A DNA stretch of 64,000 nucleotides from an uncultured Clostridia bacterium. GTDB lineage: Bacteria > Bacillota > Clostridia > Christensenellales > UBA1242. Both the position numbers and the translations under genes were made by a program. Of this stretch, positions 1 through 64,000 are shown piece after piece. Under the pieces are notes generated by a model. The model was given only the letters and a program-made list of their open reading frames with translations, was not told the origin of the DNA and did no database searches. Each line of letters begins with the position of its first letter. The first letter of the stretch is position 1. The stretch is taken from assembly GCA_934746715.1 (NCBI GenBank), contig CAKVFI010000002.1, positions 245,761-309,760 of the forward strand, written 5' to 3'.

Positions 1-10
1 TTTTAATTCA

Positions 11-3000
11 TTGTTAAGAAGCAATGGAAATATGAAAATTGTTGTTGCAAATTCTCAATTTTCAAATGGTGGTGAAGTGGAAAATGGAGAAGATTTCCAC
101 GAAAGATTGTATGTGGTTGGTGCAGTTACTGACAGTGTTTTGGTGTTGGATAGTTCATATCTTTTGGGACAAGGTAGCACAGATGAACCTGGGATAACTT
201 CGGGCAACCAAGTGGCTATTAAATATTTTGGATATTACTTTAATTCAAGTAATGGTTATAAACTTGAAAAAACAAAATTTGCTTTGAATATTGAAGGAAC
301 AAAATTGCCAACATCATCAAATGCAACTATTGATGAAATTAAACAATTGTTTGCAAATGACTATGTCTACATGGCGGGCAGTTTTAATTCAAAAGTTTTG
401 TATGGTTGGGAATATAAGCCAGAAGAAATAAGCGGAAAGAACTTTAAGCTGTCATACAAAGCAACCAGCTTGACAAAGGAAGGATGTGGTTATTCTTTAA
501 CATCAAACTCTGGCGTTGACACTTGGACATATACAATAAGGAAAAATTCTGTAACAAAAACTTTTTGGTTTAAAGTTAATTATACAAATGTTAAAATAAA
601 TGGCGAAACAAAAAAACTGATTACAACGGTTGCTGGTAATGGGGACTGGTTCCCAGATGAAAGGGAAAATGCAAATTTAAGTTTGCCAATTGTGCCTATT
701 TGGGTTGATAAAAATGATGCAAGTGAAGATGTTGAAATCCATTTGATAAATCAAAAAAATACAGTTAACAATGGCTCAACAAAGGTTATCAGTGGTGTTA
801 TTGATGAAAATGGAAATGTTAAAGACGAAATTGTTTACAACTATTCATCAAATCCTAAACAAAAATTTCCATATTCATATGGTACGGCTTTTTATACTTT
901 AAATGATGATATTAAATCAACATCATTGTTTGGTGCTAGTTATACAAATCTTATAGGGTTTTCTGATACTTCCAAATATGGATTTTATAAATATGGTTAT
1001 GAGATATCGCAATATAAGGTGAGAGTTCAAAGTTTGGATAGTGGCGATATATATTTAATGTATTATTCTATATGGCAAGAAGAAACTGCAACAAGCACAA
1101 ATTACTCACCAATTGATAGGCTTGTTTCATATAACTATGGAGTTAAAGAGAATAGTGTTTCATCAATTGAATCTTCAACATTTGAAGAGTTGATTAAATC
1201 TGCAAAAAGTAAAGTTAAAGAAAAATGTGGGGTGGTTCTTCGTCTTAAAGTGTTTATTGAACCTGTTTGGAAAGAGGCCACAATAAACGTAGGTGCTAAT
1301 GGAAAAAATCAAACAATTAAATTTGATAATACTTATGATATAGGAAAACCAAATAATCAAACTCATAAAACATTTGCTTATTATTTGGTGAATAATGGTG
1401 ACAATGTTGTTGTAGACAATGCAAAATGGGATTATTACAATATTTCAAAAGATTTATATAATCATAATGTTAAAGTAAAAACTGAAACAAAATATAGTCT
1501 ATTAGCAGAATCAACTGCAATAAAAACATATCAGGAATGTAGAGATATTAGGAATAAAGGCACCTATATGACCATTGACGGGATAAGAGGATACCTTGTA
1601 AGTAATCCTCTGATTATAGGTCCAAATAGTACGGCATTTTATACTGGTTTACCAAATTTTATGCCAATTAATGGCACATGTACTGTAACACAATATCTTG
1701 TATATTCGTATATACAAACGACAAGGACAGAAAAATATGAAATTAATCTCAATCCATATTATGTTGAAAACATTTGCAAACTTAACCTTTTGGGAGCTGA
1801 TGGATTTGCTCCTGCAAAGGGCGGTGACTACAACAGCGTTGTTCAAACAAGTTCATTAAATGATGAATATACATTTAAAAATTGGGTTAATCCAACATAT
1901 AACAAATCAAAACCAATTGAAATTTACACAACTGAATTAAAATCTGGCGTGCAAACTTATCAAAATGCAATTAGCGATGACGCGTCTGATTTGGAAACTC
2001 AAAATAAATATTATTTGAGAAAAGTTTTCTCAACCAATGGAACAGATCGTTACATTTTTGTGGCACACGGACACAAAATTGGCAATCTTATTGTTGAAAA
2101 GAACGGGTTTAACAATGTTGGTTGGTCGTATAATGGCGCGGACGAAAATCCAAAAACACTTTACACAAACTCAAAATTTGATGCTGCCACTTTCCCTGCA
2201 AGTGAAAGTGAAAAATACACCATAAGGAATTATGACGACTCTGCAAATTGGCAATGGTATTACAATATTGATGGCAACAATGTTTTGGACAAAAATGGTT
2301 TGCTTATTGTGTTTGGCGATGGTGGACATGAACTGGTTAGCATTGAATTGATATTTAACACAATTAAACAAACAGATTTGCAAAAAGCACATCTTGGGTA
2401 TGTTGAAGTTGAAATCACAAATGCAGAAACTGGCGCAGTTGAAAAATATCATGTTGAATACAATGCTGCATTAGGTGATATGGCTTATTACAAATATTCA
2501 GGTTCATATCTTGAACCAGTTGAAGGCATATTTGTGATTGGTGGCGGATTGAGAAATGTTGTTGCAAATGTTTATAGTTCAATTAGATTAAGCGAATTTA
2601 AAAATAGTGATGGATATGTTGTTACAGACACATATGCAGACACATTAGGTTACAATTACACAAATTCTGTTAATGATAAATTTGACAACACAACAGCAGA
2701 TGTAACAGTTAGATTTAGTTTGCAAAAACCAAGCAATTCAAAAACAACAACTTTAACTTGGTATGGAAAATCTACCGAATTAACAAATAACAGTGTAGTA
2801 ACGGTTGATTCCAAATTTGATAGCATTGATTATGATGCAAACATTGGTTACACTATTAAAAATCAATCATCAAATAATGCCGCATACGCAAAAACTCAAA
2901 AATATTATCCAAATGGGGAATCTTCATCTGCATATCAAGATGTTTTGATAAAGCTTCTTAACAAAGTTACAGTTGAAGGCTTTGATTTGACAACACTTGA

Positions 3001-6000
3001 TTTGGAAGAGTTGTTTGGCAACGATTATGCTAGTTTGACAGCAGATGAATCAACTTTTGCTGGCTGGCTGGTTGACAAAACAGTTTTGCAAAACCTTGGA
3101 TACACTCAAAAACCTGGTCAAACAAAAACAACAGATAAATGGTATTTGAATGGCAAAACTCAATCAAATGTGTGGATTTACAAAGGATGGATTAAATTTG
3201 ATTGTTCTTCCGAATTTGAAACATTAAACAAAAAACGCGTTTTGGTTGATAAGGTAACAAAAATTTATGCTTATGGCGATTTTGTGCCAGAAGAAATTTG
3301 GGCGGATAGCACAATCTGTTATAAAGGTGCATACAAATTGCCAATTATTCCAAGTTGGAACAGCAAACACGATGTTTCTATAACAGACAAATTGGCTTAC
3401 AAAACAGATTCAACTGGAAGCGATCGCATGGTTGAAGCAGTGCTTTACAACGGAAGTTATTCTTCAAACGTAACATACAAACTTAATGGCGAAACAAATG
3501 TTGACTTTGTTTATTCAAACGCGTCTGCATTCTTGCAACCTAATCAAATTACAAGCAGCTCACTTTACAACGCTGCGGGTAAATATGGTTTGTTTAAATA
3601 CGGTCATGAAATTGCTGGTTATGAAATTTCATTCCGTTATTCTGGTGTAAATTACTATGCTTATCTCAATAGCTTGTCAGATGCAAATGTGGAATGGAAA
3701 GCTGGCATGTCCGCTTCTTCAGTTTCAGTAGATTCTGGCACATTGAGCAAAACAACATTAAAACAATTGATTCAAGCTTTCAACAACTGGACACAAGGTG
3801 ATTTTGTTTTGGCAAGTACAACAATTAATGTTGTTCCTGTTTGGGCTCGTGCAAACATATTGTTGCAAGGCTCTGCAAAAGACCAATTTGCAAACAACAG
3901 AATGAATGTTTTGTATGGTGACAGATACTCAATTTCTCGTGGGAATTGTGCAACTTTGGGCAAATCAATTGCTTATTATACAACACCTTCAAATTGCGTT
4001 GTGGTTTGCGACAGTGGCGTAAGTTCAAACCAAATTTATTGGGATTATTTGGATATCCCTTCAGTTGATTTCAAATATAACAACGGCGTTTACACATTGC
4101 CAATAACAAAGTTTGAAACTGACAATATTTACAAAGTTACATTAAGCAATTTTAGAGGAAATCTTGCTGGCGATTATGGCACAGATATTGAAGTTGCAGC
4201 ACCAAGCAAAGCATTGAATAAAAATGGAGATAATAGTTACTACTCTTATTCTTCTTGGTTAAACGCAAGTTACGATTCGGCTTATGTTGTTGAAAAGTAC
4301 GCAAAAGAATTTGCACAAGATGTGGAAAACTACATCACTGGTGTGGACAACAATGACTCAAATTTCTATTTAAGAAAAGTTTATTCTGTTGGTGGAGAAA
4401 CATATATATTTGTTGCCAACGCGCACACAATTGGCAATTTAGTTTTCCATCGTGATTATTTTGACTTGGTTGCATGGCTTTACAATGGTCAAGATGGTTC
4501 TGTTGCTTATATAACAGAAGAATATGTTGACAGAGCAAATGGTCCACATCAAAAATTGCTTGATGGCAAAACAATTAAAAATTACAACAGCAGTGAAGCA
4601 GAAAACAAGATTTGGACAATCGATATTGACAATTCAAACACACAAAATCCAACATTGTTTGCATTGTATTATCGCCCTGCTTATGAATTGAATGTGAACA
4701 CAATCAACACGGAATTGGCAAGAAAAGAATTTGTTGGTTATGCAATAATTTCGGTTAAGGATAGCGTTGTGGCAGCCGGAGAAGATGGCTCTGCAACATG
4801 CACATATGTGGCAAAATATAACAGTGATGAATCTGTGCAGGATATGGTTCTTTACAAAATTAACAACACTGGGGAGATAACCGATTTGCACAAATTGAGC
4901 AAAGCAGGATTGGACAAATATGAAATTGTTGATTCTGTTATTATCTATTCAGGTTGTGATGTTGATATCTTCGTTGTTGACCAAAGCAAGGTTGAAGATT
5001 TGTCAGCAACAAACGAATATTATGACAACATGATTGGCTATAAGTTCAGTAATGCAATTGATTGCACAATTAATGGCACAGCACAATCGGTTAAAGCAAG
5101 GTATGATTACACAATTTCATTCAACACAAAACAATATGTTGGAGAAAATCCTGTTATAACAGGGCTTTTAAGCGCTGACAATATTAATTTGGAATCCAGC
5201 GACGAAATTGTTGTTGACATTTTGTTTGAACCAATCAAATACAGCACAACAATTGGCTTAACAATTGTAGATGCTGGCGAAATGCATATCACAAACAACA
5301 CAAATTACGAAACAAAAACGACCAAAACTCCTTACACTTTAACATCTTTAAAACGCAATAACTCATACAAAATTTATTATTACGCATATGCTGGTTATGG
5401 TTTGAGCAACAACAACTTCACTCTTGTTAATTCAAGCGTGAATGTGCTTAAAACCTTGTCAGATTCAGCGTCAGACAAAGAAAATCAAACATATGATTTC
5501 AATTTGACTGGCAGTTGGTTGAGAATGTTCTATTATAAGAACGGACCATATAATGTTGAAAATGATGAAAATGCAACATATCAGTTTGTTGGCAACATCA
5601 ACATTAACAACATTTTGCTTGAATTTGATGTTAGATATTTGGTGTTTGTTGGCGATGAAAATGTTCAAAGCAATGCATTGAATAATGGCTTGAACAACAT
5701 CGTTTCAGCGGGCTGGAAACTTGGCGAAAACTTAACTTGGACATTGTCTCAAACATCAGCAAATGATGCAGACGGCAATTTTGCAACTTACTATTATTCT
5801 CAAGGCGAGATGTACGCAATCATCAGCAGTTGGGCACGTCAACCAAGGAATATTAGCAACAGAAACAAATTTGCAAAAAATTATGCATTCTTGCTTAAAA
5901 CTCAACCAATTGAATCTTACACAATTGACACAGACAATTTGTTTGATATGGTTGAAACAAACAGGGGTATAATTGTTCCAAAACAAAACAGAACAATGTA

Positions 6001-8086
6001 CTTGGCAATGCAAGTTATGCCTATGTACAAAATTGAAATGCAAATTGCAATTAATGAAAATGACACAAACTGCACAGAAAGAACTCTCACAGTTAACAAC
6101 GGCAATGGTAACTCTGTTGCATTGATTGCAAAAGCAGGCCACAGTCAGGACACAACCACATTTATTTACACATACTTGGGGTTGGAAAACACAATTGCAT
6201 CAACTTACGATGAAAAATATTACATTGCAGTGAATTACACAAACGCAACAACCAATTCCAGTGTTGAATCACCATTCACAACTGATCAACACATGACATT
6301 GAAAGCAACATTCACTCCAAAGGAATTGCCAATCAATTTGTCGTTTAATTACAACAACGAGCAAATCACACAAGAGCAAGCATTAACATTCCTTGTTGGT
6401 TGGAATATGCCTGTTACACGTGGGCAATTGAACAACATTCAAAATGCTCCAAAAGAAGGGTTTGTTGTAACAAACGATACAATTGAATTTGTTTACACAG
6501 TAAGCATTTGGTATCATGTTGTTATTGCAGTGAATGGCGACAGCGAAAGAGTTGACGCTGCAAACAAAATTTACATCAAAAATGAAGATTATCAAACTGG
6601 CAAAATTGACATTGTTGTTAACATCAACGACAAACAAAGGGGTATGATTATCCTAAAAGTTGTTGGCGACAATTCAAATGGAACAACATTCCATGACGCG
6701 GACAACGCTGCATTGCTTGAATTTGCAAACTTGTACATCAATGGTGTTAACAGTGCAAAATCTGGCATATTTATTGAAGGTTATCCAGTTAGCATCAAAT
6801 TTGCAGATATTCCAAAAGGCTATCGTTACATGGGGCTTAGGAAGGATAATGGCGGCATAGACTCTAAATATGTTGTTGAAGGTTCTGTTATTTCAATCAC
6901 AAATGGCGTAAGGCCTGCTAACATGACAGAAGATGAATATGTAAGCAGCATTGAAGGTGTTTACTACGCAGTGTTCCAAAAAGTTGTTGTAAACACAGAA
7001 ATGACTTTAACTGCAAAAAACAAAAACAATTATTCTTATAGGTCAGACAGTCAACAAGCTGTTTGGGATTTGAACAAACTTGTGCTTACAAAAGGTGTTA
7101 GCGTAAACGACACAATCACATTCAATCGCATTAAAAACCTTGAAAATGAAGAATTGGATTACTACTATTACATCGACAGCACTGGCGAGCACCAAGTTTA
7201 CGACAACAAAATTGTTATCACAAACGAGTTGCTTGAAGCACTTGACGGTGAGTTTAAAGACAAAGCAAAAACTTTGGTTCTTGGTGTTGTTAACAAATTG
7301 AAATATTATATTACAATCAACATTGATGAAGCAAATTATGATTGCTTGCAAACATTGCTTGTTAATGATGAACCTTGCAACAAGTTGAATGATTTAACTT
7401 ACATCAGCAAATATTATTACGAAAACACAATCATTAATTTGAAAGTTGAATCAATCAACAAAGAAAAATATTCAATTAAAGTTACTGGCGATTACGGCTT
7501 CTCTGGCGCTCAAATTGACAATAAGTTTAGCTTAACTCAAGACGCAAATTTGATTGTTTCAATTTACAAAAACACATTTACAATGTCAGTTGAAGAAAAA
7601 TTGTTTGCCGACATTGTTGAACTTAACACAAACAATCCACAAACCTTAACAGGGGATAAGTTAATCAACAAAAATTCCGACAACAATTCAACACTTGACG
7701 GCACAAAATTTGTTTATCAAAATCAAACAAAAGTGGACATCAAACAAGCGGACGGGGAAGGCGACAACAAAAAACTTTTAACACAACTTGTGTTGACAGA
7801 CGAAAACTTGTCAATTCAATTTAACATTGATTGGAACAAGGAAGATATCTCAAATTGCTTTGTTGTTAAAAACAGCGCAGGCGAGCAACTGGTGGCAGAA
7901 ACATCAGCAACACGCGACACCGCAAACAGCAACAAAATCAATTTAACAGTTGTGGTTGACAGTGTTGTTTACTCTTATTCGTTTGAACTCCTTTCTTCAA
8001 ACAATGTTCAATTGACATTTGTTGGAGTTGGCAACTGCAATTTAACTTTGATTTACACTTCAATCAAACTTATTACAGTAAGTTAA
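11..8086 (+). CDS. Giant secreted/surface protein, 5'-partial (frame is open to the window edge), with internally duplicated modules and degenerate Listeria-Bacteroides-type repeat signatures
   Basis: Uninterrupted 2691-codon ORF with no in-frame stop between nt 2 and 11 and no signal peptide at the visible N-terminus. Paralogous blocks are present, e.g. KYGFYKYGYEISQYKV (nt ~971) vs KYGLFKYGHEIAGYEI (nt ~3578), and YLRKVFSTNGTDRYIFVAHGHKIGNL (nt ~2005) vs YLRKVYSVGGETYIFVANAHTIGNL (nt ~4363). Recurrent aromatic-x-x-W motifs occur (FAGWLVD, VGWSYNG, VAWLYNG). Confidence 0.8.
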   Translation: MLRSNGNMKIVVANSQFSNGGEVENGEDFHERLYVVGAVTDSVLVLDSSYLLGQGSTDEPGITSGNQVAIKYFGYYFNSSNGYKLEKTKFALNIEGTKLPTSSNATIDEIKQLFANDYVYMAGSFNSKVLYGWEYKPEEISGKNFKLSYKATSLTKEGCGYSLTSNSGVDTWTYTIRKNSVTKTFWFKVNYTNVKINGETKKLITTVAGNGDWFPDERENANLSLPIVPIWVDKNDASEDVEIHLINQKNTVNNGSTKVISGVIDENGNVKDEIVYNYSSNPKQKFPYSYGTAFYTLNDDIKSTSLFGASYTNLIGFSDTSKYGFYKYGYEISQYKVRVQSLDSGDIYLMYYSIWQEETATSTNYSPIDRLVSYNYGVKENSVSSIESSTFEELIKSAKSKVKEKCGVVLRLKVFIEPVWKEATINVGANGKNQTIKFDNTYDIGKPNNQTHKTFAYYLVNNGDNVVVDNAKWDYYNISKDLYNHNVKVKTETKYSLLAESTAIKTYQECRDIRNKGTYMTIDGIRGYLVSNPLIIGPNSTAFYTGLPNFMPINGTCTVTQYLVYSYIQTTRTEKYEINLNPYYVENICKLNLLGADGFAPAKGGDYNSVVQTSSLNDEYTFKNWVNPTYNKSKPIEIYTTELKSGVQTYQNAISDDASDLETQNKYYLRKVFSTNGTDRYIFVAHGHKIGNLIVEKNGFNNVGWSYNGADENPKTLYTNSKFDAATFPASESEKYTIRNYDDSANWQWYYNIDGNNVLDKNGLLIVFGDGGHELVSIELIFNTIKQTDLQKAHLGYVEVEITNAETGAVEKYHVEYNAALGDMAYYKYSGSYLEPVEGIFVIGGGLRNVVANVYSSIRLSEFKNSDGYVVTDTYADTLGYNYTNSVNDKFDNTTADVTVRFSLQKPSNSKTTTLTWYGKSTELTNNSVVTVDSKFDSIDYDANIGYTIKNQSSNNAAYAKTQKYYPNGESSSAYQDVLIKLLNKVTVEGFDLTTLDLEELFGNDYASLTADESTFAGWLVDKTVLQNLGYTQKPGQTKTTDKWYLNGKTQSNVWIYKGWIKFDCSSEFETLNKKRVLVDKVTKIYAYGDFVPEEIWADSTICYKGAYKLPIIPSWNSKHDVSITDKLAYKTDSTGSDRMVEAVLYNGSYSSNVTYKLNGETNVDFVYSNASAFLQPNQITSSSLYNAAGKYGLFKYGHEIAGYEISFRYSGVNYYAYLNSLSDANVEWKAGMSASSVSVDSGTLSKTTLKQLIQAFNNWTQGDFVLASTTINVVPVWARANILLQGSAKDQFANNRMNVLYGDRYSISRGNCATLGKSIAYYTTPSNCVVVCDSGVSSNQIYWDYLDIPSVDFKYNNGVYTLPITKFETDNIYKVTLSNFRGNLAGDYGTDIEVAAPSKALNKNGDNSYYSYSSWLNASYDSAYVVEKYAKEFAQDVENYITGVDNNDSNFYLRKVYSVGGETYIFVANAHTIGNLVFHRDYFDLVAWLYNGQDGSVAYITEEYVDRANGPHQKLLDGKTIKNYNSSEAENKIWTIDIDNSNTQNPTLFALYYRPAYELNVNTINTELARKEFVGYAIISVKDSVVAAGEDGSATCTYVAKYNSDESVQDMVLYKINNTGEITDLHKLSKAGLDKYEIVDSVIIYSGCDVDIFVVDQSKVEDLSATNEYYDNMIGYKFSNAIDCTINGTAQSVKARYDYTISFNTKQYVGENPVITGLLSADNINLESSDEIVVDILFEPIKYSTTIGLTIVDAGEMHITNNTNYETKTTKTPYTLTSLKRNNSYKIYYYAYAGYGLSNNNFTLVNSSVNVLKTLSDSASDKENQTYDFNLTGSWLRMFYYKNGPYNVENDENATYQFVGNININNILLEFDVRYLVFVGDENVQSNALNNGLNNIVSAGWKLGENLTWTLSQTSANDADGNFATYYYSQGEMYAIISSWARQPRNISNRNKFAKNYAFLLKTQPIESYTIDTDNLFDMVETNRGIIVPKQNRTMYLAMQVMPMYKIEMQIAINENDTNCTERTLTVNNGNGNSVALIAKAGHSQDTTTFIYTYLGLENTIASTYDEKYYIAVNYTNATTNSSVESPFTTDQHMTLKATFTPKELPINLSFNYNNEQITQEQALTFLVGWNMPVTRGQLNNIQNAPKEGFVVTNDTIEFVYTVSIWYHVVIAVNGDSERVDAANKIYIKNEDYQTGKIDIVVNINDKQRGMIILKVVGDNSNGTTFHDADNAALLEFANLYINGVNSAKSGIFIEGYPVSIKFADIPKGYRYMGLRKDNGGIDSKYVVEGSVISITNGVRPANMTEDEYVSSIEGVYYAVFQKVVVNTEMTLTAKNKNNYSYRSDSQQAVWDLNKLVLTKGVSVNDTITFNRIKNLENEELDYYYYIDSTGEHQVYDNKIVITNELLEALDGEFKDKAKTLVLGVVNKLKYYITINIDEANYDCLQTLLVNDEPCNKLNDLTYISKYYYENTIINLKVESINKEKYSIKVTGDYGFSGAQIDNKFSLTQDANLIVSIYKNTFTMSVEEKLFADIVELNTNNPQTLTGDKLINKNSDNNSTLDGTKFVYQNQTKVDIKQADGEGDNKKLLTQLVLTDENLSIQFNIDWNKEDISNCFVVKNSAGEQLVAETSATRDTANSNKINLTVVVDSVVYSYSFELLSSNNVQLTFVGVGNCNLTLIYTSIKLITVS

Positions 8087-8097
8087 ACAAAAAACAA

Positions 8098-8128
8098 AGA
8101 TACACTCAAAATGGGTGTATCTTTTTTT
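8098..8128 (+). terminator. Rho-independent terminator of the giant gene
   Basis: Stem AGATACAC/GTGTATCT with a 9-nt loop, followed by T7. Confidence 0.8.
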
Positions 8129-8168
8129 ATAAGTCCACAAGACAATGGTTATTTTTAATTCTCAGTTC

Positions 8169-8210
8169 TGTCATACCGAGAATTGCTTGCAATTCGAGTG
8201 TATCTTTTTT
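8169..8210 (+). repeat. Hairpin repeat, copy A1 (TGTCAT-ACCGAG-[GAATTG CTTG CAATTC]-GAGTGTATC-T-run)
   Basis: Same flanks as the copy at 11865-11904. The inner 6-bp stem is fully substituted yet still complementary, with an identical CTTG loop. Confidence 0.75.
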
Positions 8211-8223
8211 GGTAAAATCCAAT

Positions 8224-8252
8224 TGTCATTCTGAGCGCAGCCGAAGAATCTC
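8224..8252 (+). repeat. Hairpin repeat, copy B1 (TGTC-ATTCT-GAGCG..CGA-AGAAT-CTC)
   Basis: Shares the TGTCAT..GAG....CGA..ATCTC frame with 8283-8321 and 11910-11949. The 5-bp stem covaries. Confidence 0.7.
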
Positions 8253-8282
8253 TAAACGAAGAGCAGCCTGTTGCAAAGCACG

Positions 8283-8321
8283 GAGATGTTTCGACTCCGT
8301 TGCACTACGCTCAACATGACA
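8283..8321 (-). repeat. Hairpin repeat, copy B2 (reverse orientation; rc = TGTC-ATGTT-GAGCG...TCGA-AACAT-CTC)
   Basis: The reverse complement matches the family frame. The stem ATGTT/AACAT is complementary. Confidence 0.7.
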
Positions 8322-8431
8322 AAAGGTAATAAAAACTTTGATGTTTAATTTTGTTTTTTGTGTTTTAGCACTCACAAAATTAATAGTTTGCCAAAAAAAT
8401 GACAATTTTGCAAAAACTTGTTGTTTTTTGT

Positions 8432-8461
8432 TTGACTATTTATGTCGAATTATTATACAAT
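8432..8461 (+). promoter_or_regulatory. Candidate sigma-A promoter for the long leader and TasA-like gene
   Basis: TTGACT (8432-8437), 18-nt spacer, TACAAT (8456-8461). Confidence 0.4.
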
Positions 8462-8469
8462 CAAAATGA

Positions 8470-8880
8470 CAAGTGAATGATGTCGATGTAGTTTGCATGT
8501 CAAAAAATTATAGGCAAACTTGGTGTGGCAACGCACCGAGATTGTTAGGGTTAAGAGCCCTACAAGTAAATTTGCAAATTTGTTTGTAGTGATACAAACT
8601 TCTGCACTCGAATTGTACACACCGGGTGCGGAAATCGGTTCAATTTGCTTGTATGCAACAAACGCGCATTGCGTGTTTGGTCGACATCAGGCATTTAGGG
8701 AACACTTTTGGCATCAGCCAAAAGTTAGTTGGCAAAACTTAAAATGCCATGAGTTAAATTGTCCGTTGGTCGAAACAATCGCAACAATTTAACTTCGCTT
8801 TGTTTACGCAAAGCAAAATACTTCTTGTTTGGCTTTGCCAAAACAGGAATTTTAAAAAATTTTAAAGGGGAAAAATAAAA
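8470..8880 (+). promoter_or_regulatory. Long structured 5' leader (about 400 nt) upstream of the expressed TasA-like gene; class unknown
   Basis: GC content is visibly higher than in normal intergenic DNA here. It contains many perfect local hairpins (TAGGG/CCCTA, GTTTGT/ACAAAC, ACTTTTGGC/GCCAAAAGT, GGCATTT...AAATGCC enclosing stem). The only ORF (8520-8792) has a TTG start, no RBS and atypical W/H/C-rich composition. Confidence 0.45.
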
Positions 8881-9528
8881 ATGACAAAAATGAAATCTAA
8901 AAAGATGACAAAGTCAACATTTGCAATCATTATAATGGGAATTGTGATGGTAGCTATGCTCGCTTTCGGCGGCACTTTCGCGTTGTTTACTGCTCAAGCT
9001 AGCACAAAAACCAGTGCTGAATTCACAACAGGTACAATTAAATTGACATCTGGCGTTACATTTGCCTCTGAAACAGATGCAAACATTTTACCAGGTTCAA
9101 AAATTACAACTGCAGCTATCACAGTTAAGCCAGAAGCTGTCGGCACAAAATCTTTTGTTGCTGTTAAACTCACAATTACAGGTACAGGTTCAGTTGATGA
9201 TTTAAATTTGAATAATGTCCTTGCCGATGGTTGGGTAGCTTTAACCGGTGAAAATAAAGGTATCTATGTTTATGCTACCGGCACAAACGATACTGATTAC
9301 GCATTCGCAGAAATGAATGCTGAAACAAATTTTACAAAAGATGCTATTCTTTATGATGCAACAAGCAACTCACTTGACGATCAAGCTGGTGCAAAAATGG
9401 GCTTGACATATAAAATTGAAGTTCGTGCAGCATCTGTTCAATCAACATATGGTGACACAGCATTGTCAAAAGAACAAGCTATTGCAGCATTAGTTGAAAA
9501 GCTTGCTGGCACACCTGCAAAAGTTTAA
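8881..9528 (+). CDS. TasA/camelysin-family secreted protein with SipW-type signal peptide (expressed copy)
   Basis: RBS GGGGAAAA upstream. The N-terminus has a K-rich n-region, an h-region and GGTFALFTA, typical of SipW-cognate signal peptides. The body is beta-rich and about 180 aa. Confidence 0.75.
   Translation: MTKMKSKKMTKSTFAIIIMGIVMVAMLAFGGTFALFTAQASTKTSAEFTTGTIKLTSGVTFASETDANILPGSKITTAAITVKPEAVGTKSFVAVKLTITGTGSVDDLNLNNVLADGWVALTGENKGIYVYATGTNDTDYAFAEMNAETNFTKDAILYDATSNSLDDQAGAKMGLTYKIEVRAASVQSTYGDTALSKEQAIAALVEKLAGTPAKV
8931..8981 (+). repeat. Inverted repeat, left arm (51 nt, perfect)
   Basis: TATAATGGGAATTGTGATGGTAGCTATGCTCGCTTTCGGCGGCACTTTCGC is identical to the reverse complement of 11497-11547. 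Confidence 0.95.
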
Positions 9529-9544
9529 TTTTGTATTAGATTAA

Positions 9545-9569
9545 AAAACACGCATTAGCGTGTTTTTTT
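9545..9569 (+). terminator. Rho-independent terminator
   Basis: AAACACGC-ATTA-GCGTGTTT followed by a T-run. Confidence 0.8.
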
Positions 9570-9633
9570 GTCGGTTCGAATTTTTTATTTGATAATTTTT
9601 GTAATATTTTGTATTATGATTTTGGGAGTAGAT

Positions 9634-10821
9634 ATGAATAAAAACATATTAAAATATTATCAAAATAAATATTATAATTTAAATAAGAATGGGCAATCAA
9701 GTGACTTTGAAAAAGATTATGATAGATTTAAAAGCCATTTTAAAGTTGAAAATATAGACACCTTAACAATAGAACAATATAGGGATTTTTGTTCTGCTAT
9801 AAACAACATTAAATCAAAAATAGGTTCAAAAAAGTTATTGCCAAAACAATTTGGTGTTTATTTTGAAAATAAAACTGGATTTAATACAAAATTTGGCAAC
9901 ACGTTTGAAAATGCTTTTGCAACTGTCAAAGAAGATATAAAAAACTTGATAAACTATGCACAACAAGAAAATATTAATACAAAAATTAAATCGAGGTTTA
10001 ATGCTGATTTTGTAAATATCATATTATCTATTTATAACAAAAAATTTTTGCCAATTGATCATAAAGATATTGATTATTTTTTAATGATTTTTGGCGAAAT
10101 AGAAAACAACAAATCATATTTTGAAAAACAAAACAAACTTATTTCATTTAGAAGTGAAATAAATGACAACTGGGACAATTTTGATTTTGCCAAATTTGTG
10201 TATTATGTAAAAAACACAAATGAAGTTGCACAAATTGAAGATGAGGCTGATAGACAAAACAACATCAATGCAATATATTTTATTGCGCATAATGAAGAAC
10301 GAGAATATCAAGACAAACCAAGGTATAATAACAATCAAAACCACATTTTTAAATTTGAAACAAACAAAGATTGGTATTCTAGCAAGCCAAAAGAGATTAA
10401 TAAAAACGGGCATACATATTATGAAAGGAATAAAAAAGTAACTGCATCAGTTTTGGAAAATGCAAGAGAATGTGAATTGTGCCATACCCCTATTTGTGCA
10501 AATTGGTGTATTGATTCACTTAATAATATTTGCAGTCGTTGTCATCCAACTTTTGAAAGAAAAAAAGATCACTCATTGCTATACTTTGAAGCCCATCACC
10601 TAATACCTATGAAAGCAGCAGGCAAAGTCTTTAAAGAACATATAGTCAACATTGATATCCCTGAAAATATCGTTCCACTTTGCAGCAATTGCCACAATTT
10701 AATTCATTATGGAGTCAAGTATCAAAGTCTAGTGATTGAGTTATTCAAAAAAAGGCAAGCCGACTTGGCAAGCATTGGATTGAAAATCTCTCAACAAGAA
10801 CTTTTGGATATGTACAATTAA
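9634..10821 (+). CDS. HNH-nuclease-domain protein with an uncharacterised ~300-aa N-terminal domain (McrA-like architecture)
   Basis: The C-terminus has CELCH...CSRCH...EAHHLIPMK...NIVPLCSNCHNLIHYG (CxxC/CxxC zinc plus HNH beta-beta-alpha-Me motif). I prefer the start at ATG 9634, which has a GGGAG RBS; the track ORF starts at 9568. Confidence 0.7.
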   Translation: MNKNILKYYQNKYYNLNKNGQSSDFEKDYDRFKSHFKVENIDTLTIEQYRDFCSAINNIKSKIGSKKLLPKQFGVYFENKTGFNTKFGNTFENAFATVKEDIKNLINYAQQENINTKIKSRFNADFVNIILSIYNKKFLPIDHKDIDYFLMIFGEIENNKSYFEKQNKLISFRSEINDNWDNFDFAKFVYYVKNTNEVAQIEDEADRQNNINAIYFIAHNEEREYQDKPRYNNNQNHIFKFETNKDWYSSKPKEINKNGHTYYERNKKVTASVLENARECELCHTPICANWCIDSLNNICSRCHPTFERKKDHSLLYFEAHHLIPMKAAGKVFKEHIVNIDIPENIVPLCSNCHNLIHYGVKYQSLVIELFKKRQADLASIGLKISQQELLDMYN

Positions 10822-10932
10822 AAAACTCGAGTTCAAAAGCGCGTTAACTGCTATTTATATATTATTATAAAGAACAACAAACGAGTTTGTTGTTCTAATA
10901 TATAATATACAATTGTGTTAAATTTGAGTAAG

Positions 10933-10959
10933 AAAAAAACCGACTGATGTCGGTTTTTT
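10933..10959. terminator. Bidirectional terminator between the convergent HNH gene and the silent cassette
   Basis: AAACCGAC-TGAT-GTCGGTTT flanked by an A-run and a T-run. Confidence 0.8.
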
Positions 10960-10970
10960 ATTTAGACAAA

Positions 10971-11543
10971 TTAGTCAGCAGTGAATTCTGCTTTAACCAA
11001 ATCAAATGCTTCTGTAACTGCAAATGGAGTTTCAACACCAGCTGTTGTTGATGTTTTAGCATATTGAGTAGCAGCAAATTTAACTGTGATAGTAATAATT
11101 TTGTCCATATTACCAGCAACAACACCATTGTCAGATGTTGAGTTACCTGTTTCAGTTAAAGTAGCTTCCTTTTCCCAAGTTACTTTAGCAGCAGCTTCTG
11201 ATGTAATGTAGTATACATTGCTATAACCTTCAACAGTAGCAGCTTTCCATTCACCAGATTCACCAGTTAAATCCAAACCCATTGTTGAATCATTGGCTGT
11301 TTTGATTTGAACAAAGATGTAAACTTTACGATTTGAAGCATTTTCAACTTCAGCTGTCAATTTAACAGCATCGCCTGGCAATGCAGCGTTTTGTTGGGAC
11401 ATTGTCAAACTTGCTGTAGCAGAATCAGCTTTCAATGTAACGTGAGCCATTGTGATTTTTTGTGCTTCAACTGCATTTGATTTAGCAGTAAAGTAAGCGA
11501 AAGTGCCGCCGAAAGCGAGCATAGCTACCATCACAATTCCCAT
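10971..11543 (-). CDS. TasA/camelysin-family cassette lacking its own n-region, RBS and promoter (apparently silent copy)
   Basis: The body is paralogous to 8881-9528. Reading begins inside the shared IMGIVMVAMLAFGGTFA segment. The sequence upstream of the repeat (KAWCDA..., hairpin GCGTCGCA..TGCGACGC) has no Lys-rich n-region and no Shine-Dalgarno. The track ORF extends to 11663 through non-coding-looking sequence. Confidence 0.6.
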   Translation of the reverse strand: MGIVMVAMLAFGGTFAYFTAKSNAVEAQKITMAHVTLKADSATASLTMSQQNAALPGDAVKLTAEVENASNRKVYIFVQIKTANDSTMGLDLTGESGEWKAATVEGYSNVYYITSEAAAKVTWEKEATLTETGNSTSDNGVVAGNMDKIITITVKFAATQYAKTSTTAGVETPFAVTEAFDLVKAEFTAD

Positions 11544-11547
11544 TATA
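11497..11547 (-). repeat. Inverted repeat, right arm (51 nt, perfect)
   Basis: The reverse complement equals 8931-8981 exactly. Identity stops abruptly at the 5' side. Confidence 0.95.
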
Positions 11548-11864
11548 GCGTCGCACCACGCTTTTATGCTTGGTTGCGACGCAAGCTTGCAACACAAAGC
11601 CTTTAAGCGGCTGCTCCTTAACCCCAACAAACCCACTTTGTTTGGCTTTGTTGGGGATCCCAAATTTTAGCCATATAGCCAGTTTGCTAATCATAGATTA
11701 CGCAAATATGAGCCTTTCTGGTGATTAACCGCTTTCTATTAAGGGGGACACAAACTTTCCCCCTTAATATACTCCTTTGGCTAAATAGGATTGTTGAAGT
11801 GTGAAAGCCCATCAGTGGAAGAATTGGCTGCAATATTTGGCTTTGTTGGGGATTTATATTGTCC

Positions 11865-11904
11865 TGTCATACCGAAACCAACTTGTTGGTTGAGTGTATC
11901 TTTT
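11865..11904 (+). repeat. Hairpin repeat, copy A2 (TGTCATACCGA-[AACCAA CTTG TTGGTT]-GAGTGTATC-TTTT)
   Basis: Same flanks and loop as A1, with a compensatory inner stem. Confidence 0.75.
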
Positions 11905-11909
11905 GTTTA

Positions 11910-11949
11910 GAGATCCTTCGACTGCGCTATCGCTCCACTCAGGATGACA
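11910..11949 (-). repeat. Hairpin repeat, copy B3 (rc = TGTC-ATCCT-GAGTGG...GTCGA-AGGAT-CTC)
   Basis: Matches the family frame, with covarying stem ATCCT/AGGAT. Confidence 0.7.
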
Positions 11950-12014
11950 GTGGTACGTTGTGAGCAAATATAAGCGTTTGTGGGATTATTGGGGGACAAA
12001 CAATTTTAACAAAG

Positions 12015-13028
12015 TTAAAATTCGACGATTTTTAAGTCGTGGGCGTCTTGGAAAACGATGTGATAGCCGTCGGAAAGTGGGTCGGTGGGGTCGAGTGGAA
12101 GCCATTGATGATGCTCGCCAAGTTCTTGTGGAACTGGGGCGTTGTAGGCAGTTGGCACGGCGTAGCAGATATATTGGAGTTGGTCGTCCTTGTAAATTGC
12201 ACCCAAGCAGTAAGTTGAACTGCCTTCGGTTATGGTTACAAAGCGAGAGTTTTCAATTGCGTTGTTAAGTTGTTCGCAAGCAGGATAGGTTTTGAAGATA
12301 TAATCAAATTGCGGTATTAAACTTTCCACAATCGATGGGGCGGTTTTTGTGTTTGGAGCGGGGGCTGTTGAGTGTGATTTGTTGTTATCTTCTTGATTTT
12401 GTTTAACATATGAATTGTCAGTTTTTTGCGCATCATTTGCCACGGGTTGACTGGTGTGGGCTGATTTGCTTATGTTTGGTGTTTGAGTGTTTGCAACTGG
12501 GTTTTGAGTGTAAAAATATTCTTTATATTTGCAGTTGGCACAAGGGTTTGTGTTGGTTGAGTCATTGTTTGAGCAGGTGTTAAAGCAAGGTTGTTCGCTC
12601 GCGTGCGGGGGCTGGGGGTTGGAAAAAGCTGTTTCGCAAGCGTCGGGCATGATTTTGTTTGGGCTAAAACTGTTGTTTAAATTTTTTGTTATCACGCTTG
12701 TGTCATTAAAATAAAATCCGCCATATGTGCCACCAGCAAGCAGTGGCTCGTTGTTGTTTTGGGTGTCCACAATGGCGCAATAAAAATCACTGTCCATGTC
12801 AAAATCGCCAACAAGTGAACTAATGTAAGCGCCGTCTTTAAAAAGCATGTTGCTTGAATACACTTGATTGTTGTGAAAAACGCCCAATTTGCAGTTGGTG
12901 TTGAGCGCGGAAAACGAGTATAGGCGAAGTTTGGTTTTTAACAAATCATTTTCCTTGGTTAGTGTTAAAATTGCTCTGCCAGATTTGTTGCTGGTTTGCG
13001 ATTGTAAAATCATTGTTTTGCTGTTCAT
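12015..13028 (-). CDS. Hypothetical protein with a central low-complexity N/Q/P/T-rich linker
   Basis: 337-codon ORF with ordinary codon usage. I recognise no motif. Confidence 0.55.
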   Translation of the reverse strand: MNSKTMILQSQTSNKSGRAILTLTKENDLLKTKLRLYSFSALNTNCKLGVFHNNQVYSSNMLFKDGAYISSLVGDFDMDSDFYCAIVDTQNNNEPLLAGGTYGGFYFNDTSVITKNLNNSFSPNKIMPDACETAFSNPQPPHASEQPCFNTCSNNDSTNTNPCANCKYKEYFYTQNPVANTQTPNISKSAHTSQPVANDAQKTDNSYVKQNQEDNNKSHSTAPAPNTKTAPSIVESLIPQFDYIFKTYPACEQLNNAIENSRFVTITEGSSTYCLGAIYKDDQLQYICYAVPTAYNAPVPQELGEHHQWLPLDPTDPLSDGYHIVFQDAHDLKIVEF

Positions 13029-13327
13029 ACTTTAATTATAGTTGGTTAAAATTTTTAATATGACTAGAATTTTGGCGTTATGACATAAATGTTGGCAGAA
13101 TAGGGCTTTTATTGTTGAAATTAGTGGATTTTTATGCTTGCAAAACTTGATTTTTAACTGCTTGTATTAACTTAAAATAATTGACATAACACCATTTGTG
13201 TGATAATATTAATTAAGCGTGAATTGGCATTGTTTGTTTTTTGCCACTGCGTGTGCAAACATTTGATTAAAACATATTTTGTTGTGTTTATTGAGTGTTT
13301 GTTTAGGCTATAATTTAATGAGGATAT

Positions 13328-14707
13328 ATGAAAAAGTTTTCTAAAATTATTATTTGTTTATTATTGTGCGTTTTTGCTTTTGGTGTTGTTGGCTGCAAAA
13401 AGAATAATGTTGACAACAATTTCCACCCAGCAAGCGAAGATGTTGTTACTGGCAACGGCGGTTTGGTTGTTAGAAAAGGTGAATATGTTTACTTTGCAAA
13501 TGGTTTTCAAAAAGTTAGCGATTTAACAAGCGACCAACAAAACGCAAGTTTTGTTAAGGGTGGTTTGTACGCTGCAAAACTTACACACGACGATTTTGCT
13601 CGCGATGATGACGGCCTTGTTACAAGCGATTCTATGCGTGTTGTAAGTTCAAAATTGGCTGGCTATGATGCAACAAACCTTTTTGTGTTTGGCGATTACC
13701 TTTATTTTGTTAGCCCAAGCAACGAAAAAGAATCTGGCAAATTGTCAAGCAGTGAATGGGCAAAAGATAGGTCAGTTTTCTATCGTACAAAACTTAACAA
13801 TTTTGATGATGTTCAAGAAATTTATCAAGCTAATGTTAAACACGAAAATTTGTCATTCCAATATTATTACAAAGACGGCAAACCTTACCTTTTGGTGCAC
13901 GAAAAAGGTGAAGATTTAAACGGCGACGGCAACAAAGATATGCTTAAACGCATTGACGTAACAGCAAAGAAAAACAAAGTTAGCGTTGTTGCAAGCAATG
14001 TGTCAAGTGTTGTGTTTGGCTATGACAGCGAAGATAACGCTTTTGATAGAGTTCACTATGTTGAACAAAAAGACGGCAAATACAACCTTGTGAGATATAA
14101 TGTGGCAGAAAATTCTGGCACAACAATCGAACAAAACAGCACCGAAACAGTTGTTAAGTTTGTTGGTGATAAATATGTTTATGTAACCAAAAAAGATGGC
14201 GACAACACATATATGTATCGTGCGGAAATTGGCAAAACAGCATTTGCAAAAATGTTCAATGCAGATAGTTCAATTGTGGGCGATTTGTACCTTTTGCCAG
14301 AAGGCGAAGATGTTGTGGCTGTTAGAGATAATGTTATCCAATTTTTCCTTCGCGGCGACAGAATGCCAAGCATTAACACTATTGTTGACAGCGACGCAAC
14401 AAAAATCAATGTGATTGGTTTTGCAAATGGCATGATTGTTTACTACGACAACAACAACAAACTTAAAACAGTTAACTATGCGGACGCTTCCATTGGCGGA
14501 AATTACAAAATCAATAGTTTGGCAAAAATTGAATTCAACAAAGATTTTATTGATATTGATGGTAACAATTTGTACTATTTCAGCGGCGAAAACAATGGCT
14601 ACTTGTTCACGATAGACCTTTCTCTTGTGCCTGAAGAAGAAGCAACAGAAGGCAAAATGGTTGGCGTTTATTTAGATGCTGACAAACCAAAAAAGGACGA
14701 AGAATAA
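13328..14707 (+). CDS. Lipoprotein, DUF5050-like beta-propeller
   Basis: Lipobox LLCVFAFGVVGC after a K-rich N-terminus. GNGGLVVRKGEYVYFANG and repeated YVYF/YLYF strands resemble DUF5050 proteins. Confidence 0.6.
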   Translation: MKKFSKIIICLLLCVFAFGVVGCKKNNVDNNFHPASEDVVTGNGGLVVRKGEYVYFANGFQKVSDLTSDQQNASFVKGGLYAAKLTHDDFARDDDGLVTSDSMRVVSSKLAGYDATNLFVFGDYLYFVSPSNEKESGKLSSSEWAKDRSVFYRTKLNNFDDVQEIYQANVKHENLSFQYYYKDGKPYLLVHEKGEDLNGDGNKDMLKRIDVTAKKNKVSVVASNVSSVVFGYDSEDNAFDRVHYVEQKDGKYNLVRYNVAENSGTTIEQNSTETVVKFVGDKYVYVTKKDGDNTYMYRAEIGKTAFAKMFNADSSIVGDLYLLPEGEDVVAVRDNVIQFFLRGDRMPSINTIVDSDATKINVIGFANGMIVYYDNNNKLKTVNYADASIGGNYKINSLAKIEFNKDFIDIDGNNLYYFSGENNGYLFTIDLSLVPEEEATEGKMVGVYLDADKPKKDEE

Positions 14708-14712
14708 CTTGC

Positions 14713-14742
14713 AAAAATCCACTTTAAATTAGTGGATTTTTT
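14713..14742 (+). terminator. Rho-independent terminator
   Basis: AAAATCCACT...AGTGGATTTT followed by a T-run. Confidence 0.8.
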
Positions 14743-14803
14743 GTTGGGTTAGATTGACAAAAAAACACCTTTTGATGGTGTTTTTTGTGTTGTTTTTATT
14801 CAA

Positions 14804-15568
14804 TTATTTATTTTTTTTCTTCTTAAGTTCTTTATCTCGTTTTTGTTTTTCTTGCTCTTGTTTAAGTTTGCCCAGCTGCTCCCATTTTTTTGTGGTCATG
14901 TCGCGGGCAATCATTATTTTGGTGTTGCTTGTTGGAGTAAGCTCTTTGCAATAACGGGTTAATTTGCCAACTAAATCTTCCAAATACTGGTCTGTGCTTT
15001 CGTTGCTGTGCTGATAAATTGTTAAAATGTTTGCACCTGTTTCAATGCCGGTGAAGTGGTTGATATATGTGTCTTTATCAAAAGAATATGTGATTTTAAA
15101 ACCAATGCCGTTTGTGCTTTTGTATTCTTCACTAATGGTTTTGATTGTGTAGGCTGGTTTAAGTTTTTGCATCAAAAATTCAGGGTCAAAATTAACACCA
15201 GAAATAAACATGTTTTTAAAGTTGTCAATCAAAAATTGTTTGTGTTTCATCAAATTGTCATGCGGTTTAATAAATTTGCTAAAATGTTTGTATGTCGAAC
15301 GCAATGTTAATCTGCTGGTTGAACTGATTTTTTCTGTTGCCATGTTGAGTTCACAAAAGTTGCCTATTTGAGTTTTAAAAAGCACAATGTTTGATTTAAG
15401 CAAAGCAAAATCATCAGTGTCGTAATAAGTGAATTCCTTTTTGATTTTGTCTTCAAAATGCATTGCGTATTTATCAAAAAAAGCGTTTAGTTCCAAAACG
15501 GCTGCTTTGGTTTTTTCACTAAACATTATAAATCTGCGTTTTTGACGGATTATATCTAAACTTTGCAT
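14804..15568 (-). CDS. Hypothetical protein, possibly CYTH-like
   Basis: AAGAAGGGG RBS before ATG 15568. The motif FTYYDTDDFALLKSNIVL is reminiscent of CYTH domains, but this is weak. Confidence 0.5.
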   Translation of the reverse strand: MQSLDIIRQKRRFIMFSEKTKAAVLELNAFFDKYAMHFEDKIKKEFTYYDTDDFALLKSNIVLFKTQIGNFCELNMATEKISSTSRLTLRSTYKHFSKFIKPHDNLMKHKQFLIDNFKNMFISGVNFDPEFLMQKLKPAYTIKTISEEYKSTNGIGFKITYSFDKDTYINHFTGIETGANILTIYQHSNESTDQYLEDLVGKLTRYCKELTPTSNTKIMIARDMTTKKWEQLGKLKQEQEKQKRDKELKKKKNK

Positions 15569-15624
15569 TTTACCCCTTCTTTAATTATAGTTTAGTTAAA
15601 ATAACAAAAAAAATCAAGAAAATG

Positions 15625-15653
15625 TGGAAATTTTTTATTTATTCTGCTATAAT
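15625..15653 (+). promoter_or_regulatory. Promoter with leaderless geometry for the rRNA methyltransferase gene
   Basis: TGGAAA, 17-nt spacer, TGcTATAAT, then exactly 6 nt to ATG 15660. There is no Shine-Dalgarno. Confidence 0.5.
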
Positions 15654-15659
15654 TTTGTT

Positions 15660-17006
15660 ATGAACAATTCAAAAACAAAGCAAATTCAATCAAATACAAA
15701 CAATTCCGTTTTTCCACAAGAGTTTTTAAACTCTATGCAAAACTTGTTGGGTGATGAATATGAGCAGTTTTTGTCATCATTAAATCAACCAAAGCAATCT
15801 GCGATTTTTGTTAACAACAAAATTGATTTGCAAAAATTTAAACAAATTGTTGACTTTAAAATTGAACCAATAATGTACGAAAAAAATGGATTTTATGTTG
15901 AAGAAAAACTCGGGCGAAACCCACTTCATCATGCAGGGGCAATTTATGTGCAAGAACCTAGTGCAATGTTTACTGTTAATGCTCACAAATTTAATGGTGA
16001 TGAATTGGTGCTTGACATGTGTGCTTCCCCGGGCGGGAAGTCAATTCAAATTGCAAACAGAATTCCAAACGGGGTTTTGGTTAGCAATGAAATCAATCCT
16101 GAAAGATGCGGAGTTTTGTTTTCAAACATAGAAAGAATGGGGTTAAAAAATGTTGTCATAACAAACGACACCCCTAAAAACATTGCCAATGCTTATGCCA
16201 ACACTTTTGATGTTGTGCTTGTTGATGCTCCATGCAGTGGTGAAGGTATGTTTAGGCGTGGGGAACAGGTTGTTAAGGAATGGAACAAAAATCTTCCTTT
16301 GATGTGTGCGGAACGTCAAATTGATATTTTGGAACAAGCAAACAAAGCATTAAAACAAAATGGATTTTTAATTTACTCCACTTGCACATACTCGACCGAA
16401 GAAAATGAAGATGTTGTAAAACAATTTGTGAACAAACACAATTACAAATTGATCAATATTGATGCAGATTTGCCGCGCGGTGTTGGAATGAAAGAAGCAG
16501 TTAGATTATATCCGCACAAAGTAAAAGGGGAAGGTCAATTTGTTGCTGTTTTGCAAAAGTTGGAAGATAATGAATTTGTTGCCAACTCAAACCTGAAATT
16601 GAAAGTTTGCCCATCGGCAAAAGAATTTGTTAACAAATATTGCGAGAGTAAAGATTTAAGTTTTTTTGAATATGGCAATTATGCTTACTATGTAAAGAAT
16701 CTTAATTTACTCAAACGTGGGATAAATTATTATTCAATAGGAGTAAGAGTTGGTGATATTAAAGAAAAAAGATTTGAACCAACTCACAATTTGTTTACGG
16801 CTTTTGGTAATCTTTTTAAAATAAAAATTAATGTTTTGCCAAATGATGATTTGGCAACAAAGTATCTTAAAGGTGAAACTTTTGATGTGGATTTGACAGA
16901 TGGCTTTGGTGCATTTTTGATCGCTGGTTGTGCTACGGGTGGCTTTAAGGTTGCGTCTGGCAAGTTTAAAAACCATTACCCAAAAGGGTTGAGGAATTTT
17001 AAATAA
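15660..17006 (+). CDS. NOL1/NOP2/Sun-family RNA m5C methyltransferase (RsmF/RsmB-like)
   Basis: Motifs VLDMCASPGGKS, DAPCSGEGMFRR and STCTYSTEENE. The N-terminal FPQEFLNSMQNLLGDEYEQF is typical of RsmF-like proteins. Confidence 0.85.
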   Translation: MNNSKTKQIQSNTNNSVFPQEFLNSMQNLLGDEYEQFLSSLNQPKQSAIFVNNKIDLQKFKQIVDFKIEPIMYEKNGFYVEEKLGRNPLHHAGAIYVQEPSAMFTVNAHKFNGDELVLDMCASPGGKSIQIANRIPNGVLVSNEINPERCGVLFSNIERMGLKNVVITNDTPKNIANAYANTFDVVLVDAPCSGEGMFRRGEQVVKEWNKNLPLMCAERQIDILEQANKALKQNGFLIYSTCTYSTEENEDVVKQFVNKHNYKLINIDADLPRGVGMKEAVRLYPHKVKGEGQFVAVLQKLEDNEFVANSNLKLKVCPSAKEFVNKYCESKDLSFFEYGNYAYYVKNLNLLKRGINYYSIGVRVGDIKEKRFEPTHNLFTAFGNLFKIKINVLPNDDLATKYLKGETFDVDLTDGFGAFLIAGCATGGFKVASGKFKNHYPKGLRNFK

Positions 17007-17249
17007 GGCAATAAAAACTATAAAAAGAATTGTTGTGAATGCTTTTAGAAGATGTTTGAAAGCTGGCAACTAGATGCTTAAATTTAAAAAATTTAATTTA
17101 AATGGTAAAAAATTGCGATATTTTTTATATTTTGCATAAAATTTTGCCATTTTTTTTAATTTTTTTCAAAAAATTTTTAAAAAAGGTATTGAAAAAGTAG
17201 TATTGATGAGATATAATAAGGCGTACAAAAAGAAAGGAGATTTTATTTT

Positions 17250-18629
17250 ATGGAATGGCAAGCATTTTTAGGTATAATTGCAATTATTGGTATTGTGATT
17301 GTTGTTGGTGGCATTATAGCTTTCTTGGGGCATGTTGTAATTGGTGCATTTGACAATGAAGACCGCACAACAAAACAACCAAAACAAGAAGTTATGGATT
17401 ACACTCAATATAAACAACAAAACTTGTTGGCTGAACAAAACAAACAACAAGATTATGATTTTGAATCAATCAACGAAGCAAAAGCTCAAAAGGAACAAGA
17501 ATTGGTTCAAGACAGCAAAGAAGACGATTTGTTTAAACTTATTGATGAAAACGATTCAAATCTTGATGAAATTGAAAACAGACTTAAAAAACAAAATGAA
17601 GAATCAAAAGAAGTTGAACGTCCTGCAACAGATGTAAAAACTTTGGAGGATGCTCCAATGGCTGTTGAAGAAAATAAAGAAGATTCAGATGATGATGTTG
17701 ATATTCAAAACTTGATTGATGAAATCAATAATGAAGTTGTTGATGAAGAAAAGGAAAAGGCTGACGAAAAAACAGAAGATGTTAATCCAGTTTTGGCTGA
17801 ATATGACATTAACAAAATTATGAGCGAAACAGAACAAGACGCTGATGACAAAACTGCAGAAGAGTCAATTGAAGAATCTGAGCAAGCTGTTGCCGAAACA
17901 GAACCAGAAGTTGAAGACAACAAGGAAAATGAAGTAACAACTGAAACAACTGAAACAGCTGAACCGGTTGAAGAAACAGTTGAAGAACAACCAGAAGAAA
18001 AAGTTGAAACAGTGGAAGAACAACCAGAAGAAAAAGTTGAAACAGTTGAAGAATCAAACAAAGAACTTGAAGATGCAAACAAACGTATTGCAGAACTTAC
18101 ATCAAAAATTGATGAATTGAATAAACAGTTAAGTGCTCAACCAGTTGCAACAACAGAAGTTGTTACAATTGATATGACAGAAGATGAATGCTTAAACCGT
18201 ATTGCAGTTTTGGAAGAACGTTTGAAAAATGCTAAAAAAGATTACAAAACTAATATGAAAGAATATCGTCCACTTAAAAAGGTTATGAACGATTTGGATA
18301 GATATCAAACAAAACTTCGCAGAAAAGAAACCGTTTTTGCAAAGAAAAATGTTGCTTTGTATGGTGTTAACAACTATGTTGACCTTGACAAAGAAAAACA
18401 AGAAGAACTTGAACAAGAACTTGAATTGTTGAACGGCTTGAGAGCTAGCGTTACTCATTGTGAAGAAGTTATTGAAGCTAATAAAGACAGATTCCCAATT
18501 TTGGAAAGAACAAACAAAATTTTGGAAGAACAAATTGCACAACTTGAATCTGACTTGGAATTGGCAAATGCAACTCTTCAAAAAATTCGTGAACGCGACG
18601 GCAAAGGCGAAGGCGAAAACAATCAATAA
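17250..18629 (+). CDS. Membrane-anchored acidic coiled-coil protein
   Basis: AAAGGAG RBS and an N-terminal TM helix. It has a D/E-rich region with a tandem EEQPEEKVETVE repeat and C-terminal heptad-like segments. Confidence 0.6.
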   Translation: MEWQAFLGIIAIIGIVIVVGGIIAFLGHVVIGAFDNEDRTTKQPKQEVMDYTQYKQQNLLAEQNKQQDYDFESINEAKAQKEQELVQDSKEDDLFKLIDENDSNLDEIENRLKKQNEESKEVERPATDVKTLEDAPMAVEENKEDSDDDVDIQNLIDEINNEVVDEEKEKADEKTEDVNPVLAEYDINKIMSETEQDADDKTAEESIEESEQAVAETEPEVEDNKENEVTTETTETAEPVEETVEEQPEEKVETVEEQPEEKVETVEESNKELEDANKRIAELTSKIDELNKQLSAQPVATTEVVTIDMTEDECLNRIAVLEERLKNAKKDYKTNMKEYRPLKKVMNDLDRYQTKLRRKETVFAKKNVALYGVNNYVDLDKEKQEELEQELELLNGLRASVTHCEEVIEANKDRFPILERTNKILEEQIAQLESDLELANATLQKIRERDGKGEGENNQ

Positions 18630-19034
18630 TTAAAATTTACAAATTAATCCCGCAAGGGATTTTTTTGTTGCTTGTGGCAAAAAATTGTTTGATTTTATTT
18701 GATTATTATTTTTGTTTTTATGTGAATAATTGATGAAGTAAAATGATAAAAACAATAAAAAGAAACAATAAAAAATAAATAAAATTTAATAAAAAATTAA
18801 TTTTTAATATTTAAAAACCACTATAAAATAGAATTTTACAATAATTTTTAATATTTTTATTTAATTTTTTAAAATTTTAATTAATTTATTATATTAAATA
18901 ATTTGATTTATTTTTTTATTTAAAAACAAATTGTTTAGTGCTTTGCATATATCTTTATATGTTTGATTTTTTGTTTAAGATTAACTTGTTGATTGAACAA
19001 ATTTGTTGTATAATAAACACATAAGGGTGGAGAT

Positions 19035-19913
19035 ATGACACATAATAAAGATATGGGGTTTACATCTAAATTTGCATTAAAACGTCTGCGCGTTTTTCAC
19101 AAAAAATATAAAATTGGTTTATGTTTGAGTGGTGGTGGTACGCGTGGTTTTGCGCACCTTGGTGCGTTTAAAGCCTTTGAAGAATATGGCATAAAATTTG
19201 ATGCTGTTGCTGGTGCAAGTGCTGGCAGTTTGTTTGGCGCGCTTTATGCAAGTGGGTTGACGTTTGAACAAATTTACGAAATGTCAAAGCAGGTTAAACA
19301 AAGCGATTTTATCAAACAAAAATTTGGCATTTTGCCTTCTAGCATGGATGTGCTTGCGGATACACTTGACAAAGTTTTGCCAATCAAACGCGCAGAAAAT
19401 TTAAAGGTTCCGTATTATGCTGTTGCAGTGGACTTGAAAACAGGCAAACAGGTTGTTTTTAACACTGGCAAACTTGATAGTATTATTACTGGCAGTTGTG
19501 CTATCCCTGGTGTGTTTTTGCCTGTTAAATATCGTGATATGACGCTGATTGATGGTGGTGTTAGAAACAATGTTCCTTCCGATGTCCTTTATAAAAACGG
19601 CTGTGATTTTGTTATTACGATTGACTGCAATTCCACACGCGGCGGTGGAACTGAAAGCAACAAAATGTGGACTCAATTTGTAACAAGCATAGGTATAATG
19701 ATGGTTAACAATTCCAAACAAGGGCTGATGTGGAGCGACCTTGTTATTGCTCCTGACATGGCACGATTTAATTCACTTAAATTGGAAAATAAAGATGAGA
19801 TGATTCAGGCTGGATATGAAGCGGTTGTTAAAGCGTTGCCAGAAATTGAAAAGATATTTTTGGGCAAGCACAAAAGAAAATGGATAGACAAAAGAAAACA
19901 ACAAATTTGGTAA
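19035..19913 (+). CDS. Patatin-like phospholipase
   Basis: GGGTRG oxyanion motif, GASAGS (GxSxG) and DGG of the catalytic dyad. Confidence 0.85.
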   Translation: MTHNKDMGFTSKFALKRLRVFHKKYKIGLCLSGGGTRGFAHLGAFKAFEEYGIKFDAVAGASAGSLFGALYASGLTFEQIYEMSKQVKQSDFIKQKFGILPSSMDVLADTLDKVLPIKRAENLKVPYYAVAVDLKTGKQVVFNTGKLDSIITGSCAIPGVFLPVKYRDMTLIDGGVRNNVPSDVLYKNGCDFVITIDCNSTRGGGTESNKMWTQFVTSIGIMMVNNSKQGLMWSDLVIAPDMARFNSLKLENKDEMIQAGYEAVVKALPEIEKIFLGKHKRKWIDKRKQQIW

Positions 19914-20950
19914 AAATTTTAAAAACATATCAAAAACATAGCAAAATACGCAAAATTATTATGATTTTTGCAATAATTTTGATTATTAGTGCGCTATGTT
20001 TGTTTTTTAACGGGTTAAATCCTGCGATTGTTGGTTGGCTTAAAAATGATTTTTCAATCGTTAGCGCACACAACAATTTGCTTGTCCATTTTGTTGATGT
20101 GGGGCAAGGCGATGCGGTTGCAATCAATTTGCCTGATGATAAACTGGCAGTGATTGATGCGGGACCAAATGATGAAAGAAGCAATTTGATAAGTTATTTG
20201 AATGAGCGAGTTTTTAATTTTAAGCGCAACAAAACAATTGATTATTTGATTTTGACTCATGCAGATGCTGACCATATTGGCGGAGCAATTAAGTTGATTG
20301 AAGAATACAGCGTTGGGACATTGTATATGCCAACAATTGAGGCAGACACAGTTACTTACATATCTTTGAGCGAACGAGTAAATGAAAAACATTTGAATGT
20401 TGAACATTATAATAACGAGTTTAATTTGTGTGGCAAATATAATTTCAAATTTTTCCCTCCATTGGATTATACAGACACAAATAACACTTGCCCGTTAATT
20501 AAATTGGAGTTTGAAAATAAATCATTTTTGTTTACTGGTGATATTGAAACAAAGGCGGAAAAAGATTACATTGAATTGTATGGTAATGAACTTGATGTTG
20601 ATGTGCTTAAAGTGGCGCACCATGGCAGCAAATATTCCAGTTGCGATGAGTTTTTGGCGGTTGTAACACCACAATATGCCATTGTTTCTAGTGGTAACCA
20701 ATATGGCCACCCAAATCAAGAAACGATTGATAGATTAAACAATGTGCATGCCAACATTGTGCGCACTGATACTGTTGGAAATATTATGCTTGTGGTGGGC
20801 AATAATTATGATTTAAGTTTGCTTACTGGCGATTATATTATAACTGGCTTTGTGTTTGATTATCGCATTATTGTGTTGATAATTGATGTTGTGTTAATTG
20901 GAAATATTGTAATAATATTAATAAAAAAAGATAAAAAACATAAAAATTAA
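19880..20950 (+). CDS. Metallo-beta-lactamase-fold protein related to the ComEC C-terminal domain
   Basis: HFVDVGQGDAVAINLP, ILTHADADHIGG and VAHHGS motifs, with TM helices at both ends. The start is uncertain (alternative ATG 19961). Confidence 0.75.
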   Translation: MDRQKKTTNLVKILKTYQKHSKIRKIIMIFAIILIISALCLFFNGLNPAIVGWLKNDFSIVSAHNNLLVHFVDVGQGDAVAINLPDDKLAVIDAGPNDERSNLISYLNERVFNFKRNKTIDYLILTHADADHIGGAIKLIEEYSVGTLYMPTIEADTVTYISLSERVNEKHLNVEHYNNEFNLCGKYNFKFFPPLDYTDTNNTCPLIKLEFENKSFLFTGDIETKAEKDYIELYGNELDVDVLKVAHHGSKYSSCDEFLAVVTPQYAIVSSGNQYGHPNQETIDRLNNVHANIVRTDTVGNIMLVVGNNYDLSLLTGDYIITGFVFDYRIIVLIIDVVLIGNIVIILIKKDKKHKN

Positions 20951-21366
20951 TAGTTTTTTATCAAAATTCATTTATTTTTTACTATTTTTATTAATTTTTT
21001 TTAATGATTAAATAATTTTTAAAAATTTTTAATATATTGTGAATAATTTAAAATTTTGTACACATATTAACAATGTAAGGCAACCCCTTACACACAAGAG
21101 AGATAGTTCTATGCTCCAAAAAAAGCACAATAGTTTGAACGCAATCAGTTGGAAAATCCAACGTACACGTTCTTAGAAGATTTGTGTTTTCGAGCGTAAA
21201 TCAACATCTCTCTTTTTTATTTTTTTGTGCTACTAAATTGCATTATATCTGGCACTACATAAATGATAGGTGAGAATAGAAGCCAAGCAGAGAGGTTAAT
21301 AAAATTCAATTTTTGCTATTGACAATATTTGTGGTTGTGTGATAAACTGCCGATAAAGGAGCAGTT

Positions 21367-21717
21367 ATGTTTGTTGAAAGATTAAATTTGGTTGATGTTG
21401 AAAAAATTTGCAGTAAAGTTTTGGGTAGGGTGAAACCTTATATTGATGAAATGCCAAAATCAGTTAAAATTGATAGGTCAACACCATTTGCAGTGAATGT
21501 CTCTTGGGAATATAGTTCGATTTTGTTTCCGCACACATACATTATTTCTATTACAGATTTTGATGTAAAATTTTATGGTTTTGAACTTGATGAAAATGTT
21601 GTTGACAAAACAAAAAAAGTGTATTTTGATTTTATGAAAAATCGTTTTAATAACTATCAAAAAGAATACGACTTAAACAGAGAAAAGCAAAAAGAATATA
21701 CCATAGATATTGGTTAA
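21367..21717 (+). CDS. Hypothetical small protein
   Basis: AAAGGAG RBS and a 116-codon ORF. Confidence 0.5.
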   Translation: MFVERLNLVDVEKICSKVLGRVKPYIDEMPKSVKIDRSTPFAVNVSWEYSSILFPHTYIISITDFDVKFYGFELDENVVDKTKKVYFDFMKNRFNNYQKEYDLNREKQKEYTIDIG

Positions 21718-21812
21718 AGCAACGAAATTTGCTTTAATGGCAATAAAAAAATCCACAGAAATGTGGATTTTTTGTTTTGCAATATTGAACTGTTTGCAAC
21801 ACAAGGTTCGGC

Positions 21813-22340
21813 TTAACGCTTACTGAATTGTGGAGCTTTACGAGCTTTGTGCAAACCGTATTTTTTACGTTCTTTCTTACGAGCGTCACGTGTTACAAAA
21901 CCAGCTTTTTTAAGTTCAGCGCGAAGCTCTGGACGATATTCCATCAATGCACGAGTGATGCCATGACGAAGAGCGCCTGCTTGACCAGCTTTGCCACCGC
22001 CATAGATGTTGGCAACAATGTCAACATTGCCTTCAGTTTCTGTTAAAACCAAAGGTTGTTTAACGATTGTGATTAATGTGTCAAGGTCGAAGTAATCTTT
22101 CAATTCTTCACCATTAACTTTGATTGAGCCTGTGCCAGTTGTCAAGCGAACACGAGCAACAGAACATTTTCTGCGGCCTGTGCCCAAAAATTCTTGTGCT
22201 TTAGCCTTTGCTTTTGCTTTTGCAGGGGCTTTTTTAACTGTTTTTGTTGCTTTAACTTCTTTAACTTCTTTTTCTGCAGTGTCTGCAACTTTTTTTGTTC
22301 TAGGTGTTCTAACTTTCTTTTCTACAACTTCTTCTGCCAT
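21813..22340 (-). CDS. rpsI: 30S ribosomal protein S9 with a ~45-aa Lys/Ala-rich N-terminal extension
   Basis: The C-terminus reads ...[19 protein letters not shown]...[26 protein letters not shown]. The start overlaps the rplM stop (TAATG). Confidence 0.95.
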
Positions 22341-22777
22341 TAGTTTTTACCTCCGTTCCAGATTTCAGGTTTTTGTGCTTGATTTACGTGTTCAGCACCT
22401 TTGTAGATATGGCAGTGTGTTGCCATAGTGCGACCCAAACTATTTTTTGGAAGCATACCTTTGATTGCTCTCATCAAAGCAACGTCGCTTTGTTCAGCCA
22501 TCATCTTTTTGTATTGAATCAATTTCAAACCAGATTGATAGCCAGAGTAACGTTTGAAGTATTTTTGTTCTTCCTTTTTGCCTGTTAAAACAAGTTTGTC
22601 GCTGTTTATAATAATAACATTGTCACCGCAGTCAACATTTGGTGTGAAGGTTGCTTTGTGTTTGCCACGAAGAAGACTTGCTGCTTCTGCTGCAACACGG
22701 CCAAGAACTTTGCCTTCTGCATCAATGATGTACCATTTCTTTTCAACGGTGGCGTTGTTTGCCATAATTGTACGCAT
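22340..22777 (-). CDS. rplM: 50S ribosomal protein L13
   Basis: [34 protein letters not shown], with an AAGGAGA RBS. Confidence 0.95.
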
Positions 22778-22920
22778 TGTATTTCTCCTTATAAAAATAA
22801 AATTTTATGTTGTGATAACCCAAGTTTTGCTTGGCGTTTGTGACCTTATTTCGCGTTCAGGTCAATGTTAAGGCGAGCCTTCCCGTGTGGCAGGAAAAAT
22901 CGCACCCAACGTGCAATACT
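22778..22920 (-). promoter_or_regulatory. Possible L13 (rplM) autoregulatory leader
   Basis: About 140-nt GC-enriched 5' UTR between a consensus promoter and rplM. The position matches the Firmicutes L13 leader, but I did not verify the structure. Confidence 0.35.
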
Positions 22921-22925
22921 TGATT

Positions 22926-22954
22926 ATTATATAGGAATAAAAACAAATTGTCAA
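22926..22954 (-). promoter_or_regulatory. Consensus sigma-A promoter of rplM-rpsI
   Basis: On the minus strand: TTGACA (22949-22954), 17-nt spacer, TATAAT (22926-22931). Confidence 0.75.
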
Positions 22955-23157
22955 TATTTTTAGCAAAATTTTTGCATTAAATTAAAGGGTGTAAAAGTTG
23001 ATAAAAGCCATGCTAAATCTCACAAAAAAGTTGTAAAGTGCTTTCAAATTTGTTTGTTTTTGTGGCGTGGGTTTGCTATAATTAAGGTGTTTGATGCGAA
23101 CAATTGTTTGAGTACGCAACAAATTTGTATTACAACTATACTTAAAAGGAAAAGAAA

Positions 23158-25311
23158 ATGGACTTAACAAAACAATTGGCATACGAGTTTAATTTGAAAG
23201 AAGTGTATGCTGAAAACATCATCAATTTGATCGATGAGGGTAACACAATCCCATTCATTGCGCGTTATCGTAAAGAAGCGCACGGTGCGTGTGATGACCA
23301 AGTTTTGCGTGATTTTGCCGATAGGCTCAACTATTTGCGCAACTTGAACAAGGAAAAAGAAAAAGTTGAAAAAGTGATTAGAGAGCAAGAAAAGTGGACA
23401 GACGAAATTGCTTTGGCACTTGAAAATGCGCTCACTCTCACTGAAGTGGAAGATATTTATAGACCTTACAAGCCAAAACGTAAAACAAGGGCAACAGTGG
23501 CTATTGCAAAAGGGCTTGAACCACTTGCTGACGCAATTCAAGCACAAGATATAACTTGCCCGGTTGAAGAAATTGCAAAAGATTATGTAAGCGAAGAAAA
23601 AGGCGTTAAAAACGTTGAAGAAGCTATTGCTGGTGCAAAAGACATTATTGCCGAACGTATAAGTGATGACGCAGCTTTGCGCAAAACTCTGCGTGAAATC
23701 ATTGCCAAAAAAGCTCAAATTAAAGCCGTTTGGGACGAGGAAAAGGACACAAACAAAACCTATGAAAATTATAAAGACTTTTCTGGCGAAGTGGCAAAAC
23801 TCCCAAGCCACCGCATTTTGGCGCTCAACCGTGGCGAAAAGGAAGATTGTTTGAAAGTTGACATTGAAATCAACCCAAAACTTACAATCACTGAAATTGA
23901 AAAGGCTTATAAAAAGGAAAACGAATTTACCAATCAAATTATGCTTGACACCATTCAAGATAGTTACGACAGATTGTTGTTCCCATCTCTTGAAAATGAA
24001 TGCCGCCGTGCTTTGACTGACAGAGCTAACGAACAAGCAATAAAAATGTTTGAAGTGAATTTAAAACCATTGTTGCTTCAAGCACCACTTAAAAACAATG
24101 TTATCATGGGTTATGACCCTGGATATTACAATGGCTGCAAAATTGCAGTTATCGACACAAAAGGCGATGTGCTTGACACAGCAGTTGTGCACCCAACTCC
24201 ACCACAAAATAAGGTTGAAGAAGCAAAGAAAAAATTGCTTGAAATGATTGAACGTAACAAGGTTGACATCATTGCAATTGGCAATGGCACCGCAAGCAAA
24301 GAAAGTGAAATTTTGGTGGCTGATTTGATTAAATCTTGCCCACGCAAAGTTAGTTATGCAATGGTTAATGAAGCGGGCGCGTCAGTTTACAGTGCCTCCA
24401 AACTTGCTGCAAAAGAGTTCCCAGACTACGATGTAAACTTGCGTAGTGCAGTTTCTATTGCACGCAGATTGCAAGACCCTCTTGCAGAACTTATCAAAAT
24501 TGATGTTAAATCAATCGGCGTTGGGCAATATCAACACGATATGCCGCAAAACCGTTTGACAGAAGTGCTTTCAAACACTGTTGAAGACTGTGTTAACAGC
24601 GTTGGCGTTGACTTGAACACTGCGTCTGTTAGCCTTTTGAGTTATGTTTCTGGCATTTCTGGTTCACTTGCAGAAAACATTGTGGATTATCGTAGCCAAG
24701 TTAAACATATTAACGACCGCAGCGAACTTATGAATGTTAAAAAGATGGGGCCAAAAGCTTACGAACAATGTGCAGGCTTTTTGCGCATTACTGACGGCGA
24801 CAATATTTTGGACAACACTGCCGTTCACCCAGAAAGTTACAATGCTGTTAAAAAGTTGCTTGCATTGTTTAGTTTGAGCGATGAGCAAATTAAAACTGGC
24901 GGACTTACTTTGCTACCAAGTTTGATTGACAAAAAAGGCGAGCAAGCAGTTGCTGATGCAATTGGCGTTGGTGTGCCAACTTTGCAAGATATCGTTAAGG
25001 AATTGTTAAAACCAGGTCGTGATATCCGTGAAGATATGCCATTGCCAGAGTTGCGCAGCGATATCCTTTCAATGGAAGACCTTAAGCCAGACATGGTGCT
25101 TGACGGCGTTGTGCGCAATGTTATTGACTTTGGTGCATTTGTTGATATTGGTGTGCATCAAGATGGTTTGGTTCACATTTCTCAAATCAGCAACTCATAC
25201 ATAAGCCACCCAAGCGAAGTGCTTAAAGTTGGTCAAAAAGTTAAAGTTAAAATTTTGTCTGTTGACCTTCAAAAGAAACGCATTTCTCTCACAATGAAAG
25301 GCATTGAATAA
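23158..25311 (+). CDS. tex: Tex-family transcription accessory protein (YqgF-like, HhH and S1 domains)
   Basis: N-terminal IPFIARYRKE motif, 717 aa, C-terminal S1 domain (GVVRNVIDFGAFVDIG...GLVHISQIS). Confidence 0.9.
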   Translation: MDLTKQLAYEFNLKEVYAENIINLIDEGNTIPFIARYRKEAHGACDDQVLRDFADRLNYLRNLNKEKEKVEKVIREQEKWTDEIALALENALTLTEVEDIYRPYKPKRKTRATVAIAKGLEPLADAIQAQDITCPVEEIAKDYVSEEKGVKNVEEAIAGAKDIIAERISDDAALRKTLREIIAKKAQIKAVWDEEKDTNKTYENYKDFSGEVAKLPSHRILALNRGEKEDCLKVDIEINPKLTITEIEKAYKKENEFTNQIMLDTIQDSYDRLLFPSLENECRRALTDRANEQAIKMFEVNLKPLLLQAPLKNNVIMGYDPGYYNGCKIAVIDTKGDVLDTAVVHPTPPQNKVEEAKKKLLEMIERNKVDIIAIGNGTASKESEILVADLIKSCPRKVSYAMVNEAGASVYSASKLAAKEFPDYDVNLRSAVSIARRLQDPLAELIKIDVKSIGVGQYQHDMPQNRLTEVLSNTVEDCVNSVGVDLNTASVSLLSYVSGISGSLAENIVDYRSQVKHINDRSELMNVKKMGPKAYEQCAGFLRITDGDNILDNTAVHPESYNAVKKLLALFSLSDEQIKTGGLTLLPSLIDKKGEQAVADAIGVGVPTLQDIVKELLKPGRDIREDMPLPELRSDILSMEDLKPDMVLDGVVRNVIDFGAFVDIGVHQDGLVHISQISNSYISHPSEVLKVGQKVKVKILSVDLQKKRISLTMKGIE

Positions 25312-25347
25312 CAAATAACATTTCAAAAAATGTTTATTATTAACAAT

Positions 25348-25379
25348 AAAAAACTCACCAAGATTTTGGTGGGTTTTTT
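25348..25379 (+). terminator. Rho-independent terminator of tex
   Basis: AAACTCACCA...TGGTGGGTTT followed by a T-run. Confidence 0.8.
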
Positions 25380-25473
25380 GTGTTATTATTGATTGCTTAT
25401 CTTGTTGAGAGTTTTGTTTTTGGTTTTAACAAAACAAAAAAATCCGCAAAATTGCAGATTTTTAAGTTTGTTT

Positions 25474-26196
25474 TTAGTTTAAATTATAGTCAAATGCCTT
25501 AAAGATTGCACCCATGATAACATTGCATTTTTCAGTGTTTGTGCCATTTGTTTGACCCAATGCATCTTTTAATTCTTGTTGGTCGCTACCAATAACATAA
25601 GCACGGAATGTGAGTGTGATAATGGTTGATTGATAGGCATTGCCCATTTTTTCATGCAATTTAAGTTTGCCTTCTGGTATAACTGAAATAACTTTGCCCT
25701 CATCACTAGAAGCTGGGGCAATAGGTGTTGGAATCATAAGATATCTAAAATCTGCATCATGTTCAACATTTGTGTATCTGCCGTCAAACCAAGTTGTGTC
25801 GCCATGAATGCCGATAAGTGGGTTTGACAAATCATAATCAGTAATTTCATTGCCAAAATTAGGGCTGGATTCATCATTATTGATTGCTTTAACAGTGTAA
25901 ACCACTGCAAGGTAAACATTTGTGTTTGAAGAGTTTGTGACGGTGAGCGCAGTGTTTGGAAGCACTTGCCCAGGAATGTAATAACTGTTTGTGTGCAAAA
26001 GTTCGCTTGAACCACTTGAACCAGTGCCGCCAGCGTTCATTTGAATTTTAAGGTTTGCCATTTGCACAATACCAGAGATTTTTGAACTTGTGGTGCTGTA
26101 ATAAGCATATACGCCGCCAAAAATACAAGTAAGCAACAATAAAATTGCTAGAATGATAATTGTAACTGTTTGACCTGATAATTTCTTTTTTGTCAC
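25474..26196 (-). CDS. Third TasA/camelysin-family protein with SipW-type signal peptide
   Basis: MTKKKLSGQTVTIIILAILLLLTCIFGGVYAYYSTT signal, with a beta-rich body. Confidence 0.7.
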   Translation of the reverse strand: MTKKKLSGQTVTIIILAILLLLTCIFGGVYAYYSTTSSKISGIVQMANLKIQMNAGGTGSSGSSELLHTNSYYIPGQVLPNTALTVTNSSNTNVYLAVVYTVKAINNDESSPNFGNEITDYDLSNPLIGIHGDTTWFDGRYTNVEHDADFRYLMIPTPIAPASSDEGKVISVIPEGKLKLHEKMGNAYQSTIITLTFRAYVIGSDQQELKDALGQTNGTNTEKCNVIMGAIFKAFDYNLN

Positions 26197-26448
26197 TTTT
26201 TACCCCTAAATAAATGATCTTGAAATTTATATTTGAAATGCTTGCACAAAATTGTGCACATTTTGTTTTCTTAATTTATTGTAGAGAAAAATAAGTGTAA
26301 AGTCAAACGGAAATTAAATAATTGTGCGAAAAATTAAAAAAATATTGGATTTTTGACGAAATTAATATGAATAATGTTGGTTTTTGGTGTTGGTTAAAAT
26401 TGATTTTTGCATTATTATTTACTGCGTAAAAAATAAAATCTATAAATT

Positions 26449-26814
26449 TTAAACAAATTGATCAACCAAATAATTTTTTATTATTCGTATAAATTTACAG
26501 CAACTGGGTGGCTGTGATTCAATCCAATATTTCGATAATTTTGCCTTTAAAGATTGCTCCCATTTTATTGCAATTAAATTGCGGATATCTCGCTCAATGG
26601 TGCAATCGTTTTTATTGTATTTTTCAGCAAGATTGGGGTACACCTGCTTTGAGAATGACTGAATAAAAACATTTTCATTTATAAGTTGATACATGATGTC
26701 GCTTAAATAGTAAAACGCCGTATACTTTGTTTCGATACCTAAATCAATAAGGCGCTTATTAATAAAATAATTTTTTAAAATAAAACCAAAATAACAACTC
26801 TCTTTATGGCACAT
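26449..26814 (-). CDS. Stand-alone Spo0A C-terminal (DNA-binding) domain protein, no receiver domain
   Basis: The stretch ...FSKQVYPNLAEKYNKNDCTIERDIRNLIAIKWEQ... parallels Spo0A ...[32 protein letters not shown]... Confidence 0.65.
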   Translation of the reverse strand: MCHKESCYFGFILKNYFINKRLIDLGIETKYTAFYYLSDIMYQLINENVFIQSFSKQVYPNLAEKYNKNDCTIERDIRNLIAIKWEQSLKAKLSKYWIESQPPSCCKFIRIIKNYLVDQFV

Positions 26815-26975
26815 AATTTTTCCTTTTAAAATGGATATAAAAAACCATACTCATTTTTAATATTGTTTTAAAAAAATTTGTCAAAGTTTTGTTGGTCGTT
26901 TAAAAAGTTAAATGATGCGACTCAATAAATTTGACTGATGATTGTAGATTAGCATTTTTAAAAATCAATGTCAAC

Positions 26976-27016
26976 AATTTTGTACAAAAATATTTGAATT
27001 TTGTACAAAAATATTT
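26976..27016. promoter_or_regulatory. Tandem operator-like repeat, 2 x AATTTTGTACAAAAATATTT (period 21 nt)
   Basis: Perfect 20-nt copies at 26976-26995 and 26997-27016 with a palindromic TTTTGTACAAAA core. The 15-mer TTTTGTACAAAAATA recurs at 31064-31078. Confidence 0.6.
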
Positions 27017-27175
27017 AAAATTGAGCAAAAAGCCTTAAAAATAGGCTAAAATTGGGGTATATTTGCTTAAATTTTTGAGTTTAAAATTGAAAAAATATTG
27101 CATTATAACAAAATTAAATTATTTAAAATCAACAAAAAACTTTCATATATGGGACAAACCATCATAAATTAAAGT

Positions 27176-27742
27176 ATGAGCAAAATTTGGATTGTGATGA
27201 TTATTTCAAGCCTTGTTATGCTTTGCGTGGTTGCTCCCAGCAAAGTGGTTGGCACAATGATGGAAGCAAGCAAAATGGGCGTAACCATGTGTATTGAATT
27301 TATTGGCATTTACGCTGTTTGGATGGGTATAATGCAAGTTATGGACGATTGCAAATTGAGCCACAAACTTTCAAACATATTAAGCAAACCTATTCGCCAC
27401 ATTTTTGGGCGAACGGACGAAGAAACAGAAAAAAATATTTGTTTAAACATCGCTTCAAACATTATTGGCATTGGCAGTGCTGCAACACCATATGGCATAA
27501 AAGCAATGCGCGGGCTAGATAAAGGTGACAAAAAGGCAACAAGAGCAATGATTATGCTTGTTGTGATAAATTCCACCGGCATTCAACTTTTGCCAACAAC
27601 TGTGATTGGCATGCGAGCAATGGCAGGCAGCGTTAGCCCAAGTTGCATTTTGTGGCCAACAATTGTTTCCACTTTTGTGCCAACCATTTTGGGCATTTTG
27701 CTTGTTGCAAGTTTTTACAGAAGGCGGAAACAAAATGGCTGA
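27176..27742 (+). CDS. spmA: Spore maturation protein A-like (nucleoside-recognition/Gate domain)
   Basis: Polytopic membrane protein paired with and overlapping a SpmB-like gene. Gate-domain-like GIGSAATPYGIKAM segment. Confidence 0.7.
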   Translation: MSKIWIVMIISSLVMLCVVAPSKVVGTMMEASKMGVTMCIEFIGIYAVWMGIMQVMDDCKLSHKLSNILSKPIRHIFGRTDEETEKNICLNIASNIIGIGSAATPYGIKAMRGLDKGDKKATRAMIMLVVINSTGIQLLPTTVIGMRAMAGSVSPSCILWPTIVSTFVPTILGILLVASFYRRRKQNG

Positions 27743-28241
27743 TTTGTTTATTCCTATTATGATTTGTGGGGTTATGCTTTACGCGCTTGTTAAGGGTGTT
27801 GATGCTTACTCTGGTTTTGTTGCTGGGGCAAAGGGCGCGTTGCCGCTTATGGCAAGTTTGATGCCGTTTATCATTGCGATGTTTGTTGCAGTGGAACTTT
27901 TTCGTCACAGTGGGTTGAGCGCTATTTTGTGCAATTTTTTAGCGCCTGCTTTTAGGTTTTTGGGCATTCCTGTTGAAATTTGCGAGTTGACCCTTATCCG
28001 TCCTTTTAGTTCTAACGCAGCATATGTGCTTTTGCGTGATATTTTTGCCAAATATGGCGTTGACAGTTATGTGGGCAAATGTGCAAGTGTTGTTATGGGC
28101 AGCAGCGACACAATTTTTTATGTTAGTTCCATTTATTTTGCTTCCACAAAAGTTAAAAAAACAGGGTTAACAATTCCAATTGCGTTGGTGTGCAACCTTG
28201 CGTGCGCGGTGTTGGCGTGCTTTTGTTGCCGATTTATTTAA
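27735..28241 (+). CDS. spmB: Spore maturation protein B-like
   Basis: The start at ATG 27735 overlaps the spmA end. Membrane protein MADLFIPIMICGVMLYALVKGVDAY... Confidence 0.7.
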   Translation: MADLFIPIMICGVMLYALVKGVDAYSGFVAGAKGALPLMASLMPFIIAMFVAVELFRHSGLSAILCNFLAPAFRFLGIPVEICELTLIRPFSSNAAYVLLRDIFAKYGVDSYVGKCASVVMGSSDTIFYVSSIYFASTKVKKTGLTIPIALVCNLACAVLACFCCRFI

Positions 28242-28330
28242 TTTAAACACAATATGTGGTGTAAATATATAATATTGTTTAATATATCTCTTGCATTTTT
28301 TGTTGTGTTGTGTTACAATAGCCAAGCATT

Positions 28331-29215
28331 ATGAAACAATATTTGGAAGTTATCTTGGACGCTTTGGTGGACACGGCAAAAATTTTGCCGCTTCTTTTTG
28401 TTGTTTATTATTTGATTGAATTGTTTGAATTTAAACGTTCAAAGCAGTTCAGTGAAAACAAGTTTTTAAAAGGCAAAATGAGCCCAATCTTTGGCTCATT
28501 GTTGGGCAGTGTGCCACAATGTGGCTTTTCAATTGTGTCAACTGACTTGTTTACAAAAGGTTCAATTTCTGTTGGCGCGTTGATTGCAGTTTACATTGCA
28601 ACCAGTGATGAAGCAATTCCTCTTATTTTGGCTAATCCAGAAAAAATTAAATGGTTGTTGTTTCTTCTTGTAATCAAAATTGCTTACGCGATTGTTGTTG
28701 GTTATGGTGCAATTTTGTTTTATAATTTGATTTTTGCAAAAAACAAACCAGTGCACACAGAAGAAGAACATGACAGCCACGAAGTGGTTGCTGGGCATGG
28801 TTGTTGCCATCATGATATGGAAACAAAAAGTTTTGATTGGTTGCACCCTATGCTGCACTGCTTGAAAATTGGCGGATTTATTTTGCTCATCAACATTTTG
28901 TTTGGCATGATAACAAACATCTGGGTTGGACAAGATAGATTAACTGCGTTTTTGGACACAAACAAGTTTTGGCAACCAGTTTTGTCAGTTGTGGTGGGGC
29001 TTATTCCAAACTGCGCTTCCAGCGTTGTGCTCACTCAATTGTTTTTGGCAGGCGGACTTAAATTTGGCGCATTAGTGGCAGGTTTGTGCGTAAATGCTGG
29101 CTTGGGTTTGGTTGTGCTTTTAAAGCAAAACAAAAATTGGAAAGAAAATTTGTTTATTATCTCTGTTTTGATTGTTTCTGGCTTGACAATTGGTTACGCG
29201 TTGATATTTATTTAG
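28331..29215 (+). CDS. Polytopic membrane protein, ArsP_2-like putative metal exporter
   Basis: About 10 TM segments, a His/Cys-rich loop (HDSHEVVAGHGCCHHDMETK), and SVPQCGFS / IPNCASS half-repeats. Confidence 0.55.
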   Translation: MKQYLEVILDALVDTAKILPLLFVVYYLIELFEFKRSKQFSENKFLKGKMSPIFGSLLGSVPQCGFSIVSTDLFTKGSISVGALIAVYIATSDEAIPLILANPEKIKWLLFLLVIKIAYAIVVGYGAILFYNLIFAKNKPVHTEEEHDSHEVVAGHGCCHHDMETKSFDWLHPMLHCLKIGGFILLINILFGMITNIWVGQDRLTAFLDTNKFWQPVLSVVVGLIPNCASSVVLTQLFLAGGLKFGALVAGLCVNAGLGLVVLLKQNKNWKENLFIISVLIVSGLTIGYALIFI

Positions 29216-29318
29216 CATCAAAAAAAAATAAAATCTTGTGTTTGTTTTGACACAAGATTTTTTGTTGCAATTTTGCATATAAAAAGCGCAAAAGCAGATA
29301 CTAACACTGGAGGAAGTT

Positions 29319-29759
29319 ATGGAAAAAACAGAATTGCAACTTTTAAATCGTATTTTTCAAGACGCACAAATTGGCATGCTTGCAATTGACAAGATTTTGA
29401 AAAAGCTGGAGAATGAAAAACTTAAAACTCTTTTTAAAAAGCAATTTGAAAGTTACGAAAAGTTTGGAGAAAAATGCAACGCAATAGCAGTGGAAAACGA
29501 CGAAGAATTGAAAGAAAATAGTTTTTTAAAAAAATTCAAGCAATCCACAATGCTTTATTTTTCGCTGTGGACAGACAAAACACCGCGTCACATTGTTGAA
29601 ATGATGATAACAGGCACAGTTATGGGTATTGTGGACGCAATAAAGGCGGAAAAAGATTTGAAAACCAAAAATGAAGAAATTAACAATTTGGTTGTTGAAT
29701 TTAAGCAGATGCAGGAAGATTTTTACGAAAAATTGAAAAAACAACTTGCCAAAGTTTAA
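29319..29759 (+). CDS. Hypothetical helical protein
   Basis: GGAGG RBS and a 146-codon ORF predicted to be helical and K/E-rich. Confidence 0.5.
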   Translation: MEKTELQLLNRIFQDAQIGMLAIDKILKKLENEKLKTLFKKQFESYEKFGEKCNAIAVENDEELKENSFLKKFKQSTMLYFSLWTDKTPRHIVEMMITGTVMGIVDAIKAEKDLKTKNEEINNLVVEFKQMQEDFYEKLKKQLAKV

Positions 29760-29781
29760 AACATTTTTTAGGGGGCAACAT

Positions 29782-29973
29782 ATGAATGAAGAAGCAGAAG
29801 CGTACATCAAATATCTTGGCAGAATGGAAGAAGTCGCAAAGCCAGTTTTGCCAAAGTTTGACCAGCGCGCATATACTGAAAATGAATACGTTAGGGCAAT
29901 AAAAGAAATTGACAACGACTTTTTGTTTGTTGATAGTTTTGACCTAACAATTCAGCATTTAAAAGGAGAATGA
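29782..29973 (+). CDS. Small acidic protein translationally coupled to mazF (candidate non-canonical antitoxin)
   Basis: AGGGGG RBS and 63 codons. Its stop overlaps the MazF start (ATGATGG). I see no RHH/AbrB-like motif. Confidence 0.5.
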
Positions 29974-30320
29974 TGGAAATAAACCGTGGCGACATTTTCT
30001 ATGCAGATTTAAGCCCAGTTGTGGGCAGCGAACAAGGTGGTGTTCGCCCGGTTTTGGTTGTTCAAAATGATGTTGGCAACAAGTTTAGTCCCACGGTTAT
30101 AATTGCAGCAATAACCAGCCAGTTAAGCAAAGCCAAATTGCCAACTCACATAGAACTCAACCACACAAAATACAATTTGCCAAAAGATAGTGTTGTTTTG
30201 TTGGAGCAAATCCGCACGCTTGACAAACGCCGTTTAAAGGAAAAATTGAGCACAATTGACCGCACAACAATGCAACAAATTGATGTTGCAATTTTGGTTT
30301 CTCTTGGCATAACTGCTTAA
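29970..30320 (+). CDS. mazF: MazF/EndoA-family mRNA interferase toxin
   Basis: [46 protein letters not shown]...KLPTHIEL...[16 protein letters not shown] is near-colinear with B. subtilis EndoA. Confidence 0.9.
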
Positions 30321-30414
30321 AAAAACACAACAATTTGATATTGTGTTTTTTTGTTACATATTTTTAAAATCTCGCCAAGCTAAATTTTTTGGCAATGTTC
30401 CAAACATTATAGCA

Positions 30415-30834
30415 TTAAATAACTCTACCCATTAATTCATCCATTGAAATGTTAAGATAATCTGCCATTTTTAATAGATTGGAGATGTTTGGTTTAACTC
30501 CTTGATTAAACCACCTAACCTTAAAACTACTGCTTAATTTACAGTCTTTAAAAAGCCTGTATTTTGATATATGTTTATAGTCTAATATGCTTTTTAATTG
30601 TTTTGAAAATGGTATAAGTTCTTTTGTATAACATTCAACATCATTATCTGAACGACCTAAAATGTAATCTATGCTGACAGAAAAATAATCTGCCAACTTA
30701 ATCATATTGTCAAAACTAGGTACGGTTTTTTCATCGCGCCAATCATAAACAATTGTTTCATTGCAACCTAAAAATTCTGCAATTTGATAGCATTTATTTT
30801 CATCAGTGGTTAAAAGTTCATTAAGTCTACTCAT
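30415..30834 (-). CDS. Transcriptional regulator with two XRE-type HTH domains
   Basis: Two copies of the pattern ...IAEFLGCNETIVYDWRDEKTVPSFDNMIKLADYFSVSIDYILGR... and ...NISNLLKMADYLNISMDELMGR. Confidence 0.75.
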   Translation of the reverse strand: MSRLNELLTTDENKCYQIAEFLGCNETIVYDWRDEKTVPSFDNMIKLADYFSVSIDYILGRSDNDVECYTKELIPFSKQLKSILDYKHISKYRLFKDCKLSSSFKVRWFNQGVKPNISNLLKMADYLNISMDELMGRVI

Positions 30835-30898
30835 AAAAATAATATGGTCGGTTTTTCCAAAATAAATTTAAATTTTTGGAAAACGCACCCTATTTTTG

Positions 30899-31078
30899 TT
30901 GACTATAAAATTTTTATAGGGTATAGTGAATATTGTACAAAATTGTTTTGTACAAAATACAATGCTGTAAATTTTTGCGGTATAGTTAAATATGGATAAA
31001 AGGAGTTAAGTTTAGTTTAATATTTTTGTACAGAATATTTTGTCGATTATTGTTGAACAATATTTTTGTACAAAAATA
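30899..31078. promoter_or_regulatory. Divergent control region: + strand promoter plus four TGTACA-core palindromes
   Basis: TTGACT (30899-30904), 17-nt spacer, TATAGT (30922-30927). TGTACA cores lie at 30934, 30949, 31027 and 31067, the last inside TTTTGTACAAAAATA. Confidence 0.55.
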
Positions 31079-31116
31079 CTTTACTTTTAAAATTGATTGT
31101 GATACACTTTGGTTAT

Positions 31117-32187
31117 ATGACAAGAGAAGAGTTGAATGAATTGAGCATTTTTGCCCTTCGTGAATTTGCGCGTAGAACTGGCGTTTATGCACCTACAAGC
31201 AAAAAAAAGGGGCAATTGATTGATGAAATTATTGAAATAAGTGAAGGCAAAAAACAACCTTACATTGCAAAAACAAAACAAGGCAGACCACCAAAAAATT
31301 ATGGTTACCCTTTTGCGGAAGTGTTTGTTGGTGCTCCAGTGCAAAATTACACAAACAATTGTTTTAAACAAGAAACAAACTTTGCCTATACTGACGATTT
31401 AAAAACATTAAATGGTTATGTTGAAACTAATGCAGATTCAAATTTGCTTTGGTCAATGCAAAACAACAGATTGGTTTGTTTGCGTTTGGCAAAAGGTTTG
31501 GTGGAACAATATAATTTGAAAACAGGCGACTTGCTTATGGTTGGGTTGGAAAAAGATAGCCACGATGTGGTTGAAGATATAATTAGCATTAACAATATTC
31601 CAATCAACAATTACAGCAAGGCACGTGCATGTTATACAGACATTGAACACACCATGCCAACAAACTTTTTGGGCTTTGATTGCCAAGCGTGCAACGACCT
31701 TAATATTAGGGTTGGTGAAAGCGTTTATGTTTATGGTGCAAGCAATGCGGAAAACTCTCAAGCGATTGTGGAGATGCTTAATTCTTGCAATGCGGACAGA
31801 AAATTGTATGTTAACACATCAATAGTGGAAAAGAACAAATATTTGCTAAATTGTTTGAAAAACACAGAAAATTTTGTAACCAATTTTAGCGACCCAATTG
31901 ACGATGCAAGGCGAGCAGTGATTTTAGCAACGGAAAGGGCAAAGCGTATTGTGGAAAAGGGAGAATCTTGCGTGCTTGCTGTTGATGATGTTCAATCTGT
32001 GCGTGGCATTGATTTTGAAGATTTGAAAATAACTAAAAATTTGATGAGCGTAACCAAAAATGGTGCAAATGGTGGCAGTGTAACATTGCTTGCAATTATG
32101 CCTTCCAATAGAAGCATGGATATGTTTGAAAAACTTGCCGACAAACGCGTTAAAGTGCTTGACCGCAAATTGTTTTTGATAGATTAA
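31117..32187 (+). CDS. Rho-like protein with degenerate Walker A and truncated C-terminus
   Basis: Rho_N-like N-terminus (ELSIFALREFARRTGV). OB segment QYNLKTGDLLMVG compares with Rho RFNLRTGDTISG. The ATPase core is colinear (FSDPIDDARRAVILATERAKRIVEKGESCVLAVDD vs [35 protein letters not shown]), but the P-loop APPKAGKT is replaced by GASNAENS. The protein ends about 70 aa before the Rho C-terminus. Confidence 0.7.
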   Translation: MTREELNELSIFALREFARRTGVYAPTSKKKGQLIDEIIEISEGKKQPYIAKTKQGRPPKNYGYPFAEVFVGAPVQNYTNNCFKQETNFAYTDDLKTLNGYVETNADSNLLWSMQNNRLVCLRLAKGLVEQYNLKTGDLLMVGLEKDSHDVVEDIISINNIPINNYSKARACYTDIEHTMPTNFLGFDCQACNDLNIRVGESVYVYGASNAENSQAIVEMLNSCNADRKLYVNTSIVEKNKYLLNCLKNTENFVTNFSDPIDDARRAVILATERAKRIVEKGESCVLAVDDVQSVRGIDFEDLKITKNLMSVTKNGANGGSVTLLAIMPSNRSMDMFEKLADKRVKVLDRKLFLID

Positions 32188-32246
32188 CAAAAATTGTGCA
32201 ACCTTGCCTTGTTGGGCAACTTGATTGCACAATTTTTTTAATGTTA

Positions 32247-32876
32247 TTATTTGTTTAAATATTCATTTTGTTGATTGTTGCGTCTTTCCAAAATGTTAAA
32301 AATGGCAGATTTAAAAAGTTTTGTTCCAGTTTGAGATTCAACTGTTTTGTCAATCAAATCGGCATAAGTGATGTTGATGTTAACTTTGTCAATGTCCTTA
32401 TCAACAGACAATTCTTTTTCTTCTTCCCAATTAAAGTTTTGCATAAAGCTAACCAAACTGCAATGTTCTGCCAATGTTTTGCCGTCTGCTTGCAATGCTT
32501 CCATGTCAGGATTTGCAAAATCTTTAAAATAAATGTAATGGTAGTATGGGTCAGTGTTTGGGTGAGTGTATGAAATTAATATGCGAGATTTTAAAAAGTA
32601 ACCATTGTAGCCAACTTCTTTAACAAATTGCTCAATTGTTTTAATGTTTGATGTAACCCTTCCGCTTGTGCCTTGAATTTTGTATTCAATTATAATGTTA
32701 TAGTCCTTGTCAAACATTGATTGCAATTCATTTTTAAGTTCTCCCAAATTGATTTCAATTGTCTGTTGCAACAAGTTGTTTAATTTTTGTTTTTCTTGTT
32801 TCAATTCGTCTTGTTTATGTTCAATAACAATTTTTTGTTTTTCAATTAATGATGATAATTTTTTTAATAAATTCAT
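32247..32876 (-). CDS. Hypothetical protein with N-terminal coiled coil
   Basis: AAAGAGGA RBS before ATG 32876. No recognised motif. Confidence 0.5.
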   Translation of the reverse strand: MNLLKKLSSLIEKQKIVIEHKQDELKQEKQKLNNLLQQTIEINLGELKNELQSMFDKDYNIIIEYKIQGTSGRVTSNIKTIEQFVKEVGYNGYFLKSRILISYTHPNTDPYYHYIYFKDFANPDMEALQADGKTLAEHCSLVSFMQNFNWEEEKELSVDKDIDKVNINITYADLIDKTVESQTGTKLFKSAIFNILERRNNQQNEYLNK

Positions 32877-32961
32877 AAAATCCTCTTTTAGCGAGTGCAA
32901 TAATAACACAAATTAAAAAAATGTAAATACAAAAATATTAGATTTTTTGTTGAAATTTGCA

Positions 32962-33093
32962 CAATTTTGGCTTAATTTGAAAAATGGCATTAAATATGCA
33001 ACAAAAATCCTTGCTTTTGAAAATATGCAGATTAAAACATATGACGGAAACTACACATATTATCAAACGCAAAAGCAAAAGGCAAAGATTTAA
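32962..33093 (+). pseudogene. 3'-terminal remnant of an ABC-F ATPase gene
   Basis: The frame reads ...FWLNLKNGIKYATKILAFENMQIKTYDGNYTYYQTQKQKAKI*, which resembles the ABC-F tail pattern (HDRYFL..va..il.l..G.i..y.GNYs.Y). There is no upstream ATPase body. Confidence 0.5.
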
Positions 33094-33184
33094 TCTGGCA
33101 CGATTAAATTTTGCAAAGCATAATGTTTGACCAGTTTGATTTAATTTGCTAAAATTGGGTTGATTTGAAAATAAATGGAGAAAT

Positions 33185-33619
33185 ATGAAGGCAGTAATTC
33201 AATTGGTTAAAAAATGCGTGCTGTTTAGTGAAGGCGTTAAGCACAGCGAGATAGGACATGGAGCGTTGGTGTTGTTTGGAGTAAGCAAAACCGACACAAT
33301 TGACATGGTGGATAAATTTGCGGAAAAGTTGCTTAAATTGCGTATCTTTGATGATAAAAGCGGCAAAACAAATTTAAACATTTTTGACACTAATGGCGAG
33401 TTTATGGTTGTTAGCAATTTCACTTTGTATGGTGATGTTAAAGGGTATAATCGTCCTTGCTTTATGCTTTCTGCTGGGCATGACCAAGCAGAGCCAATTT
33501 ACAATGCTCTCTGCAAAAAACTGGCGGGAAAAGTGCCAACAAAAACTGGAGTTTTTCGCACCAACATGCAAATTGAAATGGTGGCGGATGGCCCAAGCAC
33601 TTACATTTTGGAAATGTAA
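33185..33619 (+). CDS. dtd: D-aminoacyl-tRNA deacylase
   Basis: MKAVIQ...GALVLFGVSKTDT...KLRIFDD...MVVSNFTLYGD...RPCF pattern, 144 aa. Confidence 0.9.
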   Translation: MKAVIQLVKKCVLFSEGVKHSEIGHGALVLFGVSKTDTIDMVDKFAEKLLKLRIFDDKSGKTNLNIFDTNGEFMVVSNFTLYGDVKGYNRPCFMLSAGHDQAEPIYNALCKKLAGKVPTKTGVFRTNMQIEMVADGPSTYILEM

Positions 33620-33839
33620 AAAATTGCAATAAATCAGTTTGTTTTGTTTTGCTATTTAACTGATTTGTTGATTATTTAACAAGATACACATTTTTGTTTG
33701 CTTTTTTAACAAAAAATATGTATTTTCTTATTAGATTTAAAACAAGAGATAATCAAACAATATCATTGCAAAAAGCGATGATTTTAAAATTTTAGTGATA
33801 GTGATTTGATTGTTTAAAAAATTATATGGAGCGGTTGAT

Positions 33840-35555
33840 ATGAGCAAAGTTGGCAAAATAATTTATGGTGTTTTGTTTTTGTGCCTAATGGCGGTGATAA
33901 TCACATATGCTGCACTTAATATGATTGGTGGCGGAGCGTATTTGGTTATTTCAATCATTATTTTGACTGCCGGTTGTGGTTTGATTTTTGCAAACTTTAA
34001 AGACAAAAACAAATTTAATTTTGAATTTTTGTCTATTAAAAAATGGGAAATTTTGGCCATAAGCATTGTAACCGTGGTTGCGTGTTTGTTGCGATTTGTT
34101 TGCCTATCCTCAATTCCAAACGGAATGATGTCAGATGAATGGAGTATGATTTACGAATCTTGGAGTTTGGCTCATTACGGCATCGACCGCAACGGCAACA
34201 GTTGGCCTGTTTATCTTGTTGCTTGGGGTAGCGGACAAAATGCGTTGCTTACATATTTAACAATACCTTTTGTTTTGATTTTTGGTATGAACGCATTTTC
34301 AGCGCGCATTGTTATGGCAATCAGTTCGGTTGTTACAATTGTTGCAAGTTATTTTTTGATTAAAAAATTTGCAAGCAAACAAACCGCTTTTATAACAATG
34401 ATATTGCTTACAATTTTGCCTTGGAATTTGATGCTTGGCAGGTGGGGATTGGAGTCCAACCTGTTGCCTTGCTTTTTGGTTTTGGGCGTGTTGTTTTTGG
34501 TTAAATCGTTAAAGGAAAATCATTGGTGGTTTGTGTTGAGTGGATTTTTCTTTGGCGTGTCACTTTATTCTTACGCGTTAGATTATATGCTTTTGCCTTT
34601 GTTTTTGATTGCGTGCTATGTTTGCATGTTTATCAAGCACAAAGTTAATTGGAAATCTTTTGTTGTGGGCAATATAGTGTTGGGTGCACTTGCTTTGCCT
34701 TTGGTTTTGTTTGTTATGGTTAATTTTAACATAATAAAACCTTTTAAGTTGTTTAATGTTTTTAGTGTGCCAAAATTGTCAAGTTTGCGCCCTGGCGCTG
34801 ATGGGAACTTTAATATTTTTGCAAACATCAAAAGCTTTTTTAGAGTTTTTATTATTCAAAGTGATGGTTTGCCTTGGAACACTATTCAACCTTTTGGCTA
34901 TGTTTATATGCTGTTTGTGCCTTTTGCAATTGTTGGTTTTGTTAATCAATGCAAAAATATAAAAAATGATTATCAAAACAATTTTGAAAAATTGATTTTA
35001 ACCATTTGGTTGATTGCTGGAATTTTGTCAAGTTTTGCAATGTCCGCAACAAGTTTAAACCATTTTAATTGTTTGATGGTGCCTTACTTTTTGTTGATTG
35101 CTGAAGGTGTTGTGACAACATCTCAAAACAGCAGAATATTTTATATTGTCCTTACTGCGTTATGTTCGGTTATGTTTGTTATGTTTTCTTCTGTGTATTT
35201 TTCTTTAGACAGACAAAAACAAACATATGTAATGTATGATCAAGACCTTTATGTTGCAACTCAGTTTGCGGAATCAGTGAGAGAACCAAACGATACGATT
35301 GTGTTGTGTGAAACTGATAATTATATGATAACACTTTGTGCAAACAAAACATCGCCAAAAGTATTCAGTGAAACGGTTGTGTGGGTTGGTACAGGATTGC
35401 GAAAGGTGCAATCGTATAAAGGTTATTCTTTTGCAAAAAATTATTTGGGCGATGAAAATTGTGTTTACATTTTAAAAAGAGATTCCGATTGGATAGAAAA
35501 CTCAACTGTCTGGAATATTAAAGATTGCGGAGATTATTTGGTGTATTACAAATAA
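33840..35555 (+). CDS. GT-C fold glycosyltransferase (family 39/83-like, ArnT/PMT type)
   Basis: More than 10 TM segments, a first-loop acidic motif (SDEWSMIYESW) and a C-terminal soluble domain. I prefer the start at 33840 (GGAG RBS). Confidence 0.7.
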   Translation: MSKVGKIIYGVLFLCLMAVIITYAALNMIGGGAYLVISIIILTAGCGLIFANFKDKNKFNFEFLSIKKWEILAISIVTVVACLLRFVCLSSIPNGMMSDEWSMIYESWSLAHYGIDRNGNSWPVYLVAWGSGQNALLTYLTIPFVLIFGMNAFSARIVMAISSVVTIVASYFLIKKFASKQTAFITMILLTILPWNLMLGRWGLESNLLPCFLVLGVLFLVKSLKENHWWFVLSGFFFGVSLYSYALDYMLLPLFLIACYVCMFIKHKVNWKSFVVGNIVLGALALPLVLFVMVNFNIIKPFKLFNVFSVPKLSSLRPGADGNFNIFANIKSFFRVFIIQSDGLPWNTIQPFGYVYMLFVPFAIVGFVNQCKNIKNDYQNNFEKLILTIWLIAGILSSFAMSATSLNHFNCLMVPYFLLIAEGVVTTSQNSRIFYIVLTALCSVMFVMFSSVYFSLDRQKQTYVMYDQDLYVATQFAESVREPNDTIVLCETDNYMITLCANKTSPKVFSETVVWVGTGLRKVQSYKGYSFAKNYLGDENCVYILKRDSDWIENSTVWNIKDCGDYLVYYK

Positions 35556-35718
35556 ACAAACCAAAAAAGCAAGCTTAAAAAAATTGGGCTTGTTTTTTTG
35601 TTTTTGTATGTAATGATTTGACAAATATATTAAATTTGTTATATTTTAAGTAAATAATAAATTTAAATGGTTTTGTTGCATTTGGCAAACCAAAATGATA
35701 ATTGTTATTGGAGAGATT

Positions 35719-37398
35719 ATGATTGATTTAGATAGTATTGTTCCATCAAACTTTATTGAAGATGAAATTTTGGCGGACTTAAAGGCGGGCAGAAGCAAGG
35801 AAGTTATCACTCGTTGCCCACCAGAGCCAAGCGGCTACTGGCACATTGGGCACTGCAAAGCGTGGATGATTGACTTTGAAACTGCAATCAAATTTGGCGG
35901 TTACACGTATCTTCGTATGGACGACACAAATCCAAGCCGTGAACAAGGCGAGTTTGCGGATAGTTATTTGGAAGATTTAAAATGGTTGGGTTACACTCCA
36001 AAAGCTATGATTTTTGCGTCCGAGGCATATTTTGACAAGATTTATGAAATTGCAGAAAAAATGATTATGAAAGGCTATGCATATGTTGATGAATTGAGCC
36101 AAGAAGAGCAACAAGCAATGAAAGGCACACTCACCGAGCCGGGCAAAAACAGCCCTTACCGTGATCGCCCAGCTGAAGAAAGTTTGCGCCTATTCCGTGA
36201 AATGAAAGCGGGCAAGTATCCAGACGGGAGCCTTACTTTGCGTGCAAAAATTGACATGAGCCACCCAAACATTTTGATGCGCGACCCTATTATGTACAAA
36301 ATTTCTCGTGAGCATCACTATAAAACTGGCGATAAATGGTGCATTTATCCTATTTATGATTTTGCACACCCAATGGAAGACGCTTTGGAAGGTGTTACAT
36401 ATAGTTTGTGCGACATCACTTTCCGTGTGCACCGTGAACTTTACGATTGGTTTATTGCTCATGGCTGGGACAAACCTTATCCACCAAAACAACGCGAGTT
36501 TTCAACCCTTAATTTGGAAAATGTGTTGCTTGGCAAACGTTATCTTAAAGCGCTTGTTAACTCTGGCAAAGTTTTGGGCTGGGACGACCCTAGATATTTG
36601 ACAATCGTTGGCATGAAAAGGCGTGGTTACACTGCAGAAGGCGTTAAAAACTTTATCCGCAGTTGTGGCGTTGTTGCAAGCGAAAGCACAATACCATTCA
36701 GTTCACTTGAACATTATATCCGTGATGATTTAAACAAAGTGGCAACAAGGGCAATGGTTGTGCTTGACCCACTTAAAGTTGTTATCACAAACTGGGAAGA
36801 AGGCAAAACAGAAGAAATTGAAATTCAAAACAACCCTAACGATGAAAACGCAGGCAGCCACAAAGGTTTGTTTGGACGCGAAATTTACATCGAAAATGAG
36901 GACTTTTCACTCAATCCACCACCAAAGTATAACCGCTTGGTTGTTGGTGGCGTGGTTAGATTGAAAGGTGCATACATCATTAGATGTAACGAAGTTGTGT
37001 ATAAGGACGACGGCACAATTGATTATTTGAAATGTGAGTATATCCCAGGCACAAAAAGTGGGCAAGATAACAGCGGCATGAAAGTTAAAGGCACAATCCA
37101 CTTTGTTGCAAAGGAAAATGGTTTTAAATGCACAATCCGCAACTTTAAAAACCTTACAAAAGCCGAATATTTGTGGCCAAGCAAAGCACTTGCTCAAGGC
37201 GTTTCAATTGATGACATTTTGGAACCAAATTCTTTAACCGAGTCAACCGCCATTGCAGAAAATTATTTAAAAACTGCCAAACCTTACGATAAATTTCAAT
37301 TTATGCGCAAAGGTTACTACACTTTGGATAAAGACACCACTCCAGACAATTACATCTTCAACTCCACAATCTCCCTGAAAGATTCTTTCAATAAATAA
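35719..37398 (+). CDS. glnS: Glutamine--tRNA ligase
   Basis: RCPPEPSGYWHIGH (HIGH motif) and class I GlnRS/GluRS colinearity including the C-terminal anticodon-binding beta-barrels. GGAGAG RBS. Confidence 0.9.
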   Translation: MIDLDSIVPSNFIEDEILADLKAGRSKEVITRCPPEPSGYWHIGHCKAWMIDFETAIKFGGYTYLRMDDTNPSREQGEFADSYLEDLKWLGYTPKAMIFASEAYFDKIYEIAEKMIMKGYAYVDELSQEEQQAMKGTLTEPGKNSPYRDRPAEESLRLFREMKAGKYPDGSLTLRAKIDMSHPNILMRDPIMYKISREHHYKTGDKWCIYPIYDFAHPMEDALEGVTYSLCDITFRVHRELYDWFIAHGWDKPYPPKQREFSTLNLENVLLGKRYLKALVNSGKVLGWDDPRYLTIVGMKRRGYTAEGVKNFIRSCGVVASESTIPFSSLEHYIRDDLNKVATRAMVVLDPLKVVITNWEEGKTEEIEIQNNPNDENAGSHKGLFGREIYIENEDFSLNPPPKYNRLVVGGVVRLKGAYIIRCNEVVYKDDGTIDYLKCEYIPGTKSGQDNSGMKVKGTIHFVAKENGFKCTIRNFKNLTKAEYLWPSKALAQGVSIDDILEPNSLTESTAIAENYLKTAKPYDKFQFMRKGYYTLDKDTTPDNYIFNSTISLKDSFNK

Positions 37399-37441
37399 TA
37401 ATCAATAAACAACAATATGTTTTAAATTTAAAAGCAATAAT

Positions 37442-37473
37442 AAAAAAGCAGACCATTTTAGGTCTGTTTTTTT
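37442..37473. terminator. Bidirectional terminator after glnS
   Basis: A-run, CAGACC-ATTTTA-GGTCTG, T-run. Confidence 0.8.
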
Positions 37474-37628
37474 GGTGTCGGTGGGGAGTGGTGTAAAAGA
37501 AAGTTGTCCCAATGAGCAAGTGTTATCGTAACGAGTGCAAGAGCGTACACGAGTTGGACGCGGACGACAAAAATAATAAAAAAAAGAACTCAAATAATAA
37601 AGAGTTCATTTTTTAACTGATTTTGTTA

Positions 37629-37716
37629 TGGTGCCGGTGGTCGGGGTCGAACCGACACGGACGGTGAGGTCCCCAGGATTTTAAGTCCTGTGCGTCTGCC
37701 ATTTCGCCACACCGGC
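37629..37716 (-). tRNA. tRNA-Leu (anticodon UAA), CCA encoded
   Basis: rc = GCCGGTGTGGCGAAATGGCAGACGCACAGGACTTAAAATCCTGGGGACCTCACCGTCCGTGTCGGTTCGACCCCGACCACCGGCACCA. It has a 7-bp acceptor stem, anticodon loop CTTAAAA and a long variable arm. Confidence 0.9.
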
Positions 37717-37930
37717 ATGAGTTTACGAATGCGGGTTGACGAAGGATTTTTCGCGAGCCAGCATAGGTGTGAAAGTTGTATTAAGATAAAATTTTGAGAC
37801 CCGTGTTTTAGCACAGGACTATAAGGGTTCCCGCCACAACTTATGGTGGAAGGATGGTTTGCGAGCCACAAAGTGTGAACTTTGCTTTTAATTGAATGTT
37901 TGATGTGTTGGATAGTTAAAGTTATTCAAC
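37717..37930 (-). ncRNA. Unidentified ~215-nt RNA candidate co-transcribed upstream of tRNA-Leu
   Basis: It lies between a strong stable-RNA-type promoter (37937-37965) and the tRNA 5' end. It is GC-enriched and contains an imperfect ~37-nt direct repeat (37741-37779 vs 37849-37885). The only ORF overlaps the tRNA and is implausible. Confidence 0.4.
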
Positions 37931-37936
37931 TTTTTT

Positions 37937-37965
37937 AATATATCACATTTTATAGGTTTTTGCAA
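37937..37965 (-). promoter_or_regulatory. Strong promoter (stable-RNA type)
   Basis: On the minus strand: TTGCAA, 17-nt spacer, TGaTATATT. It shares the 13-mer AAAAATCTCTTGC (upstream region plus -35) with the tRNA-Ser promoter. Confidence 0.65.
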
Positions 37966-38069
37966 GAGATTTTTGTTATTTTGCATGGTTTTTTAAATTT
38001 GAAATTAAACATTTTTGCAGTTAAACCAATTTGTTTGGTAAATTTTGTTGTTTGTGTTAAACTACATGT

Positions 38070-40598
38070 ATGGAAAAATTTGTTGTAGTTGACGGAAATA
38101 GTTTGATTAATCGTGCGTTTTATGGGTTGCCAATGCTTAAAAGTTTATCTGGCAAACCATGTAATGCCGTTTATGGATTTGTGAATATTCTACTTAATCT
38201 TGTGCTTAAAGAAAAACCAAAATATTTGGTTTGTGTTTTTGATGCTGGCAAGCACACTTTTAGGCATGATATGTACGCAGAATACAAGGGCAAGCGCGAC
38301 CATATGCCAGAAGATTTGGCAACACAATTGCCAATGTTGAAAGAGATTTTGGCAGCAATGAAAATCAAAACTATTGAGATACCAGAAATTGAAGCGGACG
38401 ACATTGTTGGGTCTATCAGCCGAAAATTTGATGCTGAATTTATTTTGCTTTCTGGAGATAAAGATTTGTTGCAACTCATCAACAAAAACACAACTGTTTG
38501 GTTAACACAAAAAGGTGTTTCGCAAGTTGGAAAAATGGACGAAAAAGCATTGCTTGAACAGTTTGAATTGAAACCATATCAAATTATTGAATTGAAATCA
38601 ATAATGGGCGATAGTTCGGATAATATTCCGGGTGTGCCGGGCATTGGGCAAAAAGGCGCAATGGATTTGTTAAAGCAATTTGATAATTTGGACAACATCT
38701 ACGCTAATTTAGACAAAGTGCCACCGCGCTTTTTAAACAAACTTAATGAAGGCAAGGAAATGGCGTATTTATCTCATCAACTTGCAACAATCAAACTCGA
38801 TGTTGACATTCCTTTTGGTTTGGATGAGTGTGAAATTAAGTTGCCTTTTGATGACAATGTTTACTTTTTGATGAAAGAACTTGATTTTAAATCAATGTTA
38901 AACAGAAAAGATTTGTTTACATCAACTCCAAAAGCGGAAATTGAACAAGAAAATCTAATTGAAAATTTGCCAACAGTTGAAATTGAAACTCAAAAACAGT
39001 TTGATGAAATGATGAATGATTTGGGCGATAGCTTTGCTTTGGCAACGGATAATTTTGCTTTGTATTTTGCAAAGGCTGAAAAAGAATTTTGCTTGTACAA
39101 AACCAGCGATGTTTTTGGCAAAAATATCGATAAATTAAAGGCTGTTTTTGTTGGTGAAAAACAAAAAGTTTGTTTTGATGCAAAGCAAATTATGCACGAG
39201 TTGAGCCAATTCAACTTTGAATTGAACAACTATTTTGATGTGTCTATGGCAATTTACATTGCAAATGAACTTGATGCCGAACTTAAGTTTGAAGATGCAG
39301 TTAAACTGAACAATATCTTAACTGAAAACAAAGCATATCCATTGCTAAAATTAAAAGAAATTTATATAACAAAATTGATTAAAAATGCACAATTAAAGTT
39401 GTATAGTGATATTGAATTACCACTGGTTAAAGTACTTTTTGACATGGAACAAACTGGCATTAAAATTGATGCACAAGCGATAAAAGAGTTGAGTGCAAAT
39501 TATCATGTTGAATTGGATAAATTGACTGATGAAATTTATGCTCTTGCTGGCGAAAAATTTAATATCAACAGCCCAAAACAATTGCTAACAATTTTGTTTG
39601 ATAATTTAAAAATTGAATATAAAGGCAAAAAGGGCACATCTATTGAAGTTTTAAATGATATAAAAGATAAACACCCGATTGTTGAAAAGTTGATTAGATA
39701 TCGTAAGGTTAGCAAACTGATTTCCACCTATCTTGACGGAATGCTTGATTATGTTGGCGCGGACGGCAAAATTCACACAACCTACATGCAACGGACAACA
39801 AGCACTGGTAGACTAAGCAGCCGTGAGCCAAACTTGCAAAATTTGCCAATAAGAGATGATGAAGGCAGAGCATTGAGAAAGATGTTTGCAAGTTCGTTTG
39901 AAAATGGCACGATAATTAGTGCCGATTACAATCAAATTGAGTTGCGACTAATTGCCAATTTTAGTGGCGACGAAAACATGATTGCTGATTATCTTTCTGG
40001 CAAAGACATTCACTCTGCAACTGCAAGCAAAATTTTTGGTGTGCCTGAACATGATGTAACTCCAATTATGCGCAGAGTTGCAAAGTCGGTTAACTTTGGC
40101 ATTATCTATGGCATAAGTGCGTATGGATTGAGCCAAAACATTAACACAACACCAAAAGAAGCTGGCGCTTTTATCAACAAGTATTTGGAGATTTATCCAA
40201 AAGTTAAAGAGTATGGTGACAAACAGATTGAACTTGCAAGGCAAAATGGTTATGTAAGCACAATTATGGGGCGAGTGCGTCATATCTCAGACATCAATTC
40301 TACAAACCACACAGTTCGTGGTTTTGCTGAACGCGTGGCAAAAAATATGCCATTGCAAGGCAGCGCAAGCGATATTATCAAGATTGCAATGATTAATGTG
40401 TTTAAACGATTTAATCAAGAAAAGTTAAAAAGCAAATTAATCATTCAAATTCACGATGAATTGGTTGTGGACTGCTTCCCAGGGGAAAGTGAAAAAGTTA
40501 AAAACATTTTAAAACAAGAAATGGAAAATGTGGTTAACTTGGCTGTTCCGCTTATTGCAAACATAAGCGAAGGCAAAACCTTGTATGATGCAAAATAA
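38070..40598 (+). CDS. polA: DNA polymerase I
   Basis: 5'-nuclease N-terminus (VVDGNSLINRAFYG), polymerase motifs (DYNQIELRL, RRVAKSVNFGIIYG, QIHDELV), 842 aa. Confidence 0.95.
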   Translation: MEKFVVVDGNSLINRAFYGLPMLKSLSGKPCNAVYGFVNILLNLVLKEKPKYLVCVFDAGKHTFRHDMYAEYKGKRDHMPEDLATQLPMLKEILAAMKIKTIEIPEIEADDIVGSISRKFDAEFILLSGDKDLLQLINKNTTVWLTQKGVSQVGKMDEKALLEQFELKPYQIIELKSIMGDSSDNIPGVPGIGQKGAMDLLKQFDNLDNIYANLDKVPPRFLNKLNEGKEMAYLSHQLATIKLDVDIPFGLDECEIKLPFDDNVYFLMKELDFKSMLNRKDLFTSTPKAEIEQENLIENLPTVEIETQKQFDEMMNDLGDSFALATDNFALYFAKAEKEFCLYKTSDVFGKNIDKLKAVFVGEKQKVCFDAKQIMHELSQFNFELNNYFDVSMAIYIANELDAELKFEDAVKLNNILTENKAYPLLKLKEIYITKLIKNAQLKLYSDIELPLVKVLFDMEQTGIKIDAQAIKELSANYHVELDKLTDEIYALAGEKFNINSPKQLLTILFDNLKIEYKGKKGTSIEVLNDIKDKHPIVEKLIRYRKVSKLISTYLDGMLDYVGADGKIHTTYMQRTTSTGRLSSREPNLQNLPIRDDEGRALRKMFASSFENGTIISADYNQIELRLIANFSGDENMIADYLSGKDIHSATASKIFGVPEHDVTPIMRRVAKSVNFGIIYGISAYGLSQNINTTPKEAGAFINKYLEIYPKVKEYGDKQIELARQNGYVSTIMGRVRHISDINSTNHTVRGFAERVAKNMPLQGSASDIIKIAMINVFKRFNQEKLKSKLIIQIHDELVVDCFPGESEKVKNILKQEMENVVNLAVPLIANISEGKTLYDAK

Positions 40599-40654
40599 AA
40601 TCAAAATGAAAAGTGTTAGTAATTAAATTAAAAAATAATTAAATTTAGAAAAAA

Positions 40655-40686
40655 CATTAAAAAACAACGATTTTTTAATGTTTTTT
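40655..40686 (+). terminator. Rho-independent terminator of polA
   Basis: CATTAAAAAA-CAACGA-TTTTTTAATG followed by T6. Confidence 0.75.
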
Positions 40687-40840
40687 ATTATTTTTATTAA
40701 AATTTTTTATTTTTTATTAATTAATTTATTTGAAATTTAAATATTTATTTTAATTTTTATTTAAAAATAGTTTTTTCAATTTTTTTATTTTAATTAAAAT
40801 ATGCTTTTGTTTTTTTTGATTTTGATTTAAAATAAAGTAA

Positions 40841-42157
40841 ATGACAAATGAAGAGAGAATGGACAAATACATGCAACGCAATGTGAAATTGTATCCACCA
40901 CTTTTGGCATTTACTTGGGACGTGCTTTTTGTGTGGACAATTTCAACAATGTTTTTTACTGCACAAAAAGGCTTGAGCTTTTCCCAAGTGGTTTTGTTGG
41001 ATTCGGTTTTGATGGGGTTTGGTTGTTTAATTTGTATTCCTGTTTCCAATCTGCTTAAAAATGTAAATTCAGTTAGGGCAACACAAATTGGCTCTCTTGG
41101 ATATGCGGTGTATTTGTTGTTGTGCATTTTTGGCAACAATTTTAGCACATTTATATTTGCTCAAATATTTATGGCGTTTGCGTATGTTGCGTGTGGAATT
41201 AAAGGCAATAGGATTTTAACACAAAGCTTAAATTTGTTGCACAAAGATAATGACTATGACAAAATTTACGGCAAAGGGCTGGCTCTTCTTTATGTAATAG
41301 AGGCTGTTGGTGCAATTGGAATCACATATGTTTACAACTGGAAACCTTATTTATGTTATTGGATTTCATTTGGGGTTGTTGTGTTTGTGTTTTTGTATGG
41401 CTTTTTGTTTGTTCCGCCAGAAAAATTTCAAAAACAAAATATTGTTGTTCAGGCAAAAGAACAACCTATATCAACAGTTAAAACTAAAAAGGAAAATGTT
41501 TATTTAAAAATATTAAAATCACCATTCTTTATTAGTTTGCTTATATTTATGTTTATGATGCGTGGCACGCTTTCAATTGTGAGCAACAATTTTAAAATAT
41601 ACTTGCAACAAATTATTGACTTGGGTTTTATGCCTGCAACAATGTTTGGCTATGTTTATGCAATTGGCAAGTTAAGTTCTGCACTTTCAAGCAAATTTCA
41701 ATTTAAGTTTAATTTAAAGTTTAACGTAAGATGTGTGATAATTTTTGTTGTTGCAACAATTTTAACTTTCTTGCTTTGTGGCATAATTTACGCTTTCCTT
41801 CCGCTTAATATGTTTACAATTATTCTTGTAATTTTGTTGTCCTATGTTCAAATAGCGGTGTTGCAACCGTGCCGTATATTTGTTAACAATTATATGCAAG
41901 TTTGCATCCCTCCAAAATATATTGAACAGGCATATTCAATTAGAACCGTGTTTGAATATTTGGGCTATTCGTTGGTCAGTGCATTGTACTCAATTTTGCT
42001 TGCGACGTTCAGCGATAATTATGGGTTTACAAACATTACTTACATTTCAATTTTGGCATTGCCAATGATTGTGTCAATGATTGTGTTTATTAAATTGTTG
42101 ATAAAAAAGCATACACAAAAATATACAATTATTAAACAAGAATATATAGATGATTAA
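40841..42157 (+). CDS. MFS-type transporter
   Basis: About 12 TM segments in two halves separated by a K-rich loop. Confidence 0.6.
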   Translation: MTNEERMDKYMQRNVKLYPPLLAFTWDVLFVWTISTMFFTAQKGLSFSQVVLLDSVLMGFGCLICIPVSNLLKNVNSVRATQIGSLGYAVYLLLCIFGNNFSTFIFAQIFMAFAYVACGIKGNRILTQSLNLLHKDNDYDKIYGKGLALLYVIEAVGAIGITYVYNWKPYLCYWISFGVVVFVFLYGFLFVPPEKFQKQNIVVQAKEQPISTVKTKKENVYLKILKSPFFISLLIFMFMMRGTLSIVSNNFKIYLQQIIDLGFMPATMFGYVYAIGKLSSALSSKFQFKFNLKFNVRCVIIFVVATILTFLLCGIIYAFLPLNMFTIILVILLSYVQIAVLQPCRIFVNNYMQVCIPPKYIEQAYSIRTVFEYLGYSLVSALYSILLATFSDNYGFTNITYISILALPMIVSMIVFIKLLIKKHTQKYTIIKQEYIDD

Positions 42158-42257
42158 GAATAAAAATTTTAAAATAGAAAAATTATCAATAAAAACCGCA
42201 ATATTTTTATTAAAAATTTAAATTTTTTGCAAATTTTAAAAAATAATTTAAAAGTTA

Positions 42258-42286
42258 TTGACAAAGATTTTAAAAAATTATATATT
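42258..42286 (+). promoter_or_regulatory. Promoter of the SAM riboswitch-metK unit
   Basis: TTGACA (42258-42263), 17-nt spacer, TATATT (42281-42286). Confidence 0.7.
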
Positions 42287-42292
42287 AAAAAC

Positions 42293-42425
42293 AACCATAA
42301 AGAGTGTGCGAGGGACGAGCCCCGTTGACCACACAGCAACCTAGCGTAACGCCAAGGTGCTAAAGGCCGACCGATGGGTGAATGAATATTGAATTTTAAC
42401 TCATCGGCAACGATGGGTTTTTTAA
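42293..42425 (+). promoter_or_regulatory. SAM riboswitch (SAM-I clan) with intrinsic terminator
   Basis: GTGTG-CGAGGGACGAGCCCCGTTGAC-CACAC-AGCAACC...CCAAGGTGCTAAAGG matches SAM-I core signatures (AGGGA, GCCC, GCAACC, GGTGCTAA). The terminator is ACTCATCG-GCAA-CGATGGGT plus T6, and the alternative pairing CCGATGGGT/ACTCATCGG could act as an antiterminator. Confidence 0.75.
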
Positions 42426-42454
42426 TCCTCTCTTTATGGCAAAAGGAGAGATTT

Positions 42455-43819
42455 ATGAAAAATTTTAAAGAAGTGCTTGAAAACGAAGAAAAGGTTTTAA
42501 TCAAAGTTGAGCCAAAAGATTATGTTAAGTTTTTAACTTGGGCAAAACAACAGGGCTGTTGTTGGGTTAGCAAAAAGGCAATTGAGCCAAAAACAGATTT
42601 AAAAAATCACCCATTTGCTTTAATAGGTTTAACGGCAGATAAAACAATTGGGTTTGTGCCTGCCATGTGTTGGACTAATGACAAGCAGTCAAAAAAGATT
42701 ATGTTGCAACAAATTTTTGCCACAAATTTGCATTGTGAAACAAGCGAAAGTGTGAATATTGGACACCCGGATAAAACGTGTGATACAATTGCAGATGCTT
42801 TTTTGGACGAAGCACTACGCCAAGATAAAAACAGTCAAATGGCAGTTGAGTGTGCAATAAAAGACAATAAATTGTTTGTTTATGGAGAAGCAACAACAAA
42901 AGCAAAAATTAATTATGATGAAATTGCTTGCACTATTTTGAAAGATATAGGTTATGATTGTAAGTTTGAAATTGTTAAACAAATAAGTGAACAGAGCCCT
43001 GACATAAATCAGGCGGTTGTAAAAACAAAATTGTGCGCAAACGACCAAGGTGTTTGCTTTGGATATGCAACAAATGAAACAAAAGAATGTATGCCTTTGC
43101 CGATAATTATTGCTCACAAACTAATGCGAAAATATGAACAATTTAGACGCAAAAACAATAACTTTTTTGCAGATGCTAAAAGTCAGGTTACAATTGAATA
43201 TGATGGCAACAAACCAATTGCGGTAAAGACTGTTTTAGTGTCGGTTTCGCACGCAAAAAATTTAAGTTTGAAAGAAATAAAAACCACAATACAAAATGAA
43301 GTGATAAACCCAATTTTAAAAGAATATTCAAGTTTGATTTTTAACACAGAATACTTGATTAACCCAAGTGGAAAATTTACAGTTTGGGGCTCGTTTGGTG
43401 ATAGTGGCTGTGTTGGACGAAAAATTGTTGTTGACACTTATGGCGGAATTGGAAGAGTTGGTGGTGGATGTTTTAGTAGCAAAAATGCAACAAAGGTTGA
43501 CCGCTCTGGTGCGTACTATGCAAGGTATGTTGCAAAAAACATTGTGGCACATAATTTTGCAGATAAATGTGAAGTTGAACTTTCATTTGGTATTGGGTTG
43601 GAAAAGCCTTTGAGTTTAACAATCAACACTTTTGGCACTGAAAAAATTTCACTTGACGATATCTACAATTATGTTGAAAATAACTTTGATTTTTCACTTG
43701 ATAATATTATTGATGAATTGGATTTGTTAAAACCAATTTACAAGCAAACTGCATGCTATGGCCATTTTGGAAGAGAGCAATTTGCTTGGGAAAGAATTAA
43801 AAATATAAAAAATAAATAA
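42455..43819 (+). CDS. metK: S-adenosylmethionine synthetase with an in-frame ~82-aa N-terminal extension
   Basis: AAAGGAGAG RBS 5 nt before ATG 42455. The canonical MetK core starts near ETSESVNIGHPDKTCD (nt ~42730). There is no stop and no RBS before the internal ATG 42701. Confidence 0.85.
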   Translation: MKNFKEVLENEEKVLIKVEPKDYVKFLTWAKQQGCCWVSKKAIEPKTDLKNHPFALIGLTADKTIGFVPAMCWTNDKQSKKIMLQQIFATNLHCETSESVNIGHPDKTCDTIADAFLDEALRQDKNSQMAVECAIKDNKLFVYGEATTKAKINYDEIACTILKDIGYDCKFEIVKQISEQSPDINQAVVKTKLCANDQGVCFGYATNETKECMPLPIIIAHKLMRKYEQFRRKNNNFFADAKSQVTIEYDGNKPIAVKTVLVSVSHAKNLSLKEIKTTIQNEVINPILKEYSSLIFNTEYLINPSGKFTVWGSFGDSGCVGRKIVVDTYGGIGRVGGGCFSSKNATKVDRSGAYYARYVAKNIVAHNFADKCEVELSFGIGLEKPLSLTINTFGTEKISLDDIYNYVENNFDFSLDNIIDELDLLKPIYKQTACYGHFGREQFAWERIKNIKNK

Positions 43820-44054
43820 AAATTATTATAAAAATATCAAAAAACAGCAATTTTATTAAATTTTTAATAAAAAATTAAAATTTTTATTATTTTTACATTG
43901 TTTTTTATTCTTTTTTATGAAATATCAAATTATTGCAAAATGCAAATAACAAAATAAATTTTTCCAATTTATTTGTAAAATTATATTAATTAATATATAA
44001 TAATTATAATATAAATTTTTGCAAAATGGTTGCAAACATTTGTTTGGGGGAAAA

Positions 44055-47000
44055 ATGAAAAGCAAAAGAATAAGTCGTGTTTTGACAATAATTTTAACGA
44101 TTATTTTTTCGTGTGCTATCTTTGCTTTTTTTAGTGCTCAAAACAAAAATTACACAAATGCATATGCTTTGGGAGTTGAACAAGTTGAGAACAAAATTGA
44201 TTATCAAAGCATTGTTGAATATAGTTGTGATGTAAATGAATTTACTGCAGACGAATTGGATAAATTTGCGGCAGAAAATGAATACTATTATTTTACTCAA
44301 AATAACAAAATTTGTTTTTACAATAAATTTGCATTAAAATCGTTGTCCGTCCTTGGAGATTTTGACAGTTCTGCTTTTAAAAATGCAACAAAAAATGGCT
44401 CTACAACAAACCTTAAATTTGACACTGTTGAACAAACAAAGCAGGCATATCAAAAACTTGAACAAAACAAAAATTTGATTGTGGTTATAGACAGAATTTC
44501 GCAAGCAAATATTTTAAACACATCTGGCATTTCATCGCAAGCATATGGTTGGGGTTATGATGCTATTGACGTTGCTCCATACAAAGAATATTTGGCTGAT
44601 ATGAGCACCACAGAAGAAGTTGTTGTTGCAGTTATTGACACTGGGATTAACACATCTCACAATATGTTTAAAAATCGTATTGTTACAGATGCAAATGGTA
44701 ACTATGTTGGCATTGCAGAAACTGAAACAACTTATACATATAGCGGTTACGAGTTTGAAGATGACAACGGGCACGGCACACATGTGTCTGGCATAATTTG
44801 TGATACAACTCCAAGCAATGTTAAAATTTTGCCGGTAAAATTGTTGAACTATCAAGGTTCGTTTAGTTATTCAAGTTTAATATTTTATGAATCATTGTTT
44901 AACAAAATTGTTGAATTGAAAAAAACTTACAATATTGTTTGCGTGAACATGAGTTTTGGTGCTGATGGTGCAACATCAACTGAAGTTACTCAAGTTAACT
45001 ATTACTTTCAAAATATTTTAATAAAAAATAATATTTTGCCAATTACTGCCGCTGGCAACAAAATTCCAACGTCAAGTGGTGGAGATGGAACTTGTCATGA
45101 TATCAGCGTAAAACTGGCATTGCCTGCAAGTTGTTCAAGCGGTGTAACAGTTTCTGCGTTGGGGCACTCTGGCTCAAATTATTATTACGACGGCAATTAC
45201 TCTTATTACGGAAGTTTGATTGATGTGTCTGCACCGGGTACTTCAATTAGATCAGCATGGATTGCAAGTTCAAACAAAGCAAGTGCTTATACATACAAAA
45301 CAGAAAGTGGCACAAGCATGGCAACTCCATATGTTTCGGCAGTTGTTGCGTTGCTTTGCCTTGACCCTATCTACACTGGCAATGCGGATGTTGTGGTTGT
45401 TGAGCAAAGAATGTATGAATTGGCAACCGATTTGGGTGATGTGGGTAAAGACATTTATTATGGCTATGGCATGGTTAGTTTAAAAGGCTTTAAAGGTGGC
45501 GTTGAATATACTGCAAACGATGTTGAAACAAAATATGATGGAGATTATCACAACATTGAAGTTAATGTAACAAATGTTTCTAGTTACACAATTAAGTATG
45601 GATTAAGCAAAAGTTCAATCAATTTGCTTACAGTGGAAGGTAACAATCAATTTAAAAATTGCACAAACGGGCAAATGATTGTTTACTTTATTATTTCTGC
45701 CAAGGACATGACCGACACTTTTGGTTTTGCTTATTTGCAAATTAACAAAGCAAGCATTGTGATAAATATTCAAGATCAATATGGCAGTTATGGCGATGAA
45801 CCAAGTTTGCAACAGAATAAATATAGCATTCAATCGGGGCAAATATATGGCACTGATGATTTGAATTTAAATTTGACAACAAGTGCTAAATCTAACAGCA
45901 AACCTGGCAGTTATGACATATCATTTGGCTGGAATAATGAAAATTATGATGTGTCTTGCTCAAATTTAGGCAGTTACATTATTGAAAGGCGTGCTGTTTC
46001 CATCAAATTGAATAACCAACAAGCGGTTTACGGCAATGATATTGTTTTGGATAACAGCAAATATACAGTTGAGTCTGGCAGCGTTGTTAGTGCAAGTGAT
46101 TTTGCTTTAACTTTGAAATCTTCTGCAGAAGTTAGCAACGTGGTTGGCAATTATGATATATCAGTGAGCGGTTATAACGAAGAGTGCTACAATCTTGTTA
46201 ATTTTGTTGAAGGTGTTCTTGCAATCACAAAAAGGCCAATTACAATCACAATTGAGCAACAAGTGGTTTATGGCGACCAACTTAACCTTAATTTGCAAAA
46301 TTATAGCATTGTTTCTGGTTCAGTGTTTGGAGATGATGTTTTGCTTGAAAAAATTTCCACAAACGCAAAGGTTGGGGATAGTGTTGGCAATTATTCCATC
46401 AGCGTGGACAAAAGCAACAGTAATTACAATTTAACATTAAAATCTGGAACGCTAAAAATCACAAAACGTTCAGCAACATTAAATGTGGGCAACCAGAGCA
46501 CAATTTATGGCGATGAAATTAGTTTAAATCAACATAATTACACGGTTCAAAATTTGGTGGCGGGTGATGACCTTAATGTAAGTTTGTATACAAACGCAAC
46601 AAGCTCATCTCCAGTGACGGAAAATGGATATACTATTTATGCAAATTGTAGCAATTCTAACTACATGTTAAGCATTGTAACAGGTAAATTAAGCGTTTTG
46701 CCAAGAGAAGTTAAAATTTATTTTTATCAAGAGTTTGCTTATGGCGAAAAAATCAATTTGGATTTTTCTCTATATCAAGATGTGGAAAACAAAGTGCTTG
46801 CTGGCGACGATTTGGAATTGCAAATGACATGTTCTGCTGTTCAATATGACAATGTTGGAGATTATAATGTTGAAATTGCAAAATGCAATTCAAATTATTC
46901 TTTGATTTTGACAAACGAAAGCAAAGTTAAAATCACTCCGCGTGCAGCAACTGTTAAAGTTGGAAATTTAACCAAAACTTATGGCGAAGAAATTGATATA

Positions 47001-50000
47001 AGTCAAACAAAAGTGGATTTGACACAAGTTTTGTATCGCGATAGGTCAAAGCTAAATTATAGATTAACACTTAATGGGCAAGCAAAAGATGTTGGAAGTT
47101 ATGAAATTGATTTTGTTTATTCAAACAATAACTACAACATAACTGTTGAAAAAGGTAATTTGTCAATAACTGCTCGTCCAATCACAATATTGGTGCAAAA
47201 ATCAGTTTGTTATGGCGACGTAATTGATTTGACCAATGTTGAGTACAGCGTTAGTTCAACAAATAAAATTGTTGATGGTGATGATTTGATGTTGAATTTA
47301 AAAATTTCTGCAGTTCAATTTTCTCCGGTTGGAAAATATTCCGATTTTGTTATTGTTTCAGCTAACAAAAATTATAATGTTACAATTTTGTCTTCATCTT
47401 TTGTGGAAATCACAAAAAAGCAAATAAGTGTGAAAATTGGCGATGCGTCTTCCAAATTTGGGGAAGAAATTGATTTGTCAAAAGTTGCAGTTGACACAAG
47501 TGAAGTTTTGAACGGAGATAATCTTAATATAACACTTTCAACAACGGCAACACCATCAAGCCCTGCTGGACAATATCCAATAACTTTAACCTATAATAAT
47601 GCAAATTATGATGTTACTGTTATCAAAGGTAGTTACCATGTTTATTACAAAGTTGTGCATGTTTCAGTTGAAAATCAAAATTCAGTTTATGGTAATGAAA
47701 TTGTTTTAAATCAAACTGCTTATTCAATTGAAGAAACTGATGTGCAAAAATCAGACCTTCAACTAACTTTTGCAACAAATGCAACATCAAAATCTAATGT
47801 TGGGGAATATGAAATTTTTGCAACAAGTTATGCGGACAATTATCAAGTTGTTTGCACAAATGGCAAGTTGACAATTTCTGCAAGACCAATCAAAATTAAA
47901 GTTGAACAATCAGTTTGTTATGGCAGTGAATTTAACTTCGACGGGATATTTGTTGATGTTGACAATCAACTGGTTAACAACGACAATTTAAATTTAATTT
48001 TATCAAGCAGTGACAGAACCCTGTATTCTTCAATTGGGGAGTATAGCTTGACTGTTGATGAAAGCAACAAAAATTATATTGTTAGTTTGAGTAATGATTC
48101 AATCCTTAAAGTTTTGCCTCGCAAAATTATTGTTGCAATTGGCAAAATTACAAAGGTTTATGGCAATGAAGTAGATTTGTCGTCAGTTGAAATTGACTTG
48201 TCGCAATTGGTTAATAACGACAATTTAAACATTGAAATATCCACAAATGCAACTCAAGTTAGCGATGTTGGAAACTACTTTATAGATTTAAGTTATTCAA
48301 ACCCAAATTATGATGTTACGGTTGAAAAAGGAGTGTTGCAAATTACTCCAAAACCAATTGTGGTTAACATTCAAAATGTAACAAGCCAATATGGTAACGA
48401 TTTTGAGTTGCCAACAAGTTTGGTTAGTGCTGTTAGTGGCGAGGATATTGCTGCCCTTGGCGTAAAACTTAACACAGAAGCAAACAATAGAAGTGCAGTT
48501 GGGCAATATTTAATAACTGCAACATGTGAAAATAAAAATTATACTTTAACCACAGCCGCAAACGCATATGTTGAAATAACAAAAAAAGATGCAAGGTTGG
48601 TGGTTGGCAACAAACAATCAATTTATGGCGATGAAATTGATTTGTCCAATGTTCAGACTGCTGTGGAAGGTGTGCTTTTTGATGATGACCTTGGCGCAAT
48701 ATTAAGCACCACCGCAAGCAAGACATCATCTATTGGCAATTATCCAATCAGCGCGGAAATAACAAACCCAAATTACGATGTTACAGTTGTTGACGGTAAT
48801 TTAAAAATCGTTGCAAAAACAGTTGTTTTAAAAGTTCAACAAACTGGTGTTTATGGTGATGTCCACACGGTTGACAGCACAGATTTTGTTGATGTTGAGC
48901 AAGCGGTGCTTGCCGGCGACGATTTAAAATTGCGTTTGAGTGTTGATGTTGAACAATTTGCCCCTGTTGGCAATTATCCAATCAGTGCAACATCTGACAA
49001 TGCAAATTATTTGGTTGATTTGCAAGATAGTTTTTATCAAATAACTCCAAGGCAAGCAAGTGTGCAAATTGGCAATGCTTTTGTTGTGTATGGCGAATTG
49101 GTTGATGAAAGCCAAATTCAAGCAACTCAAAATGGGGTGCTTAATAATGACAATTTAAATTTGACTTTTGTTTATGATATAAACTCAACCACGTGCGTTG
49201 GTGAATATGATATCGGAGCAGTTGCTGCAAATGTAAACTATAATGTTGAAGTTAACAAAGGCAAAATAACTGTTTTAAAGCGTGGCGTTGAGTTGTTTGT
49301 TGTAGACCAAATGCAGTATGGCGAAGATAAGCAAATCACTAACAATTACACATTGATTAGTGGTAATGTTGTTAATAATGATGACCTAAATTTGCAATTA
49401 ATTTCTTCTGCAACCAACAGGTCACCAGTTGGGGAATATGCTTTGCAAGTTTATGCGTGCAATCCAAACTACAATGTTACATTAACTGAAAATTCTTGCT
49501 TGACAATCGTGCCAAGAACAATCAATGTTAAAGTTGGCAACAAACAATCAACTTACTTGGACGATGTTGATTTGCAAGATGTTCAAATTGACCTGAGTGA
49601 ACTGCTTGATGGCGATGATTTAAATTACACTTTGTCCACAACTGCACAAAAAACAAGTGATGTTGGCAGTTATGAAATTGATTTAACTGCAAGCAACGCA
49701 AATTACAATGTGGCTGTTGAAAAAGGCAGTTATATTGTTGTTGCAAAGAATGTTCAAATTCAAATTTTAAATTGTCAAGTTGTTTATGGTGATGAAATTA
49801 ATGAAACATTGTTTGATTTTAATTGTGTGGATGAAACATTAAACAAACAAGATTTAGGCGTGGAATTATGCACCACAGCAAAGCAATTTGATGCAGTTGG
49901 CAGCTATCCAATAAAAGTTAAAGCAAACAGCAAAAATTACAATATTAGTTCCAATTATGGCAGACTTAAAATTGTGCCAAGAAAGTTAAAGATTGAGTTA

Positions 50001-50372
50001 AAATCACAAACAAAGCAACATTTAACTTCTTTAAAACCAAATCAAAATGATTACTCAATTGTTGAAGGTGAATTGTGCGATGGCGACAACTTGAATTTAA
50101 AAATCAAATCGGATTTTAACCACTTGCTCTGGTGGGGAGAGTTTGATTTGACTGGGGAAGTGAACAACATTAATTATGAAGTTGAGATTGTTGATGCAAA
50201 AATTAAAGTAGAGTATTCATATGTGGATACAATTGTTATTGTTGCAATCAGCTTGTTGATTGCCGTTGTGATTGTTTTTGCAGCTAGGCGCAAAAGAATT
50301 AAAGCAAAAGGCAATGTTCAATACTTTAATGATGCAATGCAAATTTTAAAAAGAGATAAAAATAAAAAATAG
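44055..50372 (+). CDS. Giant cell-surface subtilisin-like (S8) protease with ~19 MBG-type repeats and a C-terminal TM anchor
   Basis: Signal peptide MKSKRISRVLTIILTIIFSCAIFAFF. Catalytic triad contexts VAVIDTGI, GHGTHVSG and SGTSMATPYVSA. Repeats follow the pattern I(T/V)xRxhxhxh..Q...YG(D/E)..........GDD......VG(N/S)Y.I......NYN......G.L.I. The C-terminus has a TM helix followed by RRKRIKAK. Confidence 0.85.
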   Translation: MKSKRISRVLTIILTIIFSCAIFAFFSAQNKNYTNAYALGVEQVENKIDYQSIVEYSCDVNEFTADELDKFAAENEYYYFTQNNKICFYNKFALKSLSVLGDFDSSAFKNATKNGSTTNLKFDTVEQTKQAYQKLEQNKNLIVVIDRISQANILNTSGISSQAYGWGYDAIDVAPYKEYLADMSTTEEVVVAVIDTGINTSHNMFKNRIVTDANGNYVGIAETETTYTYSGYEFEDDNGHGTHVSGIICDTTPSNVKILPVKLLNYQGSFSYSSLIFYESLFNKIVELKKTYNIVCVNMSFGADGATSTEVTQVNYYFQNILIKNNILPITAAGNKIPTSSGGDGTCHDISVKLALPASCSSGVTVSALGHSGSNYYYDGNYSYYGSLIDVSAPGTSIRSAWIASSNKASAYTYKTESGTSMATPYVSAVVALLCLDPIYTGNADVVVVEQRMYELATDLGDVGKDIYYGYGMVSLKGFKGGVEYTANDVETKYDGDYHNIEVNVTNVSSYTIKYGLSKSSINLLTVEGNNQFKNCTNGQMIVYFIISAKDMTDTFGFAYLQINKASIVINIQDQYGSYGDEPSLQQNKYSIQSGQIYGTDDLNLNLTTSAKSNSKPGSYDISFGWNNENYDVSCSNLGSYIIERRAVSIKLNNQQAVYGNDIVLDNSKYTVESGSVVSASDFALTLKSSAEVSNVVGNYDISVSGYNEECYNLVNFVEGVLAITKRPITITIEQQVVYGDQLNLNLQNYSIVSGSVFGDDVLLEKISTNAKVGDSVGNYSISVDKSNSNYNLTLKSGTLKITKRSATLNVGNQSTIYGDEISLNQHNYTVQNLVAGDDLNVSLYTNATSSSPVTENGYTIYANCSNSNYMLSIVTGKLSVLPREVKIYFYQEFAYGEKINLDFSLYQDVENKVLAGDDLELQMTCSAVQYDNVGDYNVEIAKCNSNYSLILTNESKVKITPRAATVKVGNLTKTYGEEIDISQTKVDLTQVLYRDRSKLNYRLTLNGQAKDVGSYEIDFVYSNNNYNITVEKGNLSITARPITILVQKSVCYGDVIDLTNVEYSVSSTNKIVDGDDLMLNLKISAVQFSPVGKYSDFVIVSANKNYNVTILSSSFVEITKKQISVKIGDASSKFGEEIDLSKVAVDTSEVLNGDNLNITLSTTATPSSPAGQYPITLTYNNANYDVTVIKGSYHVYYKVVHVSVENQNSVYGNEIVLNQTAYSIEETDVQKSDLQLTFATNATSKSNVGEYEIFATSYADNYQVVCTNGKLTISARPIKIKVEQSVCYGSEFNFDGIFVDVDNQLVNNDNLNLILSSSDRTLYSSIGEYSLTVDESNKNYIVSLSNDSILKVLPRKIIVAIGKITKVYGNEVDLSSVEIDLSQLVNNDNLNIEISTNATQVSDVGNYFIDLSYSNPNYDVTVEKGVLQITPKPIVVNIQNVTSQYGNDFELPTSLVSAVSGEDIAALGVKLNTEANNRSAVGQYLITATCENKNYTLTTAANAYVEITKKDARLVVGNKQSIYGDEIDLSNVQTAVEGVLFDDDLGAILSTTASKTSSIGNYPISAEITNPNYDVTVVDGNLKIVAKTVVLKVQQTGVYGDVHTVDSTDFVDVEQAVLAGDDLKLRLSVDVEQFAPVGNYPISATSDNANYLVDLQDSFYQITPRQASVQIGNAFVVYGELVDESQIQATQNGVLNNDNLNLTFVYDINSTTCVGEYDIGAVAANVNYNVEVNKGKITVLKRGVELFVVDQMQYGEDKQITNNYTLISGNVVNNDDLNLQLISSATNRSPVGEYALQVYACNPNYNVTLTENSCLTIVPRTINVKVGNKQSTYLDDVDLQDVQIDLSELLDGDDLNYTLSTTAQKTSDVGSYEIDLTASNANYNVAVEKGSYIVVAKNVQIQILNCQVVYGDEINETLFDFNCVDETLNKQDLGVELCTTAKQFDAVGSYPIKVKANSKNYNISSNYGRLKIVPRKLKIELKSQTKQHLTSLKPNQNDYSIVEGELCDGDNLNLKIKSDFNHLLWWGEFDLTGEVNNINYEVEIVDAKIKVEYSYVDTIVIVAISLLIAVVIVFAARRKRIKAKGNVQYFNDAMQILKRDKNKK
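45741..50215 (+). repeat. Tandem ~90-aa MBG-type coding repeats, partly alternating between two subtypes
   Basis: Subtypes alternate, e.g. ...VKVGN..K.YGEEIDLS..(V)DLS... versus ...I.V(E/Q)Q.V.YGD... . Confidence 0.8.
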
Positions 50373-50389
50373 ATTGCATAATTGCAATA

Positions 50390-50420
50390 AAAAAAGATGC
50401 TAATTAAAGCATCTTTTTTG
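50390..50420. terminator. Bidirectional terminator
   Basis: AAAGATGC-TAATTAA-AGCATCTTT flanked by A-runs and T-runs. Confidence 0.8.
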
Positions 50421-50422
50421 TG

Positions 50423-51001
50423 TTATAAAACAATGTCATTTTCTTTGTCTAACAACACTTTTTTTGCTTTTTTAAGTTTGTAACTGAAAAGCAGTGTTGT
50501 GATCAGACGGGTTGCGCCTTCCACAATCAAGGCAATGCCGGCAAAAATCATGATTGTGTTGAAATTGGAAAACATCACAGCGATGCCAAGGCATGTTGTT
50601 AAAATTGAAATTACAAAAACAACCCACCAGCCAGTGATACCTGCGCGACCGCAATAAATGCTGTCTGCCATTGTTGAAATTGAGTCTATAACAACAAACA
50701 AGCCAAACAAAACAGTGATAACTGATTGTATTGTTGATGGATAAATCAAAAAGAAAACACCTGAAATGATCATTGTAATTGCAATAATCAACAATGACGC
50801 ACCAAGGAAATGGTCAACAACCATGTATCTAATCAAAAGAGAACCACCCATAACAATCAAAGAGCAGCCAAACACAATGCACAACACGTTTGCTGAATTT
50901 TCTGGCATAACCACGCACAAAATACCAATTGCAATTGTAAGTGCAGCAACAATTACGCTTTCCCATCTAATTTTTTTAAAAAAGTTTTTAGTTTCGTTCA
51001 T
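50423..51001 (-). CDS. HdeD/DUF308-family membrane protein
   Basis: Six TM segments with the DUF308-like repeat pattern (GILCVVMP..., GWWVVFVISILT...). Confidence 0.6.
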   Translation of the reverse strand: MNETKNFFKKIRWESVIVAALTIAIGILCVVMPENSANVLCIVFGCSLIVMGGSLLIRYMVVDHFLGASLLIIAITMIISGVFFLIYPSTIQSVITVLFGLFVVIDSISTMADSIYCGRAGITGWWVVFVISILTTCLGIAVMFSNFNTIMIFAGIALIVEGATRLITTLLFSYKLKKAKKVLLDKENDIVL

Positions 51002-51231
51002 ATTTCACCCCTAAATATTAGTATAAACATAAATTTTTGTTTTTACAAATAATTTGGACATTAGTTTTTAAACAAATGTGATTGGTTTGTCTTTTTATTT
51101 TAATTGTTTTTTAATGATTCATAATCATAAAAACAAAAAAGAGCTGCAATCAGCCCTTTTAAAATCTGGCGGAGCGTTAGTAACGTAAATCGAATAATAG
51201 TCACTAAACACTAACAAATCTAAACGTGAAT

Positions 51232-51747
51232 TCATTTCATATTATTTTCATCATCGAATCGTTTTTTATCAAATATTGCACGTTCACCGTATACAAGAAT
51301 AGGTACAAGCGTCATTTGTTGTAATTTTTCATAAATTTTTTGACTAACTTGCTCTTGACTTTCGCATAAATTGCCAGAATCGTCCGTGTATTCAAACTTT
51401 AAGTTATATATAGTGTAATTAGAAACGCAACCGTTATTATTTTCAGTCACTTCCGTTTCGGTTAAGTCTGTTATTCTACCGTTTTCGGAATGACCTTTAT
51501 GGGCAACCTCAAGTGACTTTTTACCATCGATAATCATTTTTGCTCCGTTGCCAATGAAACCTATTGCCGCAATAATCATTATTCCGCCAATTAGGCACAT
51601 AAATATTGTTCCAAATTTATCTTCAGGATCGTATGACTTGATTCCCGAACTAATTACAATAATAGCAATTAGCACAGCAATTAAGGCGATTGCAATTCTT
51701 GCAATACCACCAACCATAGTTCCGTGATTAAAATTTTTCTTTTTCAT
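51232..51747 (-). CDS. Two-TM membrane protein with DUF3592-like C-terminal domain
   Basis: AAGAGG RBS before ATG 51747, two TM helices, then a beta-rich segment (GRITDLTE...YNLKFEYTDDSG...VPILVYGERA). Confidence 0.5.
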   Translation of the reverse strand: MKKKNFNHGTMVGGIARIAIALIAVLIAIIVISSGIKSYDPEDKFGTIFMCLIGGIMIIAAIGFIGNGAKMIIDGKKSLEVAHKGHSENGRITDLTETEVTENNNGCVSNYTIYNLKFEYTDDSGNLCESQEQVSQKIYEKLQQMTLVPILVYGERAIFDKKRFDDENNMK

Positions 51748-51818
51748 TGAATTAACCTCTTTACATTTTTGGCAAAACTGAATTATGCATTTTGACACAC
51801 TTGTCTTGCTTGTTTATT

Positions 51819-51847
51819 ATTATAGCATAAATTTCTAAATTTTTCAA
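51819..51847 (-). promoter_or_regulatory. Promoter of the 51232-51747 gene
   Basis: On the minus strand: TTGAAA, 17-nt spacer, TGcTATAAT. Confidence 0.6.
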
Positions 51848-52152
51848 CCACTATTGAGTTCGCGGACGTAGAATTTTAGAATGAATTTCAAATGGCACTT
51901 TGGCGTGTGATTGACTATAAAAGCGCGATGCTTCGCGACACGGTCAAGCATCAACCGAACAACTCACTTAAACTCGGATAAAAATGTCAACTCAAAGCCG
52001 AGCGGTTAAACGCCCAGCTGATTCTTCTTTTTTCCGTCTAAAACGACTTTTGTGCCGAAATATTCGTTAGAAAAAAACAATACGAACTCTAACTTATCGT
52101 CAGGGTTCGTATTATTTACTACTGGCGGAGTCAATGTTATCCAATTCTAACT

Positions 52153-52842
52153 TTAAAGTGTATATTGGAGATAGGTGGGTAAGGATTCTTTATTACTTTT
52201 AATATAATGAGCAGGTTTAATTGTTAAAAAATTATAATAATCTTTTAAGTATTCCATTCTTATCGTTTTTGAGATTATGTGACCTTCTACATTATAATAT
52301 TCAAATTCAAGGTCAATATAGAAATTATCGTTTTCAAAATATTTTTTATCTATAAAAATAGTTGCAACATATAGTTCATGCTCTTTAAATAAAATATCAC
52401 AATCGTGGGGATAATGAGATATTGTCTTTTGTTTATTTTCAAAATTTTCTACCAGCGTTCCATTATTGTAAACAAATGCCTTTTTTAATATTAATCTATA
52501 TATTGTTCCGTTTGGGGAATTAATAAACACATTTAGATTACTTATATTTTTTGTTTTATTTGTTGTTTTAAATATATTTGTTGGTGTCTTTTCTTTTGAG
52601 TTAGAACAAAAAATTAATAAGTTGGGCAAGTAATTTCTTTTATCTTCAATTTGTTTAAATTGATTCGTTTGCCAAATTGTTATAGTCGCCAAAATTGTTG
52701 TTGACACACAACTTATAAAGCAAAATAAAATGTTAAATAAATATTCGTATTCTTTTGTAAATTTTATACCTAAAATTAACAATATAATGTTGATTGCTAG
52801 TGTAAAAATACAAATAAATATATAAGTGGATTTATGTTTCAT
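52153..52842 (-). CDS. Two-TM membrane protein, unknown C-terminal domain, very AT-rich
   Basis: 229-codon ORF with two N-terminal TM helices. The terminator AATACGAACCC...GTTCGTATT plus T-run lies at 52071-52113 on the minus strand. Confidence 0.5.
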   Translation of the reverse strand: MKHKSTYIFICIFTLAINIILLILGIKFTKEYEYLFNILFCFISCVSTTILATITIWQTNQFKQIEDKRNYLPNLLIFCSNSKEKTPTNIFKTTNKTKNISNLNVFINSPNGTIYRLILKKAFVYNNGTLVENFENKQKTISHYPHDCDILFKEHELYVATIFIDKKYFENDNFYIDLEFEYYNVEGHIISKTIRMEYLKDYYNFLTIKPAHYIKSNKESLPTYLQYTL

Positions 52843-53137
52843 ATTAGGCTCCTTTTATAAAAATACTATAACACATTTAATAGAATAAATAAAGACTTAG
52901 AAGAAAAAAAGAAGAAGTATTTTTCAACTTCTTCTCGCAATTGTTTTATTGATTGTTTTGCAAGTGAGAATAAACTTCTTTTGCGGTAAGATTTTGAGAG
53001 TTGACAAAGGTTTCGGCAAAATTTTTAATTTGTGACATAAATTAGTTGTTAGTTTGAATTGCTGATTTTGAATCAAAAATACAATTAAAAGATAGAAAAA
53101 AGTCGTTCAGCGTAAATCACGCCGAACGACAGGTTAA

Positions 53138-53225
53138 TGGCGGAGGCTTAGAGATTCGAACTCTAGGAAGCTTGCACTTCGCCGGTTTTCAAGACCGGTG
53201 CTTTAGACCGCTCAGCCAAACCTCC
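53138..53225 (-). tRNA. tRNA-Ser (anticodon UGA), CCA encoded
   Basis: rc = GGAGGTTTGGCTGAGCGGTCTAAAGCACCGGTCTTGAAAACCGGCGAAGTGCAAGCTTCCTAGAGTTCGAATCTCTAAGCCTCCGCCA. It has a long variable arm. The terminator hairpin GTCGTTC..GAACGAC plus T-run lies at 53095-53130. Confidence 0.9.
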
Positions 53226-53235
53226 GCGTATTTTT

Positions 53236-53264
53236 AGTTTAACATATCCAATCTGTTTTGGCAA
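53236..53264 (-). promoter_or_regulatory. tRNA-Ser promoter
   Basis: On the minus strand: TTGCCA, 17-nt spacer, TAAACT, then about 8 nt to the mature 5' end. It shares AAAAATCTCTTGC with the promoter at 37937-37965. Confidence 0.55.
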
Positions 53265-53460
53265 GAGATTTTTAAATATTTTTGCGCCAAATTTTTGATT
53301 TGATTGGCAAACAGAATTTTTGTATACACATCAAAAGTTTTTTATAAAGATTTAAAAATGTGTTAATTATTTTATAAATATGACATATATTTTTTTAATT
53401 CAACTTAATTTTATGGTTATTTTGTTGCTTAATAATTGAGTTGATGATAAAATTAAATAA

Positions 53461-54003
53461 ATGGATAATAAAAGTGTTTATCTGATTTTAAGTCAAACTG
53501 GAACGATGTTTTCACGTGTTCTAAAGTTTTTTACCGGGGCGGAGTACAATCATTCATCTATATCGCTTGACCCAAGTCTAGAAGAAATGTATTCGTTTGG
53601 AAGACTGAATCCGTACAATCCTTTTATTGGTGGATTTGTGCAAGAGGGCAAAAATATTGGAACTTTTAAGCGATTTTACAAAACAAAAGCTCTTGTGTTA
53701 GAATTGAAAGTGAGCGATGAACAATATAAAAACATACAGATGCTGATTGAACATATGAAACACAACAAGTCGATTTTTCATTATAACTACTGGGGAGTGT
53801 TCTGCGCGATATTTAAAGCGAATGTTTCGCCTAAAAGGCGCTTTTATTGCTCGCAGTTTGTGCGTGCTTGTTTGGCATCGTTTAACATTGCAAATTCAAA
53901 AGAGTTGCCAAAAGTGATCAAGCCAATTGATTTTTTAAAACTTAACAACAAAAGGGTTATTTTTAAAGGATTTTTAAAAAATTATAATATAATAAAAGGC
54001 TAA
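53461..54003 (+). CDS. YiiX-like permuted papain-fold (NlpC/P60 superfamily) protein
   Basis: An early conserved His context (AEYNHSSISL) and a late Cys context (RFYCSQFV), in the order typical of permuted papain-like amidases. Confidence 0.5.
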   Translation: MDNKSVYLILSQTGTMFSRVLKFFTGAEYNHSSISLDPSLEEMYSFGRLNPYNPFIGGFVQEGKNIGTFKRFYKTKALVLELKVSDEQYKNIQMLIEHMKHNKSIFHYNYWGVFCAIFKANVSPKRRFYCSQFVRACLASFNIANSKELPKVIKPIDFLKLNNKRVIFKGFLKNYNIIKG

Positions 54004-54087
54004 AAAAATTAAAATTTAGAATAATAAATGTTTAAGTTAAAAAAACTCACATTCGTATGTGAGTTTTTTGTTAAGCTGACCGATTAA

Positions 54088-55116
<1,029 letters not shown>

Positions 55117-55370
55117 TTAAAATAATTTCAAAAAAATTAAAAATTTATTATTAATTTAAATAAAAATTGTGATATTTATATCATTTTTTTTAATTTTTTG
55201 TTAATTTTTAACAAAAAATAATCAAATTATTGACAATAAATTTAATTTAATTGTTATAAATATAATAGTTGTTTAATTGTTAAATGTCAAATTATATAAA
55301 TAAAAAATACATTCAATTTATATTTAAATTTTAATATTTTAAATATCAATTTAAAGGTTAATATTTATAT

Positions 55371-55943
55371 ATGATTATTTTTTTTATAGTTTATTTATCT
55401 ACAATAACAATTGTTTTTATAATTATAAATAAAAAAAAGAATAAAATTTTTCCTATTCCAAAAATTTATTTTTGCGGTGATAAAATTTGTTTTAACACCA
55501 ATCGTAGACATCAAATTTGTGTTGGAGAATGTAGCCTTTTGGTTGTTAAAAACAAAGCATATTTAAAACGCTTAAACAAAAGAATATGTTTGTGCAATGT
55601 TGAGGATGTGAAGTTAAAAAATCAAATGCTAACTTTTGTTGGGCTTGGCACAGTTGAAATTGAAATAGGAAAAAGCAATGTTAACAAATATTTGCAAATG
55701 GACATATCTTCATATGACTTTGATTTGACAAGTTTGAAAAGAGAAGCCGAACTTGAAATTGTAAACAATCTTTTTGATTTAACTGCATGTGAAAGTTTGA
55801 AAAGATATTTGCGCTTTGTTAAACGAATTTTGAATATAAACATCAACAATTCAAAAATTGAAGTTAAACAAAATGTTTATAACTTGGCGTTTTGTGTGGA
55901 CTATGAGTTTAATGGGAACAAAAAACGAATTATGTTTAATTAA
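55371..55943 (+). CDS. Hypothetical membrane-anchored protein
   Basis: N-terminal TM helix and a 190-codon ORF. Confidence 0.45.
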   Translation: MIIFFIVYLSTITIVFIIINKKKNKIFPIPKIYFCGDKICFNTNRRHQICVGECSLLVVKNKAYLKRLNKRICLCNVEDVKLKNQMLTFVGLGTVEIEIGKSNVNKYLQMDISSYDFDLTSLKREAELEIVNNLFDLTACESLKRYLRFVKRILNININNSKIEVKQNVYNLAFCVDYEFNGNKKRIMFN

Positions 55944-55972
55944 TTGAAAAATTTTTGCAAATTTGCTATAAT
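55944..55972 (+). promoter_or_regulatory. Promoter with leaderless geometry for rarA
   Basis: TTGAAA, 17-nt spacer, TATAAT, then exactly 6 nt to ATG 55979. There is no Shine-Dalgarno. Confidence 0.55.
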
Positions 55973-55978
55973 TATTAC

Positions 55979-57262
55979 ATGACAAAAATAGATGAAAATG
56001 TTGAAGTTGATATGACTCCGCTTGCTGAAAAAATGAGGGCGAGAAATTTAAACGAATTTATTGGGCAAAACCATATTGTTGGCAAAGATAGTTTGATAAG
56101 GCGCGCATTGCAAGTTAACAGGCTTGGTAGTTGCATTTTTTATGGCCCACCGGGGGTTGGCAAAACCACATTGGCTTATATCATTGCCAGCAGTTTGGGG
56201 TTGGAGTATGTTAAACTTAATGCAGTTTCAAGTGGCGTGGCTGACGCAAAAAAAGTGATTGACCAAGCAAAGCAAAATTTTGAGTTGACTGGCAAAAGTA
56301 CAATGCTGATTTTGGACGAATGTCATCGTTGGAGCAAAGCACAAAGCGATTGCGTGCTTGAAGCTGTTGAACGTGGCTATATTACATTTATTGGCACAAC
56401 AACTGAAAATCCACATATAAGCATGACTCCAGCAATTGTTAGCCGTTGCAGAGTTTTTAAATTTTTGCCACTTACTGCCAACGATTTAAAAGATGCAATA
56501 TTGCTTGCAATTAAAGACAAAGAGCGTGGATTTGGCAAACTAAAAATCAAAATTGATGCAGATGCATTGAATCATTTTGCAATGTTTGCAAACGGAGATT
56601 TGCGCAGTTGTTACAATGCTCTTGAATTGGCGGTTACCACAACAAAACCAGACAAAACCGGCACAATTGTAATAGACAAATTGGTTGCAAGCCAATGTAT
56701 TCAACAGCCAGTTATTTCGGTTGATGAAAACACCTATTATGATATGTTGAGTGCTTTTTGCAAAAGCTTGCGCGGCAGTGACACAGACGCTGCGTTATAC
56801 TATGCTTTTAGATTGATTGAAGCAGGGTGTGACCCACTTTTGATTTGCCGTAGACTTATTGCTCATGCAAGTGAAGATGTGGGCATGGCTGACAGCAATG
56901 CAAGCCTTATGGCGATGATTGCAATGAATGCGGTTAAAAATCTTGGCTTGCCAGAGGGCGAAATTCCACTTGCTCACGCCATAATTTATGTTTGTGAAGC
57001 GGAAAAATCTAATAGTGTTGTGGTTGCAATGGATATGGCAAAAGAAGATGCAAAATTTCACCCAGATGACAATGTTCCAGAACATTTAAAAAACTACCAT
57101 TATGAAGTGGAAAATGTTGCAGAATACAAATATCCACACAATTATGGTGGTTATGTTAAACAGCAATATTTGCCAAATTCATTGAAAGATAGGCGTTATT
57201 ACACACCGCTCAATAATGGCAAAGAAAAGGGTATGATAAGAAAAAAAGATAGGGTTAAGTAG
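55979..57262 (+). CDS. rarA: Replication-associated recombination protein A (AAA+ ATPase, MgsA/RarA)
   Basis: FYGPPGVGKTTLA Walker A, ILDECHRW Walker B, C-terminal MgsA domain (YYDMLSAFCKSLRGSD, HLKNY...YKYPH). Confidence 0.9.
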   Translation: MTKIDENVEVDMTPLAEKMRARNLNEFIGQNHIVGKDSLIRRALQVNRLGSCIFYGPPGVGKTTLAYIIASSLGLEYVKLNAVSSGVADAKKVIDQAKQNFELTGKSTMLILDECHRWSKAQSDCVLEAVERGYITFIGTTTENPHISMTPAIVSRCRVFKFLPLTANDLKDAILLAIKDKERGFGKLKIKIDADALNHFAMFANGDLRSCYNALELAVTTTKPDKTGTIVIDKLVASQCIQQPVISVDENTYYDMLSAFCKSLRGSDTDAALYYAFRLIEAGCDPLLICRRLIAHASEDVGMADSNASLMAMIAMNAVKNLGLPEGEIPLAHAIIYVCEAEKSNSVVVAMDMAKEDAKFHPDDNVPEHLKNYHYEVENVAEYKYPHNYGGYVKQQYLPNSLKDRRYYTPLNNGKEKGMIRKKDRVK

Positions 57263-57299
57263 CTCTATCTTTTTTGTTTTTTATAATTGATTAGTCTTA

Positions 57300-57926
57300 T
57301 TAAAATTTAACGCTTGATTTCAGTTCGTTTGCAAGTTGCTGCAAAGCAAACAAGCGAGATTCATATTCAAAGCGGGTTAGCACTGTTTCGTTTTGGTTTG
57401 TTCTTCCTATGTGGTGCAACAAGTATTTGTTGTTTGTGGCAAGCAGTGCACGAAAATAAAGAGGATTTTTAAATGCGCTTAAATACAATTCATCTAAAAA
57501 ATCTTGATATTCTTCTTGATTTCTTTTAAATGGTTTGCCTTGCCAGTAAAGCAGACCTTTATCGCCCCAAAAATCAAACGAATTGCATGCCCTTGTGTGG
57601 TAAGCGTCAACACCAGAATAGTTGAAAACTTTTGCTTGAACTTTTTTGTTTTGATATTTTATGCCTTGCAAAACAGATTCAATTGAATTGACCTTTTTGT
57701 GCCAAAATGTAAATTGAATAGGATATAGGTTTGAAAGCACACGGGATATGCTGTTTTTTGCACCATATTTTATTACGATAAAATTTTCAGTTTCCCAAAC
57801 TCTGTTTGTGCCGTCGTCAATTATAATGCCGTCAAAAAAGTATTGTTCGCCATCTGCAACCACATCTTTGATTTTGAATTGTTGTTTGTAATATTTAAAT
57901 TTGCGTAATAGTTCTTGTTTTGTCAT
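57300..57926 (-). CDS. NADAR (YbiA/DUF1768)-like protein
   Basis: The motif order LSNLYP...S.ES.LQGIKY...FRALLATNNKYLLHH parallels E. coli YbiA FSNF...SEHYFQAQKF...LRALLLATAPAKLVEH. Confidence 0.5.
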   Translation of the reverse strand: MTKQELLRKFKYYKQQFKIKDVVADGEQYFFDGIIIDDGTNRVWETENFIVIKYGAKNSISRVLSNLYPIQFTFWHKKVNSIESVLQGIKYQNKKVQAKVFNYSGVDAYHTRACNSFDFWGDKGLLYWQGKPFKRNQEEYQDFLDELYLSAFKNPLYFRALLATNNKYLLHHIGRTNQNETVLTRFEYESRLFALQQLANELKSSVKF

Positions 57927-57995
57927 TTTTGTTTCCTTTACAATATATTATCATAAACATGGGCATATGTGCAAATGTAAATGTATTTTAAATAA

Positions 57996-58010
57996 TTATG
58001 ATTGTTATAA
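57996..58010. promoter_or_regulatory. PerR/Fur-family-like box upstream of rubrerythrin
   Basis: TTATGATTGTTATAA vs the PerR consensus TTATAATNATTATAA (two mismatches), about 85 nt upstream of rbr. Confidence 0.35.
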
Positions 58011-58095
58011 AATTTGTTTGCAACCAGACAAAAAACAGTTGCTCTTTAACTTTAATTTTTTGTATAATAAAATTGTTTAACAAAAGGAGGAAGAT

Positions 58096-58635
58096 ATGGA
58101 ATTGAAAGGTTCACAAACAGAAAAAAATTTGATGACAGCATTTGCTGGGGAAAGTCAAGCAAGAAATAAATATACATTTTATGCAAGCAAAGCAAAAAAA
58201 GAGGGGTATGAACAAATTGCTGCAATTTTTACAGAAACTGCTGACAACGAAAAGGAACATGCAAAACTTTGGTTTAAACTTTTGCACAATGGCGAAGTGC
58301 CAGACACATTAACAAACCTTAAGGATGCTGCAGCTGGCGAAAATTTTGAATGGACAGATATGTACAAAAATTTTGCCGCAACCGCAAAAAAAGAAGGTTT
58401 TGCAGATATTGCAAAATTGTTTGAAGGCGTTGGCAAAATTGAAGCCGAACACGAAGCAAGATATAATGCCTTGATTGAAAATGTTAAAAAAAATAAATGC
58501 TTTGTAAAAAAGGAAGTGACCGTTTGGGTTTGCCGCAATTGTGGCCATAAACATGTTGGCAAAACTGCGCCAAAAGTTTGCCCAGTATGCAATCACCCTC
58601 AAGCATATTTTGAAATGGAAAAACAAAATTATTAA
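58096..58635 (+). CDS. rbr: Rubrerythrin
   Basis: Ferritin-like ExxH motifs (NEKEHAKLW, EAEHEARY) and a C-terminal rubredoxin CxxC...CxxC (CRNCG...CPVC). Confidence 0.95.
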   Translation: MELKGSQTEKNLMTAFAGESQARNKYTFYASKAKKEGYEQIAAIFTETADNEKEHAKLWFKLLHNGEVPDTLTNLKDAAAGENFEWTDMYKNFAATAKKEGFADIAKLFEGVGKIEAEHEARYNALIENVKKNKCFVKKEVTVWVCRNCGHKHVGKTAPKVCPVCNHPQAYFEMEKQNY

Positions 58636-58693
58636 AAAAATGTAAAAATTTAAGCAAATTTTAATTAAATTTTGTAAATTTTAAAGTTCAAAG

Positions 58694-58725
58694 CAAAAAA
58701 AATCCACACATTTGTGTGGATTTTT
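58694..58725. terminator. Bidirectional terminator
   Basis: A-run, ATCCACACA-TT-TGTGTGGAT, T-run. Confidence 0.8.
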
Positions 58726-58727
58726 TG

Positions 58728-60629
58728 TTAAGCTGTTTTTTCTGTCAATTCAAGATTTTTGCTTTCACCAGTTGCCAAATAAACTTTGATAAGCTCTTCA
58801 ACAGAAAGCAAAAGTTCTTGAGCGTTGGTTGGGATTGAACCCTTTAATGTTTTAACAAAACTCTTTTCCATTTTGTTTTGGTTTTTCAAACTGCCTTTAA
58901 TAATGACGTCGTTGATGTTGCCAAATTTGTTGTTAATTTCAACCAAACGAGATGAGATATAATTTACTGTTTCTTTACAGATTAAGTCAATATCATGGTC
59001 GCTATTTTTTGTTTTTGAAAGTTTAACAATATTTGTTTCATCACTAGTATTTTCAAAACTTTGTTTGTAATTCTTTTGCAATTTAATAAGTCTTACAAAG
59101 CTTGCGTCAATTTTAAAAGATATTGTTTTAAATTGTTTTTCGTTGTTTTGATTAATGCGTTTTACAATCAATTTTTCTTCTGTTTTTGTAGGTTCATCAG
59201 CTTGTTCTGTTGATTGTGTTTGTGTATCATTGTTTGTATCGTTAATTGTTTTGTCCACAACTTCTTCAATCACAACATCTTCTTTAATTTCTTTTGCTGG
59301 GTCAAGTGAACTTGGCAAGTAAATGATGTTTTTGTCAGCAATTGCTTTAACAAGGTTTTTAGGTTCAGGCAAATAGAGTGTTTGAGTTTTTGTTTCTGCT
59401 TGTTCCATGTCTTCAAATTTTGACATAACTTGCAAATTGAACAAATGTTCATTGTTTGATTTTGAATATCTTTCCATCGACAAGTTTTTAACAAGGCTAT
59501 AGCACTTTTCTTTAATCTCATTTAAATCATCTTTTTTAGCTTTGCCCAAAGCAATGGTTGCGTAGATATCGCAGTTGTCCAATTTTTTGTAATTGCTTGA
59601 ATAATCTTTAAAGTTTTCACGCATGTCTGCACTTAAATATTTGTCAATATATCCCAACAACAAAGAACATCTTTGTGCTTGTTCAGTTGATGTTGCTGGA
59701 TTCATTTCAGTTTCCTTTAAAAATTCTATATATGAAGCCAAAGCCCACAATTGATTTCTGTGGATTTTTTTGTAAATTGCACCATTCATAACAACACGAT
59801 TAAACCAATTGCTATGTTTGTTTTTGCAAACTTTTTGATTTGTTTTTTGCAATTTTTCAATCAAACGTTTGATTGGCAAATCAATATTTGAACTTTCAAG
59901 TTCTTCAATGCTTTCGATGTTTGCGTTTTTAAGTGCTTCAAGAGTGTTTGATTTTTGGCAATATCTTTTTGAATAATACAATCTTGTTAATTTGTTTACT
60001 GCAATTGATGTTACAGCTGTTGCAACTCCGCCAATAACTGCGCCGGCAGATGCCCAAGCACCAATTGAAACGAGCAAATTAGGAGAAATAAAACTGCTGT
60101 TTGCGACTATTGAAATTGTTGAAAGGATTGAAGCGCCAATGCCGCAACCTGCACCAACAATCAAAGCTGGTGTTAAAACTTTTTTGCGCAAGAAATTGAG
60201 CTTTGGATGAGATTTTGGCACATACATGTTTTTGTCATACATTGCAACATTTTGAGTTAAATTTGCAAATGATTCCTTTGAAAGAGAAAGGTTGATATTT
60301 CCTTTTGCAAGGATATTTGTGATGTCCCTCAAAAAGTTTGCTTTTGTTGATTTTTTGTAGTCTTCAATTTTTGTGCAGTTGTTGGCAAAAAAGTCAACAA
60401 TCATTGCCAATTTTTTTCTGTTCATTGCAGTGTTTTCAAAATTGAAAACTGATTGTTTTGTTGATTTAGAGATAAGTTTGTCAACATTTTGAAATTTAAT
60501 TTCATCATCAAAATTTGTTTTGATGTATTGTTTTTCAGACAAAAAATAATTGAATGTTACATTGGAAGAATCATTCAAATATTCGTTGCACATAAAAGCA
60601 AATTGATTTATATTAATAGAGTTGTTCAT
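58728..60629 (-). CDS. Large hypothetical protein with a central Gly/Ala-rich double-TM hairpin
   Basis: AAGGGGG RBS before ATG 60629, 633 aa. The central segment is LTPALIVGAGCGIGASILST...VSIGAWASAGAVIGGVATAVTSIAV. Confidence 0.55.
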   Translation of the reverse strand: MNNSININQFAFMCNEYLNDSSNVTFNYFLSEKQYIKTNFDDEIKFQNVDKLISKSTKQSVFNFENTAMNRKKLAMIVDFFANNCTKIEDYKKSTKANFLRDITNILAKGNINLSLSKESFANLTQNVAMYDKNMYVPKSHPKLNFLRKKVLTPALIVGAGCGIGASILSTISIVANSSFISPNLLVSIGAWASAGAVIGGVATAVTSIAVNKLTRLYYSKRYCQKSNTLEALKNANIESIEELESSNIDLPIKRLIEKLQKTNQKVCKNKHSNWFNRVVMNGAIYKKIHRNQLWALASYIEFLKETEMNPATSTEQAQRCSLLLGYIDKYLSADMRENFKDYSSNYKKLDNCDIYATIALGKAKKDDLNEIKEKCYSLVKNLSMERYSKSNNEHLFNLQVMSKFEDMEQAETKTQTLYLPEPKNLVKAIADKNIIYLPSSLDPAKEIKEDVVIEEVVDKTINDTNNDTQTQSTEQADEPTKTEEKLIVKRINQNNEKQFKTISFKIDASFVRLIKLQKNYKQSFENTSDETNIVKLSKTKNSDHDIDLICKETVNYISSRLVEINNKFGNINDVIIKGSLKNQNKMEKSFVKTLKGSIPTNAQELLLSVEELIKVYLATGESKNLELTEKTA

Positions 60630-61057
60630 GGTTACCCCCTTAACATTAACTAAATTATAAGGCAAGATGGCTGCTTTGTCAATACCCATTTTTTCATAAA
60701 TAATTTTATAAATGTCAATTTTTGTTGTTTTTTTGTGATATTTTGGCTATTTGACTTTAATTTATAAACTATTTAGTAAATTTTGAGCTTAAAACTTAAC
60801 CCATGCCATGTTTTTGCCCGTTTTGTTCAAACGGCGGTTATGATAGCACTTAAAACCCAACTTGTCAATACCCAAAATATTATATTTTGTTAATTTTTTA
60901 GGCTTAAATTTTAAAAAATCTTAATTTTTAGTGTTATTTTTAAAAAAGTATTTGTTTTTTTGCCTTTATTATGATTTTTTAGAAAAATGTTTGCTTTATA
61001 AATTACAATAAAAAAACAAGTGCTTGCACTTGCTTTTTAATATAAATATATGTATGT

Positions 61058-61711
61058 TTATTTTAATGATTGTTTGATTTTTGTAAACATTTCATCAGCA
61101 ACTTGTTCTGCTGTTTTGTTTGTTGAATTGATGATTGTTGCATTTTTTGGCACAACCAATGGGGCAATAGGGCGCTCTTTATCGCGTTTGTCACGTTCAA
61201 TAATTTGGCTTTTAATTTCTTCAATATCGATATTTGTGCCTTTAGCTTGTTCTTCTTTCAATCTGCGTTCAGCACGAACCTCAACGCTGCAATCCAAATA
61301 AAATTTAAATTCTGCATTTGGAAACACAAAACTTCCAATATCTCTGCCTTCAATAACAACATTATTGTTGCTAACAAACTTGCGTTGACAATCATCCACA
61401 AGTTGACGGATTGGTTTAAACTTGCTTACATATGAAGATGCGCTGCTAACTTCGTTATCCCTTAAATGACTTGTGAAATCTGTGCCATTTGCAAAAACAT
61501 GTTGCACTCCGTCAATAAATTCCACTTTTAAATCTAGTTTTGAAAGCAAATCCACATTTTCGTCCATTTTTAAATTGTTTGCAATTGAATAGCAAGCAAC
61601 GGCACGGTATAGTGAACCAGAATTGAAATGCATAAAATTTAATTTGTTTGCAAGGATATCTGCCACGGTTGATTTTCCGCTTCCTGCTGGGCCATCAATT
61701 GAAACTATCAT
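61058..61711 (-). CDS. cmk: Cytidylate kinase
   Basis: [16 protein letters not shown], with the start overlapping the eno stop. Confidence 0.9.
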
Positions 61712-62964
61712 TTGTTGTAAACTCCTTTTTTGCCAAGTTGGCGTTCAATCCTAATCAATTGGTTGTATTTTGCTACACGATCAGTTCTGCAAATTGAACC
61801 AGACTTAATTTGCCCAGCATCAACAGCAACTGCCAAATCTGCAATAAAAGTGTCTTCAGTTTCGCCACTTCGGTGAGATATGATTGTTTTGTAGCCGTTT
61901 GCTTTGGCAAGGTTTATTGTTTCAAGTGTTTCGCTTAATGTGCCAATTTGGTTAAGTTTAATTAAAATTGCATTTGCAACACCTTTTTTGATGCCTTCTG
62001 CCAAAATTTTTGGGTTTGTTACAAACACATCATCACCAACCAATTGAATTTTTTTGCCTAGTTTTTTTGTGATTTTAATCCACCCGTCCCAATCGTTTTC
62101 ACTCAATGGGTCTTCAATTGAAATGATGGGGTAGCGCTTGATTAAATCTGTGTACCAATCAATCATTTCGGCAGTGGTTTTTGTGCCTAACTTGCTTTTG
62201 TTGAGTTTATAAACTTTTGTTTTTTCGTTGTAAAATTCGCTTGCTGCAACGTCCAGCGCGATGGCAATATCAGTTTTTGGAGTGTAACCAGCGTTTTTGA
62301 TTGCTTCAACAATTACTTCCAAAGGTTGTTCGTTGTTTTTAAAGTTTGGGGCAAAGCCACCTTCGTCACCAACAGCAGTTGGAAATTTAAGTTTTTTAAG
62401 CACTTTTTTAAGTTCCACAAAAGTTTCGCTTGCCATTTGCATTGCTTGAGCAAACGTTTTTGCGCCAACTGGAACAATCATATATTCTTGAAAATCCACA
62501 TTGCTATCGGCGTGAGCGCCACCATTGATGATGTTCATCATTGGAACTGGCAGGGTTGTGCCATTGCCCAAAGTTTTGAATAGTGGTTTGCCCTTGTTGA
62601 TTGCATTTGCTCTTGCACAGGCAAGGCTAACCGACAAAATTGCGTTTGCACCCAAATTTGTTTTAAATTCTGTGCCATCTAAATCTAGCATTGTTTGGTC
62701 AATTTTGTTTTGGTTTTCAACAGGTAGCCCAACAATATGTTTTGCAATAATTTTGTTTACATTGTTAACGGCTTTTGTTACGCCTTTGCCGTGAAAACGA
62801 GTGCCTCCATCACGGAGTTCAAGGGCTTCACGCTCGCCGGTTGATGCACCGCTTGGCACAATCGCTGTGGCTTTAACGCCGTTTTCAAGTGTAACTTCAC
62901 ATTCTACTGTTGGGTTAGCACGGCTGTCGATAACTTCATATGCTGTTATTTTTTTGATTTTCAT
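61708..62964 (-). CDS. eno: Enolase
   Basis: [21 protein letters not shown], colinear 418 aa. Confidence 0.95.
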
Positions 62965-63148
62965 TTATTCCTCCAAAACAATGATATCACTTTTGATTTT
63001 TTTTTAAAAGCAAAAACAACTTTGTTTGATATTTTGATTGTTTGTTGATTTTTTTTGCATGCTATTAAATATGCCTTTTTGGTATTGACATTTGGTTTGT
63101 TTTGTGTTATTATCTCAACATAATTAATTTAATAAGGCGGTGGGTGAT

Positions 63149-63673
63149 ATGAAAATTGCAAAGCAAAACGAATATCAAATGCTTTTAAATGATAAAGATG
63201 AAGTTATTTTTCCACCAATAGCTTCGCTTATTGTTGACATTGGTGAAAATATGTTTGCGGTTAAGGTTGTTGATAAATTTGGAGTGATCGACAGCAAAGG
63301 CAAAACAATTTTACCTTTTAAATTTGACGATTATTCCAAATTTAGCCATGGGCTTGTGGTTATGGAACGTAATCAAACATTTTTGGTTTTCAACGCTGCT
63401 GGTTGGTTGATTTATAGAGATCCTTATGTTGATAGGCTTGGTGGCTTTGATGGGGAATATTTATACGCAACAAATTATGATGAAGACGAATTTACCCATG
63501 AACGTCAAACTGCTTTTGCAAAAATAAGGATAGAATCTATTAACAAACCAATGGATAATTATGAATACAACAAAAGGTTTTTGAAAGAAAAAACAGAAAA
63601 TGAAAATATGACCGAAAAAGATAGAAAGGGTGTGAACTACTATCAACCATCATTCTTTGACTTGCAAAATTAA
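63149..63673 (+). CDS. WG/KWG-repeat protein
   Basis: FGVIDSKGKTILPFKFDDYSKFSHGL resembles WG-containing repeats. Confidence 0.5.
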   Translation: MKIAKQNEYQMLLNDKDEVIFPPIASLIVDIGENMFAVKVVDKFGVIDSKGKTILPFKFDDYSKFSHGLVVMERNQTFLVFNAAGWLIYRDPYVDRLGGFDGEYLYATNYDEDEFTHERQTAFAKIRIESINKPMDNYEYNKRFLKEKTENENMTEKDRKGVNYYQPSFFDLQN

Positions 63674-63855
63674 AATTAAAAACTCATCAAATTGGTGAGT
63701 TTTTTTTGTTAAAATTAAATTTTAATCATAGTTTTTACATTTTTTGTAAGAAAAATATTAATTTTTATTTTTTATGGAATTGATTTTTTGTTGTTTACTT
63801 TAATAAATTTTTCTTTACGTTTTACAAAATCAATAAAATATGGTAATATGAACAT

Positions 63856-64000
63856 ATGGAAATTTATTCATTAAAATTAAAGTCAAGCAAAAACACAAAT
63901 ATTTTTGTATTGTCAACCAGTGTTGGAGAAGTGCAAATTCATAGTGATATTATTGTTAAATATGGGTTGGCTGTTGGAGAGTTTGATGATGCAAAATTTG
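63856..64000 (+). CDS. 3'-truncated ORF at the window edge, leaderless geometry; possibly RecX-like
   Basis: TTTACA, 17-nt spacer, TGgTAATAT, then 6 nt to ATG 63856. Only 48 codons are visible. Confidence 0.3.
   Translation, partial: MEIYSLKLKSSKNTNIFVLSTSVGEVQIHSDIIVKYGLAVGEFDDAKF

Follow-up and report, generated by a model that had tools for sequence, protein, structure and literature searches.

Here, we report a locus in a 64,000-nucleotide stretch of Christensenellales DNA (hereafter the window) that is very probably an inversion switch, built from an expression site and a silent cassette, for a secreted TasA-like fibre subunit. In the proposed model, a single promoter, leader, ribosome-binding site, ATG and n-region (8432-8930) would serve whichever cassette adjoins them, and a 65-80-bp arm would code for the rest of a SipW-type signal peptide and for the first residues of the mature protein. 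An inverted copy of this arm would head a second cassette, promoterless and start-less, placed tail-to-tail with the first at a distance of 2.5 kb. If the arms recombine, the segment between them would flip, fusing the start in frame to the other mature domain and silencing the prior one. As the crossover would fall inside the signal peptide, the entire mature protein would be swapped, and the cargo gene between the cassettes would flip along with the segment. The features of the locus, in positions of the window, are as follows.

8432..8461, + strand: promoter TTGACT - 18 nt - TACAAT, the best sigma-70-type match in 8087-12100 (10/12)
8470..8880, + strand: structured 5' leader of ~410 nt, at the expression site only (MFE -141.6 kcal/mol, z = -7.3)
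8864..8871, + strand: Shine-Dalgarno AAAGGGGA, 9 nt 5' of the ATG, read from the sequence
8881..8930, + strand: ATG and Lys-rich n-region (MTKMKSKKMTKSTFAI), at the expression site only
8931..8997, + strand: left arm, perfect over 8931-8981, coding for the signal-peptide h/c-region IMGIVMVAMLAFGGTFA and the first mature residues
8983..9528, + strand: cassette A, the mature TasA-like domain now expressed (ORF 8881-9528)
9543..9569, no strand assigned: hairpin terminator after cassette A (AAAAAACACGCATTAGCGTGTTTTTTT), read from the sequence
9634..10821, + strand: cargo gene for a 395-aa HNH protein (Pfam HNH_2 and HNH)
10921..10972, no strand assigned: hairpin separating the HNH gene from cassette B (inverted repeat I8, arms of 24 nt at 83%)
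10971..11480, - strand: cassette B, a mature TasA-like domain that is intact and silent (33% identity to A)
11481..11547, - strand: right arm, perfect over 11497-11547
11548..12014, - strand: silent-site flank, non-coding, with no promoter, Shine-Dalgarno or n-region
11548-11682: MITE-like insert of ~135 nt within the silent-site flank
11860-11950: REP-like palindromes within the silent-site flank

A sequence-only reading of the window had previously described a perfect 51-nt inverted repeat at this locus, and 51 of 51 positions do match between 8931-8981 (+) and the reverse complement of 11497-11547. The 51-mer has only these two copies in the 64-kb window (chance expectation, 0) and is part of a longer repeat (8931-8997 / 11481-11547; 67 nt, 94% identity) whose arms are separated by a spacer of 2483 nt. 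Identity stops sharply at the outer edge of the arms (...CATT, then ATAATG, versus ...ACGCT, then ATAATG) and fades across ~16 nt at the inner edge, where three mismatches lie at 8982-8987, in agreement with the abrupt 5' end and the 3' decay of about 15 nt given in that reading. It had also held that both arms are coding in the same frame: each encodes IMGIVMVAMLAFGGTFA in frame within its TasA-like ORF, and the repeats begin at codon 17.

The same reading had assigned a promoter, leader, ribosome-binding site, ATG and Lys-rich n-region to the + strand copy only, and our analysis confirmed this asymmetry, with a single such start in the 64 kb. The n-region MTKMKSKKMTKSTFAII behind an ATG occurs once in the window, and the same n-region heads exactly one copy per locus in 15 loci. 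In 13 loci, the started copy is preceded by a conserved TTTGACT...TATAAGAT/TACAAT block with the GATGTCGAT motif downstream of it, and AAAGGGGA is kept in every started copy. A consensus fold of the leader from six species contains 74 pairs, of which 15 show compensatory changes, and no Rfam family matched it.

With regard to the protein family, the label of TasA-like proteins with SipW-type signal peptides is better backed for the family than for the two proteins by themselves. Taken alone, the two proteins give only scores below the cut-offs (Pfam PF12389 Peptidase_M73, 17.9 bits for A and 16.5 bits for B against a cut-off of 22.5; TIGR04088 on the B ORF, 18.4 bits against a cut-off of 19). 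The assignment fares better at the family level: PF12389 is carried by many homologues, some homologues are labelled 'SipW-like signal peptide' in JGI, and a family profile built from 51 sequences matches TasA chains only (8AUR and 5OF1; E 7e-4 and 1e-3). The AF2 model of cassette A (pLDDT 74.7) has as its top Foldseek match the TasA fibre 8aur_A (probability 1.00, E 1.3e-3, with a TM of only 0.37), followed by donor-strand pilins, including archaeal bundling pili. No signal peptidase gene was found among the window ORFs scanned. The AAAAAACACGCATTAGCGTGTTTTTTT hairpin also lies 3' of both cassettes in two related loci, L001 and L002. A diversity-generating retroelement or hypermutation was considered as the source of cassette diversity and set aside; the cassettes are full-length paralogues of ~30% identity under purifying selection.

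The comparison with related assemblies supports the inversion of the segment. The sequence-only reading had predicted an in-frame fusion of the expression site to the other mature domain, and the 208-aa protein P0001 in L001 is that protein: the predicted chimera of the expression-site N-terminus and domain B is matched with 98% identity over 100% coverage. The flanks of L001 are ~98.5% identical to the window; window 6500-8997 is collinear with L001 5145-7779 and window 11483-14000 with L001 10270-12841, whereas window 10970-11547 is inverted at L001 8290-7713. Thus the expression site of L001 is joined to cassette B (98% aa identity), and a 72-76% relative of B occupies the same place in L002. 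L001 is more than one inversion apart from the window, its silent cassette being C and not A and its cargo two small ORFs and not the HNH gene.

In a sister species (L002-L004 and L035), the entire segment lies in the opposite orientation, including the HNH gene. Window 9543-11547 aligns in reverse with L002 12058-10051, where the HNH orthologue (62% identical) is encoded on the opposite strand, and likewise in L035, in line with the earlier claim that this gene flips with the segment. A second independent case is the KTSEVKGSF cassette, silent in L016 and active in L024. The opposite orientation among related assemblies, on which the sequence-only reading had staked its refutation, was therefore seen, as a junction in L001 and as a whole segment in L002 and L035, and the attempt to refute it failed. 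Judging from these assemblies, both orientations occur in nature.

Within the A/HNH/B haplotype itself, the consensus of all ~13 contigs or assemblies has the orientation of the window. The exact cassette-A protein, with six contigs read and five places shown, was at the expression site in all. The reciprocal junction (silent flank, arm, A) gave nothing by pattern search in JGI metagenomes, and no ORF with a silent A was found by protein search. One orientation in ~13 assemblies implies that switching is probably infrequent. Contig ends were also considered as evidence of mixed orientations and rejected: L007, L017 and L022 break at or in the arm, but other ends are scattered or lie in the REP/MITE-rich flank, and coverage is low.

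Across about a dozen Christensenellales genomes, 15 distinct loci follow the same plan, with exactly one started copy and one or two 5'-truncated copies. Where a locus has two copies, these invariably converge, with arms 1.35-2.9 kb apart; multi-cassette versions occur in L023 and L011+L014. A degenerate arm pattern detected only three further loci in JGI metagenomes, all of identical design. The silent cassettes are all open over 177-216 codons, while every one of 20,000 shuffled 186-codon windows contained a stop. The dN/dS between silent cassettes is 0.20-0.25, versus 0.25 for one active-active pair, and that of cassette B is 0.24-0.29. By these measures, the silent copies remain intact under purifying selection and are functional genes. 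The arms are 98.1% identical within genomes versus 88.1% between genomes, and their outer third is 100% identical within every genome versus 83% between genomes. At none of the 12 variable columns of the outer and middle arm (columns 7-39) do one genome's own arms differ (0/12). As far as these alignments indicate, the arms evolve in concert.

The genes between the arms vary from locus to locus and, by sequence, look like defence genes. In the window, the HNH protein has PADLOC matches to PD-T4-1 (1.8e-8) and to a type IV methyl-directed restriction enzyme (2.8e-6), and its gene is missing from most other loci. The HNH protein was rejected as the recombination enzyme because it is absent from L001 and most loci of the same architecture. 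The hairpin at 10921..10972 is likely a bidirectional terminator.

For the mechanism, we favour a homology-driven (RecA-type) inversion of low frequency, in which homologous recombination between the arms, accompanied by gene conversion, would drive the exchange in place of a dedicated invertase. Such low-frequency flips would produce rare variants that could be amplified by phage, antibody or niche selection. The absence of any tyrosine or serine recombinase from the 64 kb, already remarked upon in the sequence-only reading, was borne out by a Pfam scan of 42 long ORFs that cover the window (~64 kb of genome seen), and no recombinase recurs among 64 flanking ORFs of ~11 other genomes. The best dyad core in the arm has 7/9 matches, a value reached by 159/500 shuffles. 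A crossover at a fixed point would not homogenise both of its sides, and the homogeneity of the arms hence counts for a homology-driven process. On the other hand, 65-80 bp is little homology for RecA to act on efficiently. Some stretches of the arm are kept between species at synonymous sites, using CTC, TTC, GGC and GCG codons, which we presume to be rare at 34% G+C; this conservation together with such codons could mark a protein-binding site.

The same switch may instead be inverted by a dedicated site-specific recombinase that is encoded elsewhere and acts on a core site in the conserved part of the arm, which we regard as possible but rather unlikely. The unlinked enzyme would be comparable to RecV of Clostridioides difficile, or to the master invertases of Bacteroides that act on distant invertons. 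Programmed inversions are usually catalysed by recombinases, and cases with no recombinase nearby are known (PMC9881135). Moreover, the GCTATGCTCGCYTTCGGYGGYACTTTCGC block is nearly invariant across species, including several synonymous sites with such presumably rare, G/C-ending codons, and the outer homology boundary falls at the identical nucleotide beside ~11 unrelated flanks. However, such an enzyme was found neither in the 64 kb here nor as a recurrent neighbour of ~11 other loci, and the arm is without a dyad-symmetric core. In addition, the arms are homogenised on either side of any fixed crossover point, for which homology-dependent conversion would be needed anyway, and the consensus orientation is stable over the ~13 assemblies, unlike that of many high-frequency invertons.

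It is quite improbable that there is no working switch at all, that is, that the - strand copy is a 5'-truncated remnant, the 51-mer a trace of gene conversion or of a recent duplication, and the differing orientations of the lineages rare accidental rearrangements. The single orientation of the haplotype and the failure of both the JGI pattern search and the protein search to find the exact reciprocal junction agree with this explanation. But it does not account for a convergent design of one started and one truncated copy in 15 loci, for silent cassettes that are intact under purifying selection as strong as on active ones, for at least two instances of a cassette that is silent in one genome and active in a different one, or for the concerted evolution of the arms.

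Upstream of the - strand copy, the sequence-only reading had described a hairpin-rich, non-coding run-in with no Shine-Dalgarno, which is what we observed: hairpins are abundant in the silent-site flank (z = -4.6), and the GTGGTGCGACGCTATA sequence that precedes the first in-arm ATG is without a Shine-Dalgarno. The flank sequence varies between species while the start of homology remains constant at (T)ATAATG, and the ORF extension 5' of the in-arm ATG contains a stop codon in the sister assemblies L006 and L008. That both genes are expressed as ordinary paralogues, the - strand copy being translated from its in-arm ATG (MGIVMVAM...) on transcripts that continue out of the 337-aa gene upstream, is highly improbable: an ATG does stand at the very start of the arm in each silent copy, and the 337-aa gene is co-directional with no strong - strand terminator predicted from 12015 to 11548, but no Shine-Dalgarno lies in range of this ATG either here or in L002, the signal peptide would be without the positively charged n-region found in every started copy, and the flank is hairpin-rich, unconserved and interrupted by the stop codon in both sister assemblies. 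The possibility that a group I or II intron interrupts the - strand gene at 11548, its upstream exon carrying the n-region, was also considered and rejected: a search of 8000-12400 gave no intron or other Rfam family even at E<=10, the window has the n-region only once, and the flanks of sister species are unrelated. For genome annotation, it should be noted that gene calls render silent copies of this kind as proteins with a truncated N-terminus or an odd extension, and that these copies are not pseudogenes.

TasA-like fibres are known as biofilm matrix scaffolds, and Christensenellales is a heritable, health-associated gut order. If the proposed switch operates, members of this order could exchange the complete fibre subunit that they expose and retain a single module for its regulation and secretion, with a bearing on phage-receptor escape, IgA evasion and strain persistence. 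The locus would also be a natural test of how short (65-80 bp) coding repeats sustain inversion in the absence of a linked invertase. A more comprehensive reading, which we put forward only tentatively and consider doubtful as a whole, is that of recombinase-independent, homology-driven antigenic variation of TasA-like fibres across gut Christensenellales, in which gene-converted 65-80-bp arms would be the sole substrate, the segment would also be a place where anti-phage defence genes preferentially integrate and, with each switch, change direction relative to the strong expression-site promoter, and the ~400-nt leader would be a previously undescribed RNA.

The inversion mechanism favoured here is that of the sapA S-layer variation of Campylobacter fetus, where several homologues without promoters of their own have a conserved 5' region in common and depend on one promoter, and RecA-dependent homologous inversion between these conserved regions of hundreds of bp inverts the promoter-bearing segment. 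Here, a conserved 5' segment is shared by all cassettes and homogenised within a genome; however, the arms are 65-80 bp, and the part that would flip in two-copy loci is the cassette segment.

The slp switch of S-layer proteins, which are abundant and secreted to the surface, has one active expression site with a strong promoter, behind which an opposed silent gene is moved by inversion of the chromosomal segment, at low frequency and with no linked recombinase described in the review (PMC3666127). The present locus appears similar in having one active site, an opposed silent gene and, as we infer, a low frequency, whereas it differs in the product (a TasA-like fibre), in belonging to another phylum-level lineage and in the variable, defence-like cargo. 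The recombination region of slp has been reported as a short Din-invertase-like site; the arms here, in contrast, are 65-80 bp long, evolve in concert and have no dyad core.

In vsa of Mycoplasma pulmonis and vpma of M. agalactiae, site-specific inversions act on a single expression site and on silent genes that have neither a promoter nor a 5' end, linking the promoter and amino-terminal coding DNA to a formerly silent gene (PMC4534519). The single expression site, the 5'-less silent genes and the multi-cassette versions (compare L023 and L011+L014) are all similar here. The vsa and vpma loci carry a dedicated tyrosine recombinase and use short specific sites. Neither a locus-borne recombinase nor a short dyad site is found in our case, where the product is a TasA-like fibre; vsa and vpma encode tandem-repeat lipoproteins.

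[quoted passage not shown] All four are present here; as to the asymmetry, the partner is without everything from the transcription start site to the first repeat, which holds in 15 loci. Variation of orientation within a species is another shared property (L001, although the silent cassette and cargo also differ there). Recombinase genes are enriched near the loci of that study (PMC9881135), whereas none was found in the 64 kb here, and that paper makes no mention of TasA, camelysin, SipW or signal peptides (PMC9881135). Our literature searches returned no report of inversion-driven variation of TasA-family proteins. The locus is probably one more instance of an antigenic-variation switch of a kind already known, in a protein family and a bacterial group that are new to it.

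A 51-nt inverted repeat had been claimed from the sequence alone, and the segment at 8931-8981 (+) indeed equals the reverse complement of 11497-11547 at 51/51 positions; the window contains two copies of this 51-mer, with none expected by chance. After ungapped extension the arms reach 67 nt (8931-8997 and 11481-11547, 94% identity, 2483 nt between them). As described previously, identity is lost sharply at the outer edge (the flank side) and decays across ~16 nt at the inner edge, and IMGIVMVAMLAFGGTFA is encoded in frame by both arms, inside two convergent ORFs with TasA-like products:

8881-9528, + strand: cassette A ORF (215 aa), at the expression site
End at 10971, - strand: cassette B ORF (silent), convergent with the cassette A ORF

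The mature domains of A and B, also said to be strongly diverged, share 33% identity. Each arm ends just past the predicted cleavage region (GGTFA/YFTA), so that inversion would swap the whole mature protein.

The sequence-only reading had predicted an in-frame fusion of the expression site to the alternative mature domain, and had proposed a comparison of related genomes for the opposite orientation. We queried the protein database with a hypothetical product in which the expression-site N-terminus is joined to mature domain B. The best match was P0001 (208 aa, N-terminus MTKMKSKKMTKSTFAIIIMGIVMVAMLAFGGTFAYFTAKSNAVEAQK), with 98% identity and 100% query coverage. Its contig, L001 from another assembly, matches the window at ~98.5% identity in the flanks: L001 5145-7779 is collinear with window 6500-8997, L001 8290-7713 corresponds to window 10970-11547 in inverted orientation, and collinearity resumes across window 11483-14000. 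In a sister species (loci L002-L004 and L035, ~74% nucleotide identity), the segment lies the other way round between its flanks over its whole length (L002 12058-10051 corresponds to window 9543-11547); the expression site there carries a B-like cassette (72-76% identical), and a further truncated cassette occupies the silent site. The HNH gene, which had been expected to flip with the segment, has its orthologue there on the opposite strand (62% amino acid identity). The opposite orientation sought in related genomes is thus present, and these alignments show that arm-to-arm recombination turned the segment round while close strains and species were diverging.

The proposed asymmetry between the copies also held. 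The top promoter match within 8087-12100 is TTGACT-18-TACAAT (8432-8461), and this promoter block, the downstream GATGTCGAT motif, the AAAGGGGA Shine-Dalgarno site and the MTKMKSKKM start lie upstream of exactly one copy, an arrangement conserved in 13 related loci; the Lys-rich n-region appears nowhere else in the 64 kb. No Shine-Dalgarno site was found before the - strand copy, where the preceding sequence is GTGGTGCGACGCTATA/ATG, and its flank is hairpin-rich non-coding DNA. In L006 and L008, both sister assemblies, a stop codon lies in the apparent ORF extension of this copy. The gene at the expression site is preceded by a strongly structured 5' leader (8470-8880, +, ~410 nt; z = -7.3). 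Of the 74 pairs in its six-species consensus fold, 15 show compensatory changes; GNRA-type loops (GCAA and GTGA) are present, as is a long-range closing helix (GGCA...UGCC). The leader matched no Rfam family and may represent a stabiliser or regulatory leader RNA of a kind not yet described.

A degenerate arm-peptide pattern identified 16 stretches in species-representative genomes and three more in metagenomes. The hosts of the 16 were Candidatus Onthoplasma, Christensenella sp. UBA4626 and uncultured Clostridia, of the order Christensenellales. Once split contigs had been joined, at least two copies were present at each of 15 distinct loci, exactly one of them started, and the copies of two-copy loci were always convergent and 1.35-2.9 kb apart. 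In every silent copy homology starts at the same nucleotide, (T)ATAATG, adjoining ~11 unrelated flank sequences. For the 29 cassettes compared, which come from the first 15 sources, median pairwise identity is ~32%, and just four pairs lie above 60%. A cassette that begins KTSEVKGSF provides a second active/silent case, being silent in locus L016 and active in L024 (87-88% amino acid identity). Two loci have three cassettes:

L023: 2491 (+), 3852 (-) and 4512 (-); one started, one tandem, one convergent
L011+L014: L011 1333-1367 (-), L014 6030 (+) and 7731 (-)

These layouts are shufflon-like, in that each cassette could be exposed by successive inversions. In L011+L014 the extra silent cassette and the started copy are head-to-head, the former 9.5 kb upstream, so that inversion would turn the promoter round along with several housekeeping genes.

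All silent cassettes are open (177-216 codons), and every one of 20,000 shuffled 186-codon windows from this genome contained a stop. Two silent-silent pairs had dN/dS values of 0.20 and 0.25, one active-active pair had 0.25, and silent-active pairs ranged from 0.24 to 0.44. Such values imply that selection sees the protein products of silent cassettes, which requires expression at some point; judged by these substitution patterns, silent cassettes are functional genes. We consider it quite likely that the locus is a working expression-site/silent-cassette inversion switch, in which inversion would pick the resident cassette to be expressed.

The silent slot and the cargo turn over between strains, since L001, besides having B at the expression site, differs from the window in its silent cassette (C) and in its cargo, two small ORFs in place of HNH, and L035 differs from L002 only in silent cassette and flank. 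This turnover probably proceeds via homologous replacement with imported DNA. The cargo between the cassettes was as follows:

L010, L014, L024, L025: no cargo
L012 5068-5325: 85-aa ORF
L001 8490-9463: two small ORFs
L018 4979-6484: 501-aa protein (PADLOC PDC-S60, E 1e-18)
Window 9634-10821, also L002/L035: HNH protein (PADLOC PD-T4-1, 1.8e-8; type IV methyl-directed restriction enzyme, 2.8e-6)

The gap resembles a small hot spot for the integration of defence genes, one that is inverted together with the segment, and cargo is dispensable for inversion.

Within the switch reading, inversion driven by homology rather than by an invertase seems somewhat probable. No recombinase was present among 42 long window ORFs scanned with Pfam, in agreement with the sequence-only reading, and none recurred among 64 ORFs flanking the loci of ~11 other genomes. 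No dyad-symmetric core was found in the arm (the best dyad was equalled in 159/500 shuffles). Arm identity is 98.1% within genomes vs 88.1% between them; in the outer third, identity between genomes falls to 83%, the lowest along the arm, yet the two arms of each of the 14 genomes match there at 100%, and at none of the 12 variable columns of the outer and middle arm (columns 7-39) do a genome's own arms differ. With a fixed crossover point, at least one side of each arm would stay tied to its flank and be free to diverge; homogenisation of both sides needs heteroduplex or gene conversion. The lack of a nearby recombinase and of a core site, together with concerted arm evolution, therefore favours homology-dependent recombination over a dedicated invertase. 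Inversion by an unlinked site-specific recombinase is a serious rival, to which the conservation of part of the arm between species, synonymous sites included, lends support, and we regard it as possible, if doubtful. Switching is probably rare, which agrees with the shortness of the arm and with a single orientation, that of the window, in all ~13 assemblies of the A/HNH/B haplotype.

Singly, A and B fall slightly under the Pfam Peptidase_M73 (camelysin/TasA) threshold, and B slightly under that for SipW-cognate signal peptides. A 51-member family profile matched only TasA among all PDB sequences (8AUR, E 7e-4; 5OF1, E 1e-3). The best Foldseek match of an AlphaFold model (pLDDT 74.7) was the TasA fibre, with probability 1.00 but TM 0.37, followed by donor-strand-complemented pilins. 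We use TasA-like fibre subunit as a working label. No sipW gene was found among the scanned ORFs of the window.

Several other elements were observed. A ~135-nt element (11548-11682), which looks MITE-like, adjoins the outer edge of the right arm and is absent there in L002, L012 and L025; an 18-nt piece recurs at 11836-11853, and L001 has an inverted copy upstream of the promoter (6962-7073), which gives a second inverted-repeat pair (60 nt, 90%) outside that of the arms. REP-like palindromes of the type 'GTCATTCTGAGCGCAGCCGAAGAATCTC ... CTCAGGATGACAG' lie on both sides of the locus (8165-8310 and 11860-11950), with compensatory differences between copies in internal hairpins. A terminator hairpin, AAAAAACACGCATTAGCGTGTTTTTTT, occurs at window 9543-9569 and follows both cassettes in L001 (8307-8333 / 9704-9730) and L002 (10652-10681 / 12029-12058), forming there a second, inner inverted-repeat pair that brackets cargo only. 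Directly upstream of the switch, a giant ORF without any Pfam domain (11-8086, +; at least 2691 aa in the window, 3264 aa in L005) is syntenic with it in L001-L009. Elsewhere in the window we found a second giant ORF (44019-50372, +; 2117 aa, a subtilase with nine MBG_2 domains), a SAM (S-box) riboswitch (42292-42380, +) immediately 5' of the S-adenosylmethionine synthetase gene (42389-43819), and a 208-aa ORF (57300-57926, -) matching Pfam Phage_30_3 (bacteriophage protein GP30.3, E 1.6e-27) in otherwise housekeeping, chromosomal surroundings.

We found no literature reports of inversion-driven variation in the TasA family, or of such a system in Christensenellales. The sapA system of C. fetus is among the closest functional analogues of the switch locus. 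The locus shows all four predictive attributes of the gene-altering programmed inversions described by Milman et al. (PMC9881135), namely inverted repeats within a pair of coding sequences, a short spacing of the pair, a tail-to-tail arrangement with repeats close to the 5' ends, and a gene/pseudogene asymmetry, and it has variation between genomes as well. TasA, camelysin and signal peptides are not mentioned in that paper; unlike here, recombinases are enriched near the loci it describes. The closest functional analogues are slpA/slpB of L. acidophilus (PMC3666127) and vsa/vpma of Mycoplasma (PMC4534519).
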